Assembly: GCA_000002445.1 (NCBI GenBank)
Contig: AL929603.2
Location: 224,001 to 288,000, forward strand
Length of the DNA: 64,000 nucleotides
Direction of reading: 5' to 3'
DNA from: Trypanosoma brucei
Lineage: Eukaryota
The position numbers and the translations under genes are program-made. Shown here piece by piece: positions 1-64,000 of the stretch (positions are counted from its first letter, which is position 1; each line of letters opens with the position of its first letter). The notes below the pieces were generated by a model. The model made no database searches and was not told the origin of the DNA. It was given only the letters and a program-made list of their open reading frames with translations.

Positions 1-1475
1 GTGCTCTCCTGGCCATTTTCAGTATTCATTCGTGCCCTTGCTACTTGCAGTGACGACTCTGATACAGTTATGGGTTTACCAGCAGCAGATACAAAAAGCG
101 TTGGAACATCTGTGGAATTTCCTTGTACCGCAGTGCTCTCTTGGCCATTTTCAGTATTCATTCGTGCCCTTGCTACTTGCAGTGACGACTCTGATACAGT
201 TATGGGTTTACCAGCGGCAGATACAAAAAGCGTTGGAACATCTGTGGAATTTCCTTGTACCGCAGTGCTCTCTTGGCCATTTTCAGTATTCATTCGTGCC
301 CTTGCTACTTGCAGTGACGACTCTGATACAGTTATGGGTTTACCAGCGGCAGATACAAAAAGCGTTGGAACATCTGTGGAATTTCCTTGTACCGCAGTGC
401 TCTCTTGGCCATTTTCAGTATTCATTCGTGCCCTTGCTACTTGCAGTGACGACTCTGATACAGTTATGGGTTTACCAGCAGCAGATACAAAAAGCGTTGG
501 AACATCTGTGGAATTTCCTTGTACCGCAGTGCTCTCCTGGCCATTTTCAGTATTCATTCGTGCCCTTGCTACTTGCAGTGACGACTCTGATACAGTTATG
601 GGTTTACCAGCAGCAGATACAAAAAGCGTTGGAACATCTGTGGAATTTCCTTGTACCGCAGTGCTCTCCTGGCCATTTTCAGTATTCATTCGTGCCCTTG
701 CTACTTGCAGTGACGACTCTGATACAGTTATGGGTTTACCAGCGGCAGATACAAAAAGCGTTGGAACATCTGTGGAATTTCCTTGTACCGCAGTGCTCTC
801 TTGGCCATTTTCAGTATTCATTCGTGCCCTTGCTACTTGCAGTGACGACTCTGATACAGTTATGGGTTTACCAGCGGCAGATACAAAAAGCGTTGGAACA
901 TCTGTGGAATTTCCTTGTACCGCAGTGCTCTCTTGGCCATTTTCAGTATTCATTCGTGCCCTTGCTACTTGCAGTGACGACTCTGATACAGTTATGGGCT
1001 TACCAGCAGCAGATACAAAAAGCGTTGGAACATCTGTGGAATTTCCTTGTACCGCAGTGCTCTCTTGGCCATTTTCAGTATTCATTCGTGCCCTTGCTAC
1101 TTGCAGTGACGACTCTGATACAGTTATGGGTTTACCAGCGGCAGATACAAAAAGCGTTGGAACATCTGTGGAATTTCCTTGTACCGCAGTGCTCTCCTGG
1201 CCATTTTCAGTATTCATTCGTGCCCTTGCTACTTGCAGTGACGACTCTGATACAGTTATGGGTTTACCAGCAGCAGATACAAAAAGCGTTGGAACATCTG
1301 TGGAATTTCCTTGTACCGCAGTGCTCTCCTGGCCATTTTCAGTATTCATTCGTGCCCTTGCTACTTGCAGTGACGACTCTGATACAGTTATGGGTTTACC
1401 AGCAGCAGATACAAAAAGCGTTGGAACATCTGTGGAATTTCCTTGTACCGCAGTGCTCTCTTGGCCATTTTCAGT
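1..1475. repeat. 132-bp tandem repeat array, 11 full units plus a 23-bp partial unit, truncated by the window start
   Basis: Units start at 1, 133, 265 and so on to 1453 and are over 97% identical. The few polymorphisms include ccagcagcag versus ccagcggcag and ctctcctgg versus ctctcttgg. The period is a multiple of 3, so frames +1 and +2 stay open across the whole array; the ORF track reports these as 1..1503 and 32..1675. Confidence 0.95.
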
Positions 1476-2020
1476 CCCGTACGTGCGGTCCCTCCTCGGC
1501 TGAATTCTCGTTTCCCTCTCCTGCAGTGGACTTTTTCCTTGTACACTTTCTCCAGACCGACTGCGTTGTCTCTTGGGGGCATCGGAGCGGCACTTCGTAC
1601 GGTTCCGTTGCGGCGTATCGGAATTTTGGCGCGCTCCAGAGTTGCTGCCTTGTCTTCCTTTTTTGTGGCTCATAATAATCAGAATTTGACTTCCGAGCAG
1701 ATTAATTAAACAACACACGGGGAATTTCAGGATGGAAGAAAAGGAGGAGGAGGAGGAGGAGCCGAAAAAGAAGAAAAAGGGGACCGGAATGTAGTGCAAA
1801 CAAAGTACTAAAAGGCATTCAATTGCACGCGTGTGGAGGTGGAGGTGGTGAGAATGAGCGAGCAGAAACGTCGGTGCAAAGGGCACGCACCGGGACAACA
1901 ACGGTATACACTTATGTATACTCAGTATCAACAAGCGCAGATGTGAATATTCGCTTCCGCGACAGCAAACAGTACCGCAGAAAGGGGGAAAAGGGCCCTA
2001 ACAGATGCCCACCTTTCTTG

Positions 2021-2620
2021 TTATCGGAGGGGTATGTATTCCGATGGGTCAAGAAATGTCATGTCCTTCATGATATCGAGAACGGCATTCACATAATTCC
2101 AGAGGGGCTGCTTAAACGCAGCCGGCATCGTAGACCCACCTAATTTATCATAATGCGCAAGCAGAGACGGAAGTGCCACAAACAAACGGAGAAGGTACTC
2201 CAATGGTAATACAGCAGCACACTTGCGCTGCGAATTGTCCGTCTCACCTATAGCAGTTTCTTCTGTCGTTTCCCCCTGATCCCCCCGTCGGCGTTTCCCT
2301 ACGCCACGCGCAACCACACGCTTTTCACGCTGAACAGCGGCCATATTAATGACCCGCCTCTCTTTCGAAGAAAGGAACAGCAGAGTGCAGCACTGCTCAA
2401 TCATATCTAACACAAGTCCACGACAGCACGCCGTGATGCACTCCGAAGCTCCGGTACGACGCCTAACATCATCATCAACATCCGTCAGGAATGCAAGCAC
2501 ACCTCCCTGACCGCACTTGGCTGCAATCGGTAATGTTCGCGGTTCATGGGGATGATCCACCTGCTCCAAATGATTGCGCAATATTTGCAGCAACCGCAGG
2601 GGCCACTTGATCTCGTCCAT
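2021..2620 (-). CDS. hypothetical protein (199 aa)
   Basis: Minus-strand ORF on the same strand as the rest of the cluster. No recognisable domain. A purine-rich plus-strand tract (pyrimidine tract on the minus strand) lies upstream at ~3100-3180. Confidence 0.4.
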   Translation of the reverse strand: MDEIKWPLRLLQILRNHLEQVDHPHEPRTLPIAAKCGQGGVLAFLTDVDDDVRRRTGASECITACCRGLVLDMIEQCCTLLFLSSKERRVINMAAVQREKRVVARGVGKRRRGDQGETTEETAIGETDNSQRKCAAVLPLEYLLRLFVALPSLLAHYDKLGGSTMPAAFKQPLWNYVNAVLDIMKDMTFLDPSEYIPLR

Positions 2621-4042
2621 TCACCTGCACCGCGGTAAAAAGAACAATGGCTAAGTGAATAACAACTTTAAAAAGGGAGGGAAGGGGGAAAAAAAGGGAG
2701 TATACTTCACAACTAGAGTGGGAGCCCGAAATCACATGAAAAGGGAAAAAACACAAAGAGAAGTGACTGAAAGTCACTACACAGAAAAAAAAATAATAAT
2801 AATGAATTTCAGAATAAACCAAGAAGAAACACAAAGTGCGCGTGCGGCCACGCATACCTGTATAACGACTTCAGTTTACTAAAACATTGTCCTATATAAC
2901 TTCTTTTTTTCTTCATATTTGAATCAACCACACGACCATCAGTAACAAGAAGAGGCCACACGCTGCGCTCACAAACAATAATCACCGCTTTCCTCCCGAC
3001 CCGCAGCCCTCCGAGTCAGCGCCCACACAAATAGCGACACCAACAGATGCCGAGTGGGCACACAGAAGACACACGGCATGCACTCGACGACTGATGAGTT
3101 CAAAAAGAAAAAAAGAAAAAAGAGAAGGAGAAGGAGGGGGAAGGGGAAGGGGGAAGGAGAGCGAGTGCAATACGGACAGCGGCAAGAAAAGTAACTGTGG
3201 GTGAGGGGAGTTACGCCAGCGGGTGTTGCACCCACCCCCCATCGACTCTGATTGGACAAATTCAAACGTCACCTCCCTCCCCTCCCCCCCAAAAAAAAGA
3301 TAAGATAAGATAAATGGGGTTCTCTTAACCTTCCCCCACTTTTCTACTCCTGCAGTTTTATTGTGATATCTCTTTTTGGTGGGTTTCTTCTTCTTTCCCT
3401 GCGTCTCGCACACTACCCTCCTGAATATATACGGATGTATACTGTTTTCACCCCTACGCAGCAAAATAACAAAAACAAAAGAAAAAAAAAGAAAGCCACC
3501 AACGTTGGACGCTCGGAGAAGGGGATCGTAGCTCTCAAACTCAAAAAGTATACACGTCCATCACTCGCCCCCTCCCCTCCTTTCATTTATTTCCCTCCTG
3601 CCACCCACACCACCCCTACACACAAACACATCCCGTATGACACCTTCGTGCGGAATGGTGAACACGCAACCCTTTCTCGCTCGCACTGACCACAAAACAA
3701 CAAACATCCAGAGGAACCCACACGTACCTCGGGCCCACTCCTCCGTGCATTTGCGAACACAACCAAATATACATTTCCCCACGGACTGACAAAATCTCGG
3801 CCATTCCGTTCCTCAGCTCACCCGCTCTCCGGACCGTCCCACATGAGCCGGCAAGGCGACGACACCATCGAACATATGCGTATACTCACCCAGAAACGCA
3901 AACACAAGCACAGGCACAAGCGCGCACGACGACGAGGATCAAAGACCGGTCGCGTAAGCAAACAAAAAGATAGCGAGGCGAAGAAACAGACGCAAATAAA
4001 GAAGGAAAAGAAGTTGAAGAACCAGCATCCGACACATCAGCT

Positions 4043-5896
4043 TCATGCGGCAGCTCGACATGCCACAATATCGCATGGTACATCGGTGGCAGCGATGAGC
4101 CAAAACCCCTGGAGTTCCCAAGAGAAGAGAAGGGCGTAGTCGTACGGGTAATTCTGCAGAGGATTCTCTCGACCGTTCGCCGCCTTCCCTCCCTTTGGCA
4201 GAGCGCGTGCGTTCAGGAATTGAATGGCCTCCGCAAGGTTGTCCTTTCCAAGACCAACCAGGTGAGTGACATTAAACTTCATCTCACGCGGAGTTACCTG
4301 ATACACAACCGTACACCATGCCGCATCCCAAACTCGAACACGGTGCTCCTCCTCGCGCTTTACCGCAGGCCCGGTAGACACGCTGCCGGCCTTCTCCTCG
4401 CGGTCCGCCGACTTGTGGTTTTGTGTTGCCAGAGCGCGCTTCAACCACGCGCTCTTCTCTGCCGTGGCGTTGGTAGTTGGATTGTTTGCAGCACCCGAAG
4501 CTACAATCATCTGCGCTAGCAACGTTGAGCTGTTCTTGTACTCCTTTGCGTACCGACGGAACGCTGTACGTTTGTCGCCTTGTCCCACCGCGTCACTGAA
4601 TAATATGGTATCACACACTACACAAAAATCAGCTGGCCAGTGAATTGTTTTGGAGTTGAGCGCATCCACCGCCTCCTGAATTGATGTGAAATGAGAGGAA
4701 ACGTCGAACGCCTGCTCCTCACGAGTGAGTTTGTCATTATTTTTGATGGGGCAAGTGGAAGAAGCACGCCAACGAGTAGTAAACTGCTGTTGTTGTTGTT
4801 GCTGCTGTTGCAGCAGGCGTTCAATAATTGCTGAACCCCCACCTTTTATCGCCTGCACCGAACCCGTACGGCTCCCAGCCTCCGCGCTAAGAATGGCCGG
4901 GTCGGTTATTACTGGAGGAGCGGCAGGCGACCAAGGCGAGCCCCGCGGATTGGCAGACTTTGCGCTACGGGGCTGTGGAATTGCAATTCCCGCAGGGCTA
5001 CGGGGCCCAACGACTGCCATCAATGACGTGAACACACACCTCTCCCCTTCATGGAAACTTGGCGCACAGCTTGTCACACACAACTTCGACGATTTTACCC
5101 AAAGACCCCAGTCCCGATGAGAAGCGCTGCTTCCAGGACTGACAGGTTTCTCCACAGCGTCCTCTGTAGCGTCAGCGAACCCGTATGAGTTACATGCAGC
5201 ACATATTTCCTCGTTCAGAGTGGTGGTAGAGGTAAGAAGATTCGCACAAATAACGATCACCTCCGCGCTTCCAAGTAACGGAATTATGCTGCTAAGCGCT
5301 GCCGTGCGGACCCATGGTTGCGCCCCCGGATCCATGTACAACATGCCGACGGTCACCGAAGCCCCGGGAAAGGAGCGCACTTGCAGTGTCATGAACAGCT
5401 TCACAGCGCTGGCAACACTGCTGTGACTTGTGCTTCCTTCGCTCTCACCATTCGTGTTGTTGCTGATCTCCAGCTCCTTAGTCACATTTTCAACACTTTC
5501 ACAGGTCATGCCAATCCGAACTAGGGTGACAGTTCCCCTTTCGGTCGGCTCACGCGGCTCATACCGAATGTTGTCCGTGATTCCGTAGAACTTCCTCACC
5601 GATGACAGTTGCATAAGCTGTCTTCTCGTCGCGGCATTGCAATTGTGAATGAAAACAAACGAAGGCGATGACCCAGAGAGTATACGGCCCAGCGCCTCGG
5701 CATCAGCAGCAGACGAGGAGGCGTTGGCGGCGTCCACTGTGCAAACTGAAAAACTTTTCGGCATCCCGCTGTTCCCTCCTCCAGGTGCCGAAGCACCGGC
5801 AGCAGCGGCAGCAGCGGCAGCAGTGGAGTTCCTCTTCTCCGTCCATGACTGTCCCTCGTCAAAATGCTTCAGTTTGACTTGCATCATCTCCCCCAC
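4043..5896 (-). CDS. hypothetical protein (617 aa) with poly-Ala and poly-Gln tracts
   Basis: Long minus-strand ORF. A pyrimidine tract on the coding strand lies immediately upstream at 5900-5940 (plus strand ccccacccccctcaaaagaaaaaaaaagaaag). No confident domain call. Confidence 0.65.
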   Translation of the reverse strand: MGEMMQVKLKHFDEGQSWTEKRNSTAAAAAAAAGASAPGGGNSGMPKSFSVCTVDAANASSSAADAEALGRILSGSSPSFVFIHNCNAATRRQLMQLSSVRKFYGITDNIRYEPREPTERGTVTLVRIGMTCESVENVTKELEISNNTNGESEGSTSHSSVASAVKLFMTLQVRSFPGASVTVGMLYMDPGAQPWVRTAALSSIIPLLGSAEVIVICANLLTSTTTLNEEICAACNSYGFADATEDAVEKPVSPGSSASHRDWGLWVKSSKLCVTSCAPSFHEGERCVFTSLMAVVGPRSPAGIAIPQPRSAKSANPRGSPWSPAAPPVITDPAILSAEAGSRTGSVQAIKGGGSAIIERLLQQQQQQQQQFTTRWRASSTCPIKNNDKLTREEQAFDVSSHFTSIQEAVDALNSKTIHWPADFCVVCDTILFSDAVGQGDKRTAFRRYAKEYKNSSTLLAQMIVASGAANNPTTNATAEKSAWLKRALATQNHKSADREEKAGSVSTGPAVKREEEHRVRVWDAAWCTVVYQVTPREMKFNVTHLVGLGKDNLAEAIQFLNARALPKGGKAANGRENPLQNYPYDYALLFSWELQGFWLIAATDVPCDIVACRAAA

Positions 5897-6693
5897 CCCC
5901 TCAAAAGAAAAAAAAAGAAAGAAAAACCGGCCTCACACCCAACTTATACAAAGCTTCCTTCCGCCGCTCACCAAATCACCGTACCGCTGAGGGATATCTC
6001 TACCCCGGGGAGACGCTCACACCAACAACACGGTTGCGCAGGCACAGCCAGTCACTCTCTCACACGGTCCAAATGTTTCTATCCACCCTCAGGGCGGCTC
6101 AAGAGGTGTACTGCAAAGTGGAAAAAAAAAAGGCAGTGGAGTAACAAAGGTGGAAGGAAGGAAGTTTTTACAATTAAAAAAAACCATCGGTAAACGACGC
6201 GGTCCCATATGGCTCAGCAGTGCTCCGCAAAGTAATAATGAGGCGAGTGTAAACATTGGGAATAAGAAGATCTGCTACATCATTTAAAAATCATGAAGAT
6301 AACAGTAAATACAGTAAAAAGGGGTTATAAAATGGAAACAAAAAAAAGCTGCAATAACAGTGTCGGGGGGGAATGTTTAGACACATCACGCCGCAAACGG
6401 TATCGCGTGTACCGATCGTTTGCCCTCTAAGGTAACACTTATTTTTTTTCATTTTGTTTTTTTTTTCATGCACTCCAAATGTACACTCCATCGCCAATGT
6501 CCCCCTATAAACCACGGAAGAAGAAGGAAGAACGTATCCGAATACACACACACGCGCGTATACATATACATGTGAGTATACGCACCGACACGTAATATCT
6601 TCAACTCCCCGTAGCACGACCTCTTCGTCCATGAAAAATACAAAAGCGGGAAGATAGTTTAAAAGAGAAAAATACAACAACAGGCTGGAAAAT

Positions 6694-7440
6694 TCATTTC
6701 ACAAGAGCAGATGAAACAATAGAGGCGCTGTCGTGCCAGCGCCCGGAAGTCTGACCTTCCCTGGCTTCCCACCCTTCCCTGTCGCTGGAACCACTTGCGC
6801 TGAGGACGCAAACCTTTCTTTTTAAATCTGGCAAGGGAAACCTGGCTGAGGCTGGCTGACAACCGGTCCCTGCGGCCCGCTCCAACTCCCACCGCTGCTC
6901 CTTCCGATCGCGCAGTCTATCTAAACACTGCATACGGTGTTCTGCATGCCGCATTAGCGTGGGCATGTCAGATGCCAATCGTTTGGCACTGATGATGCTC
7001 CACACCTCCTCTCGCCTCCGCCTCTCTCTCGAAGGATGCTGCGCTAAAATTTCCGAATTGCCTGCAAAGCTCTTACCGAACTGCACAAGCATTTGTCCAG
7101 CCTTTCTTTGTAAACTAATCCTCCTGTCGACACTATTCCACAGTCGGCTTTGCTTCGTTCTTGTGAGCGGGAACCCGGAACTACACCCCGCGTGCGGCGG
7201 GGTTATCAACGGACCCTCACCGCCAGATGGCTCTACAACTTCCTCCTGCCCTTTCCTTTGAGCACTTCTGTACGCAGCCCAACTTCCCTGTGGAATCTCA
7301 AAGGCATCGGGAAACACAATCATCTCATATTTCGTCCCCTCCTTAAGGTGCTCGAGGAAGGAATAGGGCTCAATGACGACATCACCAGGTGTGCGTGACA
7401 ACTCACTTACAAAAGAAGGGTACATCACACACACACACAC
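6694..7440 (-). CDS. hypothetical protein (up to 248 aa; true start may be an internal Met)
   Basis: Minus-strand ORF between the 617-aa gene and PGKC. A (CA)n microsatellite sits at its 5' end (7423-7444). Confidence 0.45.
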   Translation of the reverse strand: MCVCVMYPSFVSELSRTPGDVVIEPYSFLEHLKEGTKYEMIVFPDAFEIPQGSWAAYRSAQRKGQEEVVEPSGGEGPLITPPHAGCSSGFPLTRTKQSRLWNSVDRRISLQRKAGQMLVQFGKSFAGNSEILAQHPSRERRRREEVWSIISAKRLASDMPTLMRHAEHRMQCLDRLRDRKEQRWELERAAGTGCQPASARFPLPDLKRKVCVLSASGSSDREGWEAREGQTSGRWHDSASIVSSALVK

Positions 7441-8503
7441 ACACGCAGAAAACAGACGAGAGAGGGCAAAAGCAACTAACGGCTCTTAAAAGCAAATCAC
7501 AGCCCAGTGATTCTCTAAACTTACAATGCTGTTTCACCACCAACAAACACAAATAAACATATGTTTGTGTGTGCGCATTAGCATAACCAGTAAAAAAGAT
7601 GCAGAGGGAAGAAAAGTAGAAGAAGATCGAGAGAGAGAGAACCGTAATATTGTCCATTATCCCAAAATGAAAAGCAATGGGGAACTGTAACGGCCCCTCG
7701 ACAAAATAGAACACAGGCAAAGGAAAAAGAAAAGCATTCACACCCCAGCCCTCTTCAATAACCTCAATATTTACTTTCGAGCATATTAATTGCCCAGTTT
7801 AGAAAATGAGAGAAGCAAGAAGCACAAAAGAGAGATTTTTTAAAAAAGAAAGGGAAATATATATATATATAATTACATATTTTAATACGTTTTATATTAT
7901 TTTAAGTAAGGTATGAATTCACTCCGTGTGGCCCGCTTTCTGCGTCTTCTTCACGAGGAAGATCATCCACAGAAGAAATTGAAAAAACAACAACACAATC
8001 TCAACCACTAGAAAAAGGACATATAACACAGAGAATGATCTCCCACTCAGCAGCGCAAGCAAACGAAAGGTGTTTTTTTCCAAAAATAAATATATATCAC
8101 TCTTCCTTTCTCTTTCCCTTTATTTCTCATTTTTAGAGTCCATTTCCCAGTATCAACATGTCCTCCCTCATACTTAATTACATCGACATTTCCTCATGAA
8201 GGGGCAAATAACCTCTGCTTTCTTCTGTTCCTCAGTCCTTCTACACCACAATAACTCCCAAATATGAATTCCTGAAAAGGCATTTTTCAGTTGAACAAGT
8301 AAGAACACGAAGCTTCCCAATTTTTGTGTCACCAAAAAATTTACCTCTGCTTTATTTACTCCCACCCACCAAAATAATTAAGATAACGAACCCCCAAAAC
8401 TAATTAACCTTGAAAACATCACAAAAAAGAAACAAATCCTTCATCTATAAAGACAAGACAAACTTCCAAAAGTATTTTGCAGAAATATATTTTTTCTGGA
8501 AGT

Positions 8504-9826
8504 TTAAAGAGAGCTCCACCGGTTAGAAAGAGTTCCAGTACCTGCAGAGGCATACGACACAACCGCCGACTTTTCGTCCAATACTGCAACGCCGGGAAGC
8601 GTTTTGCCCTCGAGGAGTTCCAAAGACGCACCACCACCAGTTGAAACATGAGACATGCGCTTCGCCTCACCGCTCAACTCAGCTGCACTTGCGCTGTCAC
8701 CACCACCGATGATACTCATGAGTCCATGCTCGTGAGTTCCTCGACCCATGGCTTTCGCAATTGCAAATGTACCTTTGGAATAAGGAACCATTTCAAATAC
8801 ACCCATGGGACCGTTCCAAATGGCGCTCTTACACTTCCCAATCGTCTGAACATATTTTTCAATAGTCTTGGGACCAATATCCAGAGCCATATGTCCTTCA
8901 GGGATGTTTTGATCCTCAGTTATCAATGGAGAATCCACAGCTTTGAATTCCGTGTGGCAAACATGATCAATTGGAAGAATAACCTGCACCTTGCGGTCCT
9001 CCGCCTTCTTCAGCAGGGATCGAGCAAATTCAAGTTTACTTTCCTCGCACTTCGATTTTCCAATGCTGTAACCCTGAGCCTTCAGAAATGTGTATGCCAT
9101 TGCACCACCAATTAAGAGATAATCGATGCGCTGCAACATGTTATCCAGAAGTTGGATCTTGTCGCTCACTTTCGCTCCACCAACGATAGCAACCAGCGGA
9201 CGCGGCGGGTTACCAAGTACCTTAGCGAAGTATGAAATCTCCTTCTCCATCAAATAACCGGCAGCACCGTTGCCCAAAATCTTTGGAATTCCGGTCATGG
9301 TAGCACTGTCACGGTGAGCTGTACCAAAAGCATCACTGATGTAAACATCACCATATGACGCAAGGATCTTGGCCATGGCTTCACGTTCTTTTGCCTTCTT
9401 GCTGCCCTCTTCTTTGTAAAAGCGTACATTTTCAAGCAGAACAACATCGCCCGGAGACATCTTAGAGACGACATCTGCAGCATTCAGGCAGTCAGGTGCG
9501 AATGTGACGGGCCTCAATAGCAGTTCGCTGAGGCGCTTGGCTACCGGTTTGAGTGTTGCCTTCTGTTGGAACCCGGGAACACCGCCAGTGCTCCGTATTT
9601 TGTCAGCTTGCGCCATGGGAATACCTTTCGGCCTCCCGAGGTGGCTCATGAGAACACAACTGCCGCCTTCTGTGAGAACCTTCTTGAGCGTTGGCAGAGC
9701 TGATCGGATTCGGTAGTCGTTGGTGATCTTACCGTTTTTCACGGGAACATTAAAGTCAACACGGATAAGAACCTTCTTTCCCTTAAGATCGCATTCATTA
9801 ATGCTCTTCTTCTCGTTAAGGGTCAT
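8504..9826 (-). CDS. PGKC: phosphoglycerate kinase, glycosomal isoform with a ~20-aa C-terminal extension ending -SSL (PTS1-like)
   Basis: The 440-aa ORF has the full PGK fold motifs: VLIRVDFNVP, SHLGRPKG, GGGASLELLEGK. It is about 95% identical in nucleotide sequence to the next copy, but carries a unique 3' extension encoding ...SAVVSYASAGTGTLSNRWSSL. Confidence 0.95.
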   Translation of the reverse strand: MTLNEKKSINECDLKGKKVLIRVDFNVPVKNGKITNDYRIRSALPTLKKVLTEGGSCVLMSHLGRPKGIPMAQADKIRSTGGVPGFQQKATLKPVAKRLSELLLRPVTFAPDCLNAADVVSKMSPGDVVLLENVRFYKEEGSKKAKEREAMAKILASYGDVYISDAFGTAHRDSATMTGIPKILGNGAAGYLMEKEISYFAKVLGNPPRPLVAIVGGAKVSDKIQLLDNMLQRIDYLLIGGAMAYTFLKAQGYSIGKSKCEESKLEFARSLLKKAEDRKVQVILPIDHVCHTEFKAVDSPLITEDQNIPEGHMALDIGPKTIEKYVQTIGKCKSAIWNGPMGVFEMVPYSKGTFAIAKAMGRGTHEHGLMSIIGGGDSASAAELSGEAKRMSHVSTGGGASLELLEGKTLPGVAVLDEKSAVVSYASAGTGTLSNRWSSL

Positions 9827-10175
9827 CTTGTATCACAATTACTTATTAGGTGGAAAAACGTATCTCCGCAGCAATTATGCTTTGATATCACCAAAGAGCT
9901 GAACCTACAGTCCAAACGATTTGAGTGAAAAAGAGTGAAGTAACAAAGATAAACACAAAGTTACACAGTAGAACGATCAAAAAGATAGAAATATCATAGC
10001 GGTTGAAATATTACTGTGCAATCGATACATAGTACCAAAAAATAAAATGAGTAGAAAAAACATAAATGTTATCCTAAAAAAAAAATAATAGTCACGTACG
10101 AACCAATACCTAACCAACAAATAAAAAGGACTAAAAAACACAATTCCATAAAACAGGCCCGTAACAGGATGAATA

Positions 10176-11438
10176 TTACTCCTTTTCGTCCAATACTGTA
10201 ACGCCGGGAAGCGTTTTGCCCTCGAGGAGTTCCAAAGACGCACCACCACCAGTTGAAACATGAGACATGCGCTTCGCCTCACCGCTCAACTCAGCTGCAC
10301 TTGCGCTGTCACCACCACCGATGATACTCATGAGTCCATGCTCGTGAGTTCCTCGACCCATGGCTTTCGCAATTGCAAATGTACCTTTGGAATAAGGAAC
10401 CATTTCAAATACACCCATGGGACCGTTCCAAATGGCGCTCTTACACTTCCCAATCGTCTGAACATATTTTTCAATAGTCTTGGGACCAATATCCAGAGCC
10501 ATATGTCCTTCAGGGATGTTTTGATCCTCAGTTATCAATGGAGAATCCACAGCTTTGAATTCCGTGTGGCAAACATGATCAATTGGAAGAATAACCTGCA
10601 CCTTGCGGTCCTCCGCCTTCTTCAGCAGGGATCGAGCAAATTCAAGTTTACTTTCCTCGCACATGGATATTCCAATGCTGTAACCCTGAGCCTTCAGAAA
10701 TGTGTATGCCATTGCACCACCAATTAAGAGATAATCGATGCGCTGCAACATGTTATCCAGAAGTTGGATCTTGTCGCTCACTTTCGCTCCACCAACGATA
10801 GCAACCAGCGGACGCGGCGGGTTACCAAGTACCTTAGCGAAGTATGAAATCTCCTTCTCCATCAAATAACCGGCAGCACCGTGACCCAAAATCTTTGGAA
10901 TTCCGGTCATGGTAGCACTGTCACGGTGAGCTGTACCAAAAGCATCACTGATGTAAACATCACCATATGACGCAAGGATCTTGGCCATGGCTTCACGTTC
11001 CTCAGTGCTCTTGCTGCCCTCTTCTTTGTAGAAGCGTACATTTTCAAGCAGAACAACATCGCCCGGAGACATCTTAGAGACGACATCTGCAGCATTCAGG
11101 CAGTCAGGTGCGAATGTGACGGGTCTCGATAACAATTCGCTGAGGCGCTTGGCTACCGGTTTGAGTGTTGCCTTCTGCTCGAACCCGGGAATACCGCCAG
11201 TGCTCCGCAGTTCTTTGCCTTCAGCCATAGAAACGCCTTTCGGCCTCCCGAGGTGGCTCATGAGAACACAACTGCCGCCTTCTGTGAGAACTTTTTGGAC
11301 GGCTGGAAGAGCTGATCGGATTCGGTAGTCGTTGGTAATATTACCATCATCCAGAGGAACATTAAAGTCAACACGGATAAGAACCTTCTTTCCCTTAAGA
11401 TCGCATTCATTAATGCTCTTCCTCTCTTTTAGTGACAT
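10176..11438 (-). CDS. PGKB: phosphoglycerate kinase, cytosolic-type isoform (420 aa)
   Basis: Canonical-length PGK. It is the middle copy of the tandem array and has no C-terminal extension. Confidence 0.95.
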   Translation of the reverse strand: MSLKERKSINECDLKGKKVLIRVDFNVPLDDGNITNDYRIRSALPAVQKVLTEGGSCVLMSHLGRPKGVSMAEGKELRSTGGIPGFEQKATLKPVAKRLSELLSRPVTFAPDCLNAADVVSKMSPGDVVLLENVRFYKEEGSKSTEEREAMAKILASYGDVYISDAFGTAHRDSATMTGIPKILGHGAAGYLMEKEISYFAKVLGNPPRPLVAIVGGAKVSDKIQLLDNMLQRIDYLLIGGAMAYTFLKAQGYSIGISMCEESKLEFARSLLKKAEDRKVQVILPIDHVCHTEFKAVDSPLITEDQNIPEGHMALDIGPKTIEKYVQTIGKCKSAIWNGPMGVFEMVPYSKGTFAIAKAMGRGTHEHGLMSIIGGGDSASAAELSGEAKRMSHVSTGGGASLELLEGKTLPGVTVLDEKE

Positions 11439-11769
11439 ATTTGATTTGTGATCAGATAAGTATATATCGATATATATAGTTTTTTCAAAAAAATAAGAAA
11501 CTCCCTTGTTACAATTTTTTAATGTTTTGAAACAAAAAATACAAGTATGTTGGCTAAGTGAGAAAACGTTGAAAAGAAGTGACTGCGAGACTTGGGCAAG
11601 GGGGATTCGGTTTAAATTTTTGAATCAAAAGACTAAAAACTTCATTATGTACTTCTCAAACAACGTTCACAAATAATAAACGATATACTAAAAGTATTCA
11701 AAACTCCCACGACATCAGAAAAACATAGGGCAGGAGAAAAAAAAAAACAAACCCTTCGCCTGATGTACA

Positions 11770-13299
11770 TTACTCCTTATCATCCAATACTGCAACACCG
11801 GGAAGCGTTTTGCCCTCGAGGAGTTCCAAAGACGCACCACCACCAGTTGAAACATGAGAAATACGTGCAGCTTCACCACAGAGTTCAGCCGCACCCGCAC
11901 TCTCACCACCACCGATGATACTCATGAGTCCACGTTTCTGAGTTCCTCGACCCATGGCTTTCGCAATTGCAAATGTACCTTTGGAATAAGGAACCATTTC
12001 AAATACACCCATGGGACCGTTCCAAATGGCGCTCTTACACTTCCCAATCGTCTGAACATATTTTTCAATAGTCTTGGGACCAATATCCAGAGCCATATGT
12101 CCTTCAGGGATGTTTTGATCCTCAGTTATCAATGGAGAATCCACAGCTTTGAATTCCGTGTGGCAAACATGATCAATTGGAAGAATAATCTGCACCTTGC
12201 GGTCCTCCGCCTTCTTCAGCAGGGATCGAGCAAATTCAAGTTTACTTTCCTCGCACTTCGATTTTCCAATGCTGTAACCCTGAGCCTTCAGAAATGTGTA
12301 TGCCATTGCACCACCAATTAAGAGATAATCGATGCGCTGCAACATGTTATCCAGAAGTTGGATCTTTTCGCTCACTTTCGCTCCACCAACGATAGCAACC
12401 AGCGGACGCGGCGGGTTACCAAGTACCTTAGCGAAGTATGAAATCTCCTTCTCCATCAAATAACCGGCAGCACCGTGACCCAAAATCTTTGGAATTCCGG
12501 TCATGGTAGCACTGTCACGGTGAGCTGCACCAAAAGCATCACTGATGTAAACATCACCATATGACGCAAGGATCTTGGCCATGGCTTCACGTTCCTCAGC
12601 ATTTTCACCGTTTTCTTCGCTGTAGAACCGTACATTTTCAAGTAACATAACATTTCCACGCTTTAACCGCGAAACCTCTACTCTGGCATCCAAGCAGTCG
12701 TGAGCAAAATATACATGTTGGCCGAGTAATTCGGCAAGCCTTACAGCAACTGGACGAAGACTGTATTGCTCTTCGTAGCCTGCACTAACACTCATCTGCG
12801 GTAACGCACTGTCTTTGTTTTCGTTTAAGTACTGCATAAGCAAAGATTTCTTCTCGTCCTCAGGAAGGCGCGCAAACAGCATTGTTTTTCCAGATTTCAC
12901 CTCAGGTGATATGTGCGTTGCCTCTTCCCGTGCACTGGATTTCGCTAATATTTTAACTTTCTCCTCTCCCGGTAGAACACTAAAAAACGCTGTTTTACCT
13001 TTGTTGTCGTGAAACTGAGCCTCGTGATATCGCCGTCTTATATCTCGCACACCCGCAACCATTGAAACGCCTCTGGGCCGTCCAAGATGGCTCAGGAGAA
13101 TACAAATACCACCCTGATCAATAACCCGCCGTATCGTTGGAATCGCCGCACGGATTCGATAATCGTTAGTAATATGGCCATTTTGCATAGGAACGTTGAA
13201 ATCGACACGCATAAGCACTCGCTTCGCCGTTAACGGCCAAACATCGCCCACAGACTTCTTCAGGCTTATGTTGTTCTTCGCATTCGGTGCAGTGGACAT
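11770..13299 (-). CDS. PGKA: phosphoglycerate kinase-like protein, 509 aa with a large internal insertion (56-kDa-type PGK)
   Basis: The N-terminal part has PGK motifs (VLMRVDFNVP, SHLGRPRG). An ~80-aa insertion follows (…RRRYHEAQFHDNKGKTAFFSVLPGEEKVKILAKSS…). The C-terminal two-thirds is nearly identical to the B and C copies. Confidence 0.92.
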   Translation of the reverse strand: MSTAPNAKNNISLKKSVGDVWPLTAKRVLMRVDFNVPMQNGHITNDYRIRAAIPTIRRVIDQGGICILLSHLGRPRGVSMVAGVRDIRRRYHEAQFHDNKGKTAFFSVLPGEEKVKILAKSSAREEATHISPEVKSGKTMLFARLPEDEKKSLLMQYLNENKDSALPQMSVSAGYEEQYSLRPVAVRLAELLGQHVYFAHDCLDARVEVSRLKRGNVMLLENVRFYSEENGENAEEREAMAKILASYGDVYISDAFGAAHRDSATMTGIPKILGHGAAGYLMEKEISYFAKVLGNPPRPLVAIVGGAKVSEKIQLLDNMLQRIDYLLIGGAMAYTFLKAQGYSIGKSKCEESKLEFARSLLKKAEDRKVQIILPIDHVCHTEFKAVDSPLITEDQNIPEGHMALDIGPKTIEKYVQTIGKCKSAIWNGPMGVFEMVPYSKGTFAIAKAMGRGTQKRGLMSIIGGGESAGAAELCGEAARISHVSTGGGASLELLEGKTLPGVAVLDDKE

Positions 13300-13833
13300 G
13301 ATCCCGCTTGTTTTTCTTATTTTTGTTCTTGACCTTCCCGCTACTTCTCGTTGTTTCGATTACTTAGAAAAAAAAAACGCCGACGGTTTTACCACCGTTA
13401 TCGTTGTACCCGCAATAGGAAATGGAATGACTAAGGTATATTAATTTTCTGGTGCGATGCGTTGCTGGAAAGCAGTTCTATGACACACACACACACACGT
13501 TCCACTAACAGTAAGTAAAAGAAAAAAATAACATTAAAAACGCATTCATGCGAGAAACAGATGAACAGTGAAAACAGGCAATGAAAGATATTGTTGGAGT
13601 GGCCCTAAGTCACGAGCTCGCCGCTTAAGTTAAAATTTTGTTTACTAAGAAGGAAGCAACGAAACACGCTTCCCCATCGTTAAAATCGCACTCGCCCACA
13701 CAAACAAACGTCTCTTTCGTGTTCCGCACGCCCTCGAAGGGAATGAGACAGGAGAGCCAGTTGTCGATTACAGGTAGCAAGCGCCGCGCAAAAGCGTCCG
13801 CATCAATGGGGGGAAAGTAGTCCTATTAACTCC

Positions 13834-15543
13834 TCACTTCAGTTTGGAGTGTTTACCACCTTTTAGTTCCTTCTCCACACTTTGAAGCGATTCCCAAAGG
13901 GAGTCCGGCACCAATTCGCCCAACTCCTGCAACATTTGCCCTTGACACATGTAAAGTACAAAAACAGTTTCAAGAAGCATGCGTTCTTCTTCCCTCCCGA
14001 GAACGGCTTCTGCGCAACCCAGGCGGTTTTTGAGAGCGGCCGCAGACTGACACAGTAACTGAACGGTCTCGTGAGAGGACGGAAGGTATGGTGCATAACA
14101 TCCCAGTATAAGAGCGGCTTCGGGCGACTGTTGTCCGTATACTGCAACTCCCAAATGATATGCGTACTGCAATACGCTACTGGCGCGCTGGTCTCTCAGA
14201 AAATGTAGCAATCTGCCGCATTCTCTACCAACACGAACTGCTTCGGTTGTACGTCGGTCAGCATGCTGATCCGAATTGACAACACGAATCCAAAACTCGG
14301 CAGCCTTTCTAAGTTCTTTACCTTCATTGAGTGCGAGGAACGTCGCGCTCCTGTCGAGCCCCAGCAGTAAATCATTGCTCAACGACAGCTTACGAGCGTT
14401 AAACCACTTCAGCAGCGCCGTCGTGTGACGTACCAATTCGTGTGCTGTGCTGCTTCCCGCGGAGCGCCAACGCCGCGGCCACAACGCCTGAAGAACCTCA
14501 GCACTTCGCAGCAATATGGCATCATCTGCCCCTGTAAGGAGCGCATCGGCGATACAACTATGTATGAAGAGTGAGGAATCCTCCCACCTCTGGCCACAAA
14601 TCCCCAAACCAGTGAGAAACATAACAAACTCCTCTCCCCTCTCACTCCCCACAACAGAGTCTACAACAGCGTAAGGAATGTTTCGAGCGTCAAAGAATGC
14701 CAGGGTTCGCAGCTGTTTTGTTCCATCAGGAAAATGGGATTCAAGCTCATTGAGTGCAACATCAAGGAACACATTGAGCGCGTGGGAAACACTTATGGTA
14801 CCCTCCGCGCCAACCCCTTTTGCCAACAGCAAACTCCGCAGCTCTTCGGGACTGACGGAACCACTTTCCATGAGGCAACAGGCCAAATGCATAAGAATAG
14901 GAACACGACAGACAGCGTGCATCACATCTCTGGTAGAGGATGTGGCTCTCTCCTCTACGTTAATACCCTGTAAAAATTGGTCCGCATCAACCTCTGTGAA
15001 TGAGCCGGCTTTCAGAACGGGTATCTTTAGATTCCCGACTGGATCCGCACTGCTCGTTACCAGTGCGTACACATTCGGATGATCAGGTATTAGTTGAAGA
15101 ACGACCTGCGGGTTTGGCGTGCCATCTACAACGAGCAATACATCCTTCTCCTTCCGCCCCTTCATCGACTGAAAGAACTGTAAAAGATGCGACTCGAGTG
15201 AATCATCCCAGTCGAACCAATGAACACAAGTGAAGCGCCCACTGCGTCGTGCCCGGCTGCAGAACTCCACCGCGATAGTTGTTTTTCCAATGCCGTCCAG
15301 TCCCGCTATTACCTGACAATGTCGTCCCGCTAGTAAGTTCTGCCACAGTTGCATGATTTCCCTCTCGCGCCCAACCACACGGGACGCCACCGGGGCGTCG
15401 AAAAGAATGGGATCTGCCGCCGGAGGATCATCCGACATGCCGATGGTAGTTGCACCTCTTTTGACGCTGCAGCCAAAAGTAGTGGAAGCCGTTTGACCCC
15501 CCGGAAATTTTTTTACACACGCGCGACGAAGCAGCCGCCACAT
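13834..15543 (-). CDS. NB-ARC / STAND-family P-loop NTPase with a C-terminal helical (TPR-like) region (up to 569 aa; likely true start at the internal MSDDPP)
   Basis: The motifs appear in the expected order: VGREREIMQLWQNLL…VIAGLDGIGKTTIA (VGRE plus P-loop), KDVLLVVDGT (Walker B / kinase-2), YALVTSS (RNBS-B-like), CRVPILMHLA (GLPL-like). Confidence 0.75.
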   Translation of the reverse strand: MWRLLRRACVKKFPGGQTASTTFGCSVKRGATTIGMSDDPPAADPILFDAPVASRVVGREREIMQLWQNLLAGRHCQVIAGLDGIGKTTIAVEFCSRARRSGRFTCVHWFDWDDSLESHLLQFFQSMKGRKEKDVLLVVDGTPNPQVVLQLIPDHPNVYALVTSSADPVGNLKIPVLKAGSFTEVDADQFLQGINVEERATSSTRDVMHAVCRVPILMHLACCLMESGSVSPEELRSLLLAKGVGAEGTISVSHALNVFLDVALNELESHFPDGTKQLRTLAFFDARNIPYAVVDSVVGSERGEEFVMFLTGLGICGQRWEDSSLFIHSCIADALLTGADDAILLRSAEVLQALWPRRWRSAGSSTAHELVRHTTALLKWFNARKLSLSNDLLLGLDRSATFLALNEGKELRKAAEFWIRVVNSDQHADRRTTEAVRVGRECGRLLHFLRDQRASSVLQYAYHLGVAVYGQQSPEAALILGCYAPYLPSSHETVQLLCQSAAALKNRLGCAEAVLGREEERMLLETVFVLYMCQGQMLQELGELVPDSLWESLQSVEKELKGGKHSKLK

Positions 15544-16377
15544 AGCTCCTTTGAAGCGCTTTCCAACATCGAATCACGAAACAATAAATGCATATACGAG
15601 TGGGACGCACATACGGGGAAAGGACAAGGTGCAAGACAAAACACGTAACCACGGGGAAAATGGATGAAGGCACAGGGCTTTCGTTAAACGGCGACAAGGC
15701 AGGGGCAACCCACTTGTTTCCAGTTGGTTACAAAACGTGATGTATCGAAAATGTGTGTTCATAAAAAATAACAGGGAAAAAGATGTGCGCCCACACATGT
15801 CCGCATCGCCTCCTCCGTCTCTGCGCACAAAATAACAAATCTCTTCTGCCCCACGGTACGCAAATACATTCAGCGCTTTAAGGTAGAACGCACCCCAACG
15901 GCGGCGAATCCCAGTAACATTTCAGCGAGGAACGCACTCGCTCCACAGAGACCGTAACAGAGTTGAAGCTTGTACAAGTTTCCTCATAGGAGAATCAAAA
16001 AAATAAATATATATACGTTCTCAATACCCACAAGAAAAACGAGGCCCCCACAAAAATTAAAGTCTCTGGCGCGTCCAACACATCTTGTTTTCGCAGCATA
16101 ACACAGTCTCTGCAACTCTCAACCGATAACAATAGCAAACTTCCATCAACTTTGTGCGGCTGTAATGACATGACCAGAAAAAAAACTAATGGAAAGAGCA
16201 ATGCGGACGTAGGGGATACAAAGGGGGAACAAGCGCCCAAATAAGATACACGAGCGCACAAGTCAGCAGCGCTCAACACGCTATTTCATCATGGAAATAG
16301 ATCTACCGTGCCAAAGGGAGGTAAGAAATAGTGAAATTGGAAAGCTTCTCCACGCCTCAAGAAAAAAAAAATGCGTC

Positions 16378-17727
16378 TTATCCCTTTGAGGTAAAGGCCT
16401 TCCACGGTGCATTGCAGTCAATTAGTCGGCGGCTGGCGCCAACGTCCGTAGGGCGGTCGAAAGATTTCATGAAACGCTCAAACTGCTCGTCAACATGCTC
16501 GGCGGCAAGCTGCTGTGCACCCTCCTGCTTAATGAAGTGCATCTTGGCCATATTCGGGTTTACCTCTATCGAGGCTTCACCTATCACATTGTCGCATAAT
16601 CGATTAATGTCCTCGCCTTTCGTTTCCATCGCTTCACGAGCGCGCCTCGTGTCTTCAACACATTTTCGCGAGGCACGCTCGAACGCATCTTGTTCCTGAC
16701 GGATGCCGCCCTCGTATCCCAAATCCATCTTTGACGGGTAGTGCCCGGAGTTGCGAGAGACCCTTTCTGCATCCTTGGCATAGCTAGTATTCATATCACG
16801 GTGCAGTCGGTCCGCATCCTTCAACTTTGCGGCGCTGTAACAGTTCATGGCGACAGCACTCGCACCACCCTCCTCACTAAACACTTTTGTTTGTAATTCA
16901 TGGTTATCCTGCCAATCAACAGGATTTCCGTATTCATCGCTGCAGGTGCCACGCACCAGTGCACCACTATCCCAGATGCCAGTAAAAAGAAGGCGCGGCT
17001 CATTTGCCAAGTATGTTTGCGTTCCCTCACCATGAGCCCGGCCGTGCTCGTTAAACTCGCCATCATATATGTAAGTAGGAGCAAATAGTTGCCCACGCCG
17101 AATGCATCCGTCAACAAACTCTCCCACATAAACAAACCCACCATCAAGCTTCATCTTGCAGTTGGTCCCATGCAGCTTACCGGCGAAGAATGTCCCCTCC
17201 TGCTCCGCACCTGTGGTAAACGAAAGCCGTCCGCGTCCGTGAGGTTTGTTATTGTGAAACTCACCCTCATAAGTGAAGTCATGTTGCGTCAGTTTTCCTC
17301 GTACAAACGATTCATTCTCCAGCGTCCCCACAAACACTGTCTCCGTTGTACCGTTGGGAATACAAACCGTTCCCTCTACGAGGTCATCTTCGCAGAACCG
17401 TCCCTTGTAATGCGTGCCGTCTGCTAGCCATGCCTCACCCTCACCGTGCCGCTGCCACTTCGTGTTGAACTCACCGCAGTAAAGATCCCCATCATCCTCC
17501 AGTCGGCTTCCCTTCAGTGGAAACCCGTATTCCTCGTCAAACACACCGCTGTATGCCCGCCCATCAGGCATTTTAACACTCCCCTCAAGAAGCAAGTCCG
17601 GACGGCGGGGGTTCAACTTTCCCTGAAGCACCACTCCGTTGGGCAACCGAGAAACACAAAGACGCACCAACCGGCGCACAAACATCTCACTATACTTTAC
17701 CTTCAATTGTCTATCACATGGTAACAA
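16378..17727 (-). CDS. MORN-repeat protein (up to 449 aa; probable start at internal MPDGRAYSG)
   Basis: About ten consecutive YxGxFxxGxxHGxGxxxxxxG units fill the N-terminal two-thirds, for example YEGEFHNNKPHGRGRLSF and YDGEFNEHGRAHGEGTQTY. The C-terminal ~150 aa is charged and has no repeats. Confidence 0.85.
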   Translation of the reverse strand: MLPCDRQLKVKYSEMFVRRLVRLCVSRLPNGVVLQGKLNPRRPDLLLEGSVKMPDGRAYSGVFDEEYGFPLKGSRLEDDGDLYCGEFNTKWQRHGEGEAWLADGTHYKGRFCEDDLVEGTVCIPNGTTETVFVGTLENESFVRGKLTQHDFTYEGEFHNNKPHGRGRLSFTTGAEQEGTFFAGKLHGTNCKMKLDGGFVYVGEFVDGCIRRGQLFAPTYIYDGEFNEHGRAHGEGTQTYLANEPRLLFTGIWDSGALVRGTCSDEYGNPVDWQDNHELQTKVFSEEGGASAVAMNCYSAAKLKDADRLHRDMNTSYAKDAERVSRNSGHYPSKMDLGYEGGIRQEQDAFERASRKCVEDTRRAREAMETKGEDINRLCDNVIGEASIEVNPNMAKMHFIKQEGAQQLAAEHVDEQFERFMKSFDRPTDVGASRRLIDCNAPWKAFTSKG

Positions 17728-18277
17728 GCGCCCACGAAACGTTCACAGTGATAGGAAGCGTGTTTCAACCAAACAAACAAATAAAAGGGAGTCAGGGAGT
17801 CATTTAAGAAGAAGGCAGCGAGGAGAAAACAGGTGAAGCAAAGTGAAGCGGGATAAAAAGGTGGGGTGAGATAGAGGGGATAATGGTGGCTACACGTTAC
17901 CAGTGTAACTGAAGGGGAAAAAACGATTAAAGTGGCGCGGTGACGGTCGTAACGCCAGCAACGCAAGGGAAACATGCACGCGTTTCCATTCAAATCAACG
18001 AATTCAAGTAGCCATATTATATCCTCGGGTCGAGGAAGAGAGAAGAATGATCCGAAACAAAATAAACCGCAAGCAAAAGATAACAAACCCTACTCCCATA
18101 TACATTCGTTACTATATAAACGTCTGCAAATTCTCTACAAAAAGCCACCAGCAGAAAAACAGTGGCCCCACCGCTCCAACCGGACAAGTTAAGGGCGATC
18201 TCAAACGCAGCCCGAGTACCCCAATAAATTCCAGCATTTCCTACGGGGCCAAGGAGGGAAGAATACTAAACAGCGCT

Positions 18278-21200
18278 CTACCGTATCATTGGTAAGAAGC
18301 GCTGATCTCGCCGCAGGTCGTGGCAGAGATAACTGTACTTGTATTTGATCTTTTTCTTCGCCACACCTGCAGGTTGTGGGGTTGGAAGGGCAATAGCAAC
18401 GGCACCGTCCGCCTCATCCGTAACGGTATCTGCGGAGGCCTTCTCTGGAACAACCCACGTAAATTCTTTTAAGTCCACAAGTGGAACGGGTGGGAACTCT
18501 AAATTGCGGTTAATGCAAAGCAATTGAACAGCAAACATTGCCCAATATGCAAATGCACTAGCCACATGTGACTCAGGTAAGAGAGTGAGGTGATGGAGTT
18601 CAGGCCGAAGAACGTCCCAACAAAGTTGATATAATAAAGGAAGAGGAATCTGTGCGTCCTCGAAATTTTGCAGCATTGTCTCCATCGTTACGGAGCATCT
18701 CTGTGTGACACGTTCAACAAACCATTGGGACGACAGTCTCTCCGAGCAGTTGGCAAGCAGAGTGCTCACCGTACCTAAAAGGCAACAGTGATTAGGCTTT
18801 CCATGCAATCTATAATGATGAATATAAGCCATCACTTCATCAGGTCGGATACCGTCAAACGCGTGTGCGATCTCCTTACGGCAATGCTGTCGTCGAACAT
18901 CTCGCTCCTCCTTTGCCATCACACGACGACTTTTTAGGCTGCTGATTCCGGAGAGTCGACATGCGACGGCAACCCGGCACACTAAGCTGGGGTTTCCCGC
19001 ATAGACTCGTTGCAACATTTCAACAAAATCCTTCTCATGTACTACTGATGAAAAGGGCTGGTCGCGAAACAACAACCACCTAGCGTCAGATAACCCGGCA
19101 TAGGCGAGTTGCCGTGTGACAACATTGAGGGGAACACCACTTTCTGTCCTCTCTGGATACTCGATAGATCTATAGAGGCGGCGAAAGAATCGCATCAGCA
19201 CCTCAAAGGGTCGATGAGACGACATGAGCTCAGTCACTGCAATGCAGCGATTCAAAAATGATAGCGCAACTTCTTCGCCGCAAATCGACACTGGATCCAA
19301 CACAGCTTTTACCACATTGTCACTTCTCAGAACCTGTGAACCCTCCAAATTCGAAATAACCGCGTCAACATATCGTTTTACATCACCCTCTAACGGGGAC
19401 AAGTCACAGCACCTTGTTAATATTGGTACCACATCCATTTCTGTAAAGTGACCACCAAATACGTGCTCAACTTCAGCAGCAAATGCGGACGCGGCGTCAC
19501 ATAAAGTTCGAACAACGAAAGCTATCAATGATGTACGGCGCCTGTCCAGAATCGCGATACGCACAACACAGCTGTTTTCGGCAACCCTCTTCAGTTCCTT
19601 GTATACATTGTCGGGCGTTAACTCCATGTCATCTAATTCCCCCCTTTCCACAAGGCGAAAACTCAACTCACCCATATCTTTTTCCTTCAACCCACATTCT
19701 TCCGCAAGGGCAGAGCGCATGTCCTCCAATGCACAGCCTGGACGAAGTACCAATGCCCGCATTACCTGTTGTGTCCCCCATGTGAAGAGACATTGCAAGG
19801 GAAGACCACTCGTACAAGGGTGACCCCTTACCGCAGTAACGTTAATACAGCTGCGTTTCTTCCTTATTGCCTCCCCCACCATTGCAGTAACGCCACTGGG
19901 GTTGCATAACGGAACACCATTACTATCATAAATAATTATGTTGTCCATATCAGTTAAATGAAGGGCGTTCAGGCATTCGTTCCGGAATGACTCAAACACC
20001 TTTGGTGACGCTTTCTTCCACGTTAAAAAAAAGCGAACAGGAGCCTTCTTTTCCAATGAACACGCGACCTCAACCACTACCTCGTTAGGAAGCTCCTCCT
20101 CAACATCGGAGCAATTTTTCTTCCCGCTGATACATTCCGTTGCGTTTTTTGAAGTCAATGGTGATTCATCGGCTCCCTTGCCATTTTTTGCCGTCACTGC
20201 ATCCCCATCCCCGCCCTTAAACCCAGTAGGGAGAACTTTCGCATTATTCCACGGACGCGAAGCAGCATTTCCCTCCCCAACCAAAACATCCTTCGTAAAA
20301 AGCGGTTCCAGTAATCTTCCTGATCCTATTTCACTGTCCCGTAAAGCAGGGGATTTCTTCATAGCGAAGGCATTCGGATCCCGGTCTTTTAGAAATACAC
20401 TCACGGCCAATGATAAATTTGGCTTCTCCACAATTTCTGCCTTGGCTGGTTCAGGGACTGCCACTGGTTTCACAGTCTCTGCCTTGGCTGGTTCAGGGAC
20501 TGCCACTGGTTTCACAGTCTCTGCCTTGGCTGGTTCAGGGACTGCCACTGGTTTCACAGTTTCTGCCTTGGCTGGTTCAGGGACTGCCACTGGTTTCACA
20601 GTCTCTGCCTTGGCTGGTTCAGGGACTGCCACTGGTTTCACAGTTTCTGCCTTGGCTGGTTCAGGGACTGCCACTGGTTTCACAGTTTCTGCCTTGGCTG
20701 GTTCAGGGACTGCCACTGGTTTCACAGTTTCTGCCTTGGCTGGTTCAGGGACTGCCACTGGTTTCACAGTTTCTGCCTTGGCTGGTTCAGGGACTGCCAC
20801 TGGTTTCACAGTTTCTGCCTTGGCTGGTTCAGGGACTGCCACTGGTTTCACAGTTTCTGCCTTGGCTGGTTCAGGGACTGCCACTGGTTTCACAGTCTCT
20901 GCCTTGGCTGGTTCAGGGACTGCCACTGGTTTCACAGTTTCTGCCTTGGCTGGTTCAGGGACTGCCACTGGTTTCACAGTCTCTGCCTTGGCTGGTTCAG
21001 GGACTGCCACTGGTTTCACAGTCTCTGCCTTGGCTGGTTCAGGGACTGCCACTGGTTTCACAGTTTCTGCCTTGGCTGGTTCAGGGACTGCCACTGGTTT
21101 CACAGTTTCTGCCTTGGCTGGTTCAGGGACTGCCACTGGTTTCACAGTTTCTGCCTTGGCTGGTTCAGGGGGCAAATTCTGGTCCATATTTTTTGAACGC

Positions 21201-21925
21201 GCGTTAACGACCGCACAAGTGGGAAGTTGATCGTTATCGTTCTTTGTGGATATGGGAACTTTGTTTTTATCTTCCTTCTTGTCAACTTCAGCTAGAGTCG
21301 CTCCTACCACCTTGGCTCCGGTGTCGCCTCTGCCAATATTATATGTAAGATGGCAAACGCTTCGTTGCGCCATACACGATCTTATAAGTAGAGCAGCTGC
21401 CTCCTCGCTGCATATCTCAGTCAACGCCTTACCGTTGCCTTCAGTGGAGAACAAGGTTAGTTGCTGTCCTGGCAACAAAACTTGCTGAATAGCGCCACGG
21501 ACCGCTACCAAGAGAGCCTTCCAGATCTCGCGACGAGGGGGAATAAAACGTTTCGTAGTTGGGACCCCTCCATCCGAGTGTTGAATGGATAACAGTACGA
21601 GCGGGTCATCCACCAGCATTGAGCTTCCCACGCCGCTATCACAATGATCTATAACCGCCGTGAACACAAAACAAGGGCAACTATGCACTGAAAAGAATGC
21701 CACCACATCATCATCGCTGAGCAGCTTGCGGGGCGCTTCATCCTGACCATGAGCAGCGGTAAGCTCGAAGGTACCATGTTGCAGGCGAAGGTCGTAACTT
21801 TTAAGTAAGTTAACCATCTCGAGTATAGTACTTGGAGCTTCCTCTATACTAAATGAGCGGAGGGTACATTCATTAGGCCCCCTGTATACCTCTAACCTAC
21901 ACAAAAAATTGCTGCGCATCGCCAT
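18278..21925 (-). CDS. large repeat-containing protein (1,215 aa) with ~18 tandem copies of a 14-aa unit PEPAKAETVKPVAV
   Basis: Continuous minus-strand ORF. The central block is encoded by a 42-bp DNA repeat at 20425-21168. The N- and C-terminal regions are unique. Confidence 0.8.
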   Translation of the reverse strand: MAMRSNFLCRLEVYRGPNECTLRSFSIEEAPSTILEMVNLLKSYDLRLQHGTFELTAAHGQDEAPRKLLSDDDVVAFFSVHSCPCFVFTAVIDHCDSGVGSSMLVDDPLVLLSIQHSDGGVPTTKRFIPPRREIWKALLVAVRGAIQQVLLPGQQLTLFSTEGNGKALTEICSEEAAALLIRSCMAQRSVCHLTYNIGRGDTGAKVVGATLAEVDKKEDKNKVPISTKNDNDQLPTCAVVNARSKNMDQNLPPEPAKAETVKPVAVPEPAKAETVKPVAVPEPAKAETVKPVAVPEPAKAETVKPVAVPEPAKAETVKPVAVPEPAKAETVKPVAVPEPAKAETVKPVAVPEPAKAETVKPVAVPEPAKAETVKPVAVPEPAKAETVKPVAVPEPAKAETVKPVAVPEPAKAETVKPVAVPEPAKAETVKPVAVPEPAKAETVKPVAVPEPAKAETVKPVAVPEPAKAETVKPVAVPEPAKAETVKPVAVPEPAKAEIVEKPNLSLAVSVFLKDRDPNAFAMKKSPALRDSEIGSGRLLEPLFTKDVLVGEGNAASRPWNNAKVLPTGFKGGDGDAVTAKNGKGADESPLTSKNATECISGKKNCSDVEEELPNEVVVEVACSLEKKAPVRFFLTWKKASPKVFESFRNECLNALHLTDMDNIIIYDSNGVPLCNPSGVTAMVGEAIRKKRSCINVTAVRGHPCTSGLPLQCLFTWGTQQVMRALVLRPGCALEDMRSALAEECGLKEKDMGELSFRLVERGELDDMELTPDNVYKELKRVAENSCVVRIAILDRRRTSLIAFVVRTLCDAASAFAAEVEHVFGGHFTEMDVVPILTRCCDLSPLEGDVKRYVDAVISNLEGSQVLRSDNVVKAVLDPVSICGEEVALSFLNRCIAVTELMSSHRPFEVLMRFFRRLYRSIEYPERTESGVPLNVVTRQLAYAGLSDARWLLFRDQPFSSVVHEKDFVEMLQRVYAGNPSLVCRVAVACRLSGISSLKSRRVMAKEERDVRRQHCRKEIAHAFDGIRPDEVMAYIHHYRLHGKPNHCCLLGTVSTLLANCSERLSSQWFVERVTQRCSVTMETMLQNFEDAQIPLPLLYQLCWDVLRPELHHLTLLPESHVASAFAYWAMFAVQLLCINRNLEFPPVPLVDLKEFTWVVPEKASADTVTDEADGAVAIALPTPQPAGVAKKKIKYKYSYLCHDLRRDQRFLPMIR
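20425..21168. repeat. 42-bp tandem repeat (~17.7 units) inside the 1,215-aa CDS
   Basis: Plus-strand unit: ctctgccttggctggttcagggactgccactggtttcacagt. Unit variants carry a single C/T difference (cagtctctg versus cagtttctg). Confidence 0.95.
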
Positions 21926-22645
21926 GATGATAACTTTCCCCGAGCAGACAAATGAAAGGTAGAGTCACCCTGCGACTTCTGCAAAGAAGCTTGAAGGAAG
22001 AAGGGAGAAAATTTTCTGCAAGTGGTGAATAAACCGCTGCACGACTAAGCTTCACTCCTAGTTTCTCCACACAAACAAAAAGTATTCTGCATTGTTAATA
22101 AAACAATCCACAGAATGAGATGGCACAACTTGAGGGAGGTGTGGGTTTCACAGGCATATGTGAATGAACGCAAAAAAAAATAATTAAAAAACTGTATTTA
22201 TGTTGTGCCCGAAACGAGTGAAATCATCAACAAAACCATCCCACAAGAAAGGAAGGGAGTACAAGTGTATCTTTCTTTTTCATTACGCATGCATGTATCA
22301 GAGCCTGGGGAACCTGCAGAGACAAGTTCGGTCCCCTCCCACAAAGAAACATGTGAACGCTACCGACGCAGGATTTCCAGCTGCGGGCCGTCATCTTCAT
22401 CGAATCAGCAATGAGGCGACCGCAGCATCACCGGCATCCAAACTTTGTGCCACGGGGACCAAAAAAGGAAAAAAAAAATCGTTGTGACGAAAGTTCACGA
22501 CATAAGGAGATATACGGGCTCAAACGATTTATTCGATAGAACAGAACTGTGACAAAGAGTGAAACCACCCAAAACTCCCTTTACCACAGAGCTCGCACGT
22601 AGCGGAGGTAGAACAGGTACATTTCACAATATCTCACTTTCCCCA

Positions 22646-24931
22646 CTACTGTCCAATACGATCTTCAGCGACACCGCCGGCTTGCGTTTCATAACTTCGC
22701 TTGAGCCCAGCAAGAAACTCTTGCTGGTTTTCAATGTTGCGGCACAGCCACTCATAAAGGTTGTCTATGTCGGCATGTGCCCTTCTATGGTCCCCACCCT
22801 CATCCACCAGAAGTATGTTTCCTAAGGAATCAACAATATGATCTTGCGTTGCAATAAAGTTCGCAAGAGCCCTTTTAGCCGCCTGCTGTTTCAGCTCAAA
22901 CCGACGCACTTGTGCCCGCAACGATTTGTTTTCCTGCGAGACACGCAGGTACTCTTGCCTTTCGCGCACAAGGCTCTCCATTCGCTCCTGCAGTCCTTGC
23001 ACCGTACAGTGCGCCTCATGTAAGTTTGCCTCCATCTCGCACAACCGCGTCGCCTCAGCAGATGTGACCGCTGCTGCCTTCTTCGCAGACTTCAGCTGCC
23101 GCTCCAACGTCGCTGTGCGCTTCTCACACTCCTCCTGCAAAACGGTGAGTCGCTCAAGCCGCTGCTGGTATTCATGGGTCTCATTCTCCCTCTCCGCAAG
23201 GCGCGCTTCTGCATCTTGACGTTTTTTTCGCTCCTCCCCCACTTGCAATCGCAAAGCCTTAAGGTCATAACTATCTTGTTGATGCTGACGTTGAAGGTGG
23301 CGAAGGCCGTCTAGGAAGGTTGCTGAACCGCGTCTCTCGTTAGCAGTCAACTGGCTCACGATTCGTTGCCCTTTGACAAGGGAAGTCACAGCATGGGGAA
23401 GAAGGTGGGAGGCGGGATAGCACTGTTCCATCTGCTTAACAACTACCTCCATGTGTGGCGGTAAACAAAGTGTATCTGTTTCATACTTATCCGTATCGGT
23501 GTCACCATCTCCATTCAATGAAAGACCATAGGAGCAGTTCGATTCATCAGTGGCGGCTGTGATCATTGTGGATGAGGCATGAGGTTGTTCGGACGTTGGA
23601 TTCAATAACGAACAAAGGTAAGAGACGAACGAACTGAGAACGTTACAACGTTCCATTTGTTCGTTAGAAGTTGGTCCACAAAGTGCAGCAGCCAAGCCCC
23701 TGGAACCACCAAACAGAAGTTCCTTCACCCTGAATTGTGTCAACTTCCCCGATTCGCTGCAGACGCCCCAAACACTGGTGTCCAGGTACTGTCCTCCACA
23801 GCATAACTCACTCAGGTCACCGCACGGAAACTGGAGAGACCCACGCAGCAGCAACTCGGTTGTATCCCATACATTTGCCTGCTGATCTGCACCATAGCTC
23901 CAAACCAAACGGCCAAGGGACATAACTAAAAGGCTGCGGACTGCGGTAGCACCGTGTGCGTGCCACACGCGGTGTGGCGCCCCTCTCGAACCCTTACTTT
24001 CATCAACATTGCATTTTGTATGCGAAATACATGGACTGTTGTCGTTACTAACGACATTCCCTAATGGTTGAAGGAAAAAAACTATCACAAACCCCTTTGA
24101 CGTTCCGATCCATAACTGATAACCTCCAAGCAATATGGAACAACATGGTTCCCCATACTCTGACGCCAAGTATGCGGGCATGCCAAAAGTATGTGTCTCA
24201 TCAACATTCGCGCGCAAATTCCACACATCCACATCACCTCGTTGAGTAACAGTAACAACTCGGTCACCGACTTCATCCACCATGAGGCCACACACGCGCC
24301 CCTGCACTCGAAATAAGCCAACCACGTCCACGTCTGAGTCCCGCTGCGGCAGGTCGGCAGCGCAACTGCCGGAAACCCAGCACAAAAGCATTACCTCACT
24401 GAAAGTCCCATCAAATGATGACACCAACACGCCACCGCCATAACCGCTGCTACAAAGACTTGTTGTTTCAAGAAGGTCCTCATTCCCATCGTCACAATCT
24501 TTCGCTGATGCCCCATCCGTGCAAGGGGCTGCAGCAAGTGCCGTTACCTCTACACCCAACTGGACCCGGCGAATGTCGCCTTCAAAACTATCCGCAACAC
24601 CAAAAGCAATACATCCACCCGCCGTCGCAATACATACAAAAAAACGTTCGTCATCGCGCACAGTTGTGAAAACAACGGACAACACACGGTCATTTTCTTC
24701 ACTACAATCGAAATAAGGCTGATCTAATTCATCTGAGCCTTTTGGCGCAGGTGATGAATGCCCGGGGGCTGAGTTCGGGCAAACCACTACCCTCGGAAAG
24801 CGGAACACGCGGGTACTTGTTGAATCCACCGTCCAAACAGCCCCTTGAGGATCACGGTAAACGGAAGAAAATGGCGACTCGCACTTCAGGGGAAGTTCCC
24901 CCTCTATTGTACACTCCGGTGGGGCGAACAT
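22646..24931 (-). CDS. hypothetical protein (761 aa): beta-propeller-like N-terminal region plus C-terminal coiled coil
   Basis: The C-terminal ~200 aa is strongly heptad-like and charged (…LRLQVGEERKKRQDAEARLAERENETHEYQQRLERL…). The N-terminal part has a repeated hydrophobic / G / W / D pattern. Confidence 0.65.
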   Translation of the reverse strand: MFAPPECTIEGELPLKCESPFSSVYRDPQGAVWTVDSTSTRVFRFPRVVVCPNSAPGHSSPAPKGSDELDQPYFDCSEENDRVLSVVFTTVRDDERFFVCIATAGGCIAFGVADSFEGDIRRVQLGVEVTALAAAPCTDGASAKDCDDGNEDLLETTSLCSSGYGGGVLVSSFDGTFSEVMLLCWVSGSCAADLPQRDSDVDVVGLFRVQGRVCGLMVDEVGDRVVTVTQRGDVDVWNLRANVDETHTFGMPAYLASEYGEPCCSILLGGYQLWIGTSKGFVIVFFLQPLGNVVSNDNSPCISHTKCNVDESKGSRGAPHRVWHAHGATAVRSLLVMSLGRLVWSYGADQQANVWDTTELLLRGSLQFPCGDLSELCCGGQYLDTSVWGVCSESGKLTQFRVKELLFGGSRGLAAALCGPTSNEQMERCNVLSSFVSYLCSLLNPTSEQPHASSTMITAATDESNCSYGLSLNGDGDTDTDKYETDTLCLPPHMEVVVKQMEQCYPASHLLPHAVTSLVKGQRIVSQLTANERRGSATFLDGLRHLQRQHQQDSYDLKALRLQVGEERKKRQDAEARLAERENETHEYQQRLERLTVLQEECEKRTATLERQLKSAKKAAAVTSAEATRLCEMEANLHEAHCTVQGLQERMESLVRERQEYLRVSQENKSLRAQVRRFELKQQAAKRALANFIATQDHIVDSLGNILLVDEGGDHRRAHADIDNLYEWLCRNIENQQEFLAGLKRSYETQAGGVAEDRIGQ

Positions 24932-25452
24932 ATTTGCTGCCGCTAAACGAAGTCGTGGAAAATACGGGGGGGGGGGAATATCACCCGCTTATCTCTCTTT
25001 CCTTCTCTTCAAACCGCACGACCGTAAAGAACAGGGCGGTAAATGCCAAGTATAAGAGGTAGAGAATGGCAGGAAACGAGAAAAAAAAAGAGAAAGAAAT
25101 GTATAAGGGTCGATGCATCACTTGAAACAGAAAAGTCAAATTGTGCAGACAAAAAAAGGTGTGACGGCTAAGCCGAAGAAGCACGGAAGGATTAGGAAAG
25201 GAAAATAATAACGGTGACAATATAGCAATAATACACAAGAAAACATGTGACATCACTGCAAGGGGTATCCAACGTTTCAAAAATGTTCGACATGTACATA
25301 AAAACACCAGGACGCATGCCTGCAAAGATGAGTGTAGTTCAGCGAATTCGCACGACCCCTTTTTTCACATACAGCGCGGCGCGTAAAAAAGTACGCAAAC
25401 AACAGCAACAGCAACAATGGAGGAGGCCAAAAAAGAAAACACACCTTCTAAA

Positions 25453-26595
25453 TCAAAGGTGAAGCATCTTCACGGCCGAATGCGGCGATGCCATGCGCAG
25501 GTTGACGCCGTGCTCCATGTTTGTTGCCACGCTATTGTACATGAGTGACAGAAACTCATCCCACTGCAGTGTCATGGTGTCATCTAGCCCCAGCACATCA
25601 CACATATTCTTAATTACAGTTGAAGGTGCGTGTTCGTTGTTAAGACGTGTGCACATAGCGGGGAGGTCCCGCACCTCCACAAAGCCATCTAGTTCAGCGG
25701 TTGGTTCCATATTAAATTCGAGGAACAACCGCCTAAGTTTTTTCACAGCCTCTTCGTTATACACGCTACCATCTAACTTAAGTGTGATGATGAAAGCCTC
25801 CCACGAAATATTATCTTGTGGTAGACGAGAACTTAGTTCATCGTAGAAAGCCTTTGTGTATTTGGACGCATCATACGCCTCACCAAGTATGCGGCACCGC
25901 TCGCGGTGACCTTCAACAAGAGCGGAAGCTGGAACCGTGCCATTCTCCTGCATGTCATTAAAGAAACGCTTCATCGCACGCAAGTGAATCGCCTCTGGAT
26001 GGCTGCTTTGCTTCGGTGGTCTTCCCATAGCCTGATACACAAGGACACAATTACAGCGTGACTGCCGGAATATCTCCTCCGCTACATTTGGTGGGATCTT
26101 GGTGTGGAGAACTCCCACCTCTTTAATGTTACTGTTACATAGTGTCAGCTCATAGAGAAAGTTACCACCTGTCCATGATATAAACTCGTTGAAGCTAAGC
26201 TCAAGGCGCTCTAATGATGGATGAAACGCTGCCATTCTCGAAATGAAGTACACCGCATTGTTAGTGAGATAATTATTTGCGCAATTAAATGACTTGAGGG
26301 CGGGCAAACGCTTGCACAGTTCAACTACAGGCCGCACACCTTTGGGTCCAATGTATGACTGGGAAAAATCTAAGTGCGTTGTTACGTTCCACTCACCAAC
26401 ACATGAAGAAAACAAGTTGGCAACAGAGTTTATAGGCTTGCATTGATGACGGAAACATAACTCACGGTACGCCTCAGAGGGAGGTAACACATGAAATTCT
26501 GCCTGCAGTTGCTGCACGTTGTATGAGTAGTCAACTTCCTGAAGCGGGTCATTATCAACACGAGCCTCTTGTTTGTTGCTCCGTAGCGAATGCAT
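25453..26595 (-). CDS. leucine-rich repeat (RNI-like) protein, 380 aa
   Basis: Repeated LxxLxLxxN units, for example LPALKSFNCANNYLTNN, LERLELSFNEFISWTGGN and LYELTLCNSNIKEV. Confidence 0.6.
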   Translation of the reverse strand: MHSLRSNKQEARVDNDPLQEVDYSYNVQQLQAEFHVLPPSEAYRELCFRHQCKPINSVANLFSSCVGEWNVTTHLDFSQSYIGPKGVRPVVELCKRLPALKSFNCANNYLTNNAVYFISRMAAFHPSLERLELSFNEFISWTGGNFLYELTLCNSNIKEVGVLHTKIPPNVAEEIFRQSRCNCVLVYQAMGRPPKQSSHPEAIHLRAMKRFFNDMQENGTVPASALVEGHRERCRILGEAYDASKYTKAFYDELSSRLPQDNISWEAFIITLKLDGSVYNEEAVKKLRRLFLEFNMEPTAELDGFVEVRDLPAMCTRLNNEHAPSTVIKNMCDVLGLDDTMTLQWDEFLSLMYNSVATNMEHGVNLRMASPHSAVKMLHL

Positions 26596-26981
26596 ACGAC
26601 CTGTCTTCTGTTGCTAGACTGTATCGTGCACACATAAGCGCAATAAACGTACACACATTATTTTATTTTATTTTTAAAAAAAGAGAGGAGGGGAAAGCAA
26701 TTAGAAGGAAATGACAATTAACAGAAAGCAGTGCTCGGCCCATGTAGAGGTATTTATTCGATAGTGAAAACACTCACATCCCCTCACCCTTACTCGACAG
26801 AACGTGACATGGCGTGACGTGACGACTAAATTACACGGAAATAAAATACCAGCGAAGTATGAACTGCAGCATAACAATAAAACGGCAACTCGCAACCACT
26901 CAAACACTGCGAACACGACTTATTAGGCGGTAACACCAACACCACTCACACTTTCGCTCCACCGTCAGGGGCGCCGCCACT

Positions 26982-29387
26982 TCACGCCCTTCGACGGAAA
27001 GCGTCTGTTAAGCCATCGTCAATTGGCACTCCCGCTTTGTAAAGGTACACAAGCAACAGGGCTTTCTGCACATCAGACATCGTCGCTGGATTCAAAACCT
27101 TCCCTCGCGCCACAAGGGCTGCTGCCAGCGCATCCCTTTGAGCCCCCTGCTGCAACAATGGTAATAAGGAAGCAACCGCGTTGAGGTCGTCGATCCCCGC
27201 AGCTTCACTGCAAGCCACTGTCATACGTTGGAGAAGTGTCGCCCGCATCGAGGCCGCGGCATTTAAGGTTAGATTGGTGCAACAGTGAAACAGTCGCACA
27301 AACTGCCGTGCCGTGAAGGGAGCAGTATGAGCAAACGCATCGTCGTGGCCAAGAGATCGAACAAATAGTGACAAAAGCAACCGTTCTAACACGACCTTGT
27401 CGCCGCGGGCGGAAACTTCTTCCAGGGAGCTGAGCAGCAGCTCCAAGTAGTGAGCACTCACATTCTTACGCTCATTTTTGAGACAGCGAATAAAAAGGTC
27501 ATAAGCCTCCATCGGCAGCGGATGGGATGACGCTCCTAAAAACTTTGCAATTTCCCGAAGCGGAAACTCCGACGGTCGCTTCTCTGTATATGTGAACAGT
27601 TCGGTAACAATTTGTTGAAGTGCGTCGTGCTTCCCTCCGCCTCCAAGCCTAGAAACAGGACCCCCGATAATAGCGGAAGAAGAAGAAACACGGGCCACAT
27701 GCTGCCAAGTGTCAAATACTGCCGACGCAGGTACAAGCACATTGTCACGATGGAGACATTTCGCGCAGCGTTCCAGTAGCGGTTCTACCAACTTTTGTCT
27801 GCTGCCCAAACTCCCGCTGTGGTCATCCGTGGAATTACCTTCACTGGAAACGATGGTAGGAGAGGTTGCAGACTCTGTAACAACCCTTAGGAGAGGGGGC
27901 ACCCGCAGTAGCTCACAAATGACACGCACAGCGGTGATGCATTCAGAGACAGTAGATGTGACAGCAACCCCATTTTGTTCCCAAACCTCAGGGAACTTGA
28001 CAACAATGCTGCTGCATTCAGTAATTGCTGGGTCCATGGGGCCGATTTTCCCCCTGCATGCCGTAAACACGTCCAGAGCCACTGACAGCAACCCCGCCAA
28101 GCGACCACAGCAACGCCGCAGCGGAGCACCGCGCATATTGTAGCACTCAATGATGAGCGAATGAAGAAGCGATAACAGTTCCTCACCGACGTTCCGCACC
28201 TGTTGCCGCTCCAACACTACAGCGAGACATATCACCTCCAACAACTGTGCAGGATTATTACCCACGGAGGTCGCGGTGGAACGCTTAGAGCTAACGCAGT
28301 CAAGAACGTGACGTCTCAATGACTCTGTAAGGTCGGTTGGCTCAAAAGAGGCAATAACTTCCAATACCTCACGGCATGCTGCACCATCGAGGGGACGACG
28401 GATGAGGTGCTTCAACAAATAATAGGTAGTCTCCGTATCTGCGGTGGTGGCTCCTCCTGAATGCGGCGAGCAAGGCGACAGCTGCCCACTACCACCCCGC
28501 AACATCGCAATTAAAGTTCCCACTGGTAAGTGGTGAACCTGAGAAAGTAATCGAGCCTTCAGCACATGGTATTCCCCCTCAATGTCCATTAGCGCCGTTG
28601 CGGGATATTCCCCTTCACTATCATGGTGTTCACCGCTCTCTCTGTTACTGCTCATATCCTCATGCAGCAAACACAGCAGCTGTTGTTGTGCTTCGCAAGT
28701 GCAACCATGGGTCAACAGCAGACTTTCCAACACCAACGCACGGCTGGGGGCTTTCAGTTTGGGGTACAGTCGCAAAAGACGACGGCACGCAAGTTTCCAC
28801 AGAACCGCTTGCGCTTCCTCTTGCTGGAGCTTCGCAACGCACCACAACAAACGGGCCACACGATTCTCGTCAAATTGTTGTAAATGCTCTTTTGCACAGT
28901 AAAAAAGTAAGTTTGTCATACCCAGTTGTCTCGCGCACTCCGTCATGGCAATAGCTTGCAATGAATACAACACGGCTTGAGGCCTCCAGGAAGCAAACTG
29001 CATCCCCGTCAGTCGCTCATCCAAACCCAACAGCAATCCATTTATACACAGCGAAGGCACACTTCCCTCACCCCAGCTGCTGTTGCTACTACGCATGGAG
29101 TTCTTCACAACGCGAAAAATGTTCACAACCACTTCATCCACCAGTGGTGCACCCTCTGGAAAATGTTTCAGCTGAGACGATAACCGCTCCACCCACTGCA
29201 ATGCACACTGGTGAAGTTGTGTGTCTCTTGTCGTGCATGACAATGACACAAGCGAGGAACTAACACCACTCACATAACGAATAGTAAAAGCGTCACAGGA
29301 AGGTGCTGCGGTCTCTCCCCCAGTTGTAAGCAGTGATGAAGCACGAGTACACAATAATGTCAATACCTGACGCGAATGAAGCCGCAT
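26982..29387 (-). CDS. hypothetical alpha-helical protein, 801 aa
   Basis: Long minus-strand ORF, predominantly helical and Leu-rich with no low-complexity regions. Confidence 0.6.
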   Translation of the reverse strand: MRLHSRQVLTLLCTRASSLLTTGGETAAPSCDAFTIRYVSGVSSSLVSLSCTTRDTQLHQCALQWVERLSSQLKHFPEGAPLVDEVVVNIFRVVKNSMRSSNSSWGEGSVPSLCINGLLLGLDERLTGMQFASWRPQAVLYSLQAIAMTECARQLGMTNLLFYCAKEHLQQFDENRVARLLWCVAKLQQEEAQAVLWKLACRRLLRLYPKLKAPSRALVLESLLLTHGCTCEAQQQLLCLLHEDMSSNRESGEHHDSEGEYPATALMDIEGEYHVLKARLLSQVHHLPVGTLIAMLRGGSGQLSPCSPHSGGATTADTETTYYLLKHLIRRPLDGAACREVLEVIASFEPTDLTESLRRHVLDCVSSKRSTATSVGNNPAQLLEVICLAVVLERQQVRNVGEELLSLLHSLIIECYNMRGAPLRRCCGRLAGLLSVALDVFTACRGKIGPMDPAITECSSIVVKFPEVWEQNGVAVTSTVSECITAVRVICELLRVPPLLRVVTESATSPTIVSSEGNSTDDHSGSLGSRQKLVEPLLERCAKCLHRDNVLVPASAVFDTWQHVARVSSSSAIIGGPVSRLGGGGKHDALQQIVTELFTYTEKRPSEFPLREIAKFLGASSHPLPMEAYDLFIRCLKNERKNVSAHYLELLLSSLEEVSARGDKVVLERLLLSLFVRSLGHDDAFAHTAPFTARQFVRLFHCCTNLTLNAAASMRATLLQRMTVACSEAAGIDDLNAVASLLPLLQQGAQRDALAAALVARGKVLNPATMSDVQKALLLVYLYKAGVPIDDGLTDAFRRRA

Positions 29388-30855
29388 GTGGGCAGCGAAT
29401 TGGTGGGAAGCTCTCGCGGGACGGGTCCCACCCGCAATAAAAGTACGTGATTCCTGTTTAGATGCTCACCACTCAACTTTTCTTTTTTCGTCCTTGAGCC
29501 AACCCTCAAAATCTTTTCCTAATATAATGAACAAACGAGCCAATAACCATACGTAGCCAGGAATATAAAAATAAAGAGTACCAAAAGCAAAAATAAAATA
29601 ATAAATGTAAAATAAGTAAAGCAGAATGAAGATAAAGTAGAAGAATAAGCTACTGGAAATACATGAAGCAAGCACAACCCCCCCCCCGATATAATGGAAA
29701 GGATAGCATGAAGATAAAACGCATGACCCGCTACACCATGTAAAAGGAAAGGGGAAAATCATAATAATAATAATGATGATGATGATAACAGTAAAGTTGT
29801 GAGAGCTACGGCCTCAAGTGTGTAGTGGATGTCCAGCACCCTGCGGTAAAAACAAAAGAAAAAATTAATGAATAAAAAAGAAGGGGAAAAAGAAAGAAAA
29901 AGAGAGGGAGGGAGCAGAGATAGCAAAACTGGAGTTGAACGGAATAACAACTAAAACGAAGGAGAAGAGGACACATCATACGGACCAAAAAAAAAATTTT
30001 GTTGCATGCACAAACAATTGCAGCTGCAGAAGGGGTACATACACACACACACACGGAAGATGGAGATGGGAAATGGAAGATGTGTGAATTCATTACTGGA
30101 CTCTAAATGAGGGAAGGTAAAAAAAAAACGGAGAAAAAAAGGACCGGGCAATATGTGGCACACGTGCAGCTAATATTGAAGAAGCAACGATGATGGTGAT
30201 AGCAGTAATAGTAGGGAGTGTGTGGGAAAGACGAACGCATATATTTATCGTGTTTTCTATATTTTTTTTTTGGCGTAGGAGAAGGGAGTAATTTTTTTTT
30301 TAAAAGAAGGGGGGGGGGTAAAATTGTTGGACCGTCCAGTCAGCCTGTCCGACACTTTTCGCCAGGCATACGGCATAAGCAGTACATGGGAAAGGAAGTA
30401 AAACAAATGAGCAAAGAGGGTCACCTTCCCAGTGAGAGGAAAAGGTTTATTTTTCATATATATATATATAAAGAAAGAAAAGGCAACACGTTGTTCCATC
30501 CCACAATATAAGCACAAACATATGAAAAGGTGAATGAAAAAGTGCACCTTTTCCACCGGAGACTGGGACAAAAAACACAATGAATACCACACGAGTGCCT
30601 TATATCGCCACGCCCCCACGCTATCACCACCAAACACAAACTGCCCAAATCCCATCAACCAAACCGTGTACAACCACAGTTCATTGACTCATTCGCTCAC
30701 TTGAATATATAAATATATGTCACTTCCTCCTATTCAAACCGCTTTTCTTCCCCCCATTTTCCTTTAATGTGAAAAAAAGTCACTGACCTTGCCGCTGCGG
30801 CGTGTTTTCATCCTGAAGCACAACCACACACAAACACATTCCCACGTGTCCGGTC

Positions 30856-32226
30856 TCAAACCACACGTGTGCACGGCATCATGTCATCGGTGCTCTCCCG
30901 ATCTTGTGCGTTTAAGTTGCGCACCAGCAGTTGACGGACATGCCGGGGGATTTGAGTGTCCAACATCCAAATATTTGCCGGGTTGCATTTCGCTAACCAA
31001 AGTGACGAAAGTTCTACGAGTGATAATCGTGTGAGGTAGCCGAGGGGGTAGCGATATGTTCGATTTGAATAATACACAACGTCCCTATCGCCTGGAAGTT
31101 CACCACCCACAACAAATAAACAACCCTGCGCCACTGCAGAAGCGTGGCCACTGCGCGCACTTGGACGTCCCCTTCCGCAACTTAACGTTATATCTATCCA
31201 CCGACTTGATGCTGCTGGCGGTGCCGCCACTAATGAAGTTGTGTATGACGACGACGAAGACGACTGAGAGGCCGCCGAAGAGGGAATATTGGTATCTATG
31301 CACCAAAAGTCGTCAAAGTACACTTCTCCATCTACATCACCACCATAAATGAACACGCGACCCCTAATTACTGCCATCGCAGATGCATAACGCGGACTCG
31401 GCCGAGGACCGGAGGATGGCACCACCTCACGCCATGTATTGGACGGAAAGTGGTAAGAAAAAAGAGAATTATTGTACACGGGACTTCCGTTTCGTCGTGC
31501 ACTGTCGGCATGGTAGCCGCCAAAGACGTAAAGGTAATCGCCCTCCACTTGTGCGCTATGGCCCAGCAATGGTAGGATAGGCTTACCAAACCAACCACTC
31601 GAGTGTACGGGGTGCCACTCAAGCGTGGTAAGATCTAAAAACCAGAAGCTATTGCTTATGTTACACGGTTCACCCATAAGTACATACATGCAGTTACGGT
31701 AAATGTGCGCAGTGTGAAGTCGCCGGTCCCCAGGTCCATCGGGCGCGGGCGTCGCCTGCTGCTGAATAAGAGACCACGTGAATGTGATTAAGTCAAGCAC
31801 AAGAACATCAGCAAATCGTGTGGGCATGTATAAATCCTGTCCGCCATACACATACATTTTATCCTCATGCACTACAGCAGAATGACTAATGCGAGGAGCC
31901 ACGATCTCGCTATTAGTGGTTTCCTTGTATGACCATGTGGATGTCTTCAAATCAAAACAATAAACATCATTGAAAATGATGTGCAGGGCGCCACCGCCAA
32001 ATAAAATAAGTTGTTCGTCCTTGTAATTTGCAAGAGAGTGGCAGCACCCGTGCAGGGGCATATCGCCGCTGGGTGGCACACTATTCCACATGAATGTTGT
32101 GGGTCCCTTACCGCTACTGGTGGTATTGCTCATCATGTATCTGAGTATTATAACTCCACACCCAAACAAATAGCGGTGCAGGAACTCAAAGGAAGAAGGA
32201 AACCGGAAACCAGTAACCTCCCTCAC
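30856..32226 (-). CDS. kelch-repeat (galactose-oxidase-type beta-propeller) protein, up to 456 aa
   Basis: Kelch signatures recur: LILFGGG, MYVYGGQD, YLYVFGGYH and RVFIYGGDVDGEVYFDDFWCIDT, each followed by W or Y about 8-10 residues later. Confidence 0.8.
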   Translation of the reverse strand: MREVTGFRFPSSFEFLHRYLFGCGVIILRYMMSNTTSSGKGPTTFMWNSVPPSGDMPLHGCCHSLANYKDEQLILFGGGALHIIFNDVYCFDLKTSTWSYKETTNSEIVAPRISHSAVVHEDKMYVYGGQDLYMPTRFADVLVLDLITFTWSLIQQQATPAPDGPGDRRLHTAHIYRNCMYVLMGEPCNISNSFWFLDLTTLEWHPVHSSGWFGKPILPLLGHSAQVEGDYLYVFGGYHADSARRNGSPVYNNSLFSYHFPSNTWREVVPSSGPRPSPRYASAMAVIRGRVFIYGGDVDGEVYFDDFWCIDTNIPSSAASQSSSSSSYTTSLVAAPPAASSRWIDITLSCGRGRPSARSGHASAVAQGCLFVVGGELPGDRDVVYYSNRTYRYPLGYLTRLSLVELSSLWLAKCNPANIWMLDTQIPRHVRQLLVRNLNAQDRESTDDMMPCTRVV

Positions 32227-32901
32227 GCCTTATTTATACTTTCTGGCTCTGGCCCGCTTCTGCTTCAAAAAGCAACAAAAAAACAAAGAGATGGTCCACT
32301 TCCTGCGGCTAAACCAGACAAGTTTTCCCCTTCAACTTTTTTTTTAAAAATCTTTAACTACTTTTCTATTATTATTATTTTTTATTTTTTTGCTTGTCTT
32401 CTTCTTCCCCTTGTTGAAGGACGCCCAGGTTGGTGTTGCGACGGAACGGAATGTCCAAGCAGCACTCAATGAAGACTTAACGTAAGGGGAAAAAATGCAA
32501 AAAATGGGGTTTTAAAGGGTGAAGTTGTCGTGGAGCGAAAGGTAAAGACAATTGGGCAAAACAAGCAAACTTTTAACAGCACCATCAATAATGGGAAATA
32601 CCTCAAATCTGAACTTACAACGAAACAAAAAAAATGGTCAAAGGTCACACTGCTGCGCATTTAAAGGACTCGCCATAAATATAGTAAAGGCAAAGCGAAG
32701 GCATTAACAGATGTGGAAGTACTCTCCACCACCGGCACCCGACACACGCAGAGAAACTTTTAAATGTGTAACAAAACTCATTATTTGCACGGAAAGCGTG
32801 CCAAACCCTCCAGAGTGATTTCTTGTGTACTGAATGTGATCACCTGCGGCACCGGTTGGAAACGGGGTTGAGCTGGAAAAGGTATGGCACAATAAATATG
32901 T

Positions 32902-35790
32902 TTAATTCCCTTTAAGCACCCGTCTCACATCGAACTCGTCAACGGCGCATCGCACTTCATGCAGCCACTGCGGGACACCCTCTGGGAGGGAAAACACAAG
33001 TTGCGCTACTCTCCCAAGCTTCGAAAGCTCTGCAAGCAACCATTCGTGATTGTCCTCCCTCTTATCTCCCTCATCTAGATCATACGTCACATCTGCCACG
33101 AGGCTCTGTATAAGCCGCCTATACTCAACAGTTGCTTCATAAAACAATTCGAGCAAACTCTCATTAGTGCATCGACCTCCCTTCAAAAGCGTGTTGCCGC
33201 CACGCACCACAGCCTGCAAACGGTACGGTGCATCACTCGTACTGATGCATGTTGCTGGTATTCGGATAACGTACTTCAGAACGCGCAGTAGGCGCGGAGC
33301 ATGACCACTCTGTGCGAGTGTGTCGAGTACGTATGGCGAAAAGTAATCCCCCTCATCGAGCCAGCTCATGCTATTATCTTTAATTACACGTATAAAATAC
33401 ATTTCCAACGAGTCAGCTAAGATTTCCGCTGCCGCTTCAGGGCCCAGTGGTTTACTTAACCTCCACGCGACGCGGAAGTGTGAAGGATTGGCTGCACACC
33501 ATTGTCCCAAAGTTTCAGTGTACTGCGCAACCACCTGTCGGTCTTGGGGTGTTGTTACGGACCCCTGGGAAATATAATTATGCAACCACGATACTATTCT
33601 GTCTGCTGACATGTAAGCGTAAGCCACATCAGGCTCTACACGTTGCAGTACACCCATGGCACGCCACACATCGCCAACGGAACCAACCGAATGAGAAATT
33701 AAGATTAACTGTGTGCAATCATCAAAAGGTAAAAGAGCAGGTAGGAGTCCAGGAGATAAAAAGGAACCGAGGTGAGACGCGAGACTCCAACGAGCCGTCT
33801 TGTCCTCACCACAGTCAAGATGAAGGCCCAGCCAAAGCGACTCCATTAGGGTTGGTTCTGCACTAGTTTGTAGGTTACGGAGACCTTCACTAATAGAGGC
33901 AACACACTTAACGTCGATTTTGCACGTAACTGCCCACCGCAGCAGCTCTACAAGTGAACAAATAACGGAGGCCGTTTCACCAGCGCTCCACTTGTCCTTG
34001 TGTCGACGAACAACAACAGGAACGAGGAGTGAACTTCGCAGTAGCCGTTGTTGCTTCGACGCTGAGTCGCTTCCAGAGAACACAAGTGACTGATAAGTTA
34101 GGCTAACATCCCACGCGCTTGTCGCAAGAAACCCCTCTGACGCGAGAAGAGTCAGCTCAGCGCACTGCGGGACACAATGCGACGACGGTTGCCTCCATAA
34201 TAAACTGCACAAACGCTCATATGTGGCAAAGAGAGCTATGGGGAGCTCATCGTACTGCACAAAAAATTCATCAACATCGCTCGACAATAAATTATCAACA
34301 ATATCGCACACATCGCGGTCATCGACATGCTTCATCCACCTCAGCAGGGAGGCGTGACACCTTTCAAAAAAATCACGCAGTACACGAAGCGCATGTTCCT
34401 TTCGCTCATTCTTGTACCGGATGTCTTCCACAATCATGTCATAATCACTAGGGTCATCTGTGGGGTCCATTTCCGGTATGGGGAGAGGCGCGAGGACTTG
34501 TGAAATCACCTGAAGTCCTTCACATACTACGAGCACAATCTCCTCCGTTTCAGTTGCCACTGCAGACACCCGATTCGCCAGCAGTGTCACTTGCTGTTCG
34601 AGTATGCCCTCCAGTACATGCGCGCCGTGCGCTAGCTGCCTATATAACGCGTGGTCGGGATCGAAATTCAACACTACTGTTTCAACGGACGACTCCATCG
34701 CAGCGGCGATAACGCGACATGTGTACAGTACAGGAACAGTTACGCCCTCAGTTCCACTTACCGCAAGCAGTGCAGACATCAACACTGGAAAAGTTGAATC
34801 GTCAACGTGAGACACCGCACGTATGACCGTGCACGCAGCACTAATTATCTCCTCCCCGCTTATCCCATGTCGCAGGTGATGAATGACAGCTTCCCAAAAG
34901 GACGAGGTGGGGAGATGCTTCCAAAACAGTGGTGACGTATCCTGTGGATCCTGTAAGGTACATTCCGAGAGGAAAGTTACAGCTTGGGACACAGTTACGC
35001 ACAGGCACTTCAGCTCCTCCGTACTGGAGGGCGCACACATGAGGAGGAGATGGATGTTCCTCTGAAGACGCAACCGCTGCTTTGAGCGCTGCACCGGACC
35101 CATTGGAATACGACGATCGCTTATCACCATCATACAACCGGAGAAAATTTTTATGAAGCAACGGAAGCCCTCTTCATCTGCCGGCACAGTACCACCGAAC
35201 TGCGATAGCAGGGCCTCAACAACGTCCATACCAGACACCTGAAGCACGAGCAGCGACGACACGCAAAGATATAGCTGTGATTTCACGCTCTCTGGGAGTC
35301 CAATTGAGGCATCCAGGTAGCTTTTGTAAAAAGGCAATAGATCGTTGGAAATCGAGGATCTGCCACCATTAACGGGTAGAGCAAGAGCGGCTGCCACATC
35401 CTGCATACAGAAGATACGATTAAGTATTGCCACAAGCAGCAATGTGGAAAGGGGTATTCCGTTGGTATTAAACCGCGCGCATGCGTCTGCCAACATGGAA
35501 AGTGGCGGGCTGGTGGTGGTGATTACCGACGAGCGAGCGGCTTCACGCAGTACATTACGCAGAAACACACCGGCTTCGGAGCTTCCACAGGCCACAAATG
35601 CATCAATGGCCGTCCAAATTCCTCCAACTCCTGCGGCCCCGTCCACCGGTTCCATTTGTCTTATCTCTATTCGAGCAATTGCATACACACACTGTAGAAA
35701 ATCAAAATTAACACCTGTGCGGTAAGACAGAATGATGGCAATAAACATGAGCACATAACACAACAAACAGAAAGACAACGGCACATCCAC
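32902..35790 (-). CDS. hypothetical large helical-repeat (ARM/HEAT-like) protein, 962 aa
   Basis: Long uninterrupted minus-strand ORF, Leu/Ala-rich and helical, with no catalytic motifs. Confidence 0.6.
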   Translation of the reverse strand: MDVPLSFCLLCYVLMFIAIILSYRTGVNFDFLQCVYAIARIEIRQMEPVDGAAGVGGIWTAIDAFVACGSSEAGVFLRNVLREAARSSVITTTSPPLSMLADACARFNTNGIPLSTLLLVAILNRIFCMQDVAAALALPVNGGRSSISNDLLPFYKSYLDASIGLPESVKSQLYLCVSSLLVLQVSGMDVVEALLSQFGGTVPADEEGFRCFIKIFSGCMMVISDRRIPMGPVQRSKQRLRLQRNIHLLLMCAPSSTEELKCLCVTVSQAVTFLSECTLQDPQDTSPLFWKHLPTSSFWEAVIHHLRHGISGEEIISAACTVIRAVSHVDDSTFPVLMSALLAVSGTEGVTVPVLYTCRVIAAAMESSVETVVLNFDPDHALYRQLAHGAHVLEGILEQQVTLLANRVSAVATETEEIVLVVCEGLQVISQVLAPLPIPEMDPTDDPSDYDMIVEDIRYKNERKEHALRVLRDFFERCHASLLRWMKHVDDRDVCDIVDNLLSSDVDEFFVQYDELPIALFATYERLCSLLWRQPSSHCVPQCAELTLLASEGFLATSAWDVSLTYQSLVFSGSDSASKQQRLLRSSLLVPVVVRRHKDKWSAGETASVICSLVELLRWAVTCKIDVKCVASISEGLRNLQTSAEPTLMESLWLGLHLDCGEDKTARWSLASHLGSFLSPGLLPALLPFDDCTQLILISHSVGSVGDVWRAMGVLQRVEPDVAYAYMSADRIVSWLHNYISQGSVTTPQDRQVVAQYTETLGQWCAANPSHFRVAWRLSKPLGPEAAAEILADSLEMYFIRVIKDNSMSWLDEGDYFSPYVLDTLAQSGHAPRLLRVLKYVIRIPATCISTSDAPYRLQAVVRGGNTLLKGGRCTNESLLELFYEATVEYRRLIQSLVADVTYDLDEGDKREDNHEWLLAELSKLGRVAQLVFSLPEGVPQWLHEVRCAVDEFDVRRVLKGN

Positions 35791-36023
35791 AACGAAAAAA
35801 ATAGAAAATAAAACAATGTAATCACCACAATTGTAATGCCAGCAAGCGGCTGAAGCGGTTTTACAGACTAATGTAGATGCAGTAATAACGGTACCGGGTA
35901 ATTAGAGGGGGGAAGTAATAAATAAAAAACAAAACCCGAGCGTAGCAGTAGAGAAAACTATACACAACCACACGACCCTCCAAACAATAACGCACCGCCC
36001 TGTCACCCACCCACCCCCTCCCC

Positions 36024-36767
36024 TTAAGCGTCAATTTCACTTTTGATTTTGGCCTTCTCCTTGCTGTATACACTTTCCAGTACAGAAACTCCCACCATTT
36101 CGTTTATGGCGGCTAGTTCCTTCCGCCTTGCAGCAACTTCATCCGAATAGCCACGGTCAGGCGAGTAGTTCAACTGCAAATCTTGTGGGTAAAACCTCTT
36201 AAAAACAACACCATGAGCTGTCAGGTATCCGAGCACTACAAAACATATGGCGCTGTAATATTCGCGTGTTTCTGCACCTCCTCGACCCTCTCGATCCCGT
36301 CGCTCGGCCTCAGCTTCAGCTTCAGCAGCCTGTTCATAGTTTCCACGTTCAGTCAATCTACGTTTGCGATAAGCGAGTTCATTCCGGCGAGCCCGGTGAG
36401 TCAGTGGGTGGTCCGATAGTGTGTTGCTGTGCATCGTACTTTCGTACAAACTAGCGGGGGAGCGGCGAATGGTGAAGATGTTATCCGCCTTTTGCTTCTT
36501 CTCCTCTATTGGGTCAGATTTGTTGGAACTCCCTACGCTGGCCGCTGCCGCTGCGGCCCTGCACAAATGCACACACATCCGGCGCATTGTCAAAAAAATA
36601 AAAATAAAGGGCTGCGCAGCACTAACGACACTTGGGGTTAAGGAAGGAAGAACAGCAAAGACAAATTTTAAAAGGCGCCGCAGATATGACCACCAATACC
36701 CTTGTGCGCAACTCAAGGAGAGGACACTTACATGATGTATCATGATAATAATAACGACGTTAACCAC
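36024..36767 (-). CDS. hypothetical small protein with one predicted transmembrane helix (up to 247 aa)
   Basis: Minus-strand ORF with a hydrophobic segment YYSAICFVVLGYLTAHGVVF. The upstream part is basic and Arg-rich. The start may be the internal Met MRRMCVHL. Confidence 0.45.
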   Translation of the reverse strand: MVNVVIIIMIHHVSVLSLSCAQGYWWSYLRRLLKFVFAVLPSLTPSVVSAAQPFIFIFLTMRRMCVHLCRAAAAAASVGSSNKSDPIEEKKQKADNIFTIRRSPASLYESTMHSNTLSDHPLTHRARRNELAYRKRRLTERGNYEQAAEAEAEAERRDREGRGGAETREYYSAICFVVLGYLTAHGVVFKRFYPQDLQLNYSPDRGYSDEVAARRKELAAINEMVGVSVLESVYSKEKAKIKSEIDA

Positions 36768-37260
36768 GTGGAAAAGATGAGATGTAATGCTGCTCCCAGT
36801 TTGTCCCTAAACAATTCGTGGAACGAGAACCAAAATAAGAAATGGGCAATTCAACGCGAGATCCCCGTTGCCGCAATAATGCCTTAAATAATTGCAGCAA
36901 GAGAACATGACGTATCACTTTCTCCTGGATTGGGTGATTTCTTCTTGCCCTACACTCTGCAGCTTCCCACACACATAAAAGAGAAATCATAAAGGAAGAG
37001 ACACCCCCCCCCATCTCCTCTTCCATCGTGCCCATTAGAAACCTCCTCTTTTCCTTACCTCATGTGTTTCTTTTGCTTTCCGCCACAGGAGTTTGTACGT
37101 GCCGTGAGTTTTGCTAGTCCTCCTTTTTTACTTCTTTTCCTGTTCTTTTCCATCACGAGTGACTATACGTATAAGTAAAAGTACGGGAATACTAAACGCC
37201 GCACAATGCACCACACAAATGCACACACATAATCCCCTCTCTCCCCCGCGCCCTCCTGTA

Positions 37261-38067
37261 TCACTGCTTAGGCGCGAAAATGCCCTGAAGTAACGAGACG
37301 GCAAATGGCACTACGAAGTATATCCAGTACCTCTCCACGAAGGAACGTTTGTCCTCCTCATCCTCAGCATCGTCCTGCTCCTGTTCCTGCGAGAGTGGAT
37401 TTTGCGCATCGCTTGAGCGTTTCTTGCTCTTTTTTGTTCCTTTCTTTTGAGAGGAACCCTCCTTGGAAAGGTGATTTGTGTACTCGGCAAGTTCGGTGTA
37501 ATTCGGAGTGGTAAGCGGTGCGCTCGCAACCAGTAAACCCAACTTGAGGCGCATCTTCACCTGCGGGAAGAGCAAAAGCACAGTGAGGTCGCATTCGTCA
37601 CCATCAAGCATTTTGGCATGAAATGCATTAGTCGTGCTCGTCACTTGTAACCCCACAACCGACACGTTGGTACCTACGGCCACAGCCAAAGTTTCATGTA
37701 AGAGGACCGTGCGCGGATCCAAAGCCTCGAACCCACGCACAATAGTGCATGGCGACAAGGCAACGGCAACAGCACCCGCGTCCGTATCATCACCTCCACG
37801 GGTGACACGGTAGAAGACATGTTCAGCCTTTACCAGCGCGTCCTTCTCTACCGCTGTTAGATCATTGTCTCCTTGTGGTGAACTGTGCTTCAGTTTAACC
37901 AGAGAGTCAACCGAATGACGCGATATATTGAATGTACTTACGATTCTCCAATCGTTGGTCCCATCGATCCTCCGCTGAAGAATGTAGGATTGCGTAATTC
38001 CACAACAGTACTCTGCAGAAACAAAGCACAACACAGCAAAGAACACTATCGCCTTCAGCCCCAACAT
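37261..38067 (-). CDS. hypothetical secretory-pathway membrane protein, 268 aa (N-terminal signal peptide, C-terminal hydrophobic segment)
   Basis: Signal-peptide-like MLGLKAIVFFAVLCFVSA. An acidic stretch QEQEQDDAEDEED is followed by a terminal hydrophobic segment WIYFVVPFAVSLLQGIFAPKQ. Confidence 0.55.
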   Translation of the reverse strand: MLGLKAIVFFAVLCFVSAEYCCGITQSYILQRRIDGTNDWRIVSTFNISRHSVDSLVKLKHSSPQGDNDLTAVEKDALVKAEHVFYRVTRGGDDTDAGAVAVALSPCTIVRGFEALDPRTVLLHETLAVAVGTNVSVVGLQVTSTTNAFHAKMLDGDECDLTVLLLFPQVKMRLKLGLLVASAPLTTPNYTELAEYTNHLSKEGSSQKKGTKKSKKRSSDAQNPLSQEQEQDDAEDEEDKRSFVERYWIYFVVPFAVSLLQGIFAPKQ

Positions 38068-38551
38068 GATTTCCTTAGCTCCTCTTCCTTCACACTTTAT
38101 TGTGAAAGGGAAAATGAGGTACCTGACTTACCCGACTTTCGAATCGGCTTCGCTTACAACCGCTTCCCTTTGAGCCCAAGGGAAATAACTACCCTCTTCT
38201 TTTCATATATATATATTGAAGGGCACAAGCACATACGAGTAAGAAAACGTTCAAGAAACAATTCATTAAGTGATAAAGTAAAAAAAATGACACATAAGAG
38301 CACACTTATGAAACCACATCCAAACGCTCGAGGATGTAAGGAATTTTGTTTATTTTTCTTTTAATAAAAAAGAGAATTCCTTAAGCCTTTTAGCTGCCTT
38401 GGAGCTTATCCCCATAGTGAAATAATGCGACGTGTGAAGAGCGCGCTACAGCGGATGTAATGGGAACAGGAACCGCACATGACTAGTGCTGCACGACCAC
38501 ATAATAATGATTGTCAGGTTTCCATCAAGAGTTAAGACCCACATTCAAAGC

Positions 38552-39604
38552 CTAGTTCCCATCCTCCCTCACACCAACTTTTTCTTTTCCGTCGCTCGAC
38601 CGTAACAGGAGCAGTGGGGATATGATGGTCGCATCACCATGCACACGCACCACATCACAATTTGGTGACAATAAGCCATTGGCGCGATCAGCCATAACAT
38701 TACACGAGCTTTCGCAACCATCTGCATCACTGCCTGTTGTAACATACACAACAGCATCTGCCTGCACATTTCGTAGGAGATGATGCTTCGGCAACCCGGC
38801 CCCAAGCACAATACACGTAATCCGCCCGACATTGGTGCTTTTGCATCCCAATTGCCGTAAACGCCTGACATCAGGCACCGGATCAACAACAAGTCCCTTC
38901 CGCGAATAGTTATAAAAGTAAATCATGTCCCCCATTGATCCGTCTGTAAAGGCAGGAGAAAACACGGGGATATCATTGCGATAACACCAGTAAATTAAAC
39001 TCGAACCGCAGTCGTTAGGCCGTACGCTCTCAAGGGCGGCCCCAATCTCAGCGATGATCTGGGAAGGAGTCGTCTTAGTTGTCCATCGTGAATCACGTTG
39101 CTGTTCATGAAGTCTTCTAAGGAGAGGAACAAAAAAATCCTCGAAATTTCGGTAATTGTCATTGGGCACAAGAAGGTTCCCCACACGGTTCAAACCGTTG
39201 TTTCGCAACGCGTGATCATTCAGAGCAAAGTCCCCAACCAACGTGTCTCCCAAGCACTTGATAACATCCTCCTCAACACCACCAGCTGTAGTAACCACGG
39301 CACCGATACGATTCTCGCGAGCAAGGCAGGCAAAAGTATCCCGAAGGCCACTAGATATGAGATTGGAGGTGTAAGCGAGCATTACTTTGTTGCCGTCCAT
39401 TCCGTTGTCGTTCAAAGCGCGCTGCACTATGCGCCTCGCACGCCCCAAGTTTGTGGCTTCTAACCCGATGTTTGGGTATGCATTTAATACGCACCGAATT
39501 GCTTCTTCCTGCCCAATGTTGAGAAGGTTGCTATAGTCCAAATCCCCAATAACCCGTGAAGGAAAAGGTACACCTGACATGAACCGCACGACAGCAACTG
39601 CCAA
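38552..39604 (-). CDS. deoxyhypusine synthase paralog lacking the catalytic lysine (probably a regulatory or dead subunit), 350 aa
   Basis: The DHS fold is recognisable from …NLISSGLRDT…GAVVTTAGGVEEDVIKCLG… (the NAD/spermidine-site region). The C-terminal region aligns to the human DHS …[25 protein letters not shown]… as …NGLLSPNCDVVRVHGDATIISPLL…, with no Lys at the enzyme-intermediate position. Confidence 0.8.
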   Translation of the reverse strand: MAVAVVRFMSGVPFPSRVIGDLDYSNLLNIGQEEAIRCVLNAYPNIGLEATNLGRARRIVQRALNDNGMDGNKVMLAYTSNLISSGLRDTFACLARENRIGAVVTTAGGVEEDVIKCLGDTLVGDFALNDHALRNNGLNRVGNLLVPNDNYRNFEDFFVPLLRRLHEQQRDSRWTTKTTPSQIIAEIGAALESVRPNDCGSSLIYWCYRNDIPVFSPAFTDGSMGDMIYFYNYSRKGLVVDPVPDVRRLRQLGCKSTNVGRITCIVLGAGLPKHHLLRNVQADAVVYVTTGSDADGCESSCNVMADRANGLLSPNCDVVRVHGDATIISPLLLLRSSDGKEKVGVREDGN

Positions 39605-40383
39605 GGCACCGTGCGCACTCTTTTTGTTTTTTGTACCTCAAAGAACGGATGCAGAATTGAAGTTGGATTTCTCACTTAAGATGGTCCGTAAAGGCTATAA
39701 CTGCTATCACCCTCCTGCTTCCGATCTCCTATTGCAAACGTTCCAACCGCCCTACAAACAGCTCGGCACACCACCCCCCCCCCTATGGCGTTGTAGACAC
39801 TGCTTCAACCAGGAGTCACGAAACAGCAAAAAAAAGAAAGAGCAATAATGAAATGCAGAAAAAAAAGGGGGAGGATCACGTGTCGTATGGCCCCTGGCCT
39901 GCCGCTTTGACAACATGCACGTGCTCAACTTACGTAAACAAACACAGGAAAAGCGGGCGGAGATGCAATGGACCGCATGTACAAACGTATGCAACACTGT
40001 AAATGAGCAGCTGCACCAACTTCCCTCTTAAGATTTTATAAAAACGTTTCATTTATTCTTTAAGAATCCCTATCCGCTTTATCCCTCTCTTTTAGTTAAC
40101 TGATCGCTTAAACGAAAATGCGTGCGTCTCGCCCTACTTAATGCCAGACAACTTCAACCAAGGCACCGTGCCTTTATCCATGAACTTAGGCACGATTATT
40201 CTTTCTGCCCTCACGTTTCCTTTCAATAATAAACACAAACCACTTAAAACACGTGAAAAGGTAAATATATAGTCGTGCATCCACAACATATTCTGTACTC
40301 CCTACCACTTGACCGTCGTCACCCTACCCGAGTGACCGAGTCAGTAAAAGTACCAGTCTCCGTGGCCACTATCAACCACACCG

Positions 40384-43300
40384 CTAATGCTGCACATTCA
40401 ACAATTCAAACCACTGACGAAGAGCATCTGCAATAGCACTTGGAAGAGTCTCAAGTTCCCTCACGATGAGATAGTGTGGAAATGGAAATTCTTCCATGTA
40501 GGACCGCCGCACGACACTGCCATCCCTGAATTCCACAAGCTGCATGTCGAGCACGGAGTTTGATTTCACGCGCTGCAGCCTCGAGTCACGCTCTGCTTTC
40601 AGTCGACGCATCCTCTGGGCAGGAGTCATCCCCGCGAGTTCTTTGGCTGAAATAGGAGCGAGTGGCGCGGCCCCATTGTTATCGTTTTCACCTCCTGAAG
40701 CCTTGACATCCAGAAGGACAAAGACAACCATCTGGTGATTTTCTTCTGCACGCATGAGCAGCTTTCTCAGTTCCATACGATCTTCCGTGATTTGCCCATC
40801 ACTAATGATGAACATCATCTGCTGAAGGCGCTGAGTGCTGGAGCGAATTTGTCCATTCATACGCCTCCGTGCATCATCAAGGTAGTCCAACGTCGTTTCA
40901 AGGAGCAATTTAAGGTTTGTTGATTTCTGCGCAAAAGTGATTTCGCTAAATGCACGCGGACCGCTCTCGGCTACGAAGGGTTCATGCATCTCGTGTACAA
41001 TGCGCGTCTCTTTTCCGAAACACGCAATCCCCAGTTCACCTACTTCAAGCTGCTGAAGGGCCTCGGCGATAAGAGCAACGGCGCGACAGGACATTATTCC
41101 GGCATTATTGCATTGCATGCTCAACGAGTCATCAAGGGCAACAAGGATTTGGTAACTGCGTTTATTCGGTTTCGTGCGGCGTAGCCATATTCGATCTTTC
41201 TTAAACTGTGAAGCTATATACGGAATGATGCGTTTCATATTGAGCCGCTTACCGGTTTTGTAGTCACCTTGTAACTTGTCAGCGACCGTCGGACTAAGTA
41301 TAAGACGTAACTGCTCACAGAGTTGGTGAGAAAGGGTGTGAACTGCTGCTGTTTGCTCCTGCCAAAGTTCTCTTCCACGGCACAACTTGTCGTACTCCCC
41401 GCCGCCGGTTGAATCTGCCGTCTTGTCGTCGTCGTCGAAACTGTCCTCTTCCTCTTCATTATCATTTCTGATTTTCGACGCAACTTTAACATGTCGCCTC
41501 GCCTTTTTCTTCTCTGCATCCTCCTCGTCACCCTCTTCTTCACTACTTTCCGTGTCTACGCTGACTTCTACTGCATGTTTTCGGTGCCGCGGCGGCGTGT
41601 CCTCATCATTACCTTCGTCAAGTTCTTCAGAGGTACCACTTTCGCTGAAGGGGTCGGCGACTTCCCTCTGTTCCGGAAGGTTGTTAGTAGCCTCCGTAGG
41701 AACAACTGGTTTCTCATCCGTTGCGGCCATGCCCTCCTCCTCTCCCTCTTCATCGAACTCAAATTCGTCGACAACTTCCTTCCGGTTACTCTGTTGTTCG
41801 TTTTGTTGTTGGTTATCAGCTTCCCTATGTTTCTTGACCTCAACACGCTTGTTAAGGTTAAGCTGTTGAACACTTCGCTGGTGGCGCTCGACGGCTTCCT
41901 TTATTGCTCTGTACGGATTACGTGACGTGTTGTGTCGCTCGGCGTTATCACGGTGCTGGGTTCGTTCATCCCGATTTTGCCGCTTCCAGTTTCGGCCGGC
42001 TTCGTCCTGTTGTTCTTCCTCCCCCGGTTGTTGCTCCTCCGTGGTGCCCGCCTCTTGCTGTGCGGCACGAGGACGCTTTTTACTCTCCTTCTCTCGTTCT
42101 TCAGTCGCCTCTTCACCGGCGTGTTCATCCTGCTGACCGCCATTGTAAACATTCTCATCAGCCCAGTCGTCCTCCTTGTCTTCACAAAAATCGCCAGAAT
42201 CACATGTTCCTTCGCCCTCGTTGTCGTCCTTCCCATTGTCTTCGCCCTCTATGTCCCGTGCATTGTCTGATAAAACCGAGGAAGCCTCACCGCTCCCGTT
42301 ATGAGCCTCATCGTCGCTATCTCCAGCGTTGTCGTCGTCATCACCTTCACTTCCCTCACGCTCCCCCTCATCACTGCAGGTATTGCTCTCCCCGTCACCA
42401 TCCCCTCCGTCATGGCTATCATTTTCGCCACCTTCAAGTACATCAGCTGCAAGATCATGGTCCTCACCTTGCTGCTGCTCTTCGGCCTCACGTATTGCCG
42501 CCTCGCGGTTTTCGAAGTTTGCCGTTTCCTGATCACCCTCATTGCCATCTATGCTCTCCTCTTCGTTGGCGAGTTCGTCCTCCGGAACATCATCTGCGTT
42601 ACCTCCATCATCGCTATCCAGATCATTCCCTTCGTTCGTTTCCTTTTTCATACGTTTCCGCTCCTGTACTTCTTCGCCATCGACACTTCCCATTTCTCTC
42701 TCGCTCTCATCACCGTCATCCTCGTCCTCCTCGTCATCATCGTCGCGCCGTTCCTTTGGAGCAGCGAAATCCGTTTCCACATCAGCAGCGTTGTCCTCAC
42801 CATCACTAGACCCGTCGCCCTTATCCTGTTGTTTCTCCTCCTGCTCCTCATCATTCTTGTCCTTTGCACTCATGAGTTGGTCTTCGTTCTCGATCTGGTC
42901 TGTCACATCTTTCTCACCTTGGCCGTCGTCCATACCCGTACCATCAAGTTGATTGCCATCTCCGCTTTCGCCGTCACCGTCCCCATCCTCCTCCTCCTCC
43001 TCTTCCGACTTGCAAAAACCTTTTCGAAAAAGAATACACAGCAGTCGCGAGACTACGAGAGTTAGGTGAGACTGTGCCAATAACGCCCGAGTAGCCCCCT
43101 GAAGAAGGAGACCCACATGCTCCACGCACACGTCAAGTCGCGACAATAGTTGAGTTCGAGCTGCCGAAGATATTTTACGGTCGTGGGTTTCGTCGTGAAG
43201 CAGTGTGTGAAGCGACGAATGTGCAGTCCGAGCTTCTGCAAGCAGCTTGCCAACGGTTTCAGCGTACCTTCTGTAAACCAGGTCTGTCCCCCCACCACCT

Positions 43301-46300
43301 GTGGAGTTTTCCTCCTTCTGTTGGTGCCCTGGAGAAGATGCAAAAAAGTCAGTAAGACCATCATTCTTCGCGAACGCGCTCTCTAAGCTCTCAACCATCA
43401 CTGTGACTTTTCCTTCCCATTGCGCGCCCACCTCCGTACGGTTTCGCTTGGCAGACACTGCCCTGGTCGGCATCGATGCCGTCACAGCACAATTGATGGA
43501 CTCACCTAGTAAGTCCAGTGATTCGCATAACTTGGAGGATGCACTATCCACACAGCCAACACCCGTGCTGCAGAGCCGTGAACACACTAAACGGACACGA
43601 CCGTAGAGAGCACCATATTGCTCCATGATGGCGTCTGCAATGGGTATTTCCGCGCGCCGCTGGCCTTCAGTTGTACAACATAATTTCCACAGCTCCTCCG
43701 TCAAGCAGTACAGCTCGTCTATGGTGGAACGTGAGCCCTCTAAATCAAAGATATGCTCTTGTAACATCCAACGAACATCGTACACGAAACTCTGAAGTTG
43801 TACACACATTTCCATTGAAGCGTGCAGCTGTTCAGCACCTGTTGGCACCGCGCGGTCCTCGCATGTGCTGATAAAATCACGCAGTAGAGCAATCTGCTGG
43901 TGCACTTCGCAAAAATTACCTATCAATTCTGCTTCTTGAACGGCAACGGCGAACAGCGATTCGGCAGTACCCGCTCCGCGTTTCACTTGGGCGTCGCTGA
44001 GATCTTTGTGAGGATGCTTTTCCGCGTCGCGCATGCGCTGGAGCCAGCGTACACCACGGTAATATTCCTGCGCAGCTTCCTCAATCCGCTTGCTAGCGAC
44101 AAGGTGTTTGTGAATATTACGACAAGGAAGGAGAGCACTACTTGTAGCAAACAACTCCTCCCAACCGGAAACCTGCAGAGCGTGCGTATGCGGCACACCC
44201 TTCTCTTCCATGACGGTAAACAGCGTCTTCAAGGCGCGTAACTTTTGGTTTTGTGGAACACTGCGCGCCTGCAGAGCGTTAACACGCTCAATGATTTCGT
44301 TAGCAGCGAATTTAAGGAACTCTACACCCTCCGACATGTAACCAGGAAGTTTTCCTTCGGCAGAGTCAGCATCTTCGCCTCCCGGAGGGGCTTCACACCC
44401 CGAAACCGCAGTTTTCGCCTTGGCATTTATTCTACCCATGCGCGATCTCTTCAGACCTATATCCACAGCGCCTTGGGCACCCTGCTTCTTATTTTTCTTC
44501 CCGTTCTTTTCCTCCAGCTGCAGTGAAGCCAGGGTGAACCCCATGGCCTGGTCATCCTCACATCGTTGCTCCTCCGTCGATATGATCTGCAGCACGGGCA
44601 TCCGCAGCACGTCTTCAAGTGATGCGAGACCGCGACCCATTTTTAGATGAGATTTTTCAGCAGTGGCACGGACCGCATAATAGGTAGAGTCCTCCCAGCG
44701 CATAATGCGAGTAAATTCCTCCATATCCTCCTCGATGGGTGAAAGCGCAATCCGCAGCTTCTGCTCCACTAACTGTGAGTACTGAGTAAAGAAATCCGTC
44801 AGGTGACACGAGGCGTTTGCAAGGGGAAACGATGAGCGCCTCCCCGCAGCGGCAAGATGAAACGCAAAAGCCTTCAGCAACCGCAGGCGGGCATGGAAAT
44901 CACCACAACGGGCGCCCCACATGAAGTCCATGCAGTAGTGAAAGAACTTGGCATAACGGTCCTGTAGCTCTTCCATTGGAATTGGTTGCTGGACGCCGGT
45001 AAGATCACATAGGCTGAACCATACCTTACCAACTTTCAGTTCCCACTCTTCTCGTTTCGCCGCAAACACCTGTCCCCAGCAATGCAATTCGAGCCTCCGC
45101 CAGCGCAACACAAACGTGGACAGATGTGTCATATGATCCATTATGGACGTATCACGGGAGGCATTGCGTTCCCATTCGTAACATTCTCTCAGAAGAATTT
45201 CACACCCCGTCATAACCTTCATCAACGGTGTGGTTAACACCGGTAGTGCTGCCAAGCAAGTGGCAATGCGGGAGCAGCGACGAAGTGAAGGCGTGTCTGG
45301 ATAAGCGGCGCTTAGCTCTGTGATGGCCTGCATGAGGCTTAGTAAGGAAGGATTGAAAGCCCGGAGCTCGGATGGTGCGGGGTCCGTGAAAATATTAAAC
45401 TTGATGGCTTTTGCTTCACTGAGGGGTGTCTCACTGGAAAAGAGACACTTCGACAACAATGTTGCCCGGGCGGCGAATCCGCCGGCCATCATTTGTTCGT
45501 CCTCTGCACGCACAAGCGACCCATCCTCATAAACACCACTGCATCCCCAGCCGCGCAGCTCCTTGGAAACAACGTCAAAAACGCCTTTGAATGCCTCCAA
45601 ATGCCTGTCGCCGCAGAAAGCACCACCGTCGTTAAGCTCAAGCAGACTTTCAAAGAAGTGATAGTGCGTGTCAAGTAGCCGCTGCATGTACTTTGCACCT
45701 TGTGGCCCCGACAACATTAAGCGGGCATGACGGCCCGTCGACAACGCAGACACCTCTGGCTTCGGAGCAGGATTTAAATCAACTTCGTCATTTGTGGCAT
45801 CTTCCATCTTATCGTCCTCGGCGTCGCGGGCACGAATAAACTCCTCTTCGTAACTAGGAAAAAGTTGTTTCAACAAACCCATGTGCGCTTCATCATCGCC
45901 TTCGATAATAACAGCCTTTTCCTTGTAGAGCACTGATAACTCCTGCTCGCTACGTTCTTTGGCCTCAAGTTCCTCAACCGCACGGTACAGCTCGCGGTAT
46001 GAATCGAAAAGCTTTTCAACAAAGTCGCGCTTGATCACTCGGGCTGGAGTGCACTGAACGAGCAGCAGGCAAGAATCAAGATACGCGAGGCGTTGTTGTA
46101 ACGACTGCGACCCGGAAGAAGGCAATACCGGTGAATTAATACTGGTTGATGGAAAATGCATCATCCGCACGGCATCTGGCACGCTAAAAATCATAGACTT
46201 CCGAACTGGCCGAGTTTGCATATAGTAGCCGATGTATGCAGCCAACGTTGCCGAAAGTGCTGGTTCCGAGACGGTGAGAGTCACGTCTTCGTACCCTCCA

Positions 46301-49300
46301 TAATTATCCAACACATCGATGAACTGCTGATAAACGACTTCACTCCATGCTTTCCGCGCAGCGGCAGTTTCTGACCTTCGCTGCGCGACCACCACCTCCA
46401 GCCGACTATCGCTCAGCATGGAACTGCACGTCTGATGAAGCAAATCCACAAGTTGTGCGAATTTCGCGCCCGTCGAGTCGGGCCTCACGACGACCTTCTC
46501 TAACGCCCTTGCCAGGTGAGCTTCCTCCTCTGCTTGCAACCCCTGCAGAAGCAACCTCTGCCGACTACAACTGCCTCTCATTGATAATTCTTCTGACCAA
46601 CTAAACGCCGCATCTAAGCGCGAGAAATATACCAGCTCATTCCTTGCGACTTCTCTCTTTACTAGCCACTTGTACATGGGGTCAATTGGTGTTCTTGGAA
46701 CGAGCATTCGGCACCGCAACACCCCAACAAGAGCTATGCGACGCAGGGAATCATCCGGAGTGAAATCATTGCTGTGCACTATCATTGATAGCACCGGACG
46801 CAAGGCATCAATAAGTGGATTTCCTTGAGTTTCGGCTAGGAGAGTGCGCAGTTTGCTTAGTAATTGAACTAACATGGCAGTGGAGGGTTCTTCCGGAACT
46901 GAAAACCCATTCGTGTTCAGAGCACGATGCGGGACTTGGCACATCTCCAGTAGAGATAGAGCATCAGTCAGACAGTTTGCCTCCCATTCTTCAAATGGGT
47001 CCACCTTCGGCATAGGCAGCACACGGCAAAACTCCAACAGGTTATCAAGAGCACGCACATGGGGATTACTCTTTGAGTCGATTGCTGCGACCGACACCTC
47101 TGCGGCATAGTCAAGTGCGTCGCTAGCAAGACTTGTCCAAGACCCACAAAGAATGTGACGCCCACCGTTCAACCCGTACCGCGATAAGAAGTTAGTTGTA
47201 AGTAGGGGCACCAGTGAAGATAGAGCGGCAGCATCACGTTCCACAACAAGCGGTATGGTTGTTACCTCCCGCCACAGGGTCACATTGAGCTGTGGTACAA
47301 CGCGCAACTTCGTACAGTAAATATTAACAAACTCGAGAACCTCGCACTGCAGACGTTTCGCAACAGGCACAGAGCAGTTCGCCCTCAACTGTTGTGCCCG
47401 AAGAACCAGTGAGAATTCAGCCCGAAATATTGCACTGTCCCAGAGAGATTTCAGCAAACATTCGTGCTTTTCATGTAACGCGCTGGTAGCCGATGCCTTC
47501 CATGCAACCAGCGCCGCTCGCTCTTCCGCTGTCGTTATATGAGGGCGAACGATGCGTTTTCGAATGTTCAACCCCTCCAACACGAGCTGAAATGGAAGTC
47601 CAAGATAATTGCGCAATGACGATAAAAATTCATCTACGGCGCCAAAAAAGATGTCGGCGGTTGAGCCCAACTGCTTCTTTATCACAGAACGAATAAGTAA
47701 TACGTTCGTCAGCAGCGAAACGTAGTTGTCCACATTAATTTGATATTGAGGGAACGACGAACACACCAAACGCGCCAGTGGCCCCAGTAGCCGAAAGATC
47801 CGTTGCTGAAGAGACGGAGAAGAAAGCACCTCGACTACCTTTCCCATCGCGGAAAGCACTCGGTTAAAAGAGTTGTTGACCACCGGCGAGTCTGAGATAA
47901 AAATGTTAGCGTCACGAAGGGCTTTTAGTGACGACGCGTGTGGCCCCAACACCGGTGCGGAGGAGCACCAGATGGAATCTAGGTGGGCAGCGGCATCAGT
48001 TGTGGGCTGCAGAGATATAAGCGAAAGCACATCATTCATGCCCTGTTCAGACAGAGCATCCCCAATGGTCCAACAAAGTAATTGTCTCCGGGATTCAAAC
48101 AAAATATGGCTCAGAACACCGTCGGCACATTGATCAAGCACAAAATAAAGCACTAGATCTGATAGAGAATGACATTTTTGGTGACTTCCCTCGGCGGTTA
48201 ACTGAGCCCTTAGAGCCAACCCACTGCGAAGGACACGAATGCGTACTAGCGCTTCTTCTACGCTTTCTAGGGCCGATCCACTACCCTCACTGCTTCCAGT
48301 CACGGAAAGGGCGCTCAGAAGATCTGCTACGGAGGGAAAACACCTGCATGCATCTGACTCCCCTGCGGCCACAAGCATATCCAAATTCGTGGCCACCTCA
48401 TCCTTTCGAACATTCCAATGTCCACAACGGTTGTCAATGTATTTGTGACGAATAAACATCTTGAGGTCCTCCAGGTTGCTTGCCGCTGAAAGCATTGAAG
48501 CAGTCTTCACTAGGGTAAAAGTGTTAGGCGTACCTGAAGCTAGAGCGTCTGAAAGCTGAGTAGACATAGGCAAGGCAGAATCAGCGCTGAACAGACTGCG
48601 CAGAAACTCACGGTGGTAGCGGTTTAACATCTCAAGGTGCTCTACGCTTCGGCATGACGTACTTGCTCCGCTAATCGCGAGACTCTCCAGTGAAGGTATT
48701 TCCACTGGATGGACATAGATTTCAACCGCTCGGTTTCTCATAGCCCTCGACACCTCACCATACTTAGGATCGAGGGTCATGAAGAGACGAAAATTCGGGT
48801 GAGGTCGCACGACACGAACTTGGCCGTCAACAAGTCCCTGTTCATTCACAGAAAGCATACCGTTAGGCTCAACAAGTGGGTTGAGTCGATCCAGCACGCT
48901 GGCATTGCAGTAATTAACGTTGTCAAGAACAAGCCAATGACCACTTTGCATGGCCTCCAAAATCAACGAATCGCTCCACTCGAATTGTCCCTGTTTACCC
49001 TCCACCTGATCAAAACCGCCCAGCAGGTCAACAGTGTCACAACTGGCGTTCATAGAGAAGGTTAGCAACCGCGCTCCCGCGAGTGCCGCTGCGGCTCGAA
49101 TGCAAAATGTTTTACCGGCGCCGGTCGGGCCCGCCAATATGCAGAGTTGATTCTGCTCGGCACATGTAAGCAATGAGCGAACAACCCCCGCCTGAGAAGG
49201 GAGAAGCATCAAAGAGTTGTACGCGGTATCAATGAAAGGATTTGATCCCTGCACTCTGCGTGTCAGGAACCGAGACCCAAAGTGCACTGCATCATTTGCG

Positions 49301-52300
49301 ATGAGAAAGTGGGATTCCTGAAACGTGAGGCCACACATAGCGGAACTCCCAAATATCTTCTCAACCAACTCAACTGTTCTCTTCCGGTCAGTGTCAGTGC
49401 GCATACGTTGTGTGAAGAGCATGTCGACAAACTCACACGGCATGTCCATCACGCCGTATGCTTCCATCAACTTGGCCCAGCGTAAGATGTCACGCAAGTT
49501 GAACTCCCAAGGACTCCCGCGAACACCAAACGCACGGCGAACGACCACCTCTCGGTGGAGTTCATCTACGAAGCCCACCATCTTGCAGAGGGTTGCCTCA
49601 CCGATACCAGGAGCGACGGCAACAACAATACGCATAAGGTCTTCAACGTCAAAAGGCTCGATTCTTACCCTTGTGAACCTGTTTAGGAAGCTGCGAGGGA
49701 GACCCTTTCTCCCACCTCCTTCTGCTAGAGGGTTTTGACAAGCAAAAACACGAAAACCATCTGCAGCCTGAAACTCCTCACCCAACTCCGGAATGAAAAC
49801 CGTAGAGCGATGATCGAGAAGGGCGTTGAGGCCTTCCAGGACAGATTGACTTGCGAGATTCAGTTCGTCCAGGATCACCCACCACCCATTCTTAAGCGCA
49901 TGTAGGAGAACGCCGTCTGACCACGAAAATTGCGGACCGCCGGAGTCTCCAGAGGAGGGACATGGTAAAAACGTGCCGAAAAGATCCATTATATCGGTTT
50001 GCTCGCTCAAGTTGACACGGACAACATGTTTCCGCAGGGCACACCCCAGTGCTTCGACGATACTTGTCTTACCAACACCAGGGCTTCCTTCCAGCAGAAT
50101 TGCACGGCGCATAATGCCCGCGCGAACGAGTTTGGATAGGTTTCGACTGGTAGAGGGCGCGCCGAAGAAAAAACGCCCCTTCATCTCAGGAGGTAACGTC
50201 GGTTCCTCCAGTGTGTCGAAGAGCTCCCAGAAGGGCTCACGCAGACAATCACTGCTCACTTTACAAACTTCCCTCACTTTCGCTATGAGTGCCTCACGCA
50301 AACCGTGTGTTCCCATGTCAGATTGCCCAGTGCCCACACCGACACCGTCGAGAATGACGGCGTCAAGACCATGGACAAACGACACTTGTTCGTCACAATG
50401 ACCATCGGCAGCATTCATGAAACTAACCCAGCCAATTATGTCGCGAATGCTTATGTGCTGCGGCACCCCTGCAACTGAACATACGCTCGCTGCATCACAC
50501 AGTAGTGAGGCCATATGCGCCGCCCAGTGCGAAAGATTTTGATTCAACCGCTTGGAAAGAATAAGGGTCACCTCTTCACGCTCCACTGTTGGTCTGACAT
50601 AAATTTCAGTAAACCTGTTTCGAAGAGCGGGCGACAGCTCGCGCTTTCCAAAATCTCCACCAGGGTTCATTGTTGCAAGAATGCGAAAGTCCTCATGGGC
50701 GAAAATGACATCTGCTGTGCTCTTTTCAGCAAGGGTTACTGTTCGACCCGGTTCAAGGACACTATTCAACCTCTCAAGGACGCTATCCTCAGCAAGGGAG
50801 ATTTCGTCCAAAACAAATACCCCTCCTTTTAGCATGCATTCAACCAGCGGGCCATTTCGCCATTGAAAAATTGCGCTGCTTTGCTGATTTGGAAGAGCAG
50901 GTCGAAGGCTCCCAAGAAAGTCAGCAGCTTCACTATGCTGATGACAGTTGACAATACTAAGCCGACGTTGCAAAATTGCTGCCCAAACTTGGCAGACTGT
51001 TGTCTTGCTGCTTCCCGTCTCCCCCACCAACAACACAGGTTCTCGGTGAAAAAGACAAATACCTACCACAGTAAATAAACGCAACATGGACTCAGTCCAC
51101 ACGATACCGAATTCCTCCGCCACACGACTTTCCACATGCTTGTAGTGTTCGGCAACGTACGGCCAATGATGTGGTGAATAAATGTCACCTTCGTTGAGCT
51201 CAGTTTTTGTGATCGACTCAATAACATCCTTAACGATCTGGCGCTCCTCAGTCTTCCGGCAACGCTCTACCAACAAGAGAAACCCATGTTCTGCCATTTC
51301 CTGATATGTCCCAGGGCACCGCTCAGCCCAACGAAAAAGATCCCGCGGAGTCACGAAACCGTGACGACCTGCAAATACCCGAGAACCCTGACGTCGTATT
51401 TGAAGAGTGGTCATGACCTCCACCATTTTTTCGGCAAAACTCGGACTAAGAGAGTACCGTTGACAAAGAATGGTGCACAGCTCTGTGTTGGGTATATCAT
51501 CGACGGTGATTTCCAAAAATCGATTACGAAACGCTCTTGATAAGAGCTTGCGGCCCCCGTACACACCTGCTGGGTTCTGAGTGGCAAATATGCGCAGATG
51601 TGGATGAGGTTTTATTGTTTCTTGAGTGTCTGCGACAAAAAGTTCATGGTTATCATCAAGTAAGCGATTGAGGGCCTCCAGGACTTCAGTGGGGGCAAGA
51701 TTCAGTTCGTCTAACATAATCCAATACCCATTGCGCACGGCGTCAACTAAAATACCGTCTACAAAGCGGAGTTTACCGCGTTCATCCGAAATGTAGTGAC
51801 CCACATATTCCTGAATTTCCGTACTCTCGTGGTTATTTATTCTGATGAACTTGTGCCCCGTAAACTCGGCAAGGTACTTCACCATGGAGCTTTTCCCGGA
51901 TGATGTTGGACCCTCTAACAGTACCGGCCGATCCGCGAACACTGCTCGAGCGACGTTCAACAAGTGCCCTTTAACACTAGGTGTTAAAATAAAGGACTCA
52001 TCCTTGCGAGGCTCCTCCGATCCAACAGGTAACCAAATGTGCTCATACGCCACAAAACGTCCCCCAGAAGGGCAACGCGGCAGGGTCGGTCGCGGTGGCT
52101 CTCCATTGCCAAATACATGTTTCTTAATTAATTGTTCAACAATAGAGTGAAACTGCCGCTCCAGAGGAGTTGCAAATCCCAACATTAAACCGTCAAACAA
52201 AGCGAGGGCAAACCCATACTGCGATGTGGCTTTCCGCACATAAGTAAGAGCACGTGTCAAAGTCCTCAAACTAACTGTGGGTGGCTTCGTCCCGCCATCC

Positions 52301-54186
52301 AAAGAACATAAAGCCGATTTGGCCTTTCCAACATACTCTAGGAAAAACGAAGTCACCTCTTGAATCTTGCAATCCGTTGCCAAGTGGCCAATAAACTCAC
52401 TAACCACAATGCTAATATCACCCTGCTCAAAAGGCTCACTAACATATATCTCGGTAAATTTGGAGCGCAGCGATGGCGGAATATCCTTCTTACCGACGTC
52501 AGTAGGGGGGTTCATGTTTGCAAAAACGTGAAAATTTTTGTGCCTCTTAATTGGTTCGCTTCCAACCTTATCTGTCAGATATAACGCATCAACATCCCCT
52601 AAGACAGCCGAAACTCTTTCCAGTATCTCGGTAGACGCAAGATTCACCTCATCTAAGAGGATCCAGTAACCCTCTCTCCATGCCCTGGTCAAAGACCCTT
52701 CTTCAAAACGAAAGGCAAATGTATTCCTCGTGGTGTGAAGTGTCGCCAACAAATCCTGGGTTACATTCTCGAGATTAAGCCATCGCTCCTGGAGTTCAGT
52801 TGAGAAAGGGTGTTGAATATTCTTCAACTTAAACGAGCTGCATCCCTTAAGAATTTGTCTGACGACGACGAGCCACGAGCACTTTTTCATTGACATCTGG
52901 ACTGCGCTGAGAAATTCTGCATTTCGAGAAGCGTTAAAACATTGCGAAAAAAGATCCACAAAATCCTGATACGCGTTCCTCACAGCAACACCCACGTCGA
53001 GTGGTTTCCAACCTCCCATGAAATCACTTGTATCGGTTTGTTGGTCAAGATTGTGAACAATCAGCTTTTGACCAACCTTGTCGGCAAGATACTGAACGAC
53101 AAATGTTTTTCCAACTCCAGTTTCACCTGTCAAAAGGACATTCTCCTGTGCATCAACAGCGGCTGCTATCCGTTCCAAGAGAGACATGGAATGTTTGGTG
53201 GCTGCAAATACCGCAGTAGTTTTTAGATCGCCACTCAGGCAACCATACAGGGGCAGTGTAACTCGACCAACGGTAAAGTACTCCGCTCCCGATCGCATTT
53301 CCGGTTTGCTCTGGTAAGCAAGCGAATCGGCAACATTCGGCAAAATACCTACACATTCAGCCATAATATTGATGATGCGGATCAATTCATCACATTTTGG
53401 GAAGCCTGCCAACATACAGTCGTATGCTTCACGAAACATCATCTCACGAATTGTGGATGAAATAAATTCGTTGGAGAGGTTGGTGTTGGGAAGCCTCCTG
53501 CTCACTCGTTTGCACCACTTAAGTAACGACCGAAGGGTCACTAGTGAAGTGCCAAACAAACGAGACGGAAGGGTCGTCAGTGCAGAAACTACGCTTCTCG
53601 GAACGGAGTACAACGACGTTGCGACAACACAAATCTCCTCAGGGGGCAAACTTTTTAATACCGTAACCCCCCAAAGTTCACCAAAGGGTACGGAGTTACT
53701 CTTACGCGTCGTAAAAGTGTCACCAACAGATCGCAACTGCTGGGTGGCAATAATTCTGAAATTCGGATGGGCATTGATGCGTTTATTTTTATCCGGCAAA
53801 AATAGTGTAGACTCCTCAAGAAGAGAAAGTAAAACTGAAAAAACATCGAACGATGCTAGATCGATATCTTCCATTAGAATCCACAGACCATTTGCTACCG
53901 CAGTAGTCAGAGGACCTGGTACCCATTCGAACGCTCCGGGCACATCTGTTGCTGAGAACTTCCCAAGCAAGTCCCTGCTATCAAACGAATCGTCGACGTT
54001 TATCTGAATCATTGTACTGTACGCACCACATTCTTCCGCTAAGGCCTTAACAAAAAAACTCTTACCACACCCAACCTCACCTTGAACGAGAACAGCCCGT
54101 GATGTGTCAAGAGTTACCTTAAGGTTTCTGAGGTTCTGTTCGCTCACGGCCGTCAAGATCATTGTCTGCCAACCAAGCATGTACAT
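40384..54186 (-). CDS. MDN1: midasin (MDN1/Rea1-type AAA ATPase), 4,600 aa: six AAA protomers, a linker, a D/E-rich domain and a C-terminal MIDAS/VWA domain
   Basis: Six Walker A motifs occur in order: GEVGCGKS, GETGVGKT, GPTSSGKS, GETGSSKT, GSPGVGKT, GPTGAGKT. A very long Asp/Glu-rich segment lies at ~41.4-43.0 kb. The C-terminal VWA domain carries a MIDAS motif (ILVALDDSLSMQ). Confidence 0.95.
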   Translation of the reverse strand: MYMLGWQTMILTAVSEQNLRNLKVTLDTSRAVLVQGEVGCGKSFFVKALAEECGAYSTMIQINVDDSFDSRDLLGKFSATDVPGAFEWVPGPLTTAVANGLWILMEDIDLASFDVFSVLLSLLEESTLFLPDKNKRINAHPNFRIIATQQLRSVGDTFTTRKSNSVPFGELWGVTVLKSLPPEEICVVATSLYSVPRSVVSALTTLPSRLFGTSLVTLRSLLKWCKRVSRRLPNTNLSNEFISSTIREMMFREAYDCMLAGFPKCDELIRIINIMAECVGILPNVADSLAYQSKPEMRSGAEYFTVGRVTLPLYGCLSGDLKTTAVFAATKHSMSLLERIAAAVDAQENVLLTGETGVGKTFVVQYLADKVGQKLIVHNLDQQTDTSDFMGGWKPLDVGVAVRNAYQDFVDLFSQCFNASRNAEFLSAVQMSMKKCSWLVVVRQILKGCSSFKLKNIQHPFSTELQERWLNLENVTQDLLATLHTTRNTFAFRFEEGSLTRAWREGYWILLDEVNLASTEILERVSAVLGDVDALYLTDKVGSEPIKRHKNFHVFANMNPPTDVGKKDIPPSLRSKFTEIYVSEPFEQGDISIVVSEFIGHLATDCKIQEVTSFFLEYVGKAKSALCSLDGGTKPPTVSLRTLTRALTYVRKATSQYGFALALFDGLMLGFATPLERQFHSIVEQLIKKHVFGNGEPPRPTLPRCPSGGRFVAYEHIWLPVGSEEPRKDESFILTPSVKGHLLNVARAVFADRPVLLEGPTSSGKSSMVKYLAEFTGHKFIRINNHESTEIQEYVGHYISDERGKLRFVDGILVDAVRNGYWIMLDELNLAPTEVLEALNRLLDDNHELFVADTQETIKPHPHLRIFATQNPAGVYGGRKLLSRAFRNRFLEITVDDIPNTELCTILCQRYSLSPSFAEKMVEVMTTLQIRRQGSRVFAGRHGFVTPRDLFRWAERCPGTYQEMAEHGFLLLVERCRKTEERQIVKDVIESITKTELNEGDIYSPHHWPYVAEHYKHVESRVAEEFGIVWTESMLRLFTVVGICLFHREPVLLVGETGSSKTTVCQVWAAILQRRLSIVNCHQHSEAADFLGSLRPALPNQQSSAIFQWRNGPLVECMLKGGVFVLDEISLAEDSVLERLNSVLEPGRTVTLAEKSTADVIFAHEDFRILATMNPGGDFGKRELSPALRNRFTEIYVRPTVEREEVTLILSKRLNQNLSHWAAHMASLLCDAASVCSVAGVPQHISIRDIIGWVSFMNAADGHCDEQVSFVHGLDAVILDGVGVGTGQSDMGTHGLREALIAKVREVCKVSSDCLREPFWELFDTLEEPTLPPEMKGRFFFGAPSTSRNLSKLVRAGIMRRAILLEGSPGVGKTSIVEALGCALRKHVVRVNLSEQTDIMDLFGTFLPCPSSGDSGGPQFSWSDGVLLHALKNGWWVILDELNLASQSVLEGLNALLDHRSTVFIPELGEEFQAADGFRVFACQNPLAEGGGRKGLPRSFLNRFTRVRIEPFDVEDLMRIVVAVAPGIGEATLCKMVGFVDELHREVVVRRAFGVRGSPWEFNLRDILRWAKLMEAYGVMDMPCEFVDMLFTQRMRTDTDRKRTVELVEKIFGSSAMCGLTFQESHFLIANDAVHFGSRFLTRRVQGSNPFIDTAYNSLMLLPSQAGVVRSLLTCAEQNQLCILAGPTGAGKTFCIRAAAALAGARLLTFSMNASCDTVDLLGGFDQVEGKQGQFEWSDSLILEAMQSGHWLVLDNVNYCNASVLDRLNPLVEPNGMLSVNEQGLVDGQVRVVRPHPNFRLFMTLDPKYGEVSRAMRNRAVEIYVHPVEIPSLESLAISGASTSCRSVEHLEMLNRYHREFLRSLFSADSALPMSTQLSDALASGTPNTFTLVKTASMLSAASNLEDLKMFIRHKYIDNRCGHWNVRKDEVATNLDMLVAAGESDACRCFPSVADLLSALSVTGSSEGSGSALESVEEALVRIRVLRSGLALRAQLTAEGSHQKCHSLSDLVLYFVLDQCADGVLSHILFESRRQLLCWTIGDALSEQGMNDVLSLISLQPTTDAAAHLDSIWCSSAPVLGPHASSLKALRDANIFISDSPVVNNSFNRVLSAMGKVVEVLSSPSLQQRIFRLLGPLARLVCSSFPQYQINVDNYVSLLTNVLLIRSVIKKQLGSTADIFFGAVDEFLSSLRNYLGLPFQLVLEGLNIRKRIVRPHITTAEERAALVAWKASATSALHEKHECLLKSLWDSAIFRAEFSLVLRAQQLRANCSVPVAKRLQCEVLEFVNIYCTKLRVVPQLNVTLWREVTTIPLVVERDAAALSSLVPLLTTNFLSRYGLNGGRHILCGSWTSLASDALDYAAEVSVAAIDSKSNPHVRALDNLLEFCRVLPMPKVDPFEEWEANCLTDALSLLEMCQVPHRALNTNGFSVPEEPSTAMLVQLLSKLRTLLAETQGNPLIDALRPVLSMIVHSNDFTPDDSLRRIALVGVLRCRMLVPRTPIDPMYKWLVKREVARNELVYFSRLDAAFSWSEELSMRGSCSRQRLLLQGLQAEEEAHLARALEKVVVRPDSTGAKFAQLVDLLHQTCSSMLSDSRLEVVVAQRRSETAAARKAWSEVVYQQFIDVLDNYGGYEDVTLTVSEPALSATLAAYIGYYMQTRPVRKSMIFSVPDAVRMMHFPSTSINSPVLPSSGSQSLQQRLAYLDSCLLLVQCTPARVIKRDFVEKLFDSYRELYRAVEELEAKERSEQELSVLYKEKAVIIEGDDEAHMGLLKQLFPSYEEEFIRARDAEDDKMEDATNDEVDLNPAPKPEVSALSTGRHARLMLSGPQGAKYMQRLLDTHYHFFESLLELNDGGAFCGDRHLEAFKGVFDVVSKELRGWGCSGVYEDGSLVRAEDEQMMAGGFAARATLLSKCLFSSETPLSEAKAIKFNIFTDPAPSELRAFNPSLLSLMQAITELSAAYPDTPSLRRCSRIATCLAALPVLTTPLMKVMTGCEILLRECYEWERNASRDTSIMDHMTHLSTFVLRWRRLELHCWGQVFAAKREEWELKVGKVWFSLCDLTGVQQPIPMEELQDRYAKFFHYCMDFMWGARCGDFHARLRLLKAFAFHLAAAGRRSSFPLANASCHLTDFFTQYSQLVEQKLRIALSPIEEDMEEFTRIMRWEDSTYYAVRATAEKSHLKMGRGLASLEDVLRMPVLQIISTEEQRCEDDQAMGFTLASLQLEEKNGKKNKKQGAQGAVDIGLKRSRMGRINAKAKTAVSGCEAPPGGEDADSAEGKLPGYMSEGVEFLKFAANEIIERVNALQARSVPQNQKLRALKTLFTVMEEKGVPHTHALQVSGWEELFATSSALLPCRNIHKHLVASKRIEEAAQEYYRGVRWLQRMRDAEKHPHKDLSDAQVKRGAGTAESLFAVAVQEAELIGNFCEVHQQIALLRDFISTCEDRAVPTGAEQLHASMEMCVQLQSFVYDVRWMLQEHIFDLEGSRSTIDELYCLTEELWKLCCTTEGQRRAEIPIADAIMEQYGALYGRVRLVCSRLCSTGVGCVDSASSKLCESLDLLGESINCAVTASMPTRAVSAKRNRTEVGAQWEGKVTVMVESLESAFAKNDGLTDFFASSPGHQQKEENSTGGGGTDLVYRRYAETVGKLLAEARTAHSSLHTLLHDETHDRKISSAARTQLLSRLDVCVEHVGLLLQGATRALLAQSHLTLVVSRLLCILFRKGFCKSEEEEEEDGDGDGESGDGNQLDGTGMDDGQGEKDVTDQIENEDQLMSAKDKNDEEQEEKQQDKGDGSSDGEDNAADVETDFAAPKERRDDDDEEDEDDGDESEREMGSVDGEEVQERKRMKKETNEGNDLDSDDGGNADDVPEDELANEEESIDGNEGDQETANFENREAAIREAEEQQQGEDHDLAADVLEGGENDSHDGGDGDGESNTCSDEGEREGSEGDDDDNAGDSDDEAHNGSGEASSVLSDNARDIEGEDNGKDDNEGEGTCDSGDFCEDKEDDWADENVYNGGQQDEHAGEEATEEREKESKKRPRAAQQEAGTTEEQQPGEEEQQDEAGRNWKRQNRDERTQHRDNAERHNTSRNPYRAIKEAVERHQRSVQQLNLNKRVEVKKHREADNQQQNEQQSNRKEVVDEFEFDEEGEEEGMAATDEKPVVPTEATNNLPEQREVADPFSESGTSEELDEGNDEDTPPRHRKHAVEVSVDTESSEEEGDEEDAEKKKARRHVKVASKIRNDNEEEEDSFDDDDKTADSTGGGEYDKLCRGRELWQEQTAAVHTLSHQLCEQLRLILSPTVADKLQGDYKTGKRLNMKRIIPYIASQFKKDRIWLRRTKPNKRSYQILVALDDSLSMQCNNAGIMSCRAVALIAEALQQLEVGELGIACFGKETRIVHEMHEPFVAESGPRAFSEITFAQKSTNLKLLLETTLDYLDDARRRMNGQIRSSTQRLQQMMFIISDGQITEDRMELRKLLMRAEENHQMVVFVLLDVKASGGENDNNGAAPLAPISAKELAGMTPAQRMRRLKAERDSRLQRVKSNSVLDMQLVEFRDGSVVRRSYMEEFPFPHYLIVRELETLPSAIADALRQWFELLNVQH

Positions 54187-54430
54187 TTCAAATTAAGTGA
54201 ACGTCAAAAAGGGGTGAGAAGAGTAAGTTATGTCAGGCTCAAAATGACGAGTCTGCGTTACAAAAATCCTCCATCATTCTCAGCATTAGTTTCTTTTTTA
54301 AAAGGGGGAGGAATAGAACGGAGTTAGACAGAACATGATATTCAGAAATACTGGATCTCAGCTCCTGCATTTGGCATGTCCACACATCAAAAAAAAACAT
54401 ATACTATTGGCAACATGTGCGAAAGGGCAT

Positions 54431-55201
54431 CTACTTCCTTTCGCGTGTACGCTGCAACCGGCTACTCCTTGTTGGCCCACCTCTTTGGGAAGCAATTTGT
54501 GTTTCACCACAATTACTTCGTGCAGCAAATTTCATTATTTCCTCCAGCTTGGAACGATTTGGATAGTGTTGCTTAGTTTGGCCACTTTTCAGAAACCTTA
54601 CATAACTCGATATATTCATTTCGTATTCGAGAAAGGACGCAAGATTCATCGCTGTTGTTTTGTCATGAGTGGCAACGCGATCAAAAAACGGTAACATAAT
54701 TTCTTTTGGCGCTGTCACACCAGCTGCAAAGAAAACGGCCATCACCTTCATGGATATGCACGGGCAGCTCACAGTTTTCAACTTATCGTACAAAAATTCC
54801 TCACCAGCGAGGGGTCCGTCAGCAACGTCGATGAATACGCGAAATGGAATGTTCTCAACGCTGTGTGGTGGTTGTGATTCACATGTCTTTGCATTCATCG
54901 AATAACGGTTCCTGGTGGATGCGCTTGTCTGCTCCGTCGGCATCAGCTTTGGTAGTGAGGAAACACGCGATACTTCTGTATAACAACAACCAATAGGCCT
55001 CGTCTTGCAGAACGCTCCGTCAGGGACATCAACAGAAAAAGACAAACCATGCGCATCAAACCCTTCAAGGAAACCAATAGCGGCAACGAGCATATTAAAT
55101 AAGGCACCTTGGGGTACTTTCAAGGTCAAAAGCCCCGTAACAGCCGCGTACTTAAAACGAGCAAGAGACCTCTGGCCACAGATTGCAACTGTCCGATTCA
55201 T
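54431..55201 (-). CDS. hypothetical protein, 256 aa, first gene of the minus-strand unit (or a detached midasin N-terminal domain, see findings)
   Basis: Minus-strand ORF 245 bp upstream of the midasin start, in a different frame. No recognisable motif. Confidence 0.45.
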   Translation of the reverse strand: MNRTVAICGQRSLARFKYAAVTGLLTLKVPQGALFNMLVAAIGFLEGFDAHGLSFSVDVPDGAFCKTRPIGCCYTEVSRVSSLPKLMPTEQTSASTRNRYSMNAKTCESQPPHSVENIPFRVFIDVADGPLAGEEFLYDKLKTVSCPCISMKVMAVFFAAGVTAPKEIMLPFFDRVATHDKTTAMNLASFLEYEMNISSYVRFLKSGQTKQHYPNRSKLEEIMKFAARSNCGETQIASQRGGPTRSSRLQRTRERK

Positions 55202-58200
55202 CCAACCATCCCAAAGGCTTAAAGAACTTCAATGGGGAAAATAGGAAAAGATATACAGTAAGAAGTGAGCTTTGAATACATAAATAACAGGCCAAAATAC
55301 AGATGCAGCCCCATACCGTATAAATGGGGGGAAACAAAAGAACAACTGGTATACCCCAGCAAATACAAGACATTTGTGGTGGGAAAAGAACGCTGAAATA
55401 GGTACAACCAGGTCCGGTTGCCATTTCTACGGAAAGTCTGTATTCAGCGCATCCGCGGGGTGATCTAACAAACAATCTCACACGTACACGCACTGATGGA
55501 TCGGTAGATAGTGTAGACTTCCACTCCAAAATAGTAAAATGAATTTAATTTTCATCGTCATAAAGAAACACTAAACATATCACTCAAAATAACAACAATT
55601 TTCATGCTTCAGCGCGGCTCGTGGTTACAAGACGCCGTGCACCGGTCAGATCTAGGTGGCATCATTTCATTACGCAATTACCATTCATACAAACTACGAG
55701 GCAAAAGAAGCGAAAGAAAACAAACTTTCCACTAGCAGCTATCACGGTAGTAACGTAACGCATTGATCTCCCTCTTGCTTTATTTAAAAAAAAAACAGAA
55801 ACGCTGAGGACTTCTACGGGAATCTAACGTCCGGTAAAACGTCTCTACGACACTGTCATTTCTGTCACTCCAATGATCACTAGCACACGCCTATGCTTTT
55901 TCGCGGCGAGTTCAACAATTTATCCGCACTTGATACGACAAAAAAACAGATGGGGGTAGATGCACCGGGAGATTTACGCTCCTCAATGACACTTACGAAA
56001 GCAGAAACAAGCAAAAATGTGATATTTACACTAGAAAAAAGTTCATTCGGGATGGTGGTCTGCTTTTCGAAGTAGCTATAACCGGCAAAAGCAGCAATAA
56101 AGAGCTGAAAAGACTGATGGGGCCCGTCAACCGGTGACATCAGTAAGGAATATTATTACCCCCCGCCTCTTCTCTCCCCCTCGAGCGGTCCAAACTTTCG
56201 CATTAACACGAGGTAACACCATATGTAACGACTCGAATAACATTTGCTCCTTTCTCGCACTGACCAGCAGATCATACAAAAAACGTTAAAACGGCGAACC
56301 ACGTACATATATCGCACCAACTTCTCAACACAGCAGTTGCAATCCCACTTCACATACAGAAACAAAGAGAAAGTGTACAACCTACGCGACGTCAGAAGAT
56401 CCGATAGCGACCCTCGGCATGGTCCACACACTACCTGCGGTCACACATGCCAATAAAAAAACCCGCTGAGTATTTATTATCACTAAAGGGGGAATGCAGA
56501 TCACAGCGTAAAAATACGTTAGTAGTGGGGAAAGCCCGGGAACATATACAGTTACCGATGTTCAGCAAAGGGCGCGGGAAGCTGTCCTCCTTTGATTCGT
56601 CTAGTTTCGAGCCATTTAACGAGAAAAGCAATCTCCAGAGGCAGCACCAAACACTCTCAAGGGCACCGAAACCAGGAACACATCTCCCAGAAACAATACA
56701 CAAACCTTTAAGACAGACCCCCTAGAGAAACGCCCACAGTGCAACACCACACCATGGAACCGGGTAGAACAACCTTAAGTCCGCTTCCGCACCCCCATTC
56801 AGCTGTCACGTGCTGGTGGTCGATCCAAAGCTCTCCTTGGATCATCCTGCTGGCTCACCCACCGTAGTCGTACAGGTTCCTGTTCTCTTCCGATGGAGGT
56901 GCCACAAAAATATGGCTTCCACGGACACAAAAGACGCTATTTCAGTCTACACAGCTAAGAAATCAGGTATTATCTAAACTGCAGTCAACTAGATCACACC
57001 TCGGCGGAGCAGGAGGACCAACGAACCCGTCTTCTTGGTTGGGGTATTTCTCAACGATGGCGGATGCCAGCCTCTCCACGACTCCTCACCCTTTCTTTCT
57101 CTTTCCTAAAAGTGCTGGAGGTAACTTCAGTTCCATCTCGCCACTGAGCACCTTCCTCCTCGAGCTTACCGATCCGTGTTTCTCCCTCAGAATCTAGAAC
57201 CCGTCGGGCTCGAGTGGTACCAAACCGTACCTACCACCCAACATTTTAATTCGCGGCGGGCACTCCTCTCATCTCACTCCCCATCCCCCCATGGCCGCAG
57301 GCATCGGACATGCACCTCGTGGAGGAAATCTCACCAACGCAAGCCACATCGCAGCCCCTGCACTGCCGGACTCCGACGCCGGCTTCCGCTCCTTGACCCC
57401 AACATCGAGCAGCCGCCACGGAACGCGACTGGCCCCAAAGTACACTGGCATCGTCTGCAGCGCGAATAGGTTCGAGCTCCCGCTAAGTTTATCAAACTCG
57501 ACACACTCCACCGAGCCATGTACGGTAGCCGGCTTCAACTGCACCCCAGTTCCTGCAACCCTCCCCCCTCCATCCATGAGCCTTCTCACCCATAGCACCT
57601 CGTTCCTGTTCGGTTGAACTACCCTCCGTGGACAAGGCACCCCATGCCACCGCCAATAATTCTTTCAACGGCACTATGGGATCAAGCGCAGGCTTAAAGC
57701 TGCTGCACATCGCCATCGTCCTTGCCAAGAGCGCCCTCTTACACGCCAGGTTGTTAAACTTCCCACCGACGACCCATTTAACTTCATTGTCATTCCACCG
57801 CCCTGCTTTCGGGCTAGTTGTTGCCCGTAATCACACAATGCAAACTACGATCGCGCTATAGTCACCCTTTAGCGCCACCACTACCGCAGCATTGCTGTCG
57901 CCAAGACACCGGTGAACCTCTATTTTCGTTGCAATCGCTGTGATTCATCTTGGTTCTGCCCCTTCCACACGAAGTCGGGTACACGCATATCCTTTGTAAC
58001 CCTTCTCCGCCCCCAAAAATTTCGCCGAGAACCGTGCTTATGTTCCTCGTAGTGTTGGTGTTCCCTTTTTATGACGAATAGGAGGACACCGGCACCACGG
58101 TAAATATATTTGTTTTTTCTTCGCACCCGATGCTACTCGGCTTCCGCTGAATTTGGTACACATGCCGGCTGAAGTTGACGCCTGTATTTATTTGTCGTTG

Positions 58201-61200
58201 GGTTCAAATTCTAATTTTGCGCAGGTCTCCATTTTTAGCACTTAACCCCCTCAAGCCCTCGCCTCACTGCTCCTGTAACACCGACGCCATTTACACCGTG
58301 GCGATCACAGCCTACTCTGTTTTTTTTTTTTACACGCCACGACAGCTTGCTACCATGTGTTTCCCATCCCACCGCCCCCGTTACCCATCTCACTGGTGCC
58401 AGAGACTCACGTTCTCAATACAACGCCCTATCATTACGTTCTTCATTTCCCGTATTTGAAAGATTTGCGACGGTTGGTGCGGGCCATCTTCCACTCAAAG
58501 GAAACTCACATAGTTGTCGTTTCTGTCTCTCTGTGACGGCAATTGTTCTTTTCTATGCATCTACTCCACACTGTTATCACATCGGTCCACTTAATTCCAC
58601 CATACCTGAGTGGTTGGCGCCTCCCGTCCCATGTCATACTGTAATGCGTTTTTGGCCGCAAGGGGCGTTAGGTTCTATAGATTCGATCTCTGTCAGCAGT
58701 CTGTCCTTCATCCCTCTCATTTTGTATCACGCACGCACTCGGTACGTGCACCCCTTCAGATTTGCTCGCCTGTTCGTTGGAACGATGAGACCTATTGAAC
58801 AATTTTGTGCATATGCACTGCTGGGGGGGGGGGGGGTTCCTCGATGCTCCTACTCACCTGAGAAGCGGCTTGTCGATCTTATTTTTGTCGTGCAGTCTCG
58901 TAAATAGCGTTTCCTTACCGCATACTTCATTGTCGCCCACCTCGGATAAAACCAGATTTATTCTTAGCACATTGCGGAGTACCACCGCCTCTCCCACAGG
59001 AGCGGAGCTTATTCTGCTTTGAACGTCCTCACGACACGTGGAGAGGTGCAACCCCACAAACGCTTTGTTTTAACTTCAACCTCCCCCCCGTTTCGTATCC
59101 CTGCTCTTGCACTTTGCCACCCAACGATGACACCTGAAGTGTTTCGTTGCGGCCATGCGAAACCAAGGCGGAAGAAATCTCTTCTATAGGTGTCGCATGC
59201 TTCCATCTACATGTAAAAGGGAAAACGACAGAAAGGAGGTCTCCAGCTCGTGTTGGTTTCATTGACTGTGCTATAGTAAGCACGTCCCCGATTTCTCCAC
59301 TTCCGTGAAATATACAGTAAATATGAGTAATACACTCAGGTTACATTGGTGGTGGATCGTTCCCCTTGTCGGCCATCTTGGAAGTGATTTCGCTTAACTC
59401 TGAGCACGGGAGTCGGGGGCGCACTGCACCGATATCAACATATTCCTACCAGCGAGTCCAGGCATCACTTTCCCCATTTGACAACACAGAATACCGAGTC
59501 CTACGCATGCAAGGCTTATATTTAAAGCAACGAAACATGCTGTGAAGTTGGTAAGTGCCATTTCCCCACTCTATGATTCATTTTCTCAGACATTTTGAAC
59601 CTAGTATTCATTGCAACACTCTTTTATTCGTAACGGGGCATCAACATATCGGTTTCCCCACATTCCCCGGTCATGCTCTCTCTGTCAAATGCGCGGGATC
59701 TGTGAAAGAGCGTGCGCCTCCCCATGTGAGTCATAACCACAACTCTGATGGTGATCAGTTGTACGCTTTTCCACTCTTTTCATCTTATGCATCATCCCTC
59801 AGCGTACTCACTTGAGAAGCTCGTGTGCGCGCTCTTTTGGTCAGACGTAGTGCGTCTGCCTTGCACGGGGTGGGGTCATCGCAGTTCTCCTCGCCCTTTT
59901 ACCAGACGACAAGAGTGACAGATCTCATTAGGATAGGGTGACCTTGACAACGTAGCCATCCCACGGTCACTACGGGTGTTCCACAATTGGCTTTTAACAT
60001 TTATAGGTAACCAACTCCGCGCCTACAAAACATTCGCACAACAGTGGTATGCCGCTCATCCTTCGCCACACCTTTGTTTCACGGCCCAGTCAAACAGTCG
60101 TTTCGATGATACCCCCCTTAACTTGTACGTTCGCAACCGCGCTTATACCAGCAGAGGGTAGAGAACTATGAGAGGTTTATTCCTGAGAACACTTCGTTTG
60201 TACAACCCTGAGGTGGAACGAGTGGGCCGCATCGCTCCTCTGGCCTTGTCGCTACGAAGGAACCGTTTTCAGCCCCAGAAATCACGGCCGCGGTGTTTCA
60301 CATACTCCATTCGCACGCTCGAAGGTGTCATTCATCGGTTAGGCCGTTAGCCCCTATTGTTTTGAACTTGTGCTTTCACCTTGATGGGCTTCACTGATCG
60401 CAGTTGTCAGGCCGCCCGTAAAATGCCCCCCCAAAAGGTGCAAACCCTGCTTTTTCGCAGCTGACTGCTGAGGGTTCGAAGGATAACCATCGTAACCACA
60501 GCGTTCCTTCCCTTCTGCAGATTCTTCTCTCTTCCTTCTCATCATTTTGTTGTTTAAAGAAAGTTGTGTTGAGGTTGGAGCCTGTATCTTCAGACGTTAG
60601 TTACAAAGGGGACTCACTACAGTTTTTGGCTGTGTGCGTTATCAACTGAAGTGCTCTTGCTGGGGGAGTGATTCATCTAAGTGGGCCTCTCTCGATTATC
60701 ATACAAGAACGAATGTCTGTTGGAAGATGAGCGAATTTTTCACACTAGTTTCGCGAATCTCTTGTATAATCTTGTTGGGATCCACTCTGTGAAGGGTTTC
60801 GGAATAGACAAATAAGAGGCCGAAGACGTTCCGAAGCTTCTGGGACATTCAGCGGCTCTTCGGTCGTCATATGTTCTCGCAGTTTTCTCTCTCTATCACC
60901 TTTGAGATGGTGAGTGTGGTACGGGGAGGAGGCGGGACAGGATTTAACCCTTCAGATATATTCAGAGTTATGGAGTAATTGCGCATCTTCTCCCCCGGTG
61001 CGATGTGATTCTCACACCAAGTTTGTCGTCAAGAAGGGTTGGGAATTAGGAACTACTGGGGGTTCTCAAGAGTCTTAGCACGAATTTATGCTGTTCGTTT
61101 TCAACAGGAACTAACCCTTTTCCATTATCTTATTCCAGTAGTGTTTTTACCCTTCGGTATACCCGCAGTACGTGTTTGTAGCGTTTTGATGGCATCGTGG

Positions 61201-64000
61201 CGCAGGCCATCACTAACTGGTGCGTGGAATGGTGTTGCCTCGTTGTTCTGTTTCCAAATCCGGCGGTCGCTGCCTGGAAGCACTGTACTAAACTCGGCCG
61301 CTGACGTTTCAGGCCGTTTTTATTGGATATACTCATTTTGTAACGTTTCTCTTGACACCGTTGGAGTCGAGCACCGCCATATAAAGACGTTCGCCTCTGT
61401 GCTGCAGGGCGTTTCCGCTCAATATTACTTGCGGAAGCATCCGTCTCATTCTCCATTTTGGCCAACCCCATTGTCACGGAACAAGGGTCCCCGATATTGT
61501 TCTACCCACCGGGCTGCGGCGGGCGGTCCATCATGAATGACTGTTGCAGCTGTGCGTCGGTACGGCTGTGGGTATTTCTCTAGTCCTTAGTATTTCCAAG
61601 TTTCTCCTGTGTGATGAGTTTCGGCTTCCCCAAGTTATCGTGTTTCCACGGATATGATTCTCTTAAGGATATTTGCAGTGAAATTGGTGGCTCTTCGGAG
61701 TTGCGGCACACACCAAAACAGTAAATAACGTTGTGTGGCGTTCATTGTCCTTAGTGGCCCGTGGCACTCGGTTTGCAACAGGGTAGTTCCATTAGCAAGT
61801 TGTGTCGCGTACAACGCCAGCTTTTTTTTTTTTTTGATGAATATTGCGGTGGGGGTTCCCCACCACGTTTTTTGTCGTTGCAGATACCAAGCGCGTGCCA
61901 ATAAAGTGCAGAATCTCTGTCGTCAACTGAGGGGACGGGCTTAGCGCACACCAAGGGGTAGGTGTCGTCCGGTCGTCCCGCGATAACTTTTTTGGGGCGC
62001 AGGGAAGCGGCCGGATGTGAATGTGGGACGGGGAAACTGCACTGTGTGCCGTGACGTGCGGATAAGTTTTTGCGGCGAAACGCCGCAACGTAAGTACTAT
62101 CGCCGTGTGTTCAAGAAAGAGGATGGACATTCCTCGTCTCTTTGAGTCACAGCCGGCAGCCGGTTGCTCTTGTGATGGGTGGATGGAGCCAAACTGCCCC
62201 CTGCGGGGGCGGAGGGCAACCTTTTTCCCCAACTGGTGAATCAACGGTTGACGTACAGTTCGGTGGAGATAACCCAACAGCATTCCGGTTTCTGGCACGC
62301 GGGAAGGGCTTAGGGTTCGTATCAACATCACTTTGCGGGGTAGTTAAGGGCATGTGATGCTGGCGATGTCGGGTCCATATGTGACTGGGGCTCTTCCAAG
62401 GGTGCTGCCTGTCCAGTTGCGGGGTCGCTCTTCACCCAGTGGTGGGTTAATGGAGCAGCCTCCTCTGCCTGACCTAATCTTAAGGGTGTATGCTACATGC
62501 GCTCGGTGTGTCCCCCCTGAACGATGTCGTAGGGTCTGCTGCCGTCTTGGAGCGGCCGTCGTCATGGAGGCAGGTGGGCGTGCTGAGAGTTTGGACAACT
62601 GGTATTCTTCGAGTGTAGCGACTCGATCGTTGTCGGGAGTGACTCCTTAACTACTGGTTTGTGGTTACAGTGCTGAAGTTTTCGTTGACAGGAAGGTTTT
62701 GGTTTTTGCCACCACAAGGTGTTTCCGTATTTCATTATCCAGAGTATATCAAAGGAAGTTTTTGAGGGATCATGGTCGCCGCGTTGGATTTTATTGCTTG
62801 AAAACGTTGCTGTCCTTTGGTGGTTTCCTCTTTCTTATACGGTCCTTCGTTGTGTGGAAGGCCACCCGTGCTAGGAGTGGATCATTGGCTTCTTTTCTAT
62901 GATTTGCGACACGTAGGTACGTGTATGCGCTTAGGGTTGTTTGTCTGTTTGTTGACTCCCTGGTTATTTGGACTGAATCACTGTTGAATCTTATCAACTC
63001 CTTTCTCGGTGCCATGCGGGTGAGGGGCATAGAAAGCAGTGCAGAGGCACTGCTTCTTGTACCTGCTTTTTTTCCAATTCTAGATTTTATTTTTTTAAAC
63101 ATCACCTTTGATAATTAGTGAGCACCTTTATACCCTGTTAAGTTGTTGCCGTGCTTATTGTCATTGGCGGCTTGTTTGTGTGTGGGGTGACAGCTACCAC
63201 ATTTTTTTTCTTTAGCGGTAGCTCCTTCTGTTTTTTTCACGTGATGATGTGCCTACGGTTTCATTTGTTCTTTCTATTCATAGAGTCTGCGCAAAGATGC
63301 CCTCTGTTGGTTGCATTGTTGACATCTACTATTGTGATTCTTAGTCGGAAATCGACGCCAAACACGTCGTCTTGATTACAGTTCTACCGCTGTTGTGATA
63401 CCTGTGGTTTGAGCAATTAACAAACGTGATTTAGGCATGCGGCCCCCTTTGGGACAAAAATTTCTCCAGCGTTGCCCAACTTTTGGTTGTTGTAGGTTTT
63501 TTGTTTCGCATCTGATGTCGTACTAAGCCGTACTAGTGATAAAATGTGCTGCGGACTACACCCGATTGCATTTTGTCTAGTGTTTATACCTCCTAAGGAG
63601 TGCGGATACTGTGAGTGATATTTCTTATCGTTTGAAACACGGCGAGTAAAGGATGAACACGGGGCCGTACTTTTTTCTCTTTTTGCCCGAGTTGATGGGT
63701 AGCAGAAGGTTGGATGAGGGGTGCCCATGAATTCCCGGCACGTGTGATTCTCTCCCCTTTGTTAATCCCACTACGCTGATACATCCGTACCTGACTGCAT
63801 ACTCACACCAACTCAAGTATGCAGGGCGGCGTGGCTCAGTGGGCATGAGGAGGCGATGAATTTGTTTTGTGCTGTTGGGCCTCCTTTGGAAGGAGCGTGC
63901 TCTGAGTTTGGCTTAGGTTGCTGCGTATAAAGTTGCTACTGGTTCTGATATTTTTCACATTTAGCGCTGCATTAGGGTTAGGGGGACAGTGATGGGTGGG
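55202..64000. promoter_or_regulatory. putative divergent strand-switch region / Pol II transcription start region; window ends inside it
   Basis: Across ~8.8 kb no ORF shows coding-like composition. The plus strand is C/A-rich at ~56.6-58.0 kb and G/T-rich from ~58.2 kb onward. A G12 run sits at 58826-58837. It lies directly upstream of the first minus-strand gene. Confidence 0.55.

Follow-up and report, generated by a model that had tools for sequence, protein, structure and literature searches.

The product of the gene Tb927.1.730, encoded in the window analysed here (64,000 nucleotides of Trypanosoma brucei contig AL929603.2), belongs, as a divergent member, to the NB-ARC clade of STAND P-loop NTPases. 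This single-copy, nuclear-encoded protein is restricted to kinetoplastids. Of its possible roles, we lean with moderate confidence towards that of an imported, nucleotide-stabilised scaffold or regulator that docks on the matrix arm of complex I.

The gene corresponds to a complete minus-strand ORF, preceded by an in-frame stop 11 codons 5′ of its ATG. An exact-sequence look-up revealed that the encoded protein was identical to T. brucei TREU927 XP_001218776.1 (UniProt Q4GZE5), and the published RNAi primers for Tb927.1.730 mapped inside the ORF (15296-15315 and 14860-14879). XP_001218776.1 is listed as NDUTB13 in Table 1 of PMC12699882, and the literature treats NDUTB13 as a kinetoplastid-specific, lineage-specific complex I protein (PMC12699882). 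The UniRef name of Q4GZE5 is "NB-ARC domain-containing protein". The preliminary description of this locus had thus rightly recognised an NB-ARC/STAND-type P-loop protein that ends in a TPR-like tail, although the call is not new and adds nothing to the public annotation (UniRef and the complex I literature). Its statement that the function was unclear overlooked an existing catalogue entry, in which the protein is mitochondrial NDUTB13 and a putative subunit of complex I. A literature search that paired NB-ARC with trypanosomes, Leishmania or complex I produced no relevant result, and no paper treating the NB-ARC nature of NDUTB13 jointly with complex I was found. The features of the gene and its surroundings are collected in Table 1.

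Table 1. Features of Tb927.1.730 and of the adjoining region, in coordinates of the window.
Feature	Residues	Position	Strand	Basis or remark
Complete ORF, ATG to stop (Tb927.1.730 / XP_001218776.1 / Q4GZE5 / NDUTB13)	569 aa + stop	13834..15543	-	ORF list, exact-sequence look-up
Predicted mitochondrial presequence and linker	1-44	15412..15543	-	pLDDT <50, composition, conserved start
Nucleotide-binding domain, P-loop alpha/beta fold	48-180	15004..15402	-	includes pre-P-loop VGRERE (57-62)
Walker A / P-loop, G81-L-D-G-I-G-K87-T-T89	81-89	15277..15303	-	within GLDGIGKTTIA (81-91)
Walker B, L136-L-V-V-D140-G141	136-141	15121..15138	-	
ALVTSS, RNBS-B / sensor-1 strand	160-165	15049..15066	-	
CRVPIL, GLPL-type motif	212-217	14893..14910	-	RVPIL 213-217; in HD1/ARC1 (~184-245)
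LFIHSCIA, MHD-type histidine motif	325-332	14548..14571	-	ends winged-helix domain (~252-340)
Helical arm, degenerate TPR-like solenoid	341-561	13861..14523	-	~ten helices
WPRRWR, family-specific motif of the arm	355-360	14464-14481	-	
RECGRLLHFL, family-specific motif of the arm	440-449	14197-14226	-	
PGK ORF		8504-9826	-	same strand as NB-ARC ORF, array adjoining
PGK ORF		10176-11438	-	same strand as NB-ARC ORF, array adjoining
PGK ORF		11770-13299	-	same strand as NB-ARC ORF, array adjoining
Candidate trans-splicing signal: pyrimidine-rich tract, then AG dinucleotides		15612..15670	-	70-125 nt 5′ of first ATG

Assignment to the NB-ARC clade did not follow from the T. brucei sequence taken singly, which scored 17.1 bits against Pfam NB-ARC (PF00931), below the gathering cut-off of 23.5, with a match limited to residues 60-121. 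Among its orthologues, however, 21 of 28 matched this model at E<0.01 (best 1.7e-9), and those of Leishmaniinae carry a precomputed PF00931 annotation. Comparison by hhalign of the family alignment with 14 bona fide NB-ARC-TPR proteins, all above the Pfam NB-ARC cut-off, gave a probability of 100% and an E-value of 2.1e-41 over 459 columns (residues 39-509). In addition, matches were obtained with the NCBIfam model FxSxx_TPR (NF040586, E 6.6e-21) and, in a search of the PDB with the family profile, with AfsR (E 1.5e-6); the PDB sequence and family-profile searches gave no matching chain beyond generic STAND proteins. The nearest outgroup proteins, mostly metagenomic with one from Chryseobacterium, were all above the NB-ARC cut-off and all contained TPR_10/TPR_12. 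The best structural matches of the predicted model were resting or ADP-bound Apaf-1, NRC2 and MalT. The orthologue matches, the hhalign result and the TPR matches of the tail sustain the family assignment despite the sub-threshold Pfam score.

The sequence elements named in the preliminary description (VGRERE, GLDGIGKTTIA, LLVVDG, ALVTSS, RVPIL and a helical C-terminus) were all present and in the order proposed. The predicted model contains the three domains of the NB-ARC fold, namely the nucleotide-binding domain, a helical domain (ARC1) and a winged helix (ARC2), with residues 291-327 forming helices and then a beta-hairpin. The protein has a Walker A of the form GxxGxGK[ST], a Walker B of the form hhhhD, a GLPL motif in ARC1 and an MHD-type histidine in ARC2. 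In the alignments, its P-loop matched those of Apaf-1, AfsR and dynein, and its Walker B matched Apaf-1 LLILDDVWD and the LLVxDN of the NB-ARC-TPR profile alignment. ALVTSS was aligned to Apaf-1 LLTTRDKSV and to LITTR of NB-ARC-TPR proteins, CRVPIL to AfsR GFLPLAI, Apaf-1 GSPLVV and LGYLPLAL, and the motif around H328 to MalT CYHPLF and to sHRLVQ of NB-ARC-TPR proteins. The C-terminal arm is predicted to fold as a solenoid of antiparallel helical hairpins and matched TPRs of the KLC/LGN type, which agrees with a TPR-like C-terminus, but the T. brucei protein matched no Pfam TPR family even at E<=10.

Conservation within the family went far beyond chance at the positions associated with nucleotide binding. 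K87, S/T88, G84 and G86 were found in 51/51 members, the first Walker B aspartate D140 in 53/53, P215 and L217 of the GLPL-type motif in 53/53 and 52/53, respectively, and H328 in 49/53. On the contrary, the second Walker B acid (hhhhDD/E) and the sensor-1 arginine, both taken as needed for hydrolysis, are missing from the T. brucei protein. Position 141 is D in 34 members, G in 13, N in 4, S in 1 and Q in 1, so that the second acid has been lost in 19 of 53, including T. brucei, which has Gly. At position 165, Arg occurs in 0/53 (S29, N6, P5, T5 and others), and in T. brucei a Ser replaces the sensor-1 Arg of 'TTR'. The ATPase site of NDUTB13 looks degenerate, as far as the aligned residues allow it to be judged.

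The closest known systems are the bacterial-type NB-ARC-TPR proteins (AfsR-type, the FxSxx-COOH system NF040586 and TIR/metallophosphatase-NB-ARC-TPR), which are homologous to NDUTB13 from GRExE through the NBD, HD1 and WHD into the first TPRs, with the same motif order. NDUTB13 differs from them in being eukaryotic, nuclear-encoded and kinetoplastid-restricted, in carrying a mitochondrial-type presequence instead of an N-terminal effector or DNA-binding domain, in the loss of the sensor-1 Arg, and in TPRs too degenerate for the Pfam TPR models. Identity with the NB-ARC (PF00931) of Apaf-1, CED-4 and plant NLRs is only 13-15%, and NDUTB13 lacks their CARD, CC or TIR effector and their WD40 or LRR sensor; R265, the sensor-1 residue of Apaf-1, corresponds to Ser in NDUTB13, and the second Walker B Asp to Gly in T. 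brucei.

It had been suggested that the N-terminal 35 residues of the ORF might not be translated. This is contradicted by the start M[WR]R[LF], which is conserved among orthologues while M36 is not, by the basic composition of the first 35 residues (7 K+R and no D/E), and by a pyrimidine-rich tract upstream, with poly-Y runs at −117 and −81 as counted from the first ATG. This tract, read from the sequence, is a candidate trans-splicing signal that would place the first ATG within the mRNA. Residues 1-44 were disordered in the model. For these reasons the ~35-44 N-terminal residues have the appearance of a conserved presequence for mitochondrial import, probably a cleavable matrix-targeting signal. 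Orthologue comparison and the model revealed no N-terminal effector domain, only this targeting-like peptide. The 'MitoCarta' set of T. brucei mitochondrial proteins (Additional file 1 of PMC4445814) also includes Tb927.1.730.

Regarding the locus, the gene adjoins the PGK array, as had been described, but it lies downstream of it in plus-strand coordinates only: by direction of transcription, it is directly 5′ of the PGKA-like ORF. The order MORN, NB-ARC, PGK was kept in T. brucei, L. major and a distant kinetoplastid (36% identical). With one copy and conserved synteny, Tb927.1.730 behaves like an orthologue and not like an immune receptor.

In the explanation that we favour, the protein would be imported into the mitochondrion via its N-terminal presequence, and the mature form would consist of the nucleotide-binding, helical and winged-helix domains followed by the degenerate TPR-like arm. 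It probably descends from the NB-ARC-TPR architecture common in bacteria, with a targeting signal in the place of the effector domain. Adenine nucleotide binding would be retained, since the P-loop Lys and Ser/Thr, the first Walker B Asp, the GLPL Pro and the MHD-type His are near-invariant, whereas hydrolysis would be poor or absent because the sensor-1 Arg is missing family-wide and the second Walker B acid has been lost in Trypanosoma. Poor hydrolysis would in turn favour a scaffold or regulator stabilised by nucleotide over a cycling, oligomerising switch. The TPR-like arm and the WPRRWR and RECGRLLHFL surfaces could then dock on complex I matrix-arm proteins, which would make NDUTB13 either an accessory subunit of complex I or a factor in its assembly.

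The complex I label of NDUTB13 reportedly rests on the affinity purifications of Panigrahi in 2008 and Acestor in 2011. Its orthologues are annotated as 'NADH-ubiquinone oxidoreductase complex I subunit'. In a published co-fractionation map (Gazestani 2016), based on glycerol-gradient and ion-exchange separations, Tb927.1.730 pairs with NDUFA2 (Tb927.11.16870) and belongs to a cluster of 9 proteins that also includes NDUFA2 and NDUFA6. This cluster is not fully independent evidence, since Tb927.1.730 is also in the literature-derived gold standard of the same study, in the 'RespiratomeComplexI' list. Searches of the PDB and the literature found no trypanosomatid complex I structure, and no holoenzyme is available. 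The complex I role of NDUTB13 is putative, its support consisting of co-purification and co-fractionation.

These observations can also be read in another way, in which NDUTB13 resides in the mitochondrial matrix but owes its 'complex I subunit' label to a co-purification artefact or only a loose association, its main job being another matrix process needed in bloodstream forms. We consider this possible but doubtful. The origin of the label in affinity purifications fits such a reading, as does the failure to detect NDUTB13 where mass spectrometry identified trypanosomatid-specific subunits in the NADH-dehydrogenase activity bands of three species; this failure and the complexome profiles also count against the scaffold role that we favour. 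Complexome profiling has furthermore shown complex I proteins to be spread heterogeneously over a broad mass range and not to migrate as one complex, and complex I in trypanosomes has been described as disputed and dispensable. The co-fractionation with NDUFA2 and NDUFA6 argues against this reading, and no alternative partner of NDUTB13 is known. The RNAi data conflict: two screens reported growth defects in bloodstream forms, which, complex I being described as dispensable, points to a role beyond it, whereas procyclic cells showed no growth defect under targeted RNAi, as would fit a dispensable partner of complex I.

Mammalian complex I offers a precedent. NDUFA10 and NDUFA9 are accessory subunits of this complex, of enzyme fold (deoxynucleoside-kinase-like and SDR, respectively) that keep a nucleotide-binding pocket and are bound in solved structures. 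Their folds are unrelated to that of NDUTB13, which has never been visualised as a complex I subunit in a structure. A separate comparison is with NLRX1, a mammalian STAND NTPase whose N-terminus is an addressing sequence and not a signalling domain. The likeness to NDUTB13, drawn from the literature, is a functional analogy only. The two are not orthologues, and apart from membership of the STAND class no relationship between their sequences was seen: NLRX1 is a metazoan protein of the NACHT clade with LRRs, whereas NDUTB13 combines NB-ARC with TPRs. NLRX1 resides in the matrix of mitochondria (PMC10837482, PMC5855099), and an interaction with the electron transport chain has been suggested for it (PMC5855099).

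A more far-reaching and rather unlikely reading is that the kinetoplastid mitochondrion captured an effector-less NB-ARC protein as a matrix adenine-nucleotide sensor, which would control how the matrix arm of complex I, or some other essential module of the matrix, is assembled or how active it is. Such a sensor would explain the growth defects in bloodstream forms even though complex I is dispensable there. If true, NDUTB13 would have arisen as the convergent equivalent of mammalian NLRX1 and as the first STAND protein to be incorporated into a respiratory-chain assembly. The puzzle lies in the combination of a STAND fold and a degenerate site in a trypanosome mitochondrial protein that shares fractions with matrix-arm subunits of complex I and scores as growth-relevant in two bloodstream-form RNAi screens. 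Resolving its role would help to tidy the inflated list of ~66 kinetoplastid 'complex I' proteins and could reveal a lineage-specific, parasite-only regulator.

Still less probable is a true STAND switch, in which a ligand at the TPR-like arm would trigger ADP-to-ATP exchange and ring formation, as in Apaf-1, MalT and Avs, to build a signalling or cell-death platform in the trypanosome mitochondrion. The complete NBD-HD1-WHD-repeat architecture, the conserved P-loop, GLPL motif and MHD-type His, and the structural matches to Apaf-1, NRC2 and MalT are those expected of a switch, but the closed AlphaFold conformation is uninformative on the state of the protein in the cell. The idea of a regulated oligomeric switch, raised in the preliminary description, is weakened by the missing effector domain and the degenerate hydrolysis site. 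Furthermore, the gene is single-copy and syntenic and evolves slowly in an orthologue-like manner, unlike immune NLRs, and the PADLOC defence models gave no match to the protein.

Finally, the reading as an AAA+ or other P-loop ATPase of generic type that resembles NB-ARC by chance, for which the top Pfam match of the T. brucei sequence (generic AAA_16, with all matches sub-threshold and within residues 55-125) and the dynein AAA module (E 0.4, the only match of the single protein in a PDB phmmer search) might speak, is effectively refuted by the NF040586, structural and hhalign matches and has a negligible probability of being correct. It is the outcome that the preliminary description had itself named as a refutation, and it was not observed.

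Two further candidates were tried and rejected. An antiviral STAND (Avs) protein had no counterpart in the PADLOC models beyond weak P-loop matches of the orthologues, and a membrane protein was discarded because the sole 19-residue window of hydrophobic character (Kyte-Doolittle 1.73) coincides with the GLPL helix, which is buried. As a separate observation, C95 and C106 were invariant in the family and C442 and C482 often conserved; these four cysteines might form a putative metal-binding site.

The open reading frame Tb927.1.730, which is preceded by an in-frame stop 11 codons upstream of its ATG, encodes all the motifs attributed to it in the preliminary description, in the order given there, and its C-terminal half is entirely helical. 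Its translation is 100% identical to XP_001218776.1 / CAJ15983.1 / UniProt Q4GZE5 of Trypanosoma brucei brucei TREU927, and the published Tb927.1.730 RNAi primers map within it (15296-15315 and 14860-14879). The UniRef name for the Q4GZE5 entry is "NB-ARC domain-containing protein", and the annotation of the T. cruzi, T. vivax and Leishmania orthologues reads "putative NADH-ubiquinone oxidoreductase complex I subunit". XP_001218776.1 also appears as NDUTB13 among euglenozoan-specific complex I proteins, in a list that gives no Euglena counterpart for it, and no homologue of it was found in Diplonema and 11 other diplonemids (PMC12699882). Both the gene and its domain call are therefore already public, and the NB-ARC finding is known as an annotation. 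What keeps it of interest is what a STAND-fold protein, putatively attached to the respiratory chain, would do in trypanosomes.

Positions of the Tb927.1.730 ORF, its motifs and other ORFs (nucleotides of the window, or residues of the protein where indicated)
Feature	Position	Strand	Remarks
Tb927.1.730 ORF	13834..15543	minus	569 codons, ATG start
VGRERE	residues 57-62		Tb927.1.730
GLDGIGKTTIA	residues 81-91		Tb927.1.730
LLVVDG	residues 136-141		Tb927.1.730
ALVTSS	residues 160-165		Tb927.1.730
RVPIL	residues 213-217		Tb927.1.730
PGK ORF	8504-9826	minus	Pfam PGK
PGK ORF	10176-11438	minus	Pfam PGK
PGK ORF, PGKA-like	11770-13299	minus	Pfam PGK
MORN-repeat ORF	16378-17727	minus	Pfam MORN; immediately 5' of Tb927.1.730
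Giant uninterrupted ORF	40384-54186	minus	4600 aa

The search for orthologues across kinetoplastids returned 27 sequences (33-60% identity) from Trypanosoma, Leishmaniinae and deeper kinetoplastid-like assemblies. Against Pfam, the T. brucei protein alone gave only sub-threshold matches, all within residues 55-125: AAA_16 (25.8 bits, cut-off 32.6), nSTAND3 (18.2 bits) and NB-ARC (17.1 bits, cut-off 23.5). The Pfam NB-ARC match proposed as a check thus stayed below the cut-off for this protein; in its alignment with the 27 orthologues, 21 of the 28 sequences matched NB-ARC, all 28 AAA_16 and 16 NACHT. The NCBIfam FxSxx-COOH-system NB-ARC-TPR model matched residues 129-296 of Tb927.1.730 (E 6.6e-21). 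Searched against the PDB, the family profile found Streptomyces AfsR (E 1.5e-6); weaker matches were MalT, Apaf-1 and a plant TIR-NLR. When 1.8 billion representatives were searched exhaustively with the profile, some 30 orthologue clusters came out at E<1e-30, separated by a sharp gap from generic STAND proteins, which appeared in their thousands from E ~3e-17. Of the nine best post-gap proteins scanned, eight passed the NB-ARC cut-off and had KLC/NPHP3-type TPRs; three of these eight have a TIR or metallophosphatase domain at the N-terminus. The other one had C-terminal WD40 repeats, and NB-ARC was not among the 25 families in the matches listed for it. The nearest homology is to bacterial-type NB-ARC-TPR proteins: hhalign aligned the kinetoplastid family with 14 of these at 100% probability (E 2.1e-41, 459 columns, residues 39-509), pairing FVGRExEL, the P-loop, LLVxDN, LITTR, LGYLPLAL and HRLVQ and continuing into the first TPRs. 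Some deep-branching members (P0031, P0048 and P0059, 815-886 aa) carry long low-complexity insertions in the NBD/HD1 region.

An AlphaFold2 model built with the orthologue alignment (pLDDT 86.6, pTM 0.82) was ordered throughout except for residues 1-44 and the final four. The closed form of Apaf-1 was its top Foldseek match in the PDB (E 6e-9, TM ~0.5, ~520 columns), followed by other STAND folds (CED-4, plant NRC2/ZAR1/NRC4, Avs4 and NLRP3), and its C-terminal part matched KLC-type TPR domains, in agreement with the TPR-like C-terminus proposed initially. Altogether, the hhalign match and the Apaf-1-like fold support the assignment of Tb927.1.730 to the NB-ARC family of STAND P-loop proteins, and none of the HMM, profile and structure searches placed the P-loop in another NTPase class devoid of an NB-ARC signature.

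Across 53 family members, Walker A (K87 and S/T88, both 51/51), the first Walker B Asp (D140, 53/53) and the GLPL-type proline (P215, 53/53) are intact, and the MHD-type histidine is kept in 49 (H328). The position aligned with the sensor-1 Arg of 'TTR' (Apaf-1 R265) is never Arg (0/53; S29, N6, P5, T5, others), and at the second Walker B acid 34 members have Asp and the other 19 have Gly, Asn, Ser or Gln, T. brucei being among those with Gly. By what is established for P-loop and STAND enzymes, this pattern of retained and lost residues predicts a protein that still binds nucleotide and hydrolyses it weakly or not at all. The helical arm contains strongly conserved motifs of the family's own, WPRRWR (355-360) and RECGRLLHFL (440-449). 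Conserved cysteines in the NBD (C95, 45/51; C106, 50/51) and the helical arm (C442, 38/53; C482, 32/53) may form a three-dimensional cluster, for instance a metal or Fe-S site, or a redox pair.

The suggestion that the N-terminal 35 residues are not translated runs against the evidence. An M[WR]R[LF] start is common to the orthologues and M36 is not conserved; the segment, disordered in the model, contains seven Lys/Arg and lacks acidic residues; 70-125 nt before the first ATG there is a pyrimidine-rich tract followed by AG dinucleotides, as a trans-splice signal would be expected to show; and the 'MitoCarta' set of T. brucei mitochondrial proteins used by PMC4445814 includes the protein. We read the segment as a predicted matrix-targeting presequence. 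It occupies the place of the effector domain of other STAND proteins, and Tb927.1.730 has no such domain.

The complex I label reportedly derives from the affinity purifications of Panigrahi 2008 and Acestor 2011. In an independent co-fractionation map of procyclic T. brucei (glycerol gradient and ion exchange), Tb927.1.730 is paired with Tb927.11.16870 (NDUFA2) and belongs to a nine-protein cluster that includes NDUFA2 and NDUFA6 (Tb927.10.14860), although this support is not fully independent, since Tb927.1.730 is also in the gold standard of that study (PMC4798371; subunit names from PMC8312217). The lineage-specific subunits that came up in NADH-dehydrogenase activity bands from three trypanosomatids did not include NDUTB13 (PMC8312217), and a 2026 complexome and cryo-EM study did not find the complex I holoenzyme, its ~66 annotated proteins being scattered over a broad mass range (PMC13631411). 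PDB sequence and profile searches found no family member in any solved structure. The RNAi data conflict: two screens report growth defects in bloodstream forms, that of chromosome 1 severe growth retardation, and a targeted procyclic knock-down showed no growth reduction.

The protein, whose function was initially called unclear, has a mitochondrial, complex-I-linked identity that the preliminary description had missed. We lean slightly towards a mitochondrial, effector-less, divergent NB-ARC-TPR protein that would bind nucleotide with poor turnover and dock on matrix-arm proteins of complex I as a scaffold or regulator, be it an accessory subunit or an assembly factor. Its nearest functional analogy would be mammalian NLRX1, a matrix-localised NLR tied to the electron transport chain (PMC10837482, PMC5855099) that is a member of the NACHT-LRR clade rather than an orthologue. 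A matrix protein with another essential role, its complex I label being loose or artefactual, is less probable; the existence of complex I in trypanosomes is described as disputed and the complex as dispensable, and the bloodstream defects, if real, would hint at a role beyond it. A true ligand-triggered oligomerising switch, akin to the one initially contemplated, seems improbable for a protein with no effector domain and with this predicted hydrolysis defect. A non-STAND P-loop ATPase is effectively refuted by the NB-ARC signature at profile and fold level.

Tb927.1.730 had been placed downstream of the PGK array; all these ORFs being on the minus strand, it lies 5' of it, and the order of transcription is MORN, Tb927.1.730, PGKA-like, PGKB-like and PGKC-like (Pfam PGK E 1e-141 to 1e-147). 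The order long ORF-MORN-NB-ARC-PGK recurs on L. major chromosome 20 and on a contig of a relative whose protein is only 36% identical. Tb927.1.730 behaves as a single-copy orthologue, unlike a diversifying immune receptor. Neighbours within a kinetoplastid polycistron need not share function. By position, the MORN-repeat ORF would be Tb927.1.740, described in a 2026 preprint as a PIP5K-like protein and the top-enriched UQCRC2 co-IP partner under impaired complex III assembly; given this and the MORN/NB-ARC adjacency kept in L. major and the distant relative, both neighbours may be respiratory-chain-linked mitochondrial proteins.

One EukProt model (gene12979-8830_t, P0194, 1148 aa) joins the NB-ARC protein and PGK; the conserved neighbours were most likely merged in gene calling. 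The PGK copy nearest Tb927.1.730 has 509 aa vs 420 and 440 aa in the other two, and its Pfam match stretches over residues 23-497 although the model has 379 positions, which implies a large internal insertion. The size of the giant ORF suggests a dynein-heavy-chain-class or similar protein. From ~4 to 55 kb, every large ORF is on the minus strand, and plus-strand ORFs appear at 1-1675; within ~58000-64000, near 60-64 kb, GC skew passes from negative to positive and AT skew becomes strongly negative. Polycistron boundaries or strand-switch regions at both ends of the window (~58000-64000 and 1-2000) would fit this picture.

What the first reader, a model, noticed from the sequence alone, without database searches (positions are those of the whole stretch)
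20425..21168. 42-bp in-frame tandem repeat encoding ~18 copies of PEPAKAETVKPVAV in a 1,215-aa protein
Perfect or near-perfect 42-bp units with an alternating C/T variant indicate recent expansion. The encoded Pro/Ala/Lys/Glu/Val-rich 14-mer array is the kind of immunodominant repetitive antigen (cytoskeleton-associated) typical of trypanosomatids. Copy number is likely to vary between strains and to collapse in short-read assemblies. The complementary strand artefactually yields two long ORFs, 20178..21230 and 20410..21207.
Basis: seen in the sequence. Interest (0 to 1): 0.5.

Follow-up and report, generated by a model that had tools for sequence, protein, structure and literature searches.

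The report
Variable coding repeat in trypanosome flagellar protein
The 42-base repeat is a real, strain-variable, in-frame array that forms a floppy linker in the middle of an uncharacterised Trypanosoma brucei flagellar protein (Tb927.1.750), an ordinary kind of feature for this parasite with no evidence yet that it is an antigen.

Summary
The array is 17 perfect 42-bp units plus one degenerate terminal unit (20414..21169, minus strand). It lies in frame in a 1,215-aa ORF. The only variation among units is one synonymous GAA/GAG site, and it does not alternate regularly.

The ORF is 100% identical to T. brucei brucei TREU927 chromosome 1 protein Q4GZE3, which is Tb927.1.750. A published proteomics table confirms the match. 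Its coverage figure implies that the repeat peptide itself was detected.

Copy number is 17 in TREU927, 32 in T. b. gambiense DAL972 and 23 in T. b. equiperdum IVM-t1. The flanking coding sequence is 99.2% identical between TREU927 and DAL972. One T. equiperdum contig ends at the array, and one long-read assembly is frameshifted inside it.

The repeat sits in a linker predicted to be disordered (pLDDT about 25). Ubiquitin/PB1-like domains lie on both sides, and a helical C-terminal region follows. The family is found only in kinetoplastids. T. cruzi and T. conorhini carry unrelated repeats in the same linker.

TrypTag lists Tb927.1.750 among flagellar proteins with stronger distal ("likely axoneme") signal. 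So "cytoskeleton-associated" and "hypervariable" are supported, and "immunodominant antigen" is untested.

Verdict: an ordinary coding minisatellite that most likely acts as a length-tolerant spacer. Interest is low.

The parts
18278..21925 (-). Coding sequence of Tb927.1.750 (UniProt Q4GZE3, XP_001218778.1). It is 1,215 aa and 132.69 kDa, annotated 'hypothetical protein, conserved' or 'Metal-binding domain-containing protein'.
   Evidence: ORF list. 100% identity and 100% coverage to the TREU927 protein on a 1,064,672-bp contig. Benz & Urbaniak 2019 S3 Table links Tb927.1.750, 132.69 kDa and Q4GZE3. The computed mass is 132.689 kDa.
20456..21169 (-). 17 perfect 42-bp units encoding PEPAKAETVKPVAV (aa 253-490). 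Eleven units carry GAA and six carry GAG at the only variable site.
20414..20455 (-). 18th, degenerate terminal unit, PEPAKAEIVEKPNL. The same unit closes the array in DAL972, in T. b. equiperdum IVM-t1 and at the T. equiperdum OVI contig start.
20096..21328 (-). Whole predicted disordered linker (protein aa about 200-610), which contains the array. It corresponds to the poorly conserved, lineage-variable stretch of the family alignment.
   Evidence: AlphaFold2 model of aa 16-1215: model residues 185-595 have pLDDT 22-30 and no secondary structure. The T. vivax orthologue linker 202-493 has pLDDT about 24. Alignment A1.
21329..21925 (-). N-terminal conserved region (aa 1-199), with two alpha/beta domains of ubiquitin/PB1-like (beta-grasp) fold.
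18278..20095 (-). C-terminal conserved module (aa about 611-1215 plus the stop codon). It holds two more beta-grasp-like domains, then a helical region and the invariant C-terminal KIKYKYSYLC motif.
   Evidence: Alignment A1 invariant columns. Models. This region carried the homologue search.
20178..21230 (+). Artefactual antisense ORF (350 aa, TTG start) that runs through the array.
   Evidence: The unit has no stop codon in any plus-strand frame. All neighbouring genes are on the minus strand.
20410..21207 (+). Second artefactual antisense ORF (265 aa).

Best explanation
Shown: the array is a hypervariable, in-frame 42-bp coding minisatellite inside Tb927.1.750 on chromosome 1 of Trypanosoma brucei TREU927. 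It is translated. Its copy number and internal variant-unit map differ between T. brucei-group genomes (17, 23 and 32 units), while the flanking coding sequence compared between TREU927 and DAL972 has no indels.

Inferred mechanism of change: unequal recombination, gene conversion or replication slippage between near-identical units. This keeps the units homogenised and changes their number.

Inferred function: the encoded block is Pro/Ala/Val/Glu/Lys-rich and has no net charge. It is about 238 aa in this strain. It is an intrinsically disordered spacer or tether within a longer variable linker. The linker joins an N-terminal pair of ubiquitin/PB1-like domains to a conserved C-terminal module (two more such domains plus a helical region). 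The protein is kinetoplastid-specific, and genome-wide tagging placed it in the flagellum with stronger distal (likely axonemal) signal.

The length and sequence of the linker appear to be under little constraint. Other trypanosomes have unrelated repeats or none at the same place. So the repeat most likely contributes reach and flexibility rather than a specific binding site.
For: Identity:
- 100% match to Q4GZE3/XP_001218778.1.
- Tb927.1.750, Q4GZE3 and 132.69 kDa are linked in a published table, and the computed mass is 132.689 kDa.
- Synteny fits: PGKC/B/A and the MORN gene Tb927.1.740 lie beside it.

Translation:
- The proteomics table gives 4 unique peptides but 22.8% coverage.
- The tryptic peptide AETVKPVAVPEPAK occurs 17 times and makes up 19.6% of the protein. 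The coverage therefore requires the repeat peptide.
- The protein was also quantified across stumpy-to-procyclic differentiation.

Hypervariability:
- Unit maps give 17+1 units (window), 32+1 (DAL972) and 23+1 (IVM-t1), each with a different order of variants.
- TREU927 and DAL972 flanks differ at 24 of 2,934 nt with no indels.

Disorder: pLDDT is 22-30 with no secondary structure across aa 200-610. The T. vivax linker behaves the same way.

Linker tolerance:
- T. cruzi has a different 14-aa unit starting at aa 246, with 5 or 8 copies; T. c. marinkellei has 3.
- T. conorhini has a 13-aa unit, HVDEAKAPSEAAK.
- T. vivax, T. grayi and a T. congolense-like fragment have no perfect repeats.

Localisation: TrypTag Extended Data Fig. 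6c source data list Tb927.1.750 as 'Distal Strong'.

Family range: only 30 proteins reach E<=1e-3 among 1.84 billion, and every one with an organism name on record is a kinetoplastid.
Against: - The spacer function is inferred, not tested.
- Both AlphaFold models are poor overall (mean pLDDT 44-49, alignments of 5-6 sequences). Low pLDDT over the array is therefore weak evidence for disorder.
- I read the TrypTag placement from a source-data list, not from images. It comes from tagged procyclic cells.
- Perfect conservation of 17 units could also reflect selection on the peptide rather than recent homogenisation.
- The T. cruzi unit is acidic and the T. brucei unit is neutral, so no shared physical property beyond hydrophilicity is evident.
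- Copy numbers come from three assemblies. One of them has clear sequencing errors inside the array.
Confidence: 0.7

Rival explanations
1. The repeat is an immunodominant B-cell antigen. Its multivalent identical epitopes would drive strong antibody responses in infected hosts, as for other trypanosomatid tandem-repeat proteins. This reading is compatible with the spacer explanation.
For: The TRF score is high (1435) and the units are perfect. The protein is expressed and was quantified in samples that include bloodstream stumpy forms. It is flagellar, like the repetitive flagellar antigen GM6 that is used in serodiagnosis (abstracts of PMC3808341 and PMC4363025 listed). That tandem-repeat proteins of trypanosomatids are often antibody targets is established knowledge; I did not test it here.
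Against: There is no serological evidence of any kind. No held paper contains the peptide, the accessions or the gene ID in its main text. The protein is intracellular. Abundance is unknown, because MS intensity is inflated by the 17-fold repeated peptide.
Confidence: 0.3
2. The repeat is a sequence-specific binding module, for example a microtubule- or axoneme-lattice-binding repeat like those of MAPs. Copy number would then set binding valency.
For: The localisation is flagellar, likely axonemal. The unit is Pro- and Lys-containing and regularly spaced.
Against: - Each unit has no net charge, with 2 Lys and 2 Glu, whereas basic repeats are typical of microtubule binders (general knowledge).
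- Orthologues have unrelated, even acidic, repeats or none at the same position.
- Copy number ranges from 17 to 32 within one species group.
- The region is predicted to be unstructured.
Confidence: 0.12
3. The array is an assembly artefact or lies in a pseudogene and is not expressed.
For: Repeats of this kind are error-prone in assemblies, as seen in L002 and L003.
Against: The array is intact and in frame in two independent finished genomes, TREU927 and DAL972. Protein-level detection has a coverage that requires the repeat peptide. Conserved domains on both sides stay in the same frame.
Confidence: 0.01
4. One of the plus-strand ORFs (20178..21230 or 20410..21207) is the real gene.
For: They are long open frames.
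Against: They exist only because the 42-bp unit has no stop codon in any plus-strand frame. Nearly all of each lies within the array. Every neighbouring gene from about 4 kb to 55 kb is on the minus strand. The minus-strand ORF has conserved orthologues.
Confidence: 0.01

Closest known systems
T. brucei hypervariable minisatellite genotyping markers MS42, CRAM and 292
   Same: These are single-locus tandem arrays with tens-of-bp units whose allele length differs between T. brucei stocks. They are used to genotype crosses (PMC2481433). From memory, CRAM is likewise an in-frame coding repeat. Also from memory, and unverified, MS42 lies on chromosome I and may be this very locus.
   Different: The held paper gives no position, unit size or primers for MS42. 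The original papers (Barrett 1997; MacLeod 1999, 2000) are not held. Identity with MS42 therefore remains an untested lead.
Trypanosomatid tandem-repeat flagellar or cytoskeletal antigens (e.g. GM6/ClpGM6)
   Same: They are large flagellum-associated proteins with long arrays of near-identical in-frame repeats that disrupt gene models (TrypTag text on ClpGM6). GM6 repeats are serodiagnostic antigens (abstracts).
   Different: No antigenicity data exist for Tb927.1.750. Its unit is 14 aa and has no sequence similarity to those proteins. The repeat makes up only about 20% of the protein and sits between folded domains.
Orthologous linker repeats in T. cruzi (Q4CTI0/XP_805431.1 and strains), T. 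c. marinkellei and T. conorhini
   Same: It is the same protein family, and the insertion point is the same (repeats start at aa 246 in T. cruzi and aa 253 in T. brucei). The T. cruzi unit is also 14 aa. Copy number varies between strains (5, 8 and 3), and gene models are truncated at the repeat.
   Different: The unit sequences are unrelated: (L/P)CE(T/K)PSR(A/V)EDES(N/D)A is acidic, and HVDEAKAPSEAAK differs again. The arrays therefore arose independently.
PEVK region of titin (entropic-spring linker)
   Same: The composition is similar: 71% Pro/Glu/Val/Lys, or 93% if Ala is included. The region is predicted to lack structure and is built of short tandem modules between folded domains. That the titin PEVK region is a spring is established knowledge.
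   Different: There is no homology. Elasticity has not been tested. Orthologues do not keep the composition.
BRC-repeat expansion of T. brucei BRCA2 in the same window (1..1475)
   Same: It is another recently homogenised, in-frame, near-perfect tandem array in a T. brucei chromosome 1 gene: 132-bp units, 99% identical.
   Different: BRC units are folded RAD51-binding motifs with a known function. The 14-aa units here match no known motif.

Membership tests
Coding (in-frame) minisatellite / VNTR | Head-to-tail tandem units of about 10-100 bp, far beyond chance | tested here: met
   Period 42, 17.7 copies, score 1435. There are 17 matches against 0 in shuffles.
Coding (in-frame) minisatellite / VNTR | Unit length is a multiple of 3 and the array lies inside an expressed ORF | tested here: met
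   42 = 14 codons, inside the 1,215-aa ORF. The proteomics coverage requires the repeat peptide.
Coding (in-frame) minisatellite / VNTR | Copy-number polymorphism between isolates with conserved flanks | tested here: met
   17, 23 and 32 full units in TREU927, IVM-t1 and DAL972. TREU927 and DAL972 flanks are 99.2% identical with no indels. Only three assemblies were compared.
Coding (in-frame) minisatellite / VNTR | Interspersed variant units (MVR-type internal structure) | tested here: met
   TREU927 has two unit types in the order AAAGGAGAAAAAAGAGG. DAL972 has variants at four unit positions (G21, G22, T36, T37) in a different order.
Trypanosomatid tandem-repeat B-cell antigens | Recognised by sera of infected hosts | not testable with these tools
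   No serology was found. The peptide, accessions and gene ID are absent from the main text of held papers.
Trypanosomatid tandem-repeat B-cell antigens | Expressed in the mammalian-infective stage | tested here: inconclusive
   The protein was quantified in a stumpy-to-procyclic time course, profile 'not regulated' except at 48 h. I found no long-slender bloodstream data.
Flagellar/cytoskeletal proteins of T. brucei | Localises to a cytoskeletal structure when tagged | tested here: met
   This is literature, not my experiment. TrypTag Extended Data Fig. 6c source data list Tb927.1.750 under 'Distal Strong' proximal/distal flagellum, 'likely axoneme', subdomains.
PEVK-like disordered spring linkers | About 70% or more Pro/Glu/Val/Lys and lack of stable structure | tested here: inconclusive
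   The composition is 71% P/E/V/K. pLDDT is 22-30 with no secondary structure, but the models are shallow and of low confidence.
PEVK-like disordered spring linkers | Measured entropic elasticity | not testable with these tools
   This needs single-molecule force spectroscopy.
MS42 minisatellite locus | Published primers or clone sequence map to these flanks | not testable with these tools
   The only held paper names MS42 without sequence or position. The original papers are not held.
PB1 / ubiquitin-like beta-grasp domains (the flanking folded parts) | Beta-grasp fold similarity to solved PB1 or ubiquitin-like structures | tested here: met

The most novel reading that the evidence does not exclude
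The length of the repeat linker may be functionally tuned. In that reading, the nearly two-fold difference between subspecies sets how far a distal-axoneme protein can reach between its PB1-like ends. Fully extended, the array would span about 90 nm at 17 units and about 170 nm at 32 units. Allele length would then affect flagellar proximal-distal organisation or motility. Alternatively, the subspecies-specific unit variants (Thr to Ala and Ala to Ser in T. b. gambiense) could make it a discriminating serological marker.
Probability: 0.08. Interest if true: 0.5.

Novelty: new member of a known kind. Interest (0 to 1): 0.2.

Why it matters
The practical value is modest.
- The array is a ready-made, highly informative length and variant-repeat marker for typing T. 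brucei isolates.
- It is a known trap for assembly and gene calling. Gene models for this family are truncated or split in T. equiperdum (both assemblies) and T. conorhini, and separate N- and C-terminal fragments in T. congolense and T. rangeli suggest the same problem.
- Its single tryptic peptide occurs 17 times, which inflates MS intensity and coverage for this protein.

Biologically, it marks a length-tolerant linker in an uncharacterised, kinetoplastid-only flagellar protein that has four ubiquitin/PB1-like domains. That protein may itself deserve study.

Nothing here challenges current understanding.

Tried and rejected
- Pfam on the protein and on five orthologues gave no real family. 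A PDB sequence-profile search gave 0 hits. The database name 'Metal-binding domain-containing protein' therefore has no support here.
I used the full alignment A1 instead.
- A second word-indexed homologue search with the 14-sequence alignment A3 returned only the query. The low-complexity linker probably swamped the word index, so the search was wasted.
- Literature searches for the peptide, protein accessions, gene IDs and the T. cruzi orthologue found nothing in main texts.
- Attempts to verify the MS42 lead failed. The original papers are not held, and a bare 'MS42' search was almost all noise, as was the '42 bp' search.
- BLASTP of the repeat against the T. vivax linker and a T. congolense-like linker gave only non-significant similarity, E 0.10 and 0.33. 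An ancestral seed segment is therefore suggestive at best.
- The bacterial promoter/terminator scan was at chance level and is irrelevant for a trypanosome.
- No tRNAs were found in the window.
- I rejected the plus-strand ORFs as genes, an assembly artefact and a pseudogene.
Full report
**1. The observation**

Tandem Repeats Finder reports one array at 20429..21170 with period 42, 17.7 copies, 98% matches and score 1435. The consensus unit, allowing up to 3 mismatches, occurs 17 times in the window and never in 100 dinucleotide-preserving shuffles.

Read on the minus strand, the array lies in frame in the ORF 18278..21925, which is 1,215 aa. It consists of 17 perfect PEPAKAETVKPVAV units (21169..20456, aa 253-490). 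A degenerate 18th unit, PEPAKAEIVEKPNL, follows at 20455..20414.

The only nucleotide variation among the 17 units is a synonymous GAA/GAG Glu codon. There are 11 GAA and 6 GAG units, in the order AAAGGAGAAAAAAGAGG, so the variant does not alternate.

They exist because the 42-bp unit has no stop codon in any of the three plus-strand frames, while only one minus-strand frame is open.

**2. What the gene is**

The unique C-terminal 717 aa find a 1,215-aa protein at 100% identity and 100% coverage. It is from Trypanosoma brucei brucei TREU927, on a 1,064,672-bp contig, with accessions XP_001218778.1, CAJ15986.1 and UniProt Q4GZE3. It is named 'hypothetical protein, conserved' or 'Metal-binding domain-containing protein'.

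The surroundings fit chromosome 1:
- Three tandem phosphoglycerate kinase genes lie at 8504-13299.
- A MORN-repeat ORF lies at 16378-17727. It matches Tb927.1.740, 'PIP5K related' (PMC7595295).
- Deoxyhypusine synthase and a 4,600-aa midasin lie further along.
- All of these are on the minus strand.

The gene ID is verified directly. [quoted passage not shown] The mass computed from the window ORF is 132.689 kDa.

**3. Expression**

The only tryptic product of the array, AETVKPVAVPEPAK, occurs 17 times and makes up 19.6% of the protein. Four peptides cannot cover 22.8% of 1,215 aa (277 aa) unless the repeat peptide is one of them. The array is therefore translated. This is an inference from published numbers, not from spectra.

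Tb927.1.750 was also quantified through stumpy-to-procyclic differentiation, where it was significantly up only at 48 h (Dejung 2016, PMC4765897).

**4. Variability and behaviour in assemblies**

I recovered the locus from three other T. brucei-group assemblies and mapped the units.

| Assembly | Units | Notes |
|---|---|---|
| T. b. brucei TREU927 (window) | 17 + 1 | two unit types, GAA and GAG |
| T. b. gambiense DAL972 | 32 + 1 | four variant positions, including Thr to Ala and Ala to Ser, in a different order |
| T. b. equiperdum IVM-t1 | 23 + 1 | six 1-nt deletions, mostly in homopolymer runs; these frameshift the gene and explain the 694-aa model that starts just after the array |
| T. 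equiperdum OVI | not known | contig starts 10 nt before the terminal degenerate unit, so the assembly broke at the array |

The flanking coding sequence of TREU927 and DAL972 differs at only 24 of 2,934 nt, with no indels. This is the signature of a hypervariable minisatellite with interspersed variant units.

**5. Protein architecture and where the repeat sits**

Orthologues exist in T. congolense, T. vivax, T. cruzi, T. c. marinkellei, T. grayi, T. melophagium, T. rangeli, T. conorhini, Leishmania martiniquensis, Leptomonas seymouri and Phytomonas. A profile search of 1.84 billion representative proteins finds only 30 hits at E<=1e-3. Every hit with an organism name on record is a kinetoplastid; the rest are unnamed metagenome or sequencing-run assemblies.

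The alignment shows a conserved N-terminal region of about 200 aa, a non-conserved linker, and a strongly conserved C-terminal region of about 600 aa.

AlphaFold2 models of the T. vivax orthologue and of T. brucei aa 16-1215 are poor overall (mean pLDDT 49 and 44, with 5-6 sequences in the alignments). They agree on these points:
- There are two alpha/beta domains before the linker.
- There are two more after it, followed by a helical region.
- pLDDT is 60-85 in these folded parts.
- Across aa 200-610, which includes the whole array, pLDDT is 22-30 and there is no secondary structure.

Pfam and a PDB sequence search find nothing. The 'metal-binding' name is therefore unexplained.

**6. The linker is a repeat hotspot with no sequence constraint**

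- T. cruzi strains carry 5 or 8 copies of an unrelated, acidic 14-aa unit, (L/P)CE(T/K)PSR(A/V)EDES(N/D)A. It starts at aa 246, almost the same point as aa 253 in T. brucei.
- T. c. marinkellei has 3 copies.
- The T. conorhini gene model ends inside a 13-aa repeat, HVDEAKAPSEAAK.
- T. vivax, T. grayi and a T. congolense-like fragment have Pro/Lys/Glu-rich linkers without perfect repeats.
- Similarity of the T. brucei unit to the T. vivax and T. congolense-like linkers is not significant, E 0.10 and 0.33.

The arrays thus arose independently in a region that tolerates large changes in length and sequence.

**7. Localisation**

In the TrypTag genome-wide tagging resource (Billington 2023, PMC9981465), the source data for Extended Data Fig. 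6c list Tb927.1.750 among nine 'Distal Strong' proteins. I saw the list, not the images.

**8. Most likely mechanism**

Shown: this is an expressed, hypervariable, in-frame minisatellite.

Inferred: unequal recombination, gene conversion or slippage between near-identical units homogenises the array and changes its length.

Also inferred: the product is a disordered spacer or tether between PB1-like modules of a flagellar protein.
- It has no net charge, with 2 Lys and 2 Glu per unit.
- It is 71% Pro/Glu/Val/Lys.
- It is about 238 aa long, which is roughly 90 nm if fully extended, against about 170 nm for 32 units.

The composition recalls the titin PEVK spring, but that is a resemblance only. 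The rival 'specific binding repeat' is disfavoured by the neutral charge, the unrelated orthologous repeats and the two-fold length variation.

The 'immunodominant antigen' idea is compatible with the spacer reading but untested. No held paper mentions the peptide, the accessions or the gene in its main text.

**9. Comparison with what is known, and novelty**

In-frame minisatellites in trypanosomatid flagellar and cytoskeletal proteins are a well-known kind of feature. So is their use as genotyping markers, for example MS42, CRAM and 292 (PMC2481433).

From memory, MS42 lies on chromosome I and might be this locus. I could not test that, because the original papers are not held.

The gene is in the reference annotation, in proteomes and in TrypTag. 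I found no description of this particular repeat. I therefore file it as a new member of a known kind, of low interest.

**10. Also seen in the window**

The window begins inside another near-perfect in-frame array, with 132-bp units, 11.2 copies and 99% identity. It encodes BRC repeats: Pfam BRCA2 repeat, 11 stretches, E 8e-75. It is evidently the expanded BRC array of T. brucei BRCA2.

Noticed in passing
window 1..1475 (ORF start at 1673, minus strand; runs off the window start): A second near-perfect in-frame tandem array: 132-bp units, 11.2 copies, 99% identical. It encodes 44-aa BRC repeats (Pfam BRCA2 repeat, 11 stretches, E 8e-75). From memory this is T. brucei BRCA2 (Tb927.1.640) with its known recent BRC expansion.
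   Followed up: partly
window 8504..13299 (-): Three tandem phosphoglycerate kinase genes of 440, 420 and 509 aa. They are the PGKC/PGKB/PGKA cluster that anchors the window on T. brucei chromosome 1.
   Followed up: partly
window 18278..21925 (-) and orthologues P0003, P0006, P0015, P0018: The database name 'Metal-binding domain-containing protein' has no support in Pfam or PDB sequence searches. The only candidate ligand residues I saw are in two invariant motifs, GHPCTSGLPLQC and the C-terminal KIKYKYSYLC. The origin of the name is unknown.
   Followed up: partly
L003 3073..3740 (T. b. equiperdum IVM-t1, CM010672.1): Six 1-nt deletions inside the array, mostly in short homopolymer runs. They look like long-read sequencing errors, and they frameshift the gene so that only a 694-aa C-terminal model was called.
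   Followed up: yes
P0019 (T. conorhini), P0018 (T. rangeli), P0002 and P0020 (T. congolense and T. congolense-like): Only partial models of this family are on record for these species. The T. conorhini model is an N-terminal fragment that ends inside a linker repeat. T. rangeli and T. congolense IL3000 are represented by C-terminal fragments, and P0020 is a T. congolense-like N-terminal fragment. This suggests gene models are commonly split in or near the linker.
   Followed up: partly
window 40384..54186 (-) and 38552..39604 (-): A 4,600-aa midasin-like AAA ATPase, with seven AAA_5 stretches and midasin lid domains. Next to it is a deoxyhypusine synthase gene.
   Followed up: no
window about 60000..64000: GC skew changes sign from negative to positive and AT skew turns strongly negative. 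Long minus-strand ORFs stop after about 55 kb. This may be a strand-switch region between polycistronic units.
   Followed up: no
P0026 (1,433 aa, unnamed sequencing-run assembly): A distant relative that carries about ten tandem copies of an approximately 75-aa domain resembling the beta-grasp/PB1-like domains of this family. The family may have expanded these domains in other kinetoplastid-like organisms.
   Followed up: no

What the first reader, a model, noticed from the sequence alone, without database searches (positions are those of the whole stretch)
54187..55201. Midasin ORF starts about 36 residues before its first Walker A; candidate missing N-terminal domain lies just upstream
Fungal and animal midasins have a ~35-kDa N-terminal domain before AAA1. 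Here the 4,600-aa ORF starts MYMLGWQ… and reaches GEVGCGKS by residue ~40. A 256-aa (~28 kDa) minus-strand ORF lies 245 bp upstream in another frame. There are three possible readings. (i) This lineage's midasin genuinely lacks the N-domain. (ii) The 256-aa ORF is the N-domain, split off by a frameshift, an assembly error or a real gene split. (iii) It is an unrelated gene. Readings (i) and (ii) would both be notable for ribosome-biogenesis mechanics.
Basis: inference. Interest (0 to 1): 0.5.

Follow-up and report, generated by a model that had tools for sequence, protein, structure and literature searches.

The report
Trypanosome midasin genuinely lacks N-domain
The giant ribosome-assembly motor midasin of Trypanosoma brucei starts directly at its first ATPase module, with no N-terminal domain, and the small gene just upstream is a separate, independently processed trypanosome-specific gene rather than a broken-off piece of midasin.

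Summary
The window is T. brucei chromosome 1. The midasin gene is Tb927.1.880 and the 256-aa ORF is Tb927.1.890.

Published transcript mapping (Kolev 2010) settles the gene structure.
- Tb927.1.890 has its own spliced-leader site at window 55226 (108 reads).
- It has poly(A) sites at 54293-54343.
- Midasin's spliced-leader site is at 54165 (138 of 140 reads), inside the ORF.
- Translation therefore starts at the ninth codon, 54162 (MILTAVSEQ). Other Trypanosoma midasin models also begin at this methionine.

Only 27 residues precede the first Walker A, so there is no N-domain at all. The frameshift and assembly-error reading is refuted.

The 256-aa protein is conserved and syntenic across eight or more Trypanosoma species. 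It shows no sequence or fold similarity to midasin N-domains, though these tests have low power.

An extra finding is that the Trypanosoma ring also lacks the AAA6 and AAA4 helix-2 alpha inserts. The AAA6 insert is the element that the N-domain contacts in yeast Rea1. This points to a streamlined ring-linker junction rather than a missing piece.

The start-codon correction is already known. The minimal ring is a modest new variant.

The parts
40384..54162 (-). Midasin (Tb927.1.880, MDN1) coding sequence as actually translated: 4,592 aa, 512.6 kDa, starting MILTAVSEQ.
   Evidence: ORF. The mapped spliced-leader site at 54165 makes 54162 the first AUG. The mass of 512,598 Da equals the 512.6 kDa listed for Q4GZD0. 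The same MILT start appears in other Trypanosoma models. Matches to Rea1/Mdn1 structures have E = 3e-187.
54163..54186 (-). Eight-codon ORF extension (MYMLGWQT) that is not part of the major mRNA's coding region. It contains the splice-acceptor AG at 54166-54167.
   Evidence: Kolev 2010 Table S1 lists Tb927.1.880 among ORFs with a misannotated start. Table S4 places the SAS at chr 278165, which is window 54165, with 138 reads. The sequence was checked.
54206..54227 (-). Polypyrimidine tract (CTTACTCTTCTCACCCCTTTTT) about 40 nt upstream of the midasin spliced-leader acceptor AG.
   Evidence: Read directly from the sequence. Equivalent pyrimidine tracts followed by an AG a few nt before ATGATTTTGACG occur in T. 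cruzi and T. conorhini.
54293..54343 (-). Cluster of polyadenylation sites of the upstream gene Tb927.1.890, giving a 3'UTR of 88-138 nt.
   Evidence: Kolev 2010 Table S5 lists chr 278293, 278300, 278315 and 278343 (8 reads in total). The offset is 224000.
54431..55201 (-). Tb927.1.890: a 256-aa, 28.4-kDa, basic (pI 9.4) conserved hypothetical protein, specific to Trypanosoma as far as could be detected. It is the first gene of the minus-strand transcription unit.
   Evidence: ORF. Orthologues at 19-33% identity occur in T. congolense, T. vivax, T. cruzi, T. grayi, T. theileri, T. conorhini and one unnamed run. It has no Pfam domain. Kolev Table S14 names it as the first ORF of its unit.
55217..55269 (-). 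Spliced-leader addition sites of Tb927.1.890. The major site is 55226 (108 reads, 25-nt 5'UTR). Minor sites are 55217 and 55269. A pyrimidine tract lies just upstream.
   Evidence: Kolev 2010 Tables S4 and S12. AG dinucleotides were verified at 55227-55228, 55218-55219 and 55270-55271.
54058..54081 (-). AAA1 Walker A motif GEVGCGKS, at residues 28-35 of the real protein. Only one helix and one strand of AAA1 precede it.
   Evidence: Alignment to Rea1, Mdn1, NorQ and CbbQ places strand beta-1 at about ORF residue 31.
48973..49029 (-). AAA6 helix-2 region reduced to a short hairpin (DLLGGFDQVEGKQGQFEWS). The ~90-aa AAA6L-H2alpha insert of yeast midasins is absent.
   Evidence: Rea1 has 92 residues and S. 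pombe Mdn1 88 residues where T. brucei has 3. The identical string occurs in T. cruzi and T. conorhini. In Rea1 this insert is the contact of the N-domain.
50863..50922 (-). AAA4 helix-2 region, also short (DFLGSLRPALPNQQSSAIFQ). The AAA4L-H2alpha insert is absent.
   Evidence: Rea1 residues 1365-1421 (6i27 numbering) have no counterpart in T. brucei.

Best explanation
Two independent genes sit head to tail in a T. brucei polycistronic unit. Tb927.1.890 is the first gene of the unit. It is trans-spliced at 55226 and polyadenylated at 54293-54343. It encodes a fast-evolving, largely helical and disordered, basic 28-kDa protein of unknown role.

The next pyrimidine tract (54206-54227) directs spliced-leader addition at the AG at 54166-54167. 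The midasin mRNA therefore starts at 54165 and is translated from 54162. The resulting 4,592-aa midasin begins with helix alpha-0 of AAA1. It has no N-terminal domain.

This is a genuine, conserved feature of Trypanosoma and not a sequence defect. It comes together with loss, or never-gain, of the AAA6 helix-2 alpha insert, which the N-domain contacts in yeast, and of the AAA4 insert. The inference is that the ring-linker junction is built more simply in this lineage, from AAA1L, AAA6L and the linker stem alone.

Shown: the transcript ends, the start codon, conservation of the start, synteny, absence of the domain and absence of the inserts. Inferred: that the junction works without any substitute, and that Tb927.1.890 is functionally unrelated to midasin.
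For: Transcript mapping:
- The window equals Tb927_01_v4 coordinates minus 224000.
- SAS and PAS data and the misannotated-start list come from Kolev 2010.
- The AG and pyrimidine-tract context was verified in the sequence.
- The 512.6-kDa mass of the M9-start protein matches the database entry.

Conservation of the start and of the layout:
- T. congolense, T. conorhini and T. cruzi midasin models start MI(L/P)TP; T. rangeli has the same internal MILT.
- An AG lies 1-3 nt before the ATG in T. cruzi and T. conorhini.
- Orthologues of the 256-aa ORF sit immediately upstream, as separate ORFs, in T. cruzi and T. conorhini.
- The family is found in 8 or more Trypanosoma species.

Absence of the domain and the inserts:
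- T. brucei residue 11 aligns to Rea1 residue 290 and Mdn1 residue 132.
- AAA6 and AAA4 H2alpha inserts are absent, while the AAA2 insert is present.
- The AAA6 feature is identical in T. cruzi and T. conorhini.
- In Rea1 the NTD contacts AAA6L-H2alpha and the linker stem.

No link between the 256-aa ORF and N-domains:
- No Pfam domain.
- No PDB profile hit.
- hhalign against three N-domains gives probability 0.4%.
- Foldseek finds no hit at E <= 0.001 and no midasin among the matches listed.

Localisation and proteomics:
- Midasin is nuclear-enriched and localises to nucleolus periphery points.
- Tb927.1.890 does not appear in the held parts of those tables.

Against: The layout is exactly what a gene fission would leave behind: a ~28-kDa helical protein immediately upstream on the same strand.

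In Rea1 the N-domain fills the place of the missing AAA6 small domain next to AAA1L. No AAA lid domain was found after T. brucei AAA6. What occupies that site in trypanosomes is therefore unexplained.

The proteomic absences rest on supplementary files that were truncated when stored. No kinetoplastid outside Trypanosoma could be examined.
Confidence: 0.85

Rival explanations
1. Gene fission. Tb927.1.890 is the former midasin N-domain. It is now made as a separate polypeptide that binds the ring-linker junction in trans, and it has diverged beyond recognition.
For: It lies immediately upstream on the same strand, and this position is conserved in T. brucei, T. cruzi and T. conorhini. Its size (256 aa) is in the range of N-domains, which span 130-345 aa. 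It is predicted to be helical, and the Rea1 NTD is alpha-helical. N-domains are so divergent that lack of similarity is not decisive. The AAA6S-equivalent site has no identified occupant.
Against: hhalign gives probability 0.4% over 8 columns. There is no PDB profile hit and no Foldseek hit to midasin chains. About 85 central residues are variable and predicted to be disordered, and the protein ends in a basic tail, unlike the environmental N-domains aligned. The yeast contact partner AAA6L-H2alpha is absent. The protein is not seen in the held nuclear or nucleolar lists where midasin is prominent. Gene order is generally conserved among trypanosomatids (my background knowledge, not tested here), so adjacency carries little weight.
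Confidence: 0.05
2. A single midasin gene has been artificially broken by a frameshift, an indel or an assembly error between 54187 and 54430.
For: The gap is short (244 bp) and the two ORFs differ in frame. Draft assemblies of T. cruzi and T. conorhini do fragment midasin elsewhere.
Against: Separate poly(A) and spliced-leader sites are mapped experimentally between the two coding regions. The same two-ORF layout, with a pyrimidine-rich spacer of about 240-250 bp, occurs in independently sequenced species. The 256-aa protein is identical in length in T. b. brucei, T. b. gambiense and T. equiperdum. The spacer contains stops in the midasin frame.
Confidence: 0.01
3. The N-domain's scaffold role is taken over by some other, unlinked trypanosome protein or by a lineage-specific elaboration of the linker stem. 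Tb927.1.890 is irrelevant.
For: In Rea1 the NTD replaces the missing AAA6 small domain and braces AAA6L against the linker stem. No lid domain follows T. brucei AAA6. The linker regions have no Pfam models with which to judge them.
Against: There is no positive evidence. The parallel absence of the AAA4 and AAA6 inserts suggests general simplification rather than substitution.
Confidence: 0.09

Closest known systems
Rea1 (S. cerevisiae) / Mdn1 (S. pombe) midasin, PDB 6HYP, 6I26, 6OR5, 5JCS
   Same: Six concatenated AAA_5 modules with midasin lid domains. The AAA2 helix-2 alpha insert is present. There is a long linker, a D/E-rich region (aa ~3700-4300) and a C-terminal MIDAS domain (E = 2e-68). 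The protein shows nuclear and nucleolar-periphery localisation.
   Different: There is no N-terminal domain: 27 residues precede the Walker A, against ~315 in Rea1 and ~155 in Mdn1. There are no AAA4L-H2alpha or AAA6L-H2alpha inserts. The AAA4 P-loop reads GETGSSKT rather than GETGCGKT.
Rea1 N-terminal domain (alpha-helical scaffold at the ring-linker junction)
   Same: Tb927.1.890 is of similar size, is predicted to be partly helical, and is encoded directly 5' of AAA1 on the same strand.
   Different: It is a separate mRNA and polypeptide. No sequence, profile or fold similarity was detected. It has a long disordered centre and a basic C-terminal tail. It has been found only in Trypanosoma.
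Trypanosomatid ORFs with misannotated start codons (Kolev et al. 2010, Table S1)
   Same: Tb927.1.880 is listed there. The spliced-leader acceptor lies inside the originally annotated ORF, so translation starts at a downstream AUG.
   Different: Nothing differs. This part of the finding is already published, and the 512.6-kDa mass listed for UniProt Q4GZD0 matches the corrected start.

Membership tests
Midasin / Rea1 / Mdn1 | Six tandem dynein-related AAA (AAA_5) modules in one polypeptide, with midasin-type lid domains | tested here: met
   PF07728 scores E = 1.6e-63, and PF17867 and PF17865 are present. P-loops lie at aa 28, 346, 751, 1047, 1359 and 1678. The match to Rea1 and Mdn1 chains has E = 3e-187.
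Midasin / Rea1 / Mdn1 | C-terminal MIDAS (VWA-like) domain preceded by a D/E-rich region | tested here: met
   The last 350 aa match the Mdn1, Rea1 and Chaetomium MIDAS domains, with E = 2e-68 to 3e-57, although there is no Pfam hit. The D+E fraction is 0.24-0.43 over aa 3700-4300.
Midasin / Rea1 / Mdn1 | N-terminal alpha-helical domain preceding AAA1 | tested here: not met
   The mapped mRNA 5' end at 54165 and the first AUG at 54162 leave 27 residues before the Walker A. T. brucei residue 11 aligns to Rea1 290 and Mdn1 132. Annotated models for T. congolense, T. conorhini and T. cruzi begin at the same methionine; T. rangeli has it internally. This feature varies in length between yeasts, so it is not strictly defining.
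Midasin / Rea1 / Mdn1 | Helix-2 alpha-helical inserts in AAA2, AAA4 and AAA6 | tested here: not met
   The AAA2 insert is present, at ~87 aa. The AAA4 insert is absent. The AAA6 insert is absent.
Midasin / Rea1 / Mdn1 | Nuclear or nucleolar localisation and a role in pre-60S maturation | not testable with these tools
   From the literature only. TrypTag reports 'nucleolus periphery points'. Midasin is enriched in the nuclear proteome. Function was not tested.
Midasin N-terminal domain (as the identity of Tb927.1.890) | Sequence or profile similarity to N-domains of bona fide midasins | tested here: not met
   hhalign of A3 against A5 gives probability 0.4%. The profile against PDB finds nothing. 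Power is low, because A5 does not detect the yeast NTDs either.
Midasin N-terminal domain (as the identity of Tb927.1.890) | Fold similarity to the Rea1/Mdn1 NTD | tested here: inconclusive
   [not shown]
Midasin N-terminal domain (as the identity of Tb927.1.890) | Covalent continuity with AAA1, or physical association with midasin | tested here: not met
   Continuity is not met: the two have separate mRNAs. Physical association is not testable here. Tb927.1.890 is absent from the held parts of the nuclear and nucleolar tables.

The most novel reading that the evidence does not exclude
Tb927.1.890 is a detached, rapidly evolving descendant or functional replacement of the midasin N-domain. It docks in trans at the AAA1/AAA6/linker-stem junction of an otherwise minimal trypanosome midasin. 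If so, the ring-linker scaffold would be a separable, and potentially regulatable and parasite-specific, subunit.
Probability: 0.05. Interest if true: 0.65.

Novelty: new variant of a known kind. Interest (0 to 1): 0.3.

Why it matters
In yeast Rea1 the N-domain is described as the scaffold that holds AAA6L and the linker stem together and fills the slot of the missing AAA6 small domain. Here an essential-pathway midasin lacks that domain, lacks its AAA6 contact insert, and lacks the AAA4 insert implicated in MIDAS docking. If it works normally, none of these elements is mechanistically indispensable. Trypanosoma would then offer a natural minimal midasin for structural work.

The finding also marks differences from the host enzyme in a parasite. 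The practical points are already in the literature or the databases: the start codon is codon 9, and the upstream ORF is its own gene.

Tried and rejected
- A word-indexed protein search with the 256-aa ORF and with its family profile found only T. brucei and one unnamed run.
- An exhaustive HMMER search found only Trypanosoma orthologues.
- A metagenome scan with the family profile found nothing.
- Pfam gave only a sub-threshold DUF6572 hit.
- The profile against PDB gave only a de novo helical barrel at E = 6.
- I built an N-domain alignment from three environmental midasins for profile-profile comparison, with a negative result. The same profile cannot find the yeast NTDs, so I treat this negative as weak.
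- Chen et al. 2018 (Mdn1 structure) is not held.
- The Nilsson 2010 and Siegel 2010 supplements gave nothing.
- Rfam and tandem-repeat scans of 54-64 kb found nothing, and there are no tRNAs.
- A Pfam search for a lid domain after AAA6 was negative.

Full report
**Identity of the window.** The 256-aa ORF is 99-100% identical to hypothetical proteins of T. b. gambiense, T. equiperdum and T. b. brucei TREU927 chromosome 1 (CAJ16010.1, UniProt Q4GZC9). The T. brucei midasin is Tb927.1.880, UniProt Q4GZD0. GeneDB v4 places it at chr1 264384-278186 (-). That is exactly the window ORF 40384..54186 plus 224000. The window is therefore Tb927_01_v4 224001-288000, and the 256-aa ORF is Tb927.1.890.

**The observation.** All elements are present as described.
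- A 4,600-aa minus-strand ORF spans 40384..54186 and starts MYMLGWQ.
- GEVGCGKS lies at ORF residues 36-43.
- A 256-aa ATG ORF lies at 54431..55201.
- The spacer is 244 bp and the ORFs are in different frames.
- An in-frame TAA lies 9 nt before the first ATG.

**Gene structure, from published transcript mapping.** The source is Kolev et al. 2010 (PMC2936537), supplementary tables read.
- Tb927.1.890 has splice-acceptor sites at chr 279226 (108 reads, 25-nt 5'UTR), 279217 (4 reads) and 279269 (1 read). These are window 55226, 55217 and 55269.
- Its poly(A) sites are at chr 278293, 278300, 278315 and 278343, which are window 54293-54343. The 3'UTR is 88-138 nt.
- Tb927.1.880 has its major splice-acceptor site at chr 278165 (138 reads), which is window 54165. 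Single reads map at 278060 and 272533. No site lies upstream of the annotated ATG.
[quoted passage not shown] I also verified that a pyrimidine tract (54206-54227) lies about 40 nt upstream of the midasin acceptor. The mRNA therefore starts ACA-AUG, and the first AUG is 54162 (MILTAVSEQ...). The protein from this AUG is 4,592 aa and 512,598 Da. This equals the 512.6 kDa recorded for Q4GZD0 in a proteomics table, so that mass matches the M9 start rather than the ORF's first ATG.

**Conservation of the start and of the two-gene layout.** Midasin gene models of T. congolense, T. conorhini and T. cruzi begin MI(L/P)TP(T/A)SE. T. rangeli has the same methionine internally. In T. cruzi (L001) and T. 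conorhini (L002) a pyrimidine tract and an AG lie 1-3 nt before ATGATTTTGACG. In both species a same-strand ORF orthologous to Tb927.1.890 lies roughly 240-250 bp upstream.

An exhaustive HMMER search finds the family in T. congolense, T. vivax, T. cruzi, T. grayi, T. theileri and one unnamed sequencing run, at 19-33% identity. Conserved blocks are:
- an N-terminal CGQQSLSRLKY...SAVGFLEGYD block;
- a helical block, EE.AY..L...V..LLLASG..P.....L.DRLA;
- a C-terminal R.SRLQ..R motif.

The frameshift or assembly-error version of reading (ii) is therefore refuted. These are two real genes with separate mature mRNAs.

**Does the midasin lack the N-domain?** Yes. ORF residue 11 aligns to residue 290 of full-length S. 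cerevisiae Rea1 and to residue 132 of S. pombe Mdn1. Strand beta-1 and the P-loop follow at the spacing seen in the MoxR-type AAA proteins NorQ and CbbQ. With the real start, 27 residues precede the Walker A, enough only for helix alpha-0 and strand beta-1 of AAA1.

By contrast, three intron-free environmental midasins (L003, L005, L019) carry 265-345 residues before the Walker A. The rest of the protein is a bona fide midasin:
- six AAA modules with midasin lid domains;
- a D/E-rich region;
- a MIDAS domain;
- nuclear enrichment and 'nucleolus periphery points' localisation in the literature.

**An additional observation that bears on the mechanism.** In the Rea1 cryo-EM structure the NTD takes the place of the absent AAA6 small domain. 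[quoted passage not shown] 2018; review).
- T. brucei AAA6 has only GGFDQVEGKQGQFEW where Rea1 has 92 extra residues and Mdn1 88.
- The same 21-aa string occurs in T. cruzi and T. conorhini.
- AAA4 likewise lacks the ~57 residues of Rea1 1365-1421.
- The AAA2 insert is retained.

The Trypanosoma ring therefore lacks the NTD together with its yeast contact partner. This fits a simplified junction better than a missing piece supplied elsewhere. No lid domain follows AAA6, so what abuts AAA1L remains unknown.

**Is Tb927.1.890 the N-domain in trans?** I found nothing in favour beyond position, size and helicity.
- Pfam: no domain.
- Family profile against PDB: nothing.
- hhalign against an alignment of three genuine N-domains: probability 0.4% over 8 columns.
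- AlphaFold with the 7-sequence alignment: mean pLDDT 49. Only residues ~132-205 are confident helices, and residues 47-130 are disordered.
- Foldseek against all PDB chains: no hit at E <= 0.001 and no midasin among the matches listed.
- Tb927.1.890 does not appear in the held portions of the TrypTag organelle lists, the nuclear proteome or the mitochondrial importome, whereas midasin appears in all three. These files were truncated when stored, so this is weak evidence.

One caveat is important. N-domains are so divergent that one environmental NTD, and the three-sequence NTD profile, fail to detect the yeast NTDs. Negative sequence tests therefore cannot exclude an ancient fission. I put that reading at about 5%.

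**Context.** Tb927.1.890 is the first ORF of a minus-strand Pol II unit running to Tb927.1.530. A divergent strand-switch region follows (Kolev Table S14). Consistent with this, 55.2-64 kb contains no ORF longer than 186 aa, and GC skew changes sign near 60-62 kb.

**Verdict.** Reading (i) is correct and stronger than stated. Reading (ii) is refuted as an artefact and unsupported as a fission. Reading (iii) is most likely.

The start-codon correction and the two-mRNA structure are already in the literature. I found no publication describing the complete absence of the NTD together with the AAA4 and AAA6 inserts, so this is a modest new variant of a known machine.

Noticed in passing
window 48973-49029 (-) and 50863-50922 (-): T. 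brucei midasin lacks the helix-2 alpha-helical inserts of AAA6 (~90 aa in yeasts) and AAA4 (~57 aa in Rea1), but keeps the AAA2 insert. The AAA6 string is identical in T. cruzi (L001 nt 13115) and T. conorhini (L002 nt 6868). In Rea1 the AAA6 insert is the contact of the NTD, and the AAA4 insert contributes to MIDAS docking.
   Followed up: yes
window 51001-51024 (-): The AAA4 P-loop reads GETGSSKT, with serine instead of the glycine before the lysine (Rea1 has GETGCGKT). AAA4 is one of the catalytically functional sites in Rea1. Whether the T. brucei site binds ATP was not examined.
   Followed up: no
window 55202-64000: About 9 kb has no ORF longer than 186 aa, no tRNA, no Rfam hit and no tandem repeat. 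GC skew flips sign near 60-62 kb. This is the divergent strand-switch region between Tb927.1.890 and Tb927.1.990. Kolev 2010 maps a novel plus-strand transcript, Tb1.NT.20, with splice sites at window 63496 and 63528.
   Followed up: partly
Orthologues P0008, P0009, P0010 (T. grayi, T. theileri, T. cruzi): Orthologues of Tb927.1.890 are named 'maoC-like dehydratase' or 'peptidyl-prolyl cis-trans isomerase' in GenBank and UniProt. The T. brucei member matches no Pfam family and the sequences align full-length with it. These names look like annotation-transfer errors.
   Followed up: partly
L001 8001-17050 and L002 1751-11583: In the T. cruzi (PRFC01000169.1) and T. conorhini (MKKU01000060.1) draft assemblies the midasin gene is broken into several consecutive ORFs (349, 982, 249, 166 aa and so on). 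These are presumably frameshift errors. The break points are downstream of AAA1, not at the N-terminus.
   Followed up: no
L083 1-2269 (ENA metagenome contig; protein P0006): An environmental midasin-like gene, 37% identical to T. brucei over 557 aa, also begins about 45 residues before its first Walker A (after a poly-Asn run). It has 556 bp of AT-rich, pyrimidine-tract-rich, ORF-free sequence upstream. It may be a second N-domain-less midasin from an unidentified eukaryote, although an upstream intron cannot be excluded.
   Followed up: partly
[not shown]
   Followed up: partly
window 41200-44250 (+): A cluster of plus-strand ORFs of 100-300 aa, with strongly negative GC skew, overlaps the D/E-rich region of midasin. 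These are most likely mechanical by-products of the repetitive acidic codons on the opposite strand.
   Followed up: no
window 38552-39604 (-): The ORF immediately downstream of midasin sits where Tb927.1.870 would fall by locus numbering. Tb927.1.870 is the catalytically dead deoxyhypusine synthase paralogue described by Nguyen et al. 2013. The assignment rests on position and locus numbering only; the ORF itself was not compared.
   Followed up: no

What the first reader, a model, noticed from the sequence alone, without database searches (positions are those of the whole stretch)
55202..64000. About 9 kb coding-free region upstream of the minus-strand unit with a strand-composition switch and G12 run: likely divergent transcription-start region
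Twenty consecutive genes share one strand and end here. Beyond 55.2 kb every ORF is short with non-coding-like composition. Left of ~58 kb the plus strand is C/A-rich, so it is G/T-rich on the strand of the leftward unit. Right of ~58.2 kb the plus strand itself becomes G/T-rich; examples are 60.54-60.66 kb and 62.64-63.30 kb, with T-runs at 58320 and 61820. This mirror-image skew fits the GT-rich promoter elements reported for trypanosome Pol II start regions, with a putative rightward unit beginning beyond the window. A G12 homopolymer (58826-58837) sits near the switch point. G-runs have been noted at trypanosome transcription start sites.
Basis: partly seen in the sequence, partly recalled or inferred. 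Interest (0 to 1): 0.55.

Follow-up and report, generated by a model that had tools for sequence, protein, structure and literature searches.

The report
Known trypanosome divergent transcription-start region

Summary
The window is T. brucei TREU927 chromosome 1, bases 224,001-288,000. I fixed this offset from published splice-site coordinates and an identical protein.

**What is there**
- The region from 55,202 to the window end has no detectable gene. It has no Pfam domain in six frames, no Rfam or tRNA hit, no repeats, intergenic-like codon scores, and twice the SNP density of coding sequence.
- The next gene, Tb927.1.990 (Enkurin domain), is on the plus strand and starts about 582 nt beyond the window. 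Further plus-strand genes follow it.

**Prior record**
- Kolev et al. 2010 (Table S14) already list Tb927.1.890→.530 (-) and Tb927.1.990→.2000 (+) as a divergent RNA polymerase II start pair.

**Corrections to the finding**
- The G-run is G14 at 58,823-58,836, not G12.
- The skew switch has two steps. A/T flips near 57.0 kb and G/C near 60.5 kb, with a GT/AC-neutral (keto-skew) 2.5 kb zone between.
- The GT-richness of the arms (±0.17) equals that of ordinary intergenic DNA inside the gene array. It marks transcription direction, not specifically a promoter.
- A spliced non-coding transcript, Tb1.NT.20, starts at 63,496.

**Mildly new**
- The same divergent junction is only 0.6-3 kb in four other Trypanosoma species.

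The parts
54431..55201 (-). Tb927.1.890, a 256-aa conserved hypothetical gene and the first gene of the leftward polycistronic unit.
   Evidence: The ORF appears and is identical to the TREU927 protein P0003. It is listed as the first ORF of the minus-strand 'Divergent' unit in Kolev 2010 Table S14. Orthologues occupy the same position in T. vivax, T. cruzi, T. melophagium and T. grayi.
55217..55269 (-). Spliced-leader acceptor sites of Tb927.1.890. The major site is at 55,226 (108 tags, 25-nt 5'UTR).
   Evidence: The sites come from Kolev 2010 Table S4, chromosome coordinates 279,217, 279,226 and 279,269. An AG dinucleotide sits at the expected position in the window sequence, and a pyrimidine tract lies upstream on the minus strand.
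55202..58033 (-). Left arm of the strand-switch region. It is A/C-rich on the plus strand, so G/T-rich on the sense strand of the leftward unit. I infer it to be the leftward transcription start region.
   Evidence: Keto skew is -0.170. Wedel 10-mers on the minus strand cluster at or below 56,494. The start-region role is inferred from Kolev Table S14, not measured at base resolution.
56750..58000 (.). G+C-rich patch (GC 0.52-0.60) that is strongly C-rich on the plus strand. It contains the annotated 'unlikely' ORF Tb927.1.900 (57,269-57,577).
   Evidence: Composition is. This is the only SSR stretch whose codon score reaches the low end of the CDS range (0.11 and 0.09). The ORF has no homologue outside T. 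brucei among 1.84 billion representatives, no Pfam match, and no transcript in Kolev Table S2.
58034..60500 (.). Central zone that is keto-neutral and pyrimidine-rich on the plus strand. It lies between the A/T-skew flip (~57.0 kb) and the G/C-skew flip (~60.5 kb). I infer it to be the region between the two start regions, or a zone where they overlap.
   Evidence: Keto skew is +0.004, GC skew about -0.15 and TA skew about +0.14. Its role is inferred.
58320..58331 (+). T12 homopolymer (T14 in T. b. gambiense).
58823..58836 (+). G14 homopolymer on the sense strand of the rightward unit, about 0.8 kb right of the skew minimum (G13 in T. b. gambiense).
   Evidence: Position and length are. G10 is the top sense-strand 10-mer in the 5'-most fifth of T. 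brucei start regions (Wedel 2017 Dataset EV1).
60501..64000 (+). Right arm, G/T-rich on the plus strand. I infer it to be the rightward transcription start region. It continues about 580 nt beyond the window to the ATG of Tb927.1.990.
   Evidence: Keto skew is +0.179. In the strand-switch region (beyond 55,202), 22 of 23 plus-strand Wedel 10-mer hits lie at or beyond 58,110. Tb927.1.990 is the first ORF of the plus-strand 'Divergent' unit.
61822..61835 (+). T14 homopolymer.
63496..64000 (+). 5' part of Tb1.NT.20, a 960-nt trans-spliced and polyadenylated transcript with no annotated ORF. It is the first processed RNA of the rightward unit and ends at about window position 64,456.
   Evidence: Kolev 2010 Tables S4, S5 and S7 give splice acceptors at 287,496 and 287,528 and poly(A) sites at 287,685 and 288,437-288,456. 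AG dinucleotides sit at 63,494-63,495 and 63,526-63,527 in the window.

Best explanation
This is the divergent strand-switch region of T. brucei chromosome 1 between Tb927.1.890 (leftward unit, running to Tb927.1.530) and Tb927.1.990 (rightward unit, running to Tb927.1.2000).

- **Function.** It is a gene-free, dispersed RNA polymerase II start region from which two polycistronic units are transcribed away from each other.
- **Processing (shown by published data).** The first RNA processing signals are the spliced-leader acceptors at 55,226 (minus strand) and at 63,496/63,528 and ~64,568 (plus strand).
- **Initiation (inferred).** Initiation occurs somewhere in the ~8.2 kb between those acceptors, on each arm's G/T-rich sense strand. 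By analogy with other T. brucei start regions, the DNA would lie in an H2A.Z/H2B.V/H4K10ac chromatin domain.
- **G14 (inferred).** The G14 at 58,823 would sit at the upstream edge of the rightward start region.
- **Skew.** The compositional skew reflects transcription direction, either as its cause or as its result. It is not unique to promoters.
For: **Identity of the window**
- The window is TREU927 chromosome 1 with an offset of 224,000. Published splice sites land on AG dinucleotides, the annotated 'unlikely' ORF coordinates match ORFs in the window, and the 256-aa protein is identical to the TREU927 protein.

**Direct published evidence**
- Kolev 2010 Table S14 lists both flanking units as 'Divergent'.
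- Their text states that 5'-triphosphate reads were enriched 'at every divergent transcription unit', at the sites marked by variant histones.

**Flanking genes diverge**
- Twenty minus-strand ORFs lie to the left.
- To the right come the Enkurin-domain gene, a PDK-like kinase, a ZZ-domain gene and LRR genes, all on the plus strand.

**No gene in between**
- No Pfam match in six frames.
- No Rfam match even at E<=1, and no tRNA.
- No tandem or dispersed repeats.
- Codon score is intergenic-like.
- The best candidate ORF has no homologues.
- No peptide is conserved with the orthologous regions.
- SNP density is 9-14 per kb against 4 per kb in CDS, with indels present.

**Composition**
- The skew is mirror-image, with its minimum at 58,033.
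- The same junction, with the same mirror skew, is present in T. vivax, T. cruzi, T. melophagium and T. grayi; a similar midasin-Enkurin junction with mirror skew occurs in Phytomonas.
- The position and strand of G14 fit Wedel Dataset EV1.
Against: - I did not see ChIP-seq or 5'-triphosphate read profiles for this locus. The published listing gives units, not start coordinates, so the positions of the start sites and of the chromatin domain are inferred.
- The GT skew of the arms equals that of ordinary intergenic DNA within the unit (-0.169).
- The density of Wedel's enriched 10-mers is no higher here than in internal intergenic regions. Sequence alone therefore does not single out promoter elements.
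- The leftward unit has no G-run longer than 7.
- The central 2.5 kb has no assigned role.
Confidence: 0.93

Rival explanations
1. The region acts mainly, or additionally, as a DNA replication origin: an ORC1/CDC6-bound strand-switch region flanked by poly(dA)/poly(dT) tracts. Its unusual length would serve replication rather than transcription.
For: From general knowledge, T. brucei ORC1/CDC6 sites and mapped origins lie at the boundaries of transcription units. [quoted passage not shown] The region has A10 at 55,786 and T12/T14 at 58,320 and 61,822.
Against: I saw no origin-mapping data for this locus. A- and T-runs of this size occur throughout the window (24 A-runs and 8 T-runs of at least 8 nt). 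An origin role would add to the documented transcription-start role rather than replace it.
Confidence: 0.15
2. Most of the 9.4 kb is decayed sequence, meaning relics of lost genes or of a mobile element inserted in the T. brucei lineage. It would have no function of its own, and only the edges would matter for transcription.
For: The orthologous junction is only 582-2,958 nt in T. grayi, T. melophagium, T. cruzi and T. vivax, so 6-9 kb was gained in the T. brucei lineage or lost elsewhere. The GC-rich patch at 57.0-57.9 kb reaches the low end of coding-like codon scores. SNP and indel density suggests relaxed constraint. A 354-nt segment is structurally polymorphic between subspecies.
Against: No reverse transcriptase, endonuclease, RHS, VSG or any other Pfam domain appears in six frames at E<=0.1. 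There is no repeat or similarity to the other 55 kb of the window. The candidate ORF has no homologue. The whole length carries an ordered, strand-specific skew, which random decayed inserts would not be expected to show unless they had long been transcribed.
Confidence: 0.1
3. The minus-strand unit continues through the region, as the original annotation implied with nine minus-strand ORFs (Tb927.1.900-980). The true switch would then lie at about 64 kb.
For: GeneDB v4 annotated nine minus-strand 'hypothetical unlikely' ORFs from 57,269 to 64,091.
Against: None of the nine produced a detectable transcript (Kolev Table S2). Their codon scores are non-coding. From 60.5 kb onward the plus strand carries the sense-type skew. 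A plus-strand spliced transcript starts at 63,496. No minus-strand splice acceptor was mapped between 55,269 and the window end.
Confidence: 0.02
4. The region is a centromere or a Pol I/Pol III locus.
For: From general knowledge, T. brucei centromeres also sit at strand-switch regions.
Against: There are no tandem repeats. There is no rRNA, tRNA, snRNA or any other Rfam match. There are no retroelement domains. GC is 0.49, so the region is not AT-rich.
Confidence: 0.01

Closest known systems
Divergent strand-switch regions / Pol II transcription start regions of T. brucei (Siegel et al. 2009; Kolev et al. 2010; Wedel et al. 2017)
   Same: - It sits between two divergent polycistronic units and contains no genes.
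- Its size matches the 5-10 kb start domains described for T. brucei.
- The sense strand of each arm is G/T-rich.
- A long G-run lies on the sense strand at the upstream edge of one arm.
- This exact locus is listed in Kolev Table S14.
   Different: Nothing essential differs. Only one arm has a G-run of at least 10. The A/T and G/C skews flip 3.5 kb apart.
Leishmania major chromosome 1 strand-switch region (Martinez-Calvillo et al. 2003; McDonagh et al. 2000, as cited)
   Same: It shows bidirectional Pol II initiation within a single gene-free region between divergent units, and a G-over-C and T-over-A sense-strand skew.
   Different: From my own knowledge, the L. major chromosome 1 region is about 1.6 kb with start sites clustered in under 100 bp near C-tracts. 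The T. brucei region is 9.4 kb, and initiation in this species is reported as dispersed.
Orthologous junction in other trypanosomatids (T. vivax L004, T. cruzi L005/L006, T. melophagium L007, T. grayi L008, Phytomonas L009)
   Same: The four Trypanosoma species share the flanking genes: midasin and a ~256-aa gene on one strand, and Enkurin, kinase, ZZ and LRR genes on the other. All five show the same mirror-image keto skew.
   Different: - The length is 582-2,958 nt against 9,380 nt in T. brucei.
- There is no primary sequence or peptide similarity.
- None has a G-run except a G9 in Phytomonas.
- In Phytomonas a 255-aa gene next to Enkurin is on the plus strand.
Mammalian CpG-island / dispersed bidirectional promoters
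   Same: They show broad, motif-poor initiation, bidirectional output, H2A.Z-marked chromatin and GC skew downstream of the start. Kolev 2010 and Wedel 2017 draw this analogy.
   Different: The trypanosome region drives polycistronic units of tens of genes with no gene-specific regulation. The transcripts are matured by trans-splicing.

Membership tests
Trypanosomatid divergent strand-switch region / Pol II transcription start region | Flanked by two polycistronic gene arrays on opposite strands that point away from each other. | tested here: met
   Twenty minus-strand ORFs end at 55,201. Plus-strand Enkurin, kinase, ZZ and LRR genes start about 582 nt beyond the window in near-identical loci. 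Kolev Table S14 lists both units.
Trypanosomatid divergent strand-switch region / Pol II transcription start region | No protein-coding or structural RNA gene between the two first genes. | tested here: met
   No Pfam match in six frames. No Rfam match. No tRNA. Codon score is intergenic-like. No homologues. No conserved peptides. Nine annotated 'unlikely' ORFs have no transcript. One spliced non-coding transcript, Tb1.NT.20, lies at the right edge.
Trypanosomatid divergent strand-switch region / Pol II transcription start region | G/T excess on the sense strand of each arm, giving a mirror-image skew. | tested here: met
   Keto skew is -0.170 on the left and +0.179 on the right, with the minimum at 58,033. 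The magnitude equals ordinary intra-unit intergenic DNA (-0.169), so this feature is necessary but not specific.
Trypanosomatid divergent strand-switch region / Pol II transcription start region | Long G-run on the sense strand in the 5'-most part of the start region (Wedel 2017 Dataset EV1). | tested here: inconclusive
   The feature is met for the rightward unit, with G14 at 58,823-58,836 on the plus strand. It is not met for the leftward unit, where the longest C-run on the plus strand is 7. Five other G or C runs of at least 9 lie inside the unit.
Trypanosomatid divergent strand-switch region / Pol II transcription start region | 5'-triphosphate (primary) transcripts arising on both strands. 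| not testable with these tools
   Read data are not available here. The published summary (Kolev 2010 Table S14 and text) classes this locus as divergent start sites.
Trypanosomatid divergent strand-switch region / Pol II transcription start region | Enrichment of H2A.Z, H2B.V, H4K10ac and BDF3 chromatin. | not testable with these tools
   This is reported for T. brucei start regions in general (Siegel 2009, as cited). I did not see locus-level data.
T. brucei centromere | AT-rich tandem repeat array with flanking retroelements or rRNA genes. | tested here: not met
   There are no tandem repeats. GC is 0.49. There are no retroelement domains and no rRNA.
Retrotransposon or pseudogene relic (ingi/RIME/DIRE, RHS, VSG) | Recognisable reverse transcriptase, endonuclease, RHS or VSG domain remnants, or repeated copies. 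| tested here: not met
   The six-frame Pfam scan returns nothing at E<=0.1. There is no similarity to the rest of the window. A whole-genome copy search could not be run.

The most novel reading that the evidence does not exclude
The same ancestral divergent junction is 0.6-3 kb in T. grayi, T. melophagium, T. cruzi and T. vivax, but is 9.4 kb of unique non-coding sequence in the T. brucei group.

Within the T. brucei region, the A/T skew flips about 3.5 kb to the left of the G/C skew. In that interval the plus strand is T-rich, which is sense-like for the rightward unit. The minus strand is G-rich, which is sense-like for the leftward unit.

The most novel reading is that T. brucei evolved, at this locus and perhaps generally, an expanded start region. 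Its two divergent initiation zones would overlap by several kilobases rather than abut. G-richness and T-richness would then be separable signatures of the two transcription directions.
Probability: 0.15. Interest if true: 0.35.

Novelty: already known. Interest (0 to 1): 0.12.

Why it matters
The result shows that a reader working from sequence alone can locate a trypanosome Pol II start region from strand composition and ORF depletion. It also gives base-level landmarks for one well-defined divergent region: splice acceptors, a G14 tract and two separate skew flips.

The biology is textbook for T. brucei, and this locus is already in a published catalogue. The finding therefore opens no new question. 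Two minor points could feed a genome-wide comparison: the lineage-specific expansion, and the fact that GT-richness here is no greater than in ordinary intergenic DNA.

Tried and rejected
- **Hidden protein-coding genes or pseudogenes.** I ran a codon log-likelihood scan. I ran an exhaustive HMMER search with the only ORF scoring marginally coding-like, 57,269-57,640 on the minus strand. I ran tblastn of all 263 stop-free peptides against the orthologous regions. All were negative.
- **Structural RNAs.** Rfam at gathering threshold and at E<=1, plus ARAGORN, found none.
- **Repeats or mobile elements.** TRF, the repeat finder, and blastn against the rest of the window and against other species' loci found only homopolymer-seeded chance matches.
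- **Promoter 10-mers.** Wedel's 157 enriched 10-mers partition by strand as expected, but they are no denser here than in internal intergenic regions. I rejected them as specific evidence.
- **G-quadruplex motifs.** One lies on the minus strand at 58,363-58,386, which is no more than elsewhere in the window.
- **Sequence-specific promoter of Cordon-Obras et al. 2022.** The paper is not held, so I could not scan for its motif.
- **Siegel et al. 2009.** The paper is not held. I take its statements from citing papers and from my own knowledge.
- **Exact-protein look-ups.** Look-ups of the window's 256-aa protein and of TREU927 P0003 found no contig on record. I therefore used T. b. gambiense and T. 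equiperdum loci to extend past the window end.
- **Replication-origin data for this locus.** I found none in the library.

Full report
**Identity of the window**

The last minus-strand ORF (54,431-55,201, 256 aa) is 99% identical to a T. b. gambiense hypothetical protein. It is identical to the TREU927 protein XP_001218792 (P0003).

Published splice-site coordinates from Kolev et al. 2010 (PMC2936537) fit the window exactly with an offset of 224,000:
- The major spliced-leader acceptor of Tb927.1.890 at 279,226 (5'UTR 25 nt) puts the ATG at 279,201, which is window position 55,201.
- AG dinucleotides sit exactly upstream of window positions 55,226, 55,217, 63,496 and 63,528.
- The coordinates of nine annotated 'hypothetical unlikely' ORFs (Tb927.1.900-980) coincide with ORFs listed in the window.

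The window is therefore T. brucei brucei TREU927 chromosome 1, 224,001-288,000. The three tandem ORFs at 8.5-13.3 kb correspond to Tb927.1.700-720, which from my own knowledge are the PGK C/B/A genes. The 4,600-aa ORF is the AAA_5-rich midasin-like Tb927.1.880.

**Check of the observation**

- Twenty minus-strand ORFs of at least 150 aa run from 2,021 to 55,201.
- To the right, the longest ORFs are 186, 179 and 165 aa.
- Keto skew is -0.170 over 55,202-58,033 and +0.179 over 60,501-64,000. Equal-sized windows in the gene array range from -0.162 to +0.021.
- T12 at 58,320 and T14 at 61,822 are present.

Three details differ from the finding:
- The G-run is 14 long, at 58,823-58,836.
- The switch has two steps. 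TA skew turns at about 57,025 and GC skew at about 60,543. Between them lies a 2.5-kb zone (58,034-60,500) that is keto-neutral (+0.004) and pyrimidine-rich on the plus strand.
- The right edge is not silent (see 'Direct published evidence' below).

**Is the region coding-free?**

Every test says yes:
- All six reading frames, with stops masked, gave no Pfam family at E<=0.1.
- A codon log-odds score trained on the window's own genes gives 0.141±0.071 for coding windows, -0.020 for intergenic windows inside the array and -0.035 for the region.
- Only two windows, in a GC-rich patch at 57.3-57.9 kb, reach the bottom of the coding range.
- The ORF in that patch (Tb927.1.900) has no homologue outside T. 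brucei among 1.84 billion representative proteins.
- Rfam finds nothing at gathering threshold or at E<=1, and there are no tRNAs.
- There are no tandem repeats, no meaningful dispersed or inverted repeats, and no similarity to the other 55 kb of the window.
- Against T. b. gambiense, the region carries 9-14 SNPs per kb plus indels. The midasin and Tb927.1.890 coding sequences carry 4 per kb and no indels.

**What lies to the right**

The gambiense locus (L001, 99.3% identical) extends 1,434 nt beyond the window. It shows a plus-strand ORF (MSGENIKNLL...) with an Enkurin domain, starting about 580 nt past the window end. The published TREU927 coordinates put its ATG at 288,582, which is window position 64,582.

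In T. equiperdum the Enkurin gene is followed on the same strand by a PDK-like kinase, a ZZ-domain protein and LRR proteins. The ATG-to-ATG distance across the switch is 9,380 nt.

**Direct published evidence**

Kolev et al. [quoted passage not shown]
- Tb927.1.890 to Tb927.1.530 on the minus strand.
- Tb927.1.990 to Tb927.1.2000 on the plus strand.

The paper states that 5'-triphosphate RNA reads were enriched 'at every divergent transcription unit'. It adds that these sites coincide with sites marked by modified and variant histones.

Other tables from the same study bear on the region:
- Table S2 lists all nine minus-strand 'unlikely' ORFs in the region as producing no transcript.
- Tables S4, S5 and S7 define a novel trans-spliced, polyadenylated plus-strand transcript, Tb1.NT.20. 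It runs from 287,496 to 288,456 (960 nt, 0.49 RNAs per cell). It therefore starts at window 63,496 and is the first processed RNA of the rightward unit.
- No minus-strand acceptor was mapped between 55,269 and the window end.

**The promoter-element part of the interpretation**

Wedel et al. 2017 (PMC5579346) report that 10-mers enriched on the sense strand of start regions are mostly long G or T stretches, and that GT-rich synthetic elements drive directional transcription and H2A.Z deposition. In their Dataset EV1, GGGGGGGGGG is by far the top 10-mer. It has 132 counts on the sense strand of the 5'-most fifth of 199 start regions, against 17 on the antisense strand.

The G14 here is on the plus strand, 0.8 kb to the right of the skew minimum. 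That places it on the sense strand at the upstream edge of the rightward arm, which fits. It is retained as G13 in gambiense.

The sequence evidence is weaker than it looks, for four reasons:
- Ordinary intergenic DNA inside the minus-strand array has a keto skew of -0.169, the same magnitude as the arms.
- Wedel's 157 10-mers partition by strand in the region. In the strand-switch region (beyond 55,202), 22 of 23 plus-strand hits lie at or beyond 58,110, and most minus-strand hits lie at or below 56,494. Yet they are no denser than in internal intergenic stretches.
- Five other G or C runs of at least 9 lie inside the array.
- The leftward arm has no G-run above 7 on its sense strand.

The skew is therefore good evidence for the direction of transcription and for the position of the switch. 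It is not, by itself, evidence of specific promoter elements.

**Comparative context**

Orthologues of the Enkurin gene led to syntenic loci in five other species. In the four Trypanosoma species the arrangement is midasin and a ~256-aa gene on one strand, then Enkurin, kinase, ZZ and LRR genes on the other. The junction is therefore ancestral to Trypanosoma. Phytomonas keeps the midasin/Enkurin divergence, but a 255-aa gene lies on the Enkurin strand.

| Species | Gap length (nt) |
|---|---|
| T. grayi | 582 |
| T. melophagium | 825 |
| T. cruzi | 1,250 |
| Phytomonas | 1,668 |
| T. vivax | 2,958 |
| T. b. gambiense | 9,146 |
| T. brucei TREU927 | 9,380 |

- Every one of these gaps shows the same mirror-image keto skew.
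- None shares primary sequence or peptides with the T. brucei region beyond T-runs.
- The GC-skew minimum lies to the right of the TA-skew minimum in five of six species. The offset is 34-157 nt in four of them, and 3,518 nt in T. brucei.
- A 9-10 kb start domain matches what is reported for T. brucei: H2A.Z over about 10 kb, and promoter regions of 5-10 kb. About 5 kb is reported for H2B.V in T. cruzi.

**Mechanism**

Shown by published data:
- The two flanking units are separate, divergent Pol II units.
- Their first splice acceptors are at 55,226 (minus strand) and at 63,496/63,528 and 64,568 (plus strand).

Inferred:
- Pol II initiates dispersedly within the ~8.2 kb between these sites, leftward in the 55.2-58 kb arm and rightward from about the G14 onward.
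- This happens within variant-histone chromatin.
- The 58.0-60.5 kb core either separates the two start zones or is a zone where they overlap.

**Rivals**

- An origin-of-replication role is possible in addition to the start-region role, but I could not test it.
- A 'decayed insert' origin for the extra 6-9 kb is not excluded. It has no positive evidence beyond the lineage-specific length and a structurally polymorphic 354-nt segment.
- Continuous minus-strand transcription, a centromere, and a Pol I or Pol III locus are all contradicted by the data above.

**Verdict**

The feature is an already catalogued, ordinary divergent start region of T. brucei chromosome 1.

Noticed in passing
window 63972-63985: TTAGGGTTAGGGGG, two tandem copies of the telomere-type hexamer, lies inside the non-coding transcript Tb1.NT.20. 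It is conserved in T. b. gambiense and T. equiperdum. A given 12-mer is expected about 0.008 times by chance in 64 kb.
   Followed up: partly
window 60937-61290; L001 and L002 equivalents: This 354-nt segment is replaced by an unrelated ~110 nt in T. b. gambiense. In the T. equiperdum assembly it is preceded by an N-gap, a 648-nt unrelated insert and a ~100-nt duplication. It is either a structural polymorphism inside the strand-switch region or an assembly artefact.
   Followed up: partly
window 54165-54186: The major spliced-leader acceptor of the midasin-like gene Tb927.1.880 (138 tags) lies 21 nt inside the annotated ORF. The annotated ATG at 54,186 therefore cannot be the start codon. Kolev 2010 lists the gene among those with misannotated starts.
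   Followed up: no
window 57025-60543: The A/T skew and the G/C skew change sign 3.5 kb apart. In between, the plus strand is rich in both C and T. In orthologous junctions of other species the offset is at most a few hundred bases. I have no explanation for this.
   Followed up: partly
L004 7043-10000, L006 8751-10000, L007 9176-10000, L008 9419-10000, L009 7324-8991: The same divergent junction is conserved across Trypanosoma, with a variant in Phytomonas, but it is 3- to 16-fold shorter than in T. brucei (582-2,958 nt against 9,380 nt). It shares no sequence with the T. brucei region.
   Followed up: yes
window 24966, 30309, 29678, 37004, 39774: Long G or C homopolymers (G11, G10, C10, C9, C10) lie in intergenic regions inside the minus-strand gene array. 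Kolev 2010 lists no internal start site in this unit.
   Followed up: no
window 58823-58836, 58320-58331, 55786-55795: Homopolymer lengths differ between subspecies. TREU927 has G14, T12 and A10, whereas T. b. gambiense has G13, T14 and an interrupted A19.
   Followed up: partly
window 1-1675: Two long plus-strand ORFs (500 and 547 aa) overlap in different frames. They are antisense to Tb927.1.640, whose minus-strand splice acceptor maps to window position 1,689. This suggests a repetitive or compositionally biased gene that runs off the left end of the window.
   Followed up: no
window 16159-16187 (chr1 240,159-240,187): Another published novel transcript, Tb1.NT.19 (521 nt, minus strand), lies between Tb927.1.730 and Tb927.1.740 inside the gene array.
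   Followed up: no
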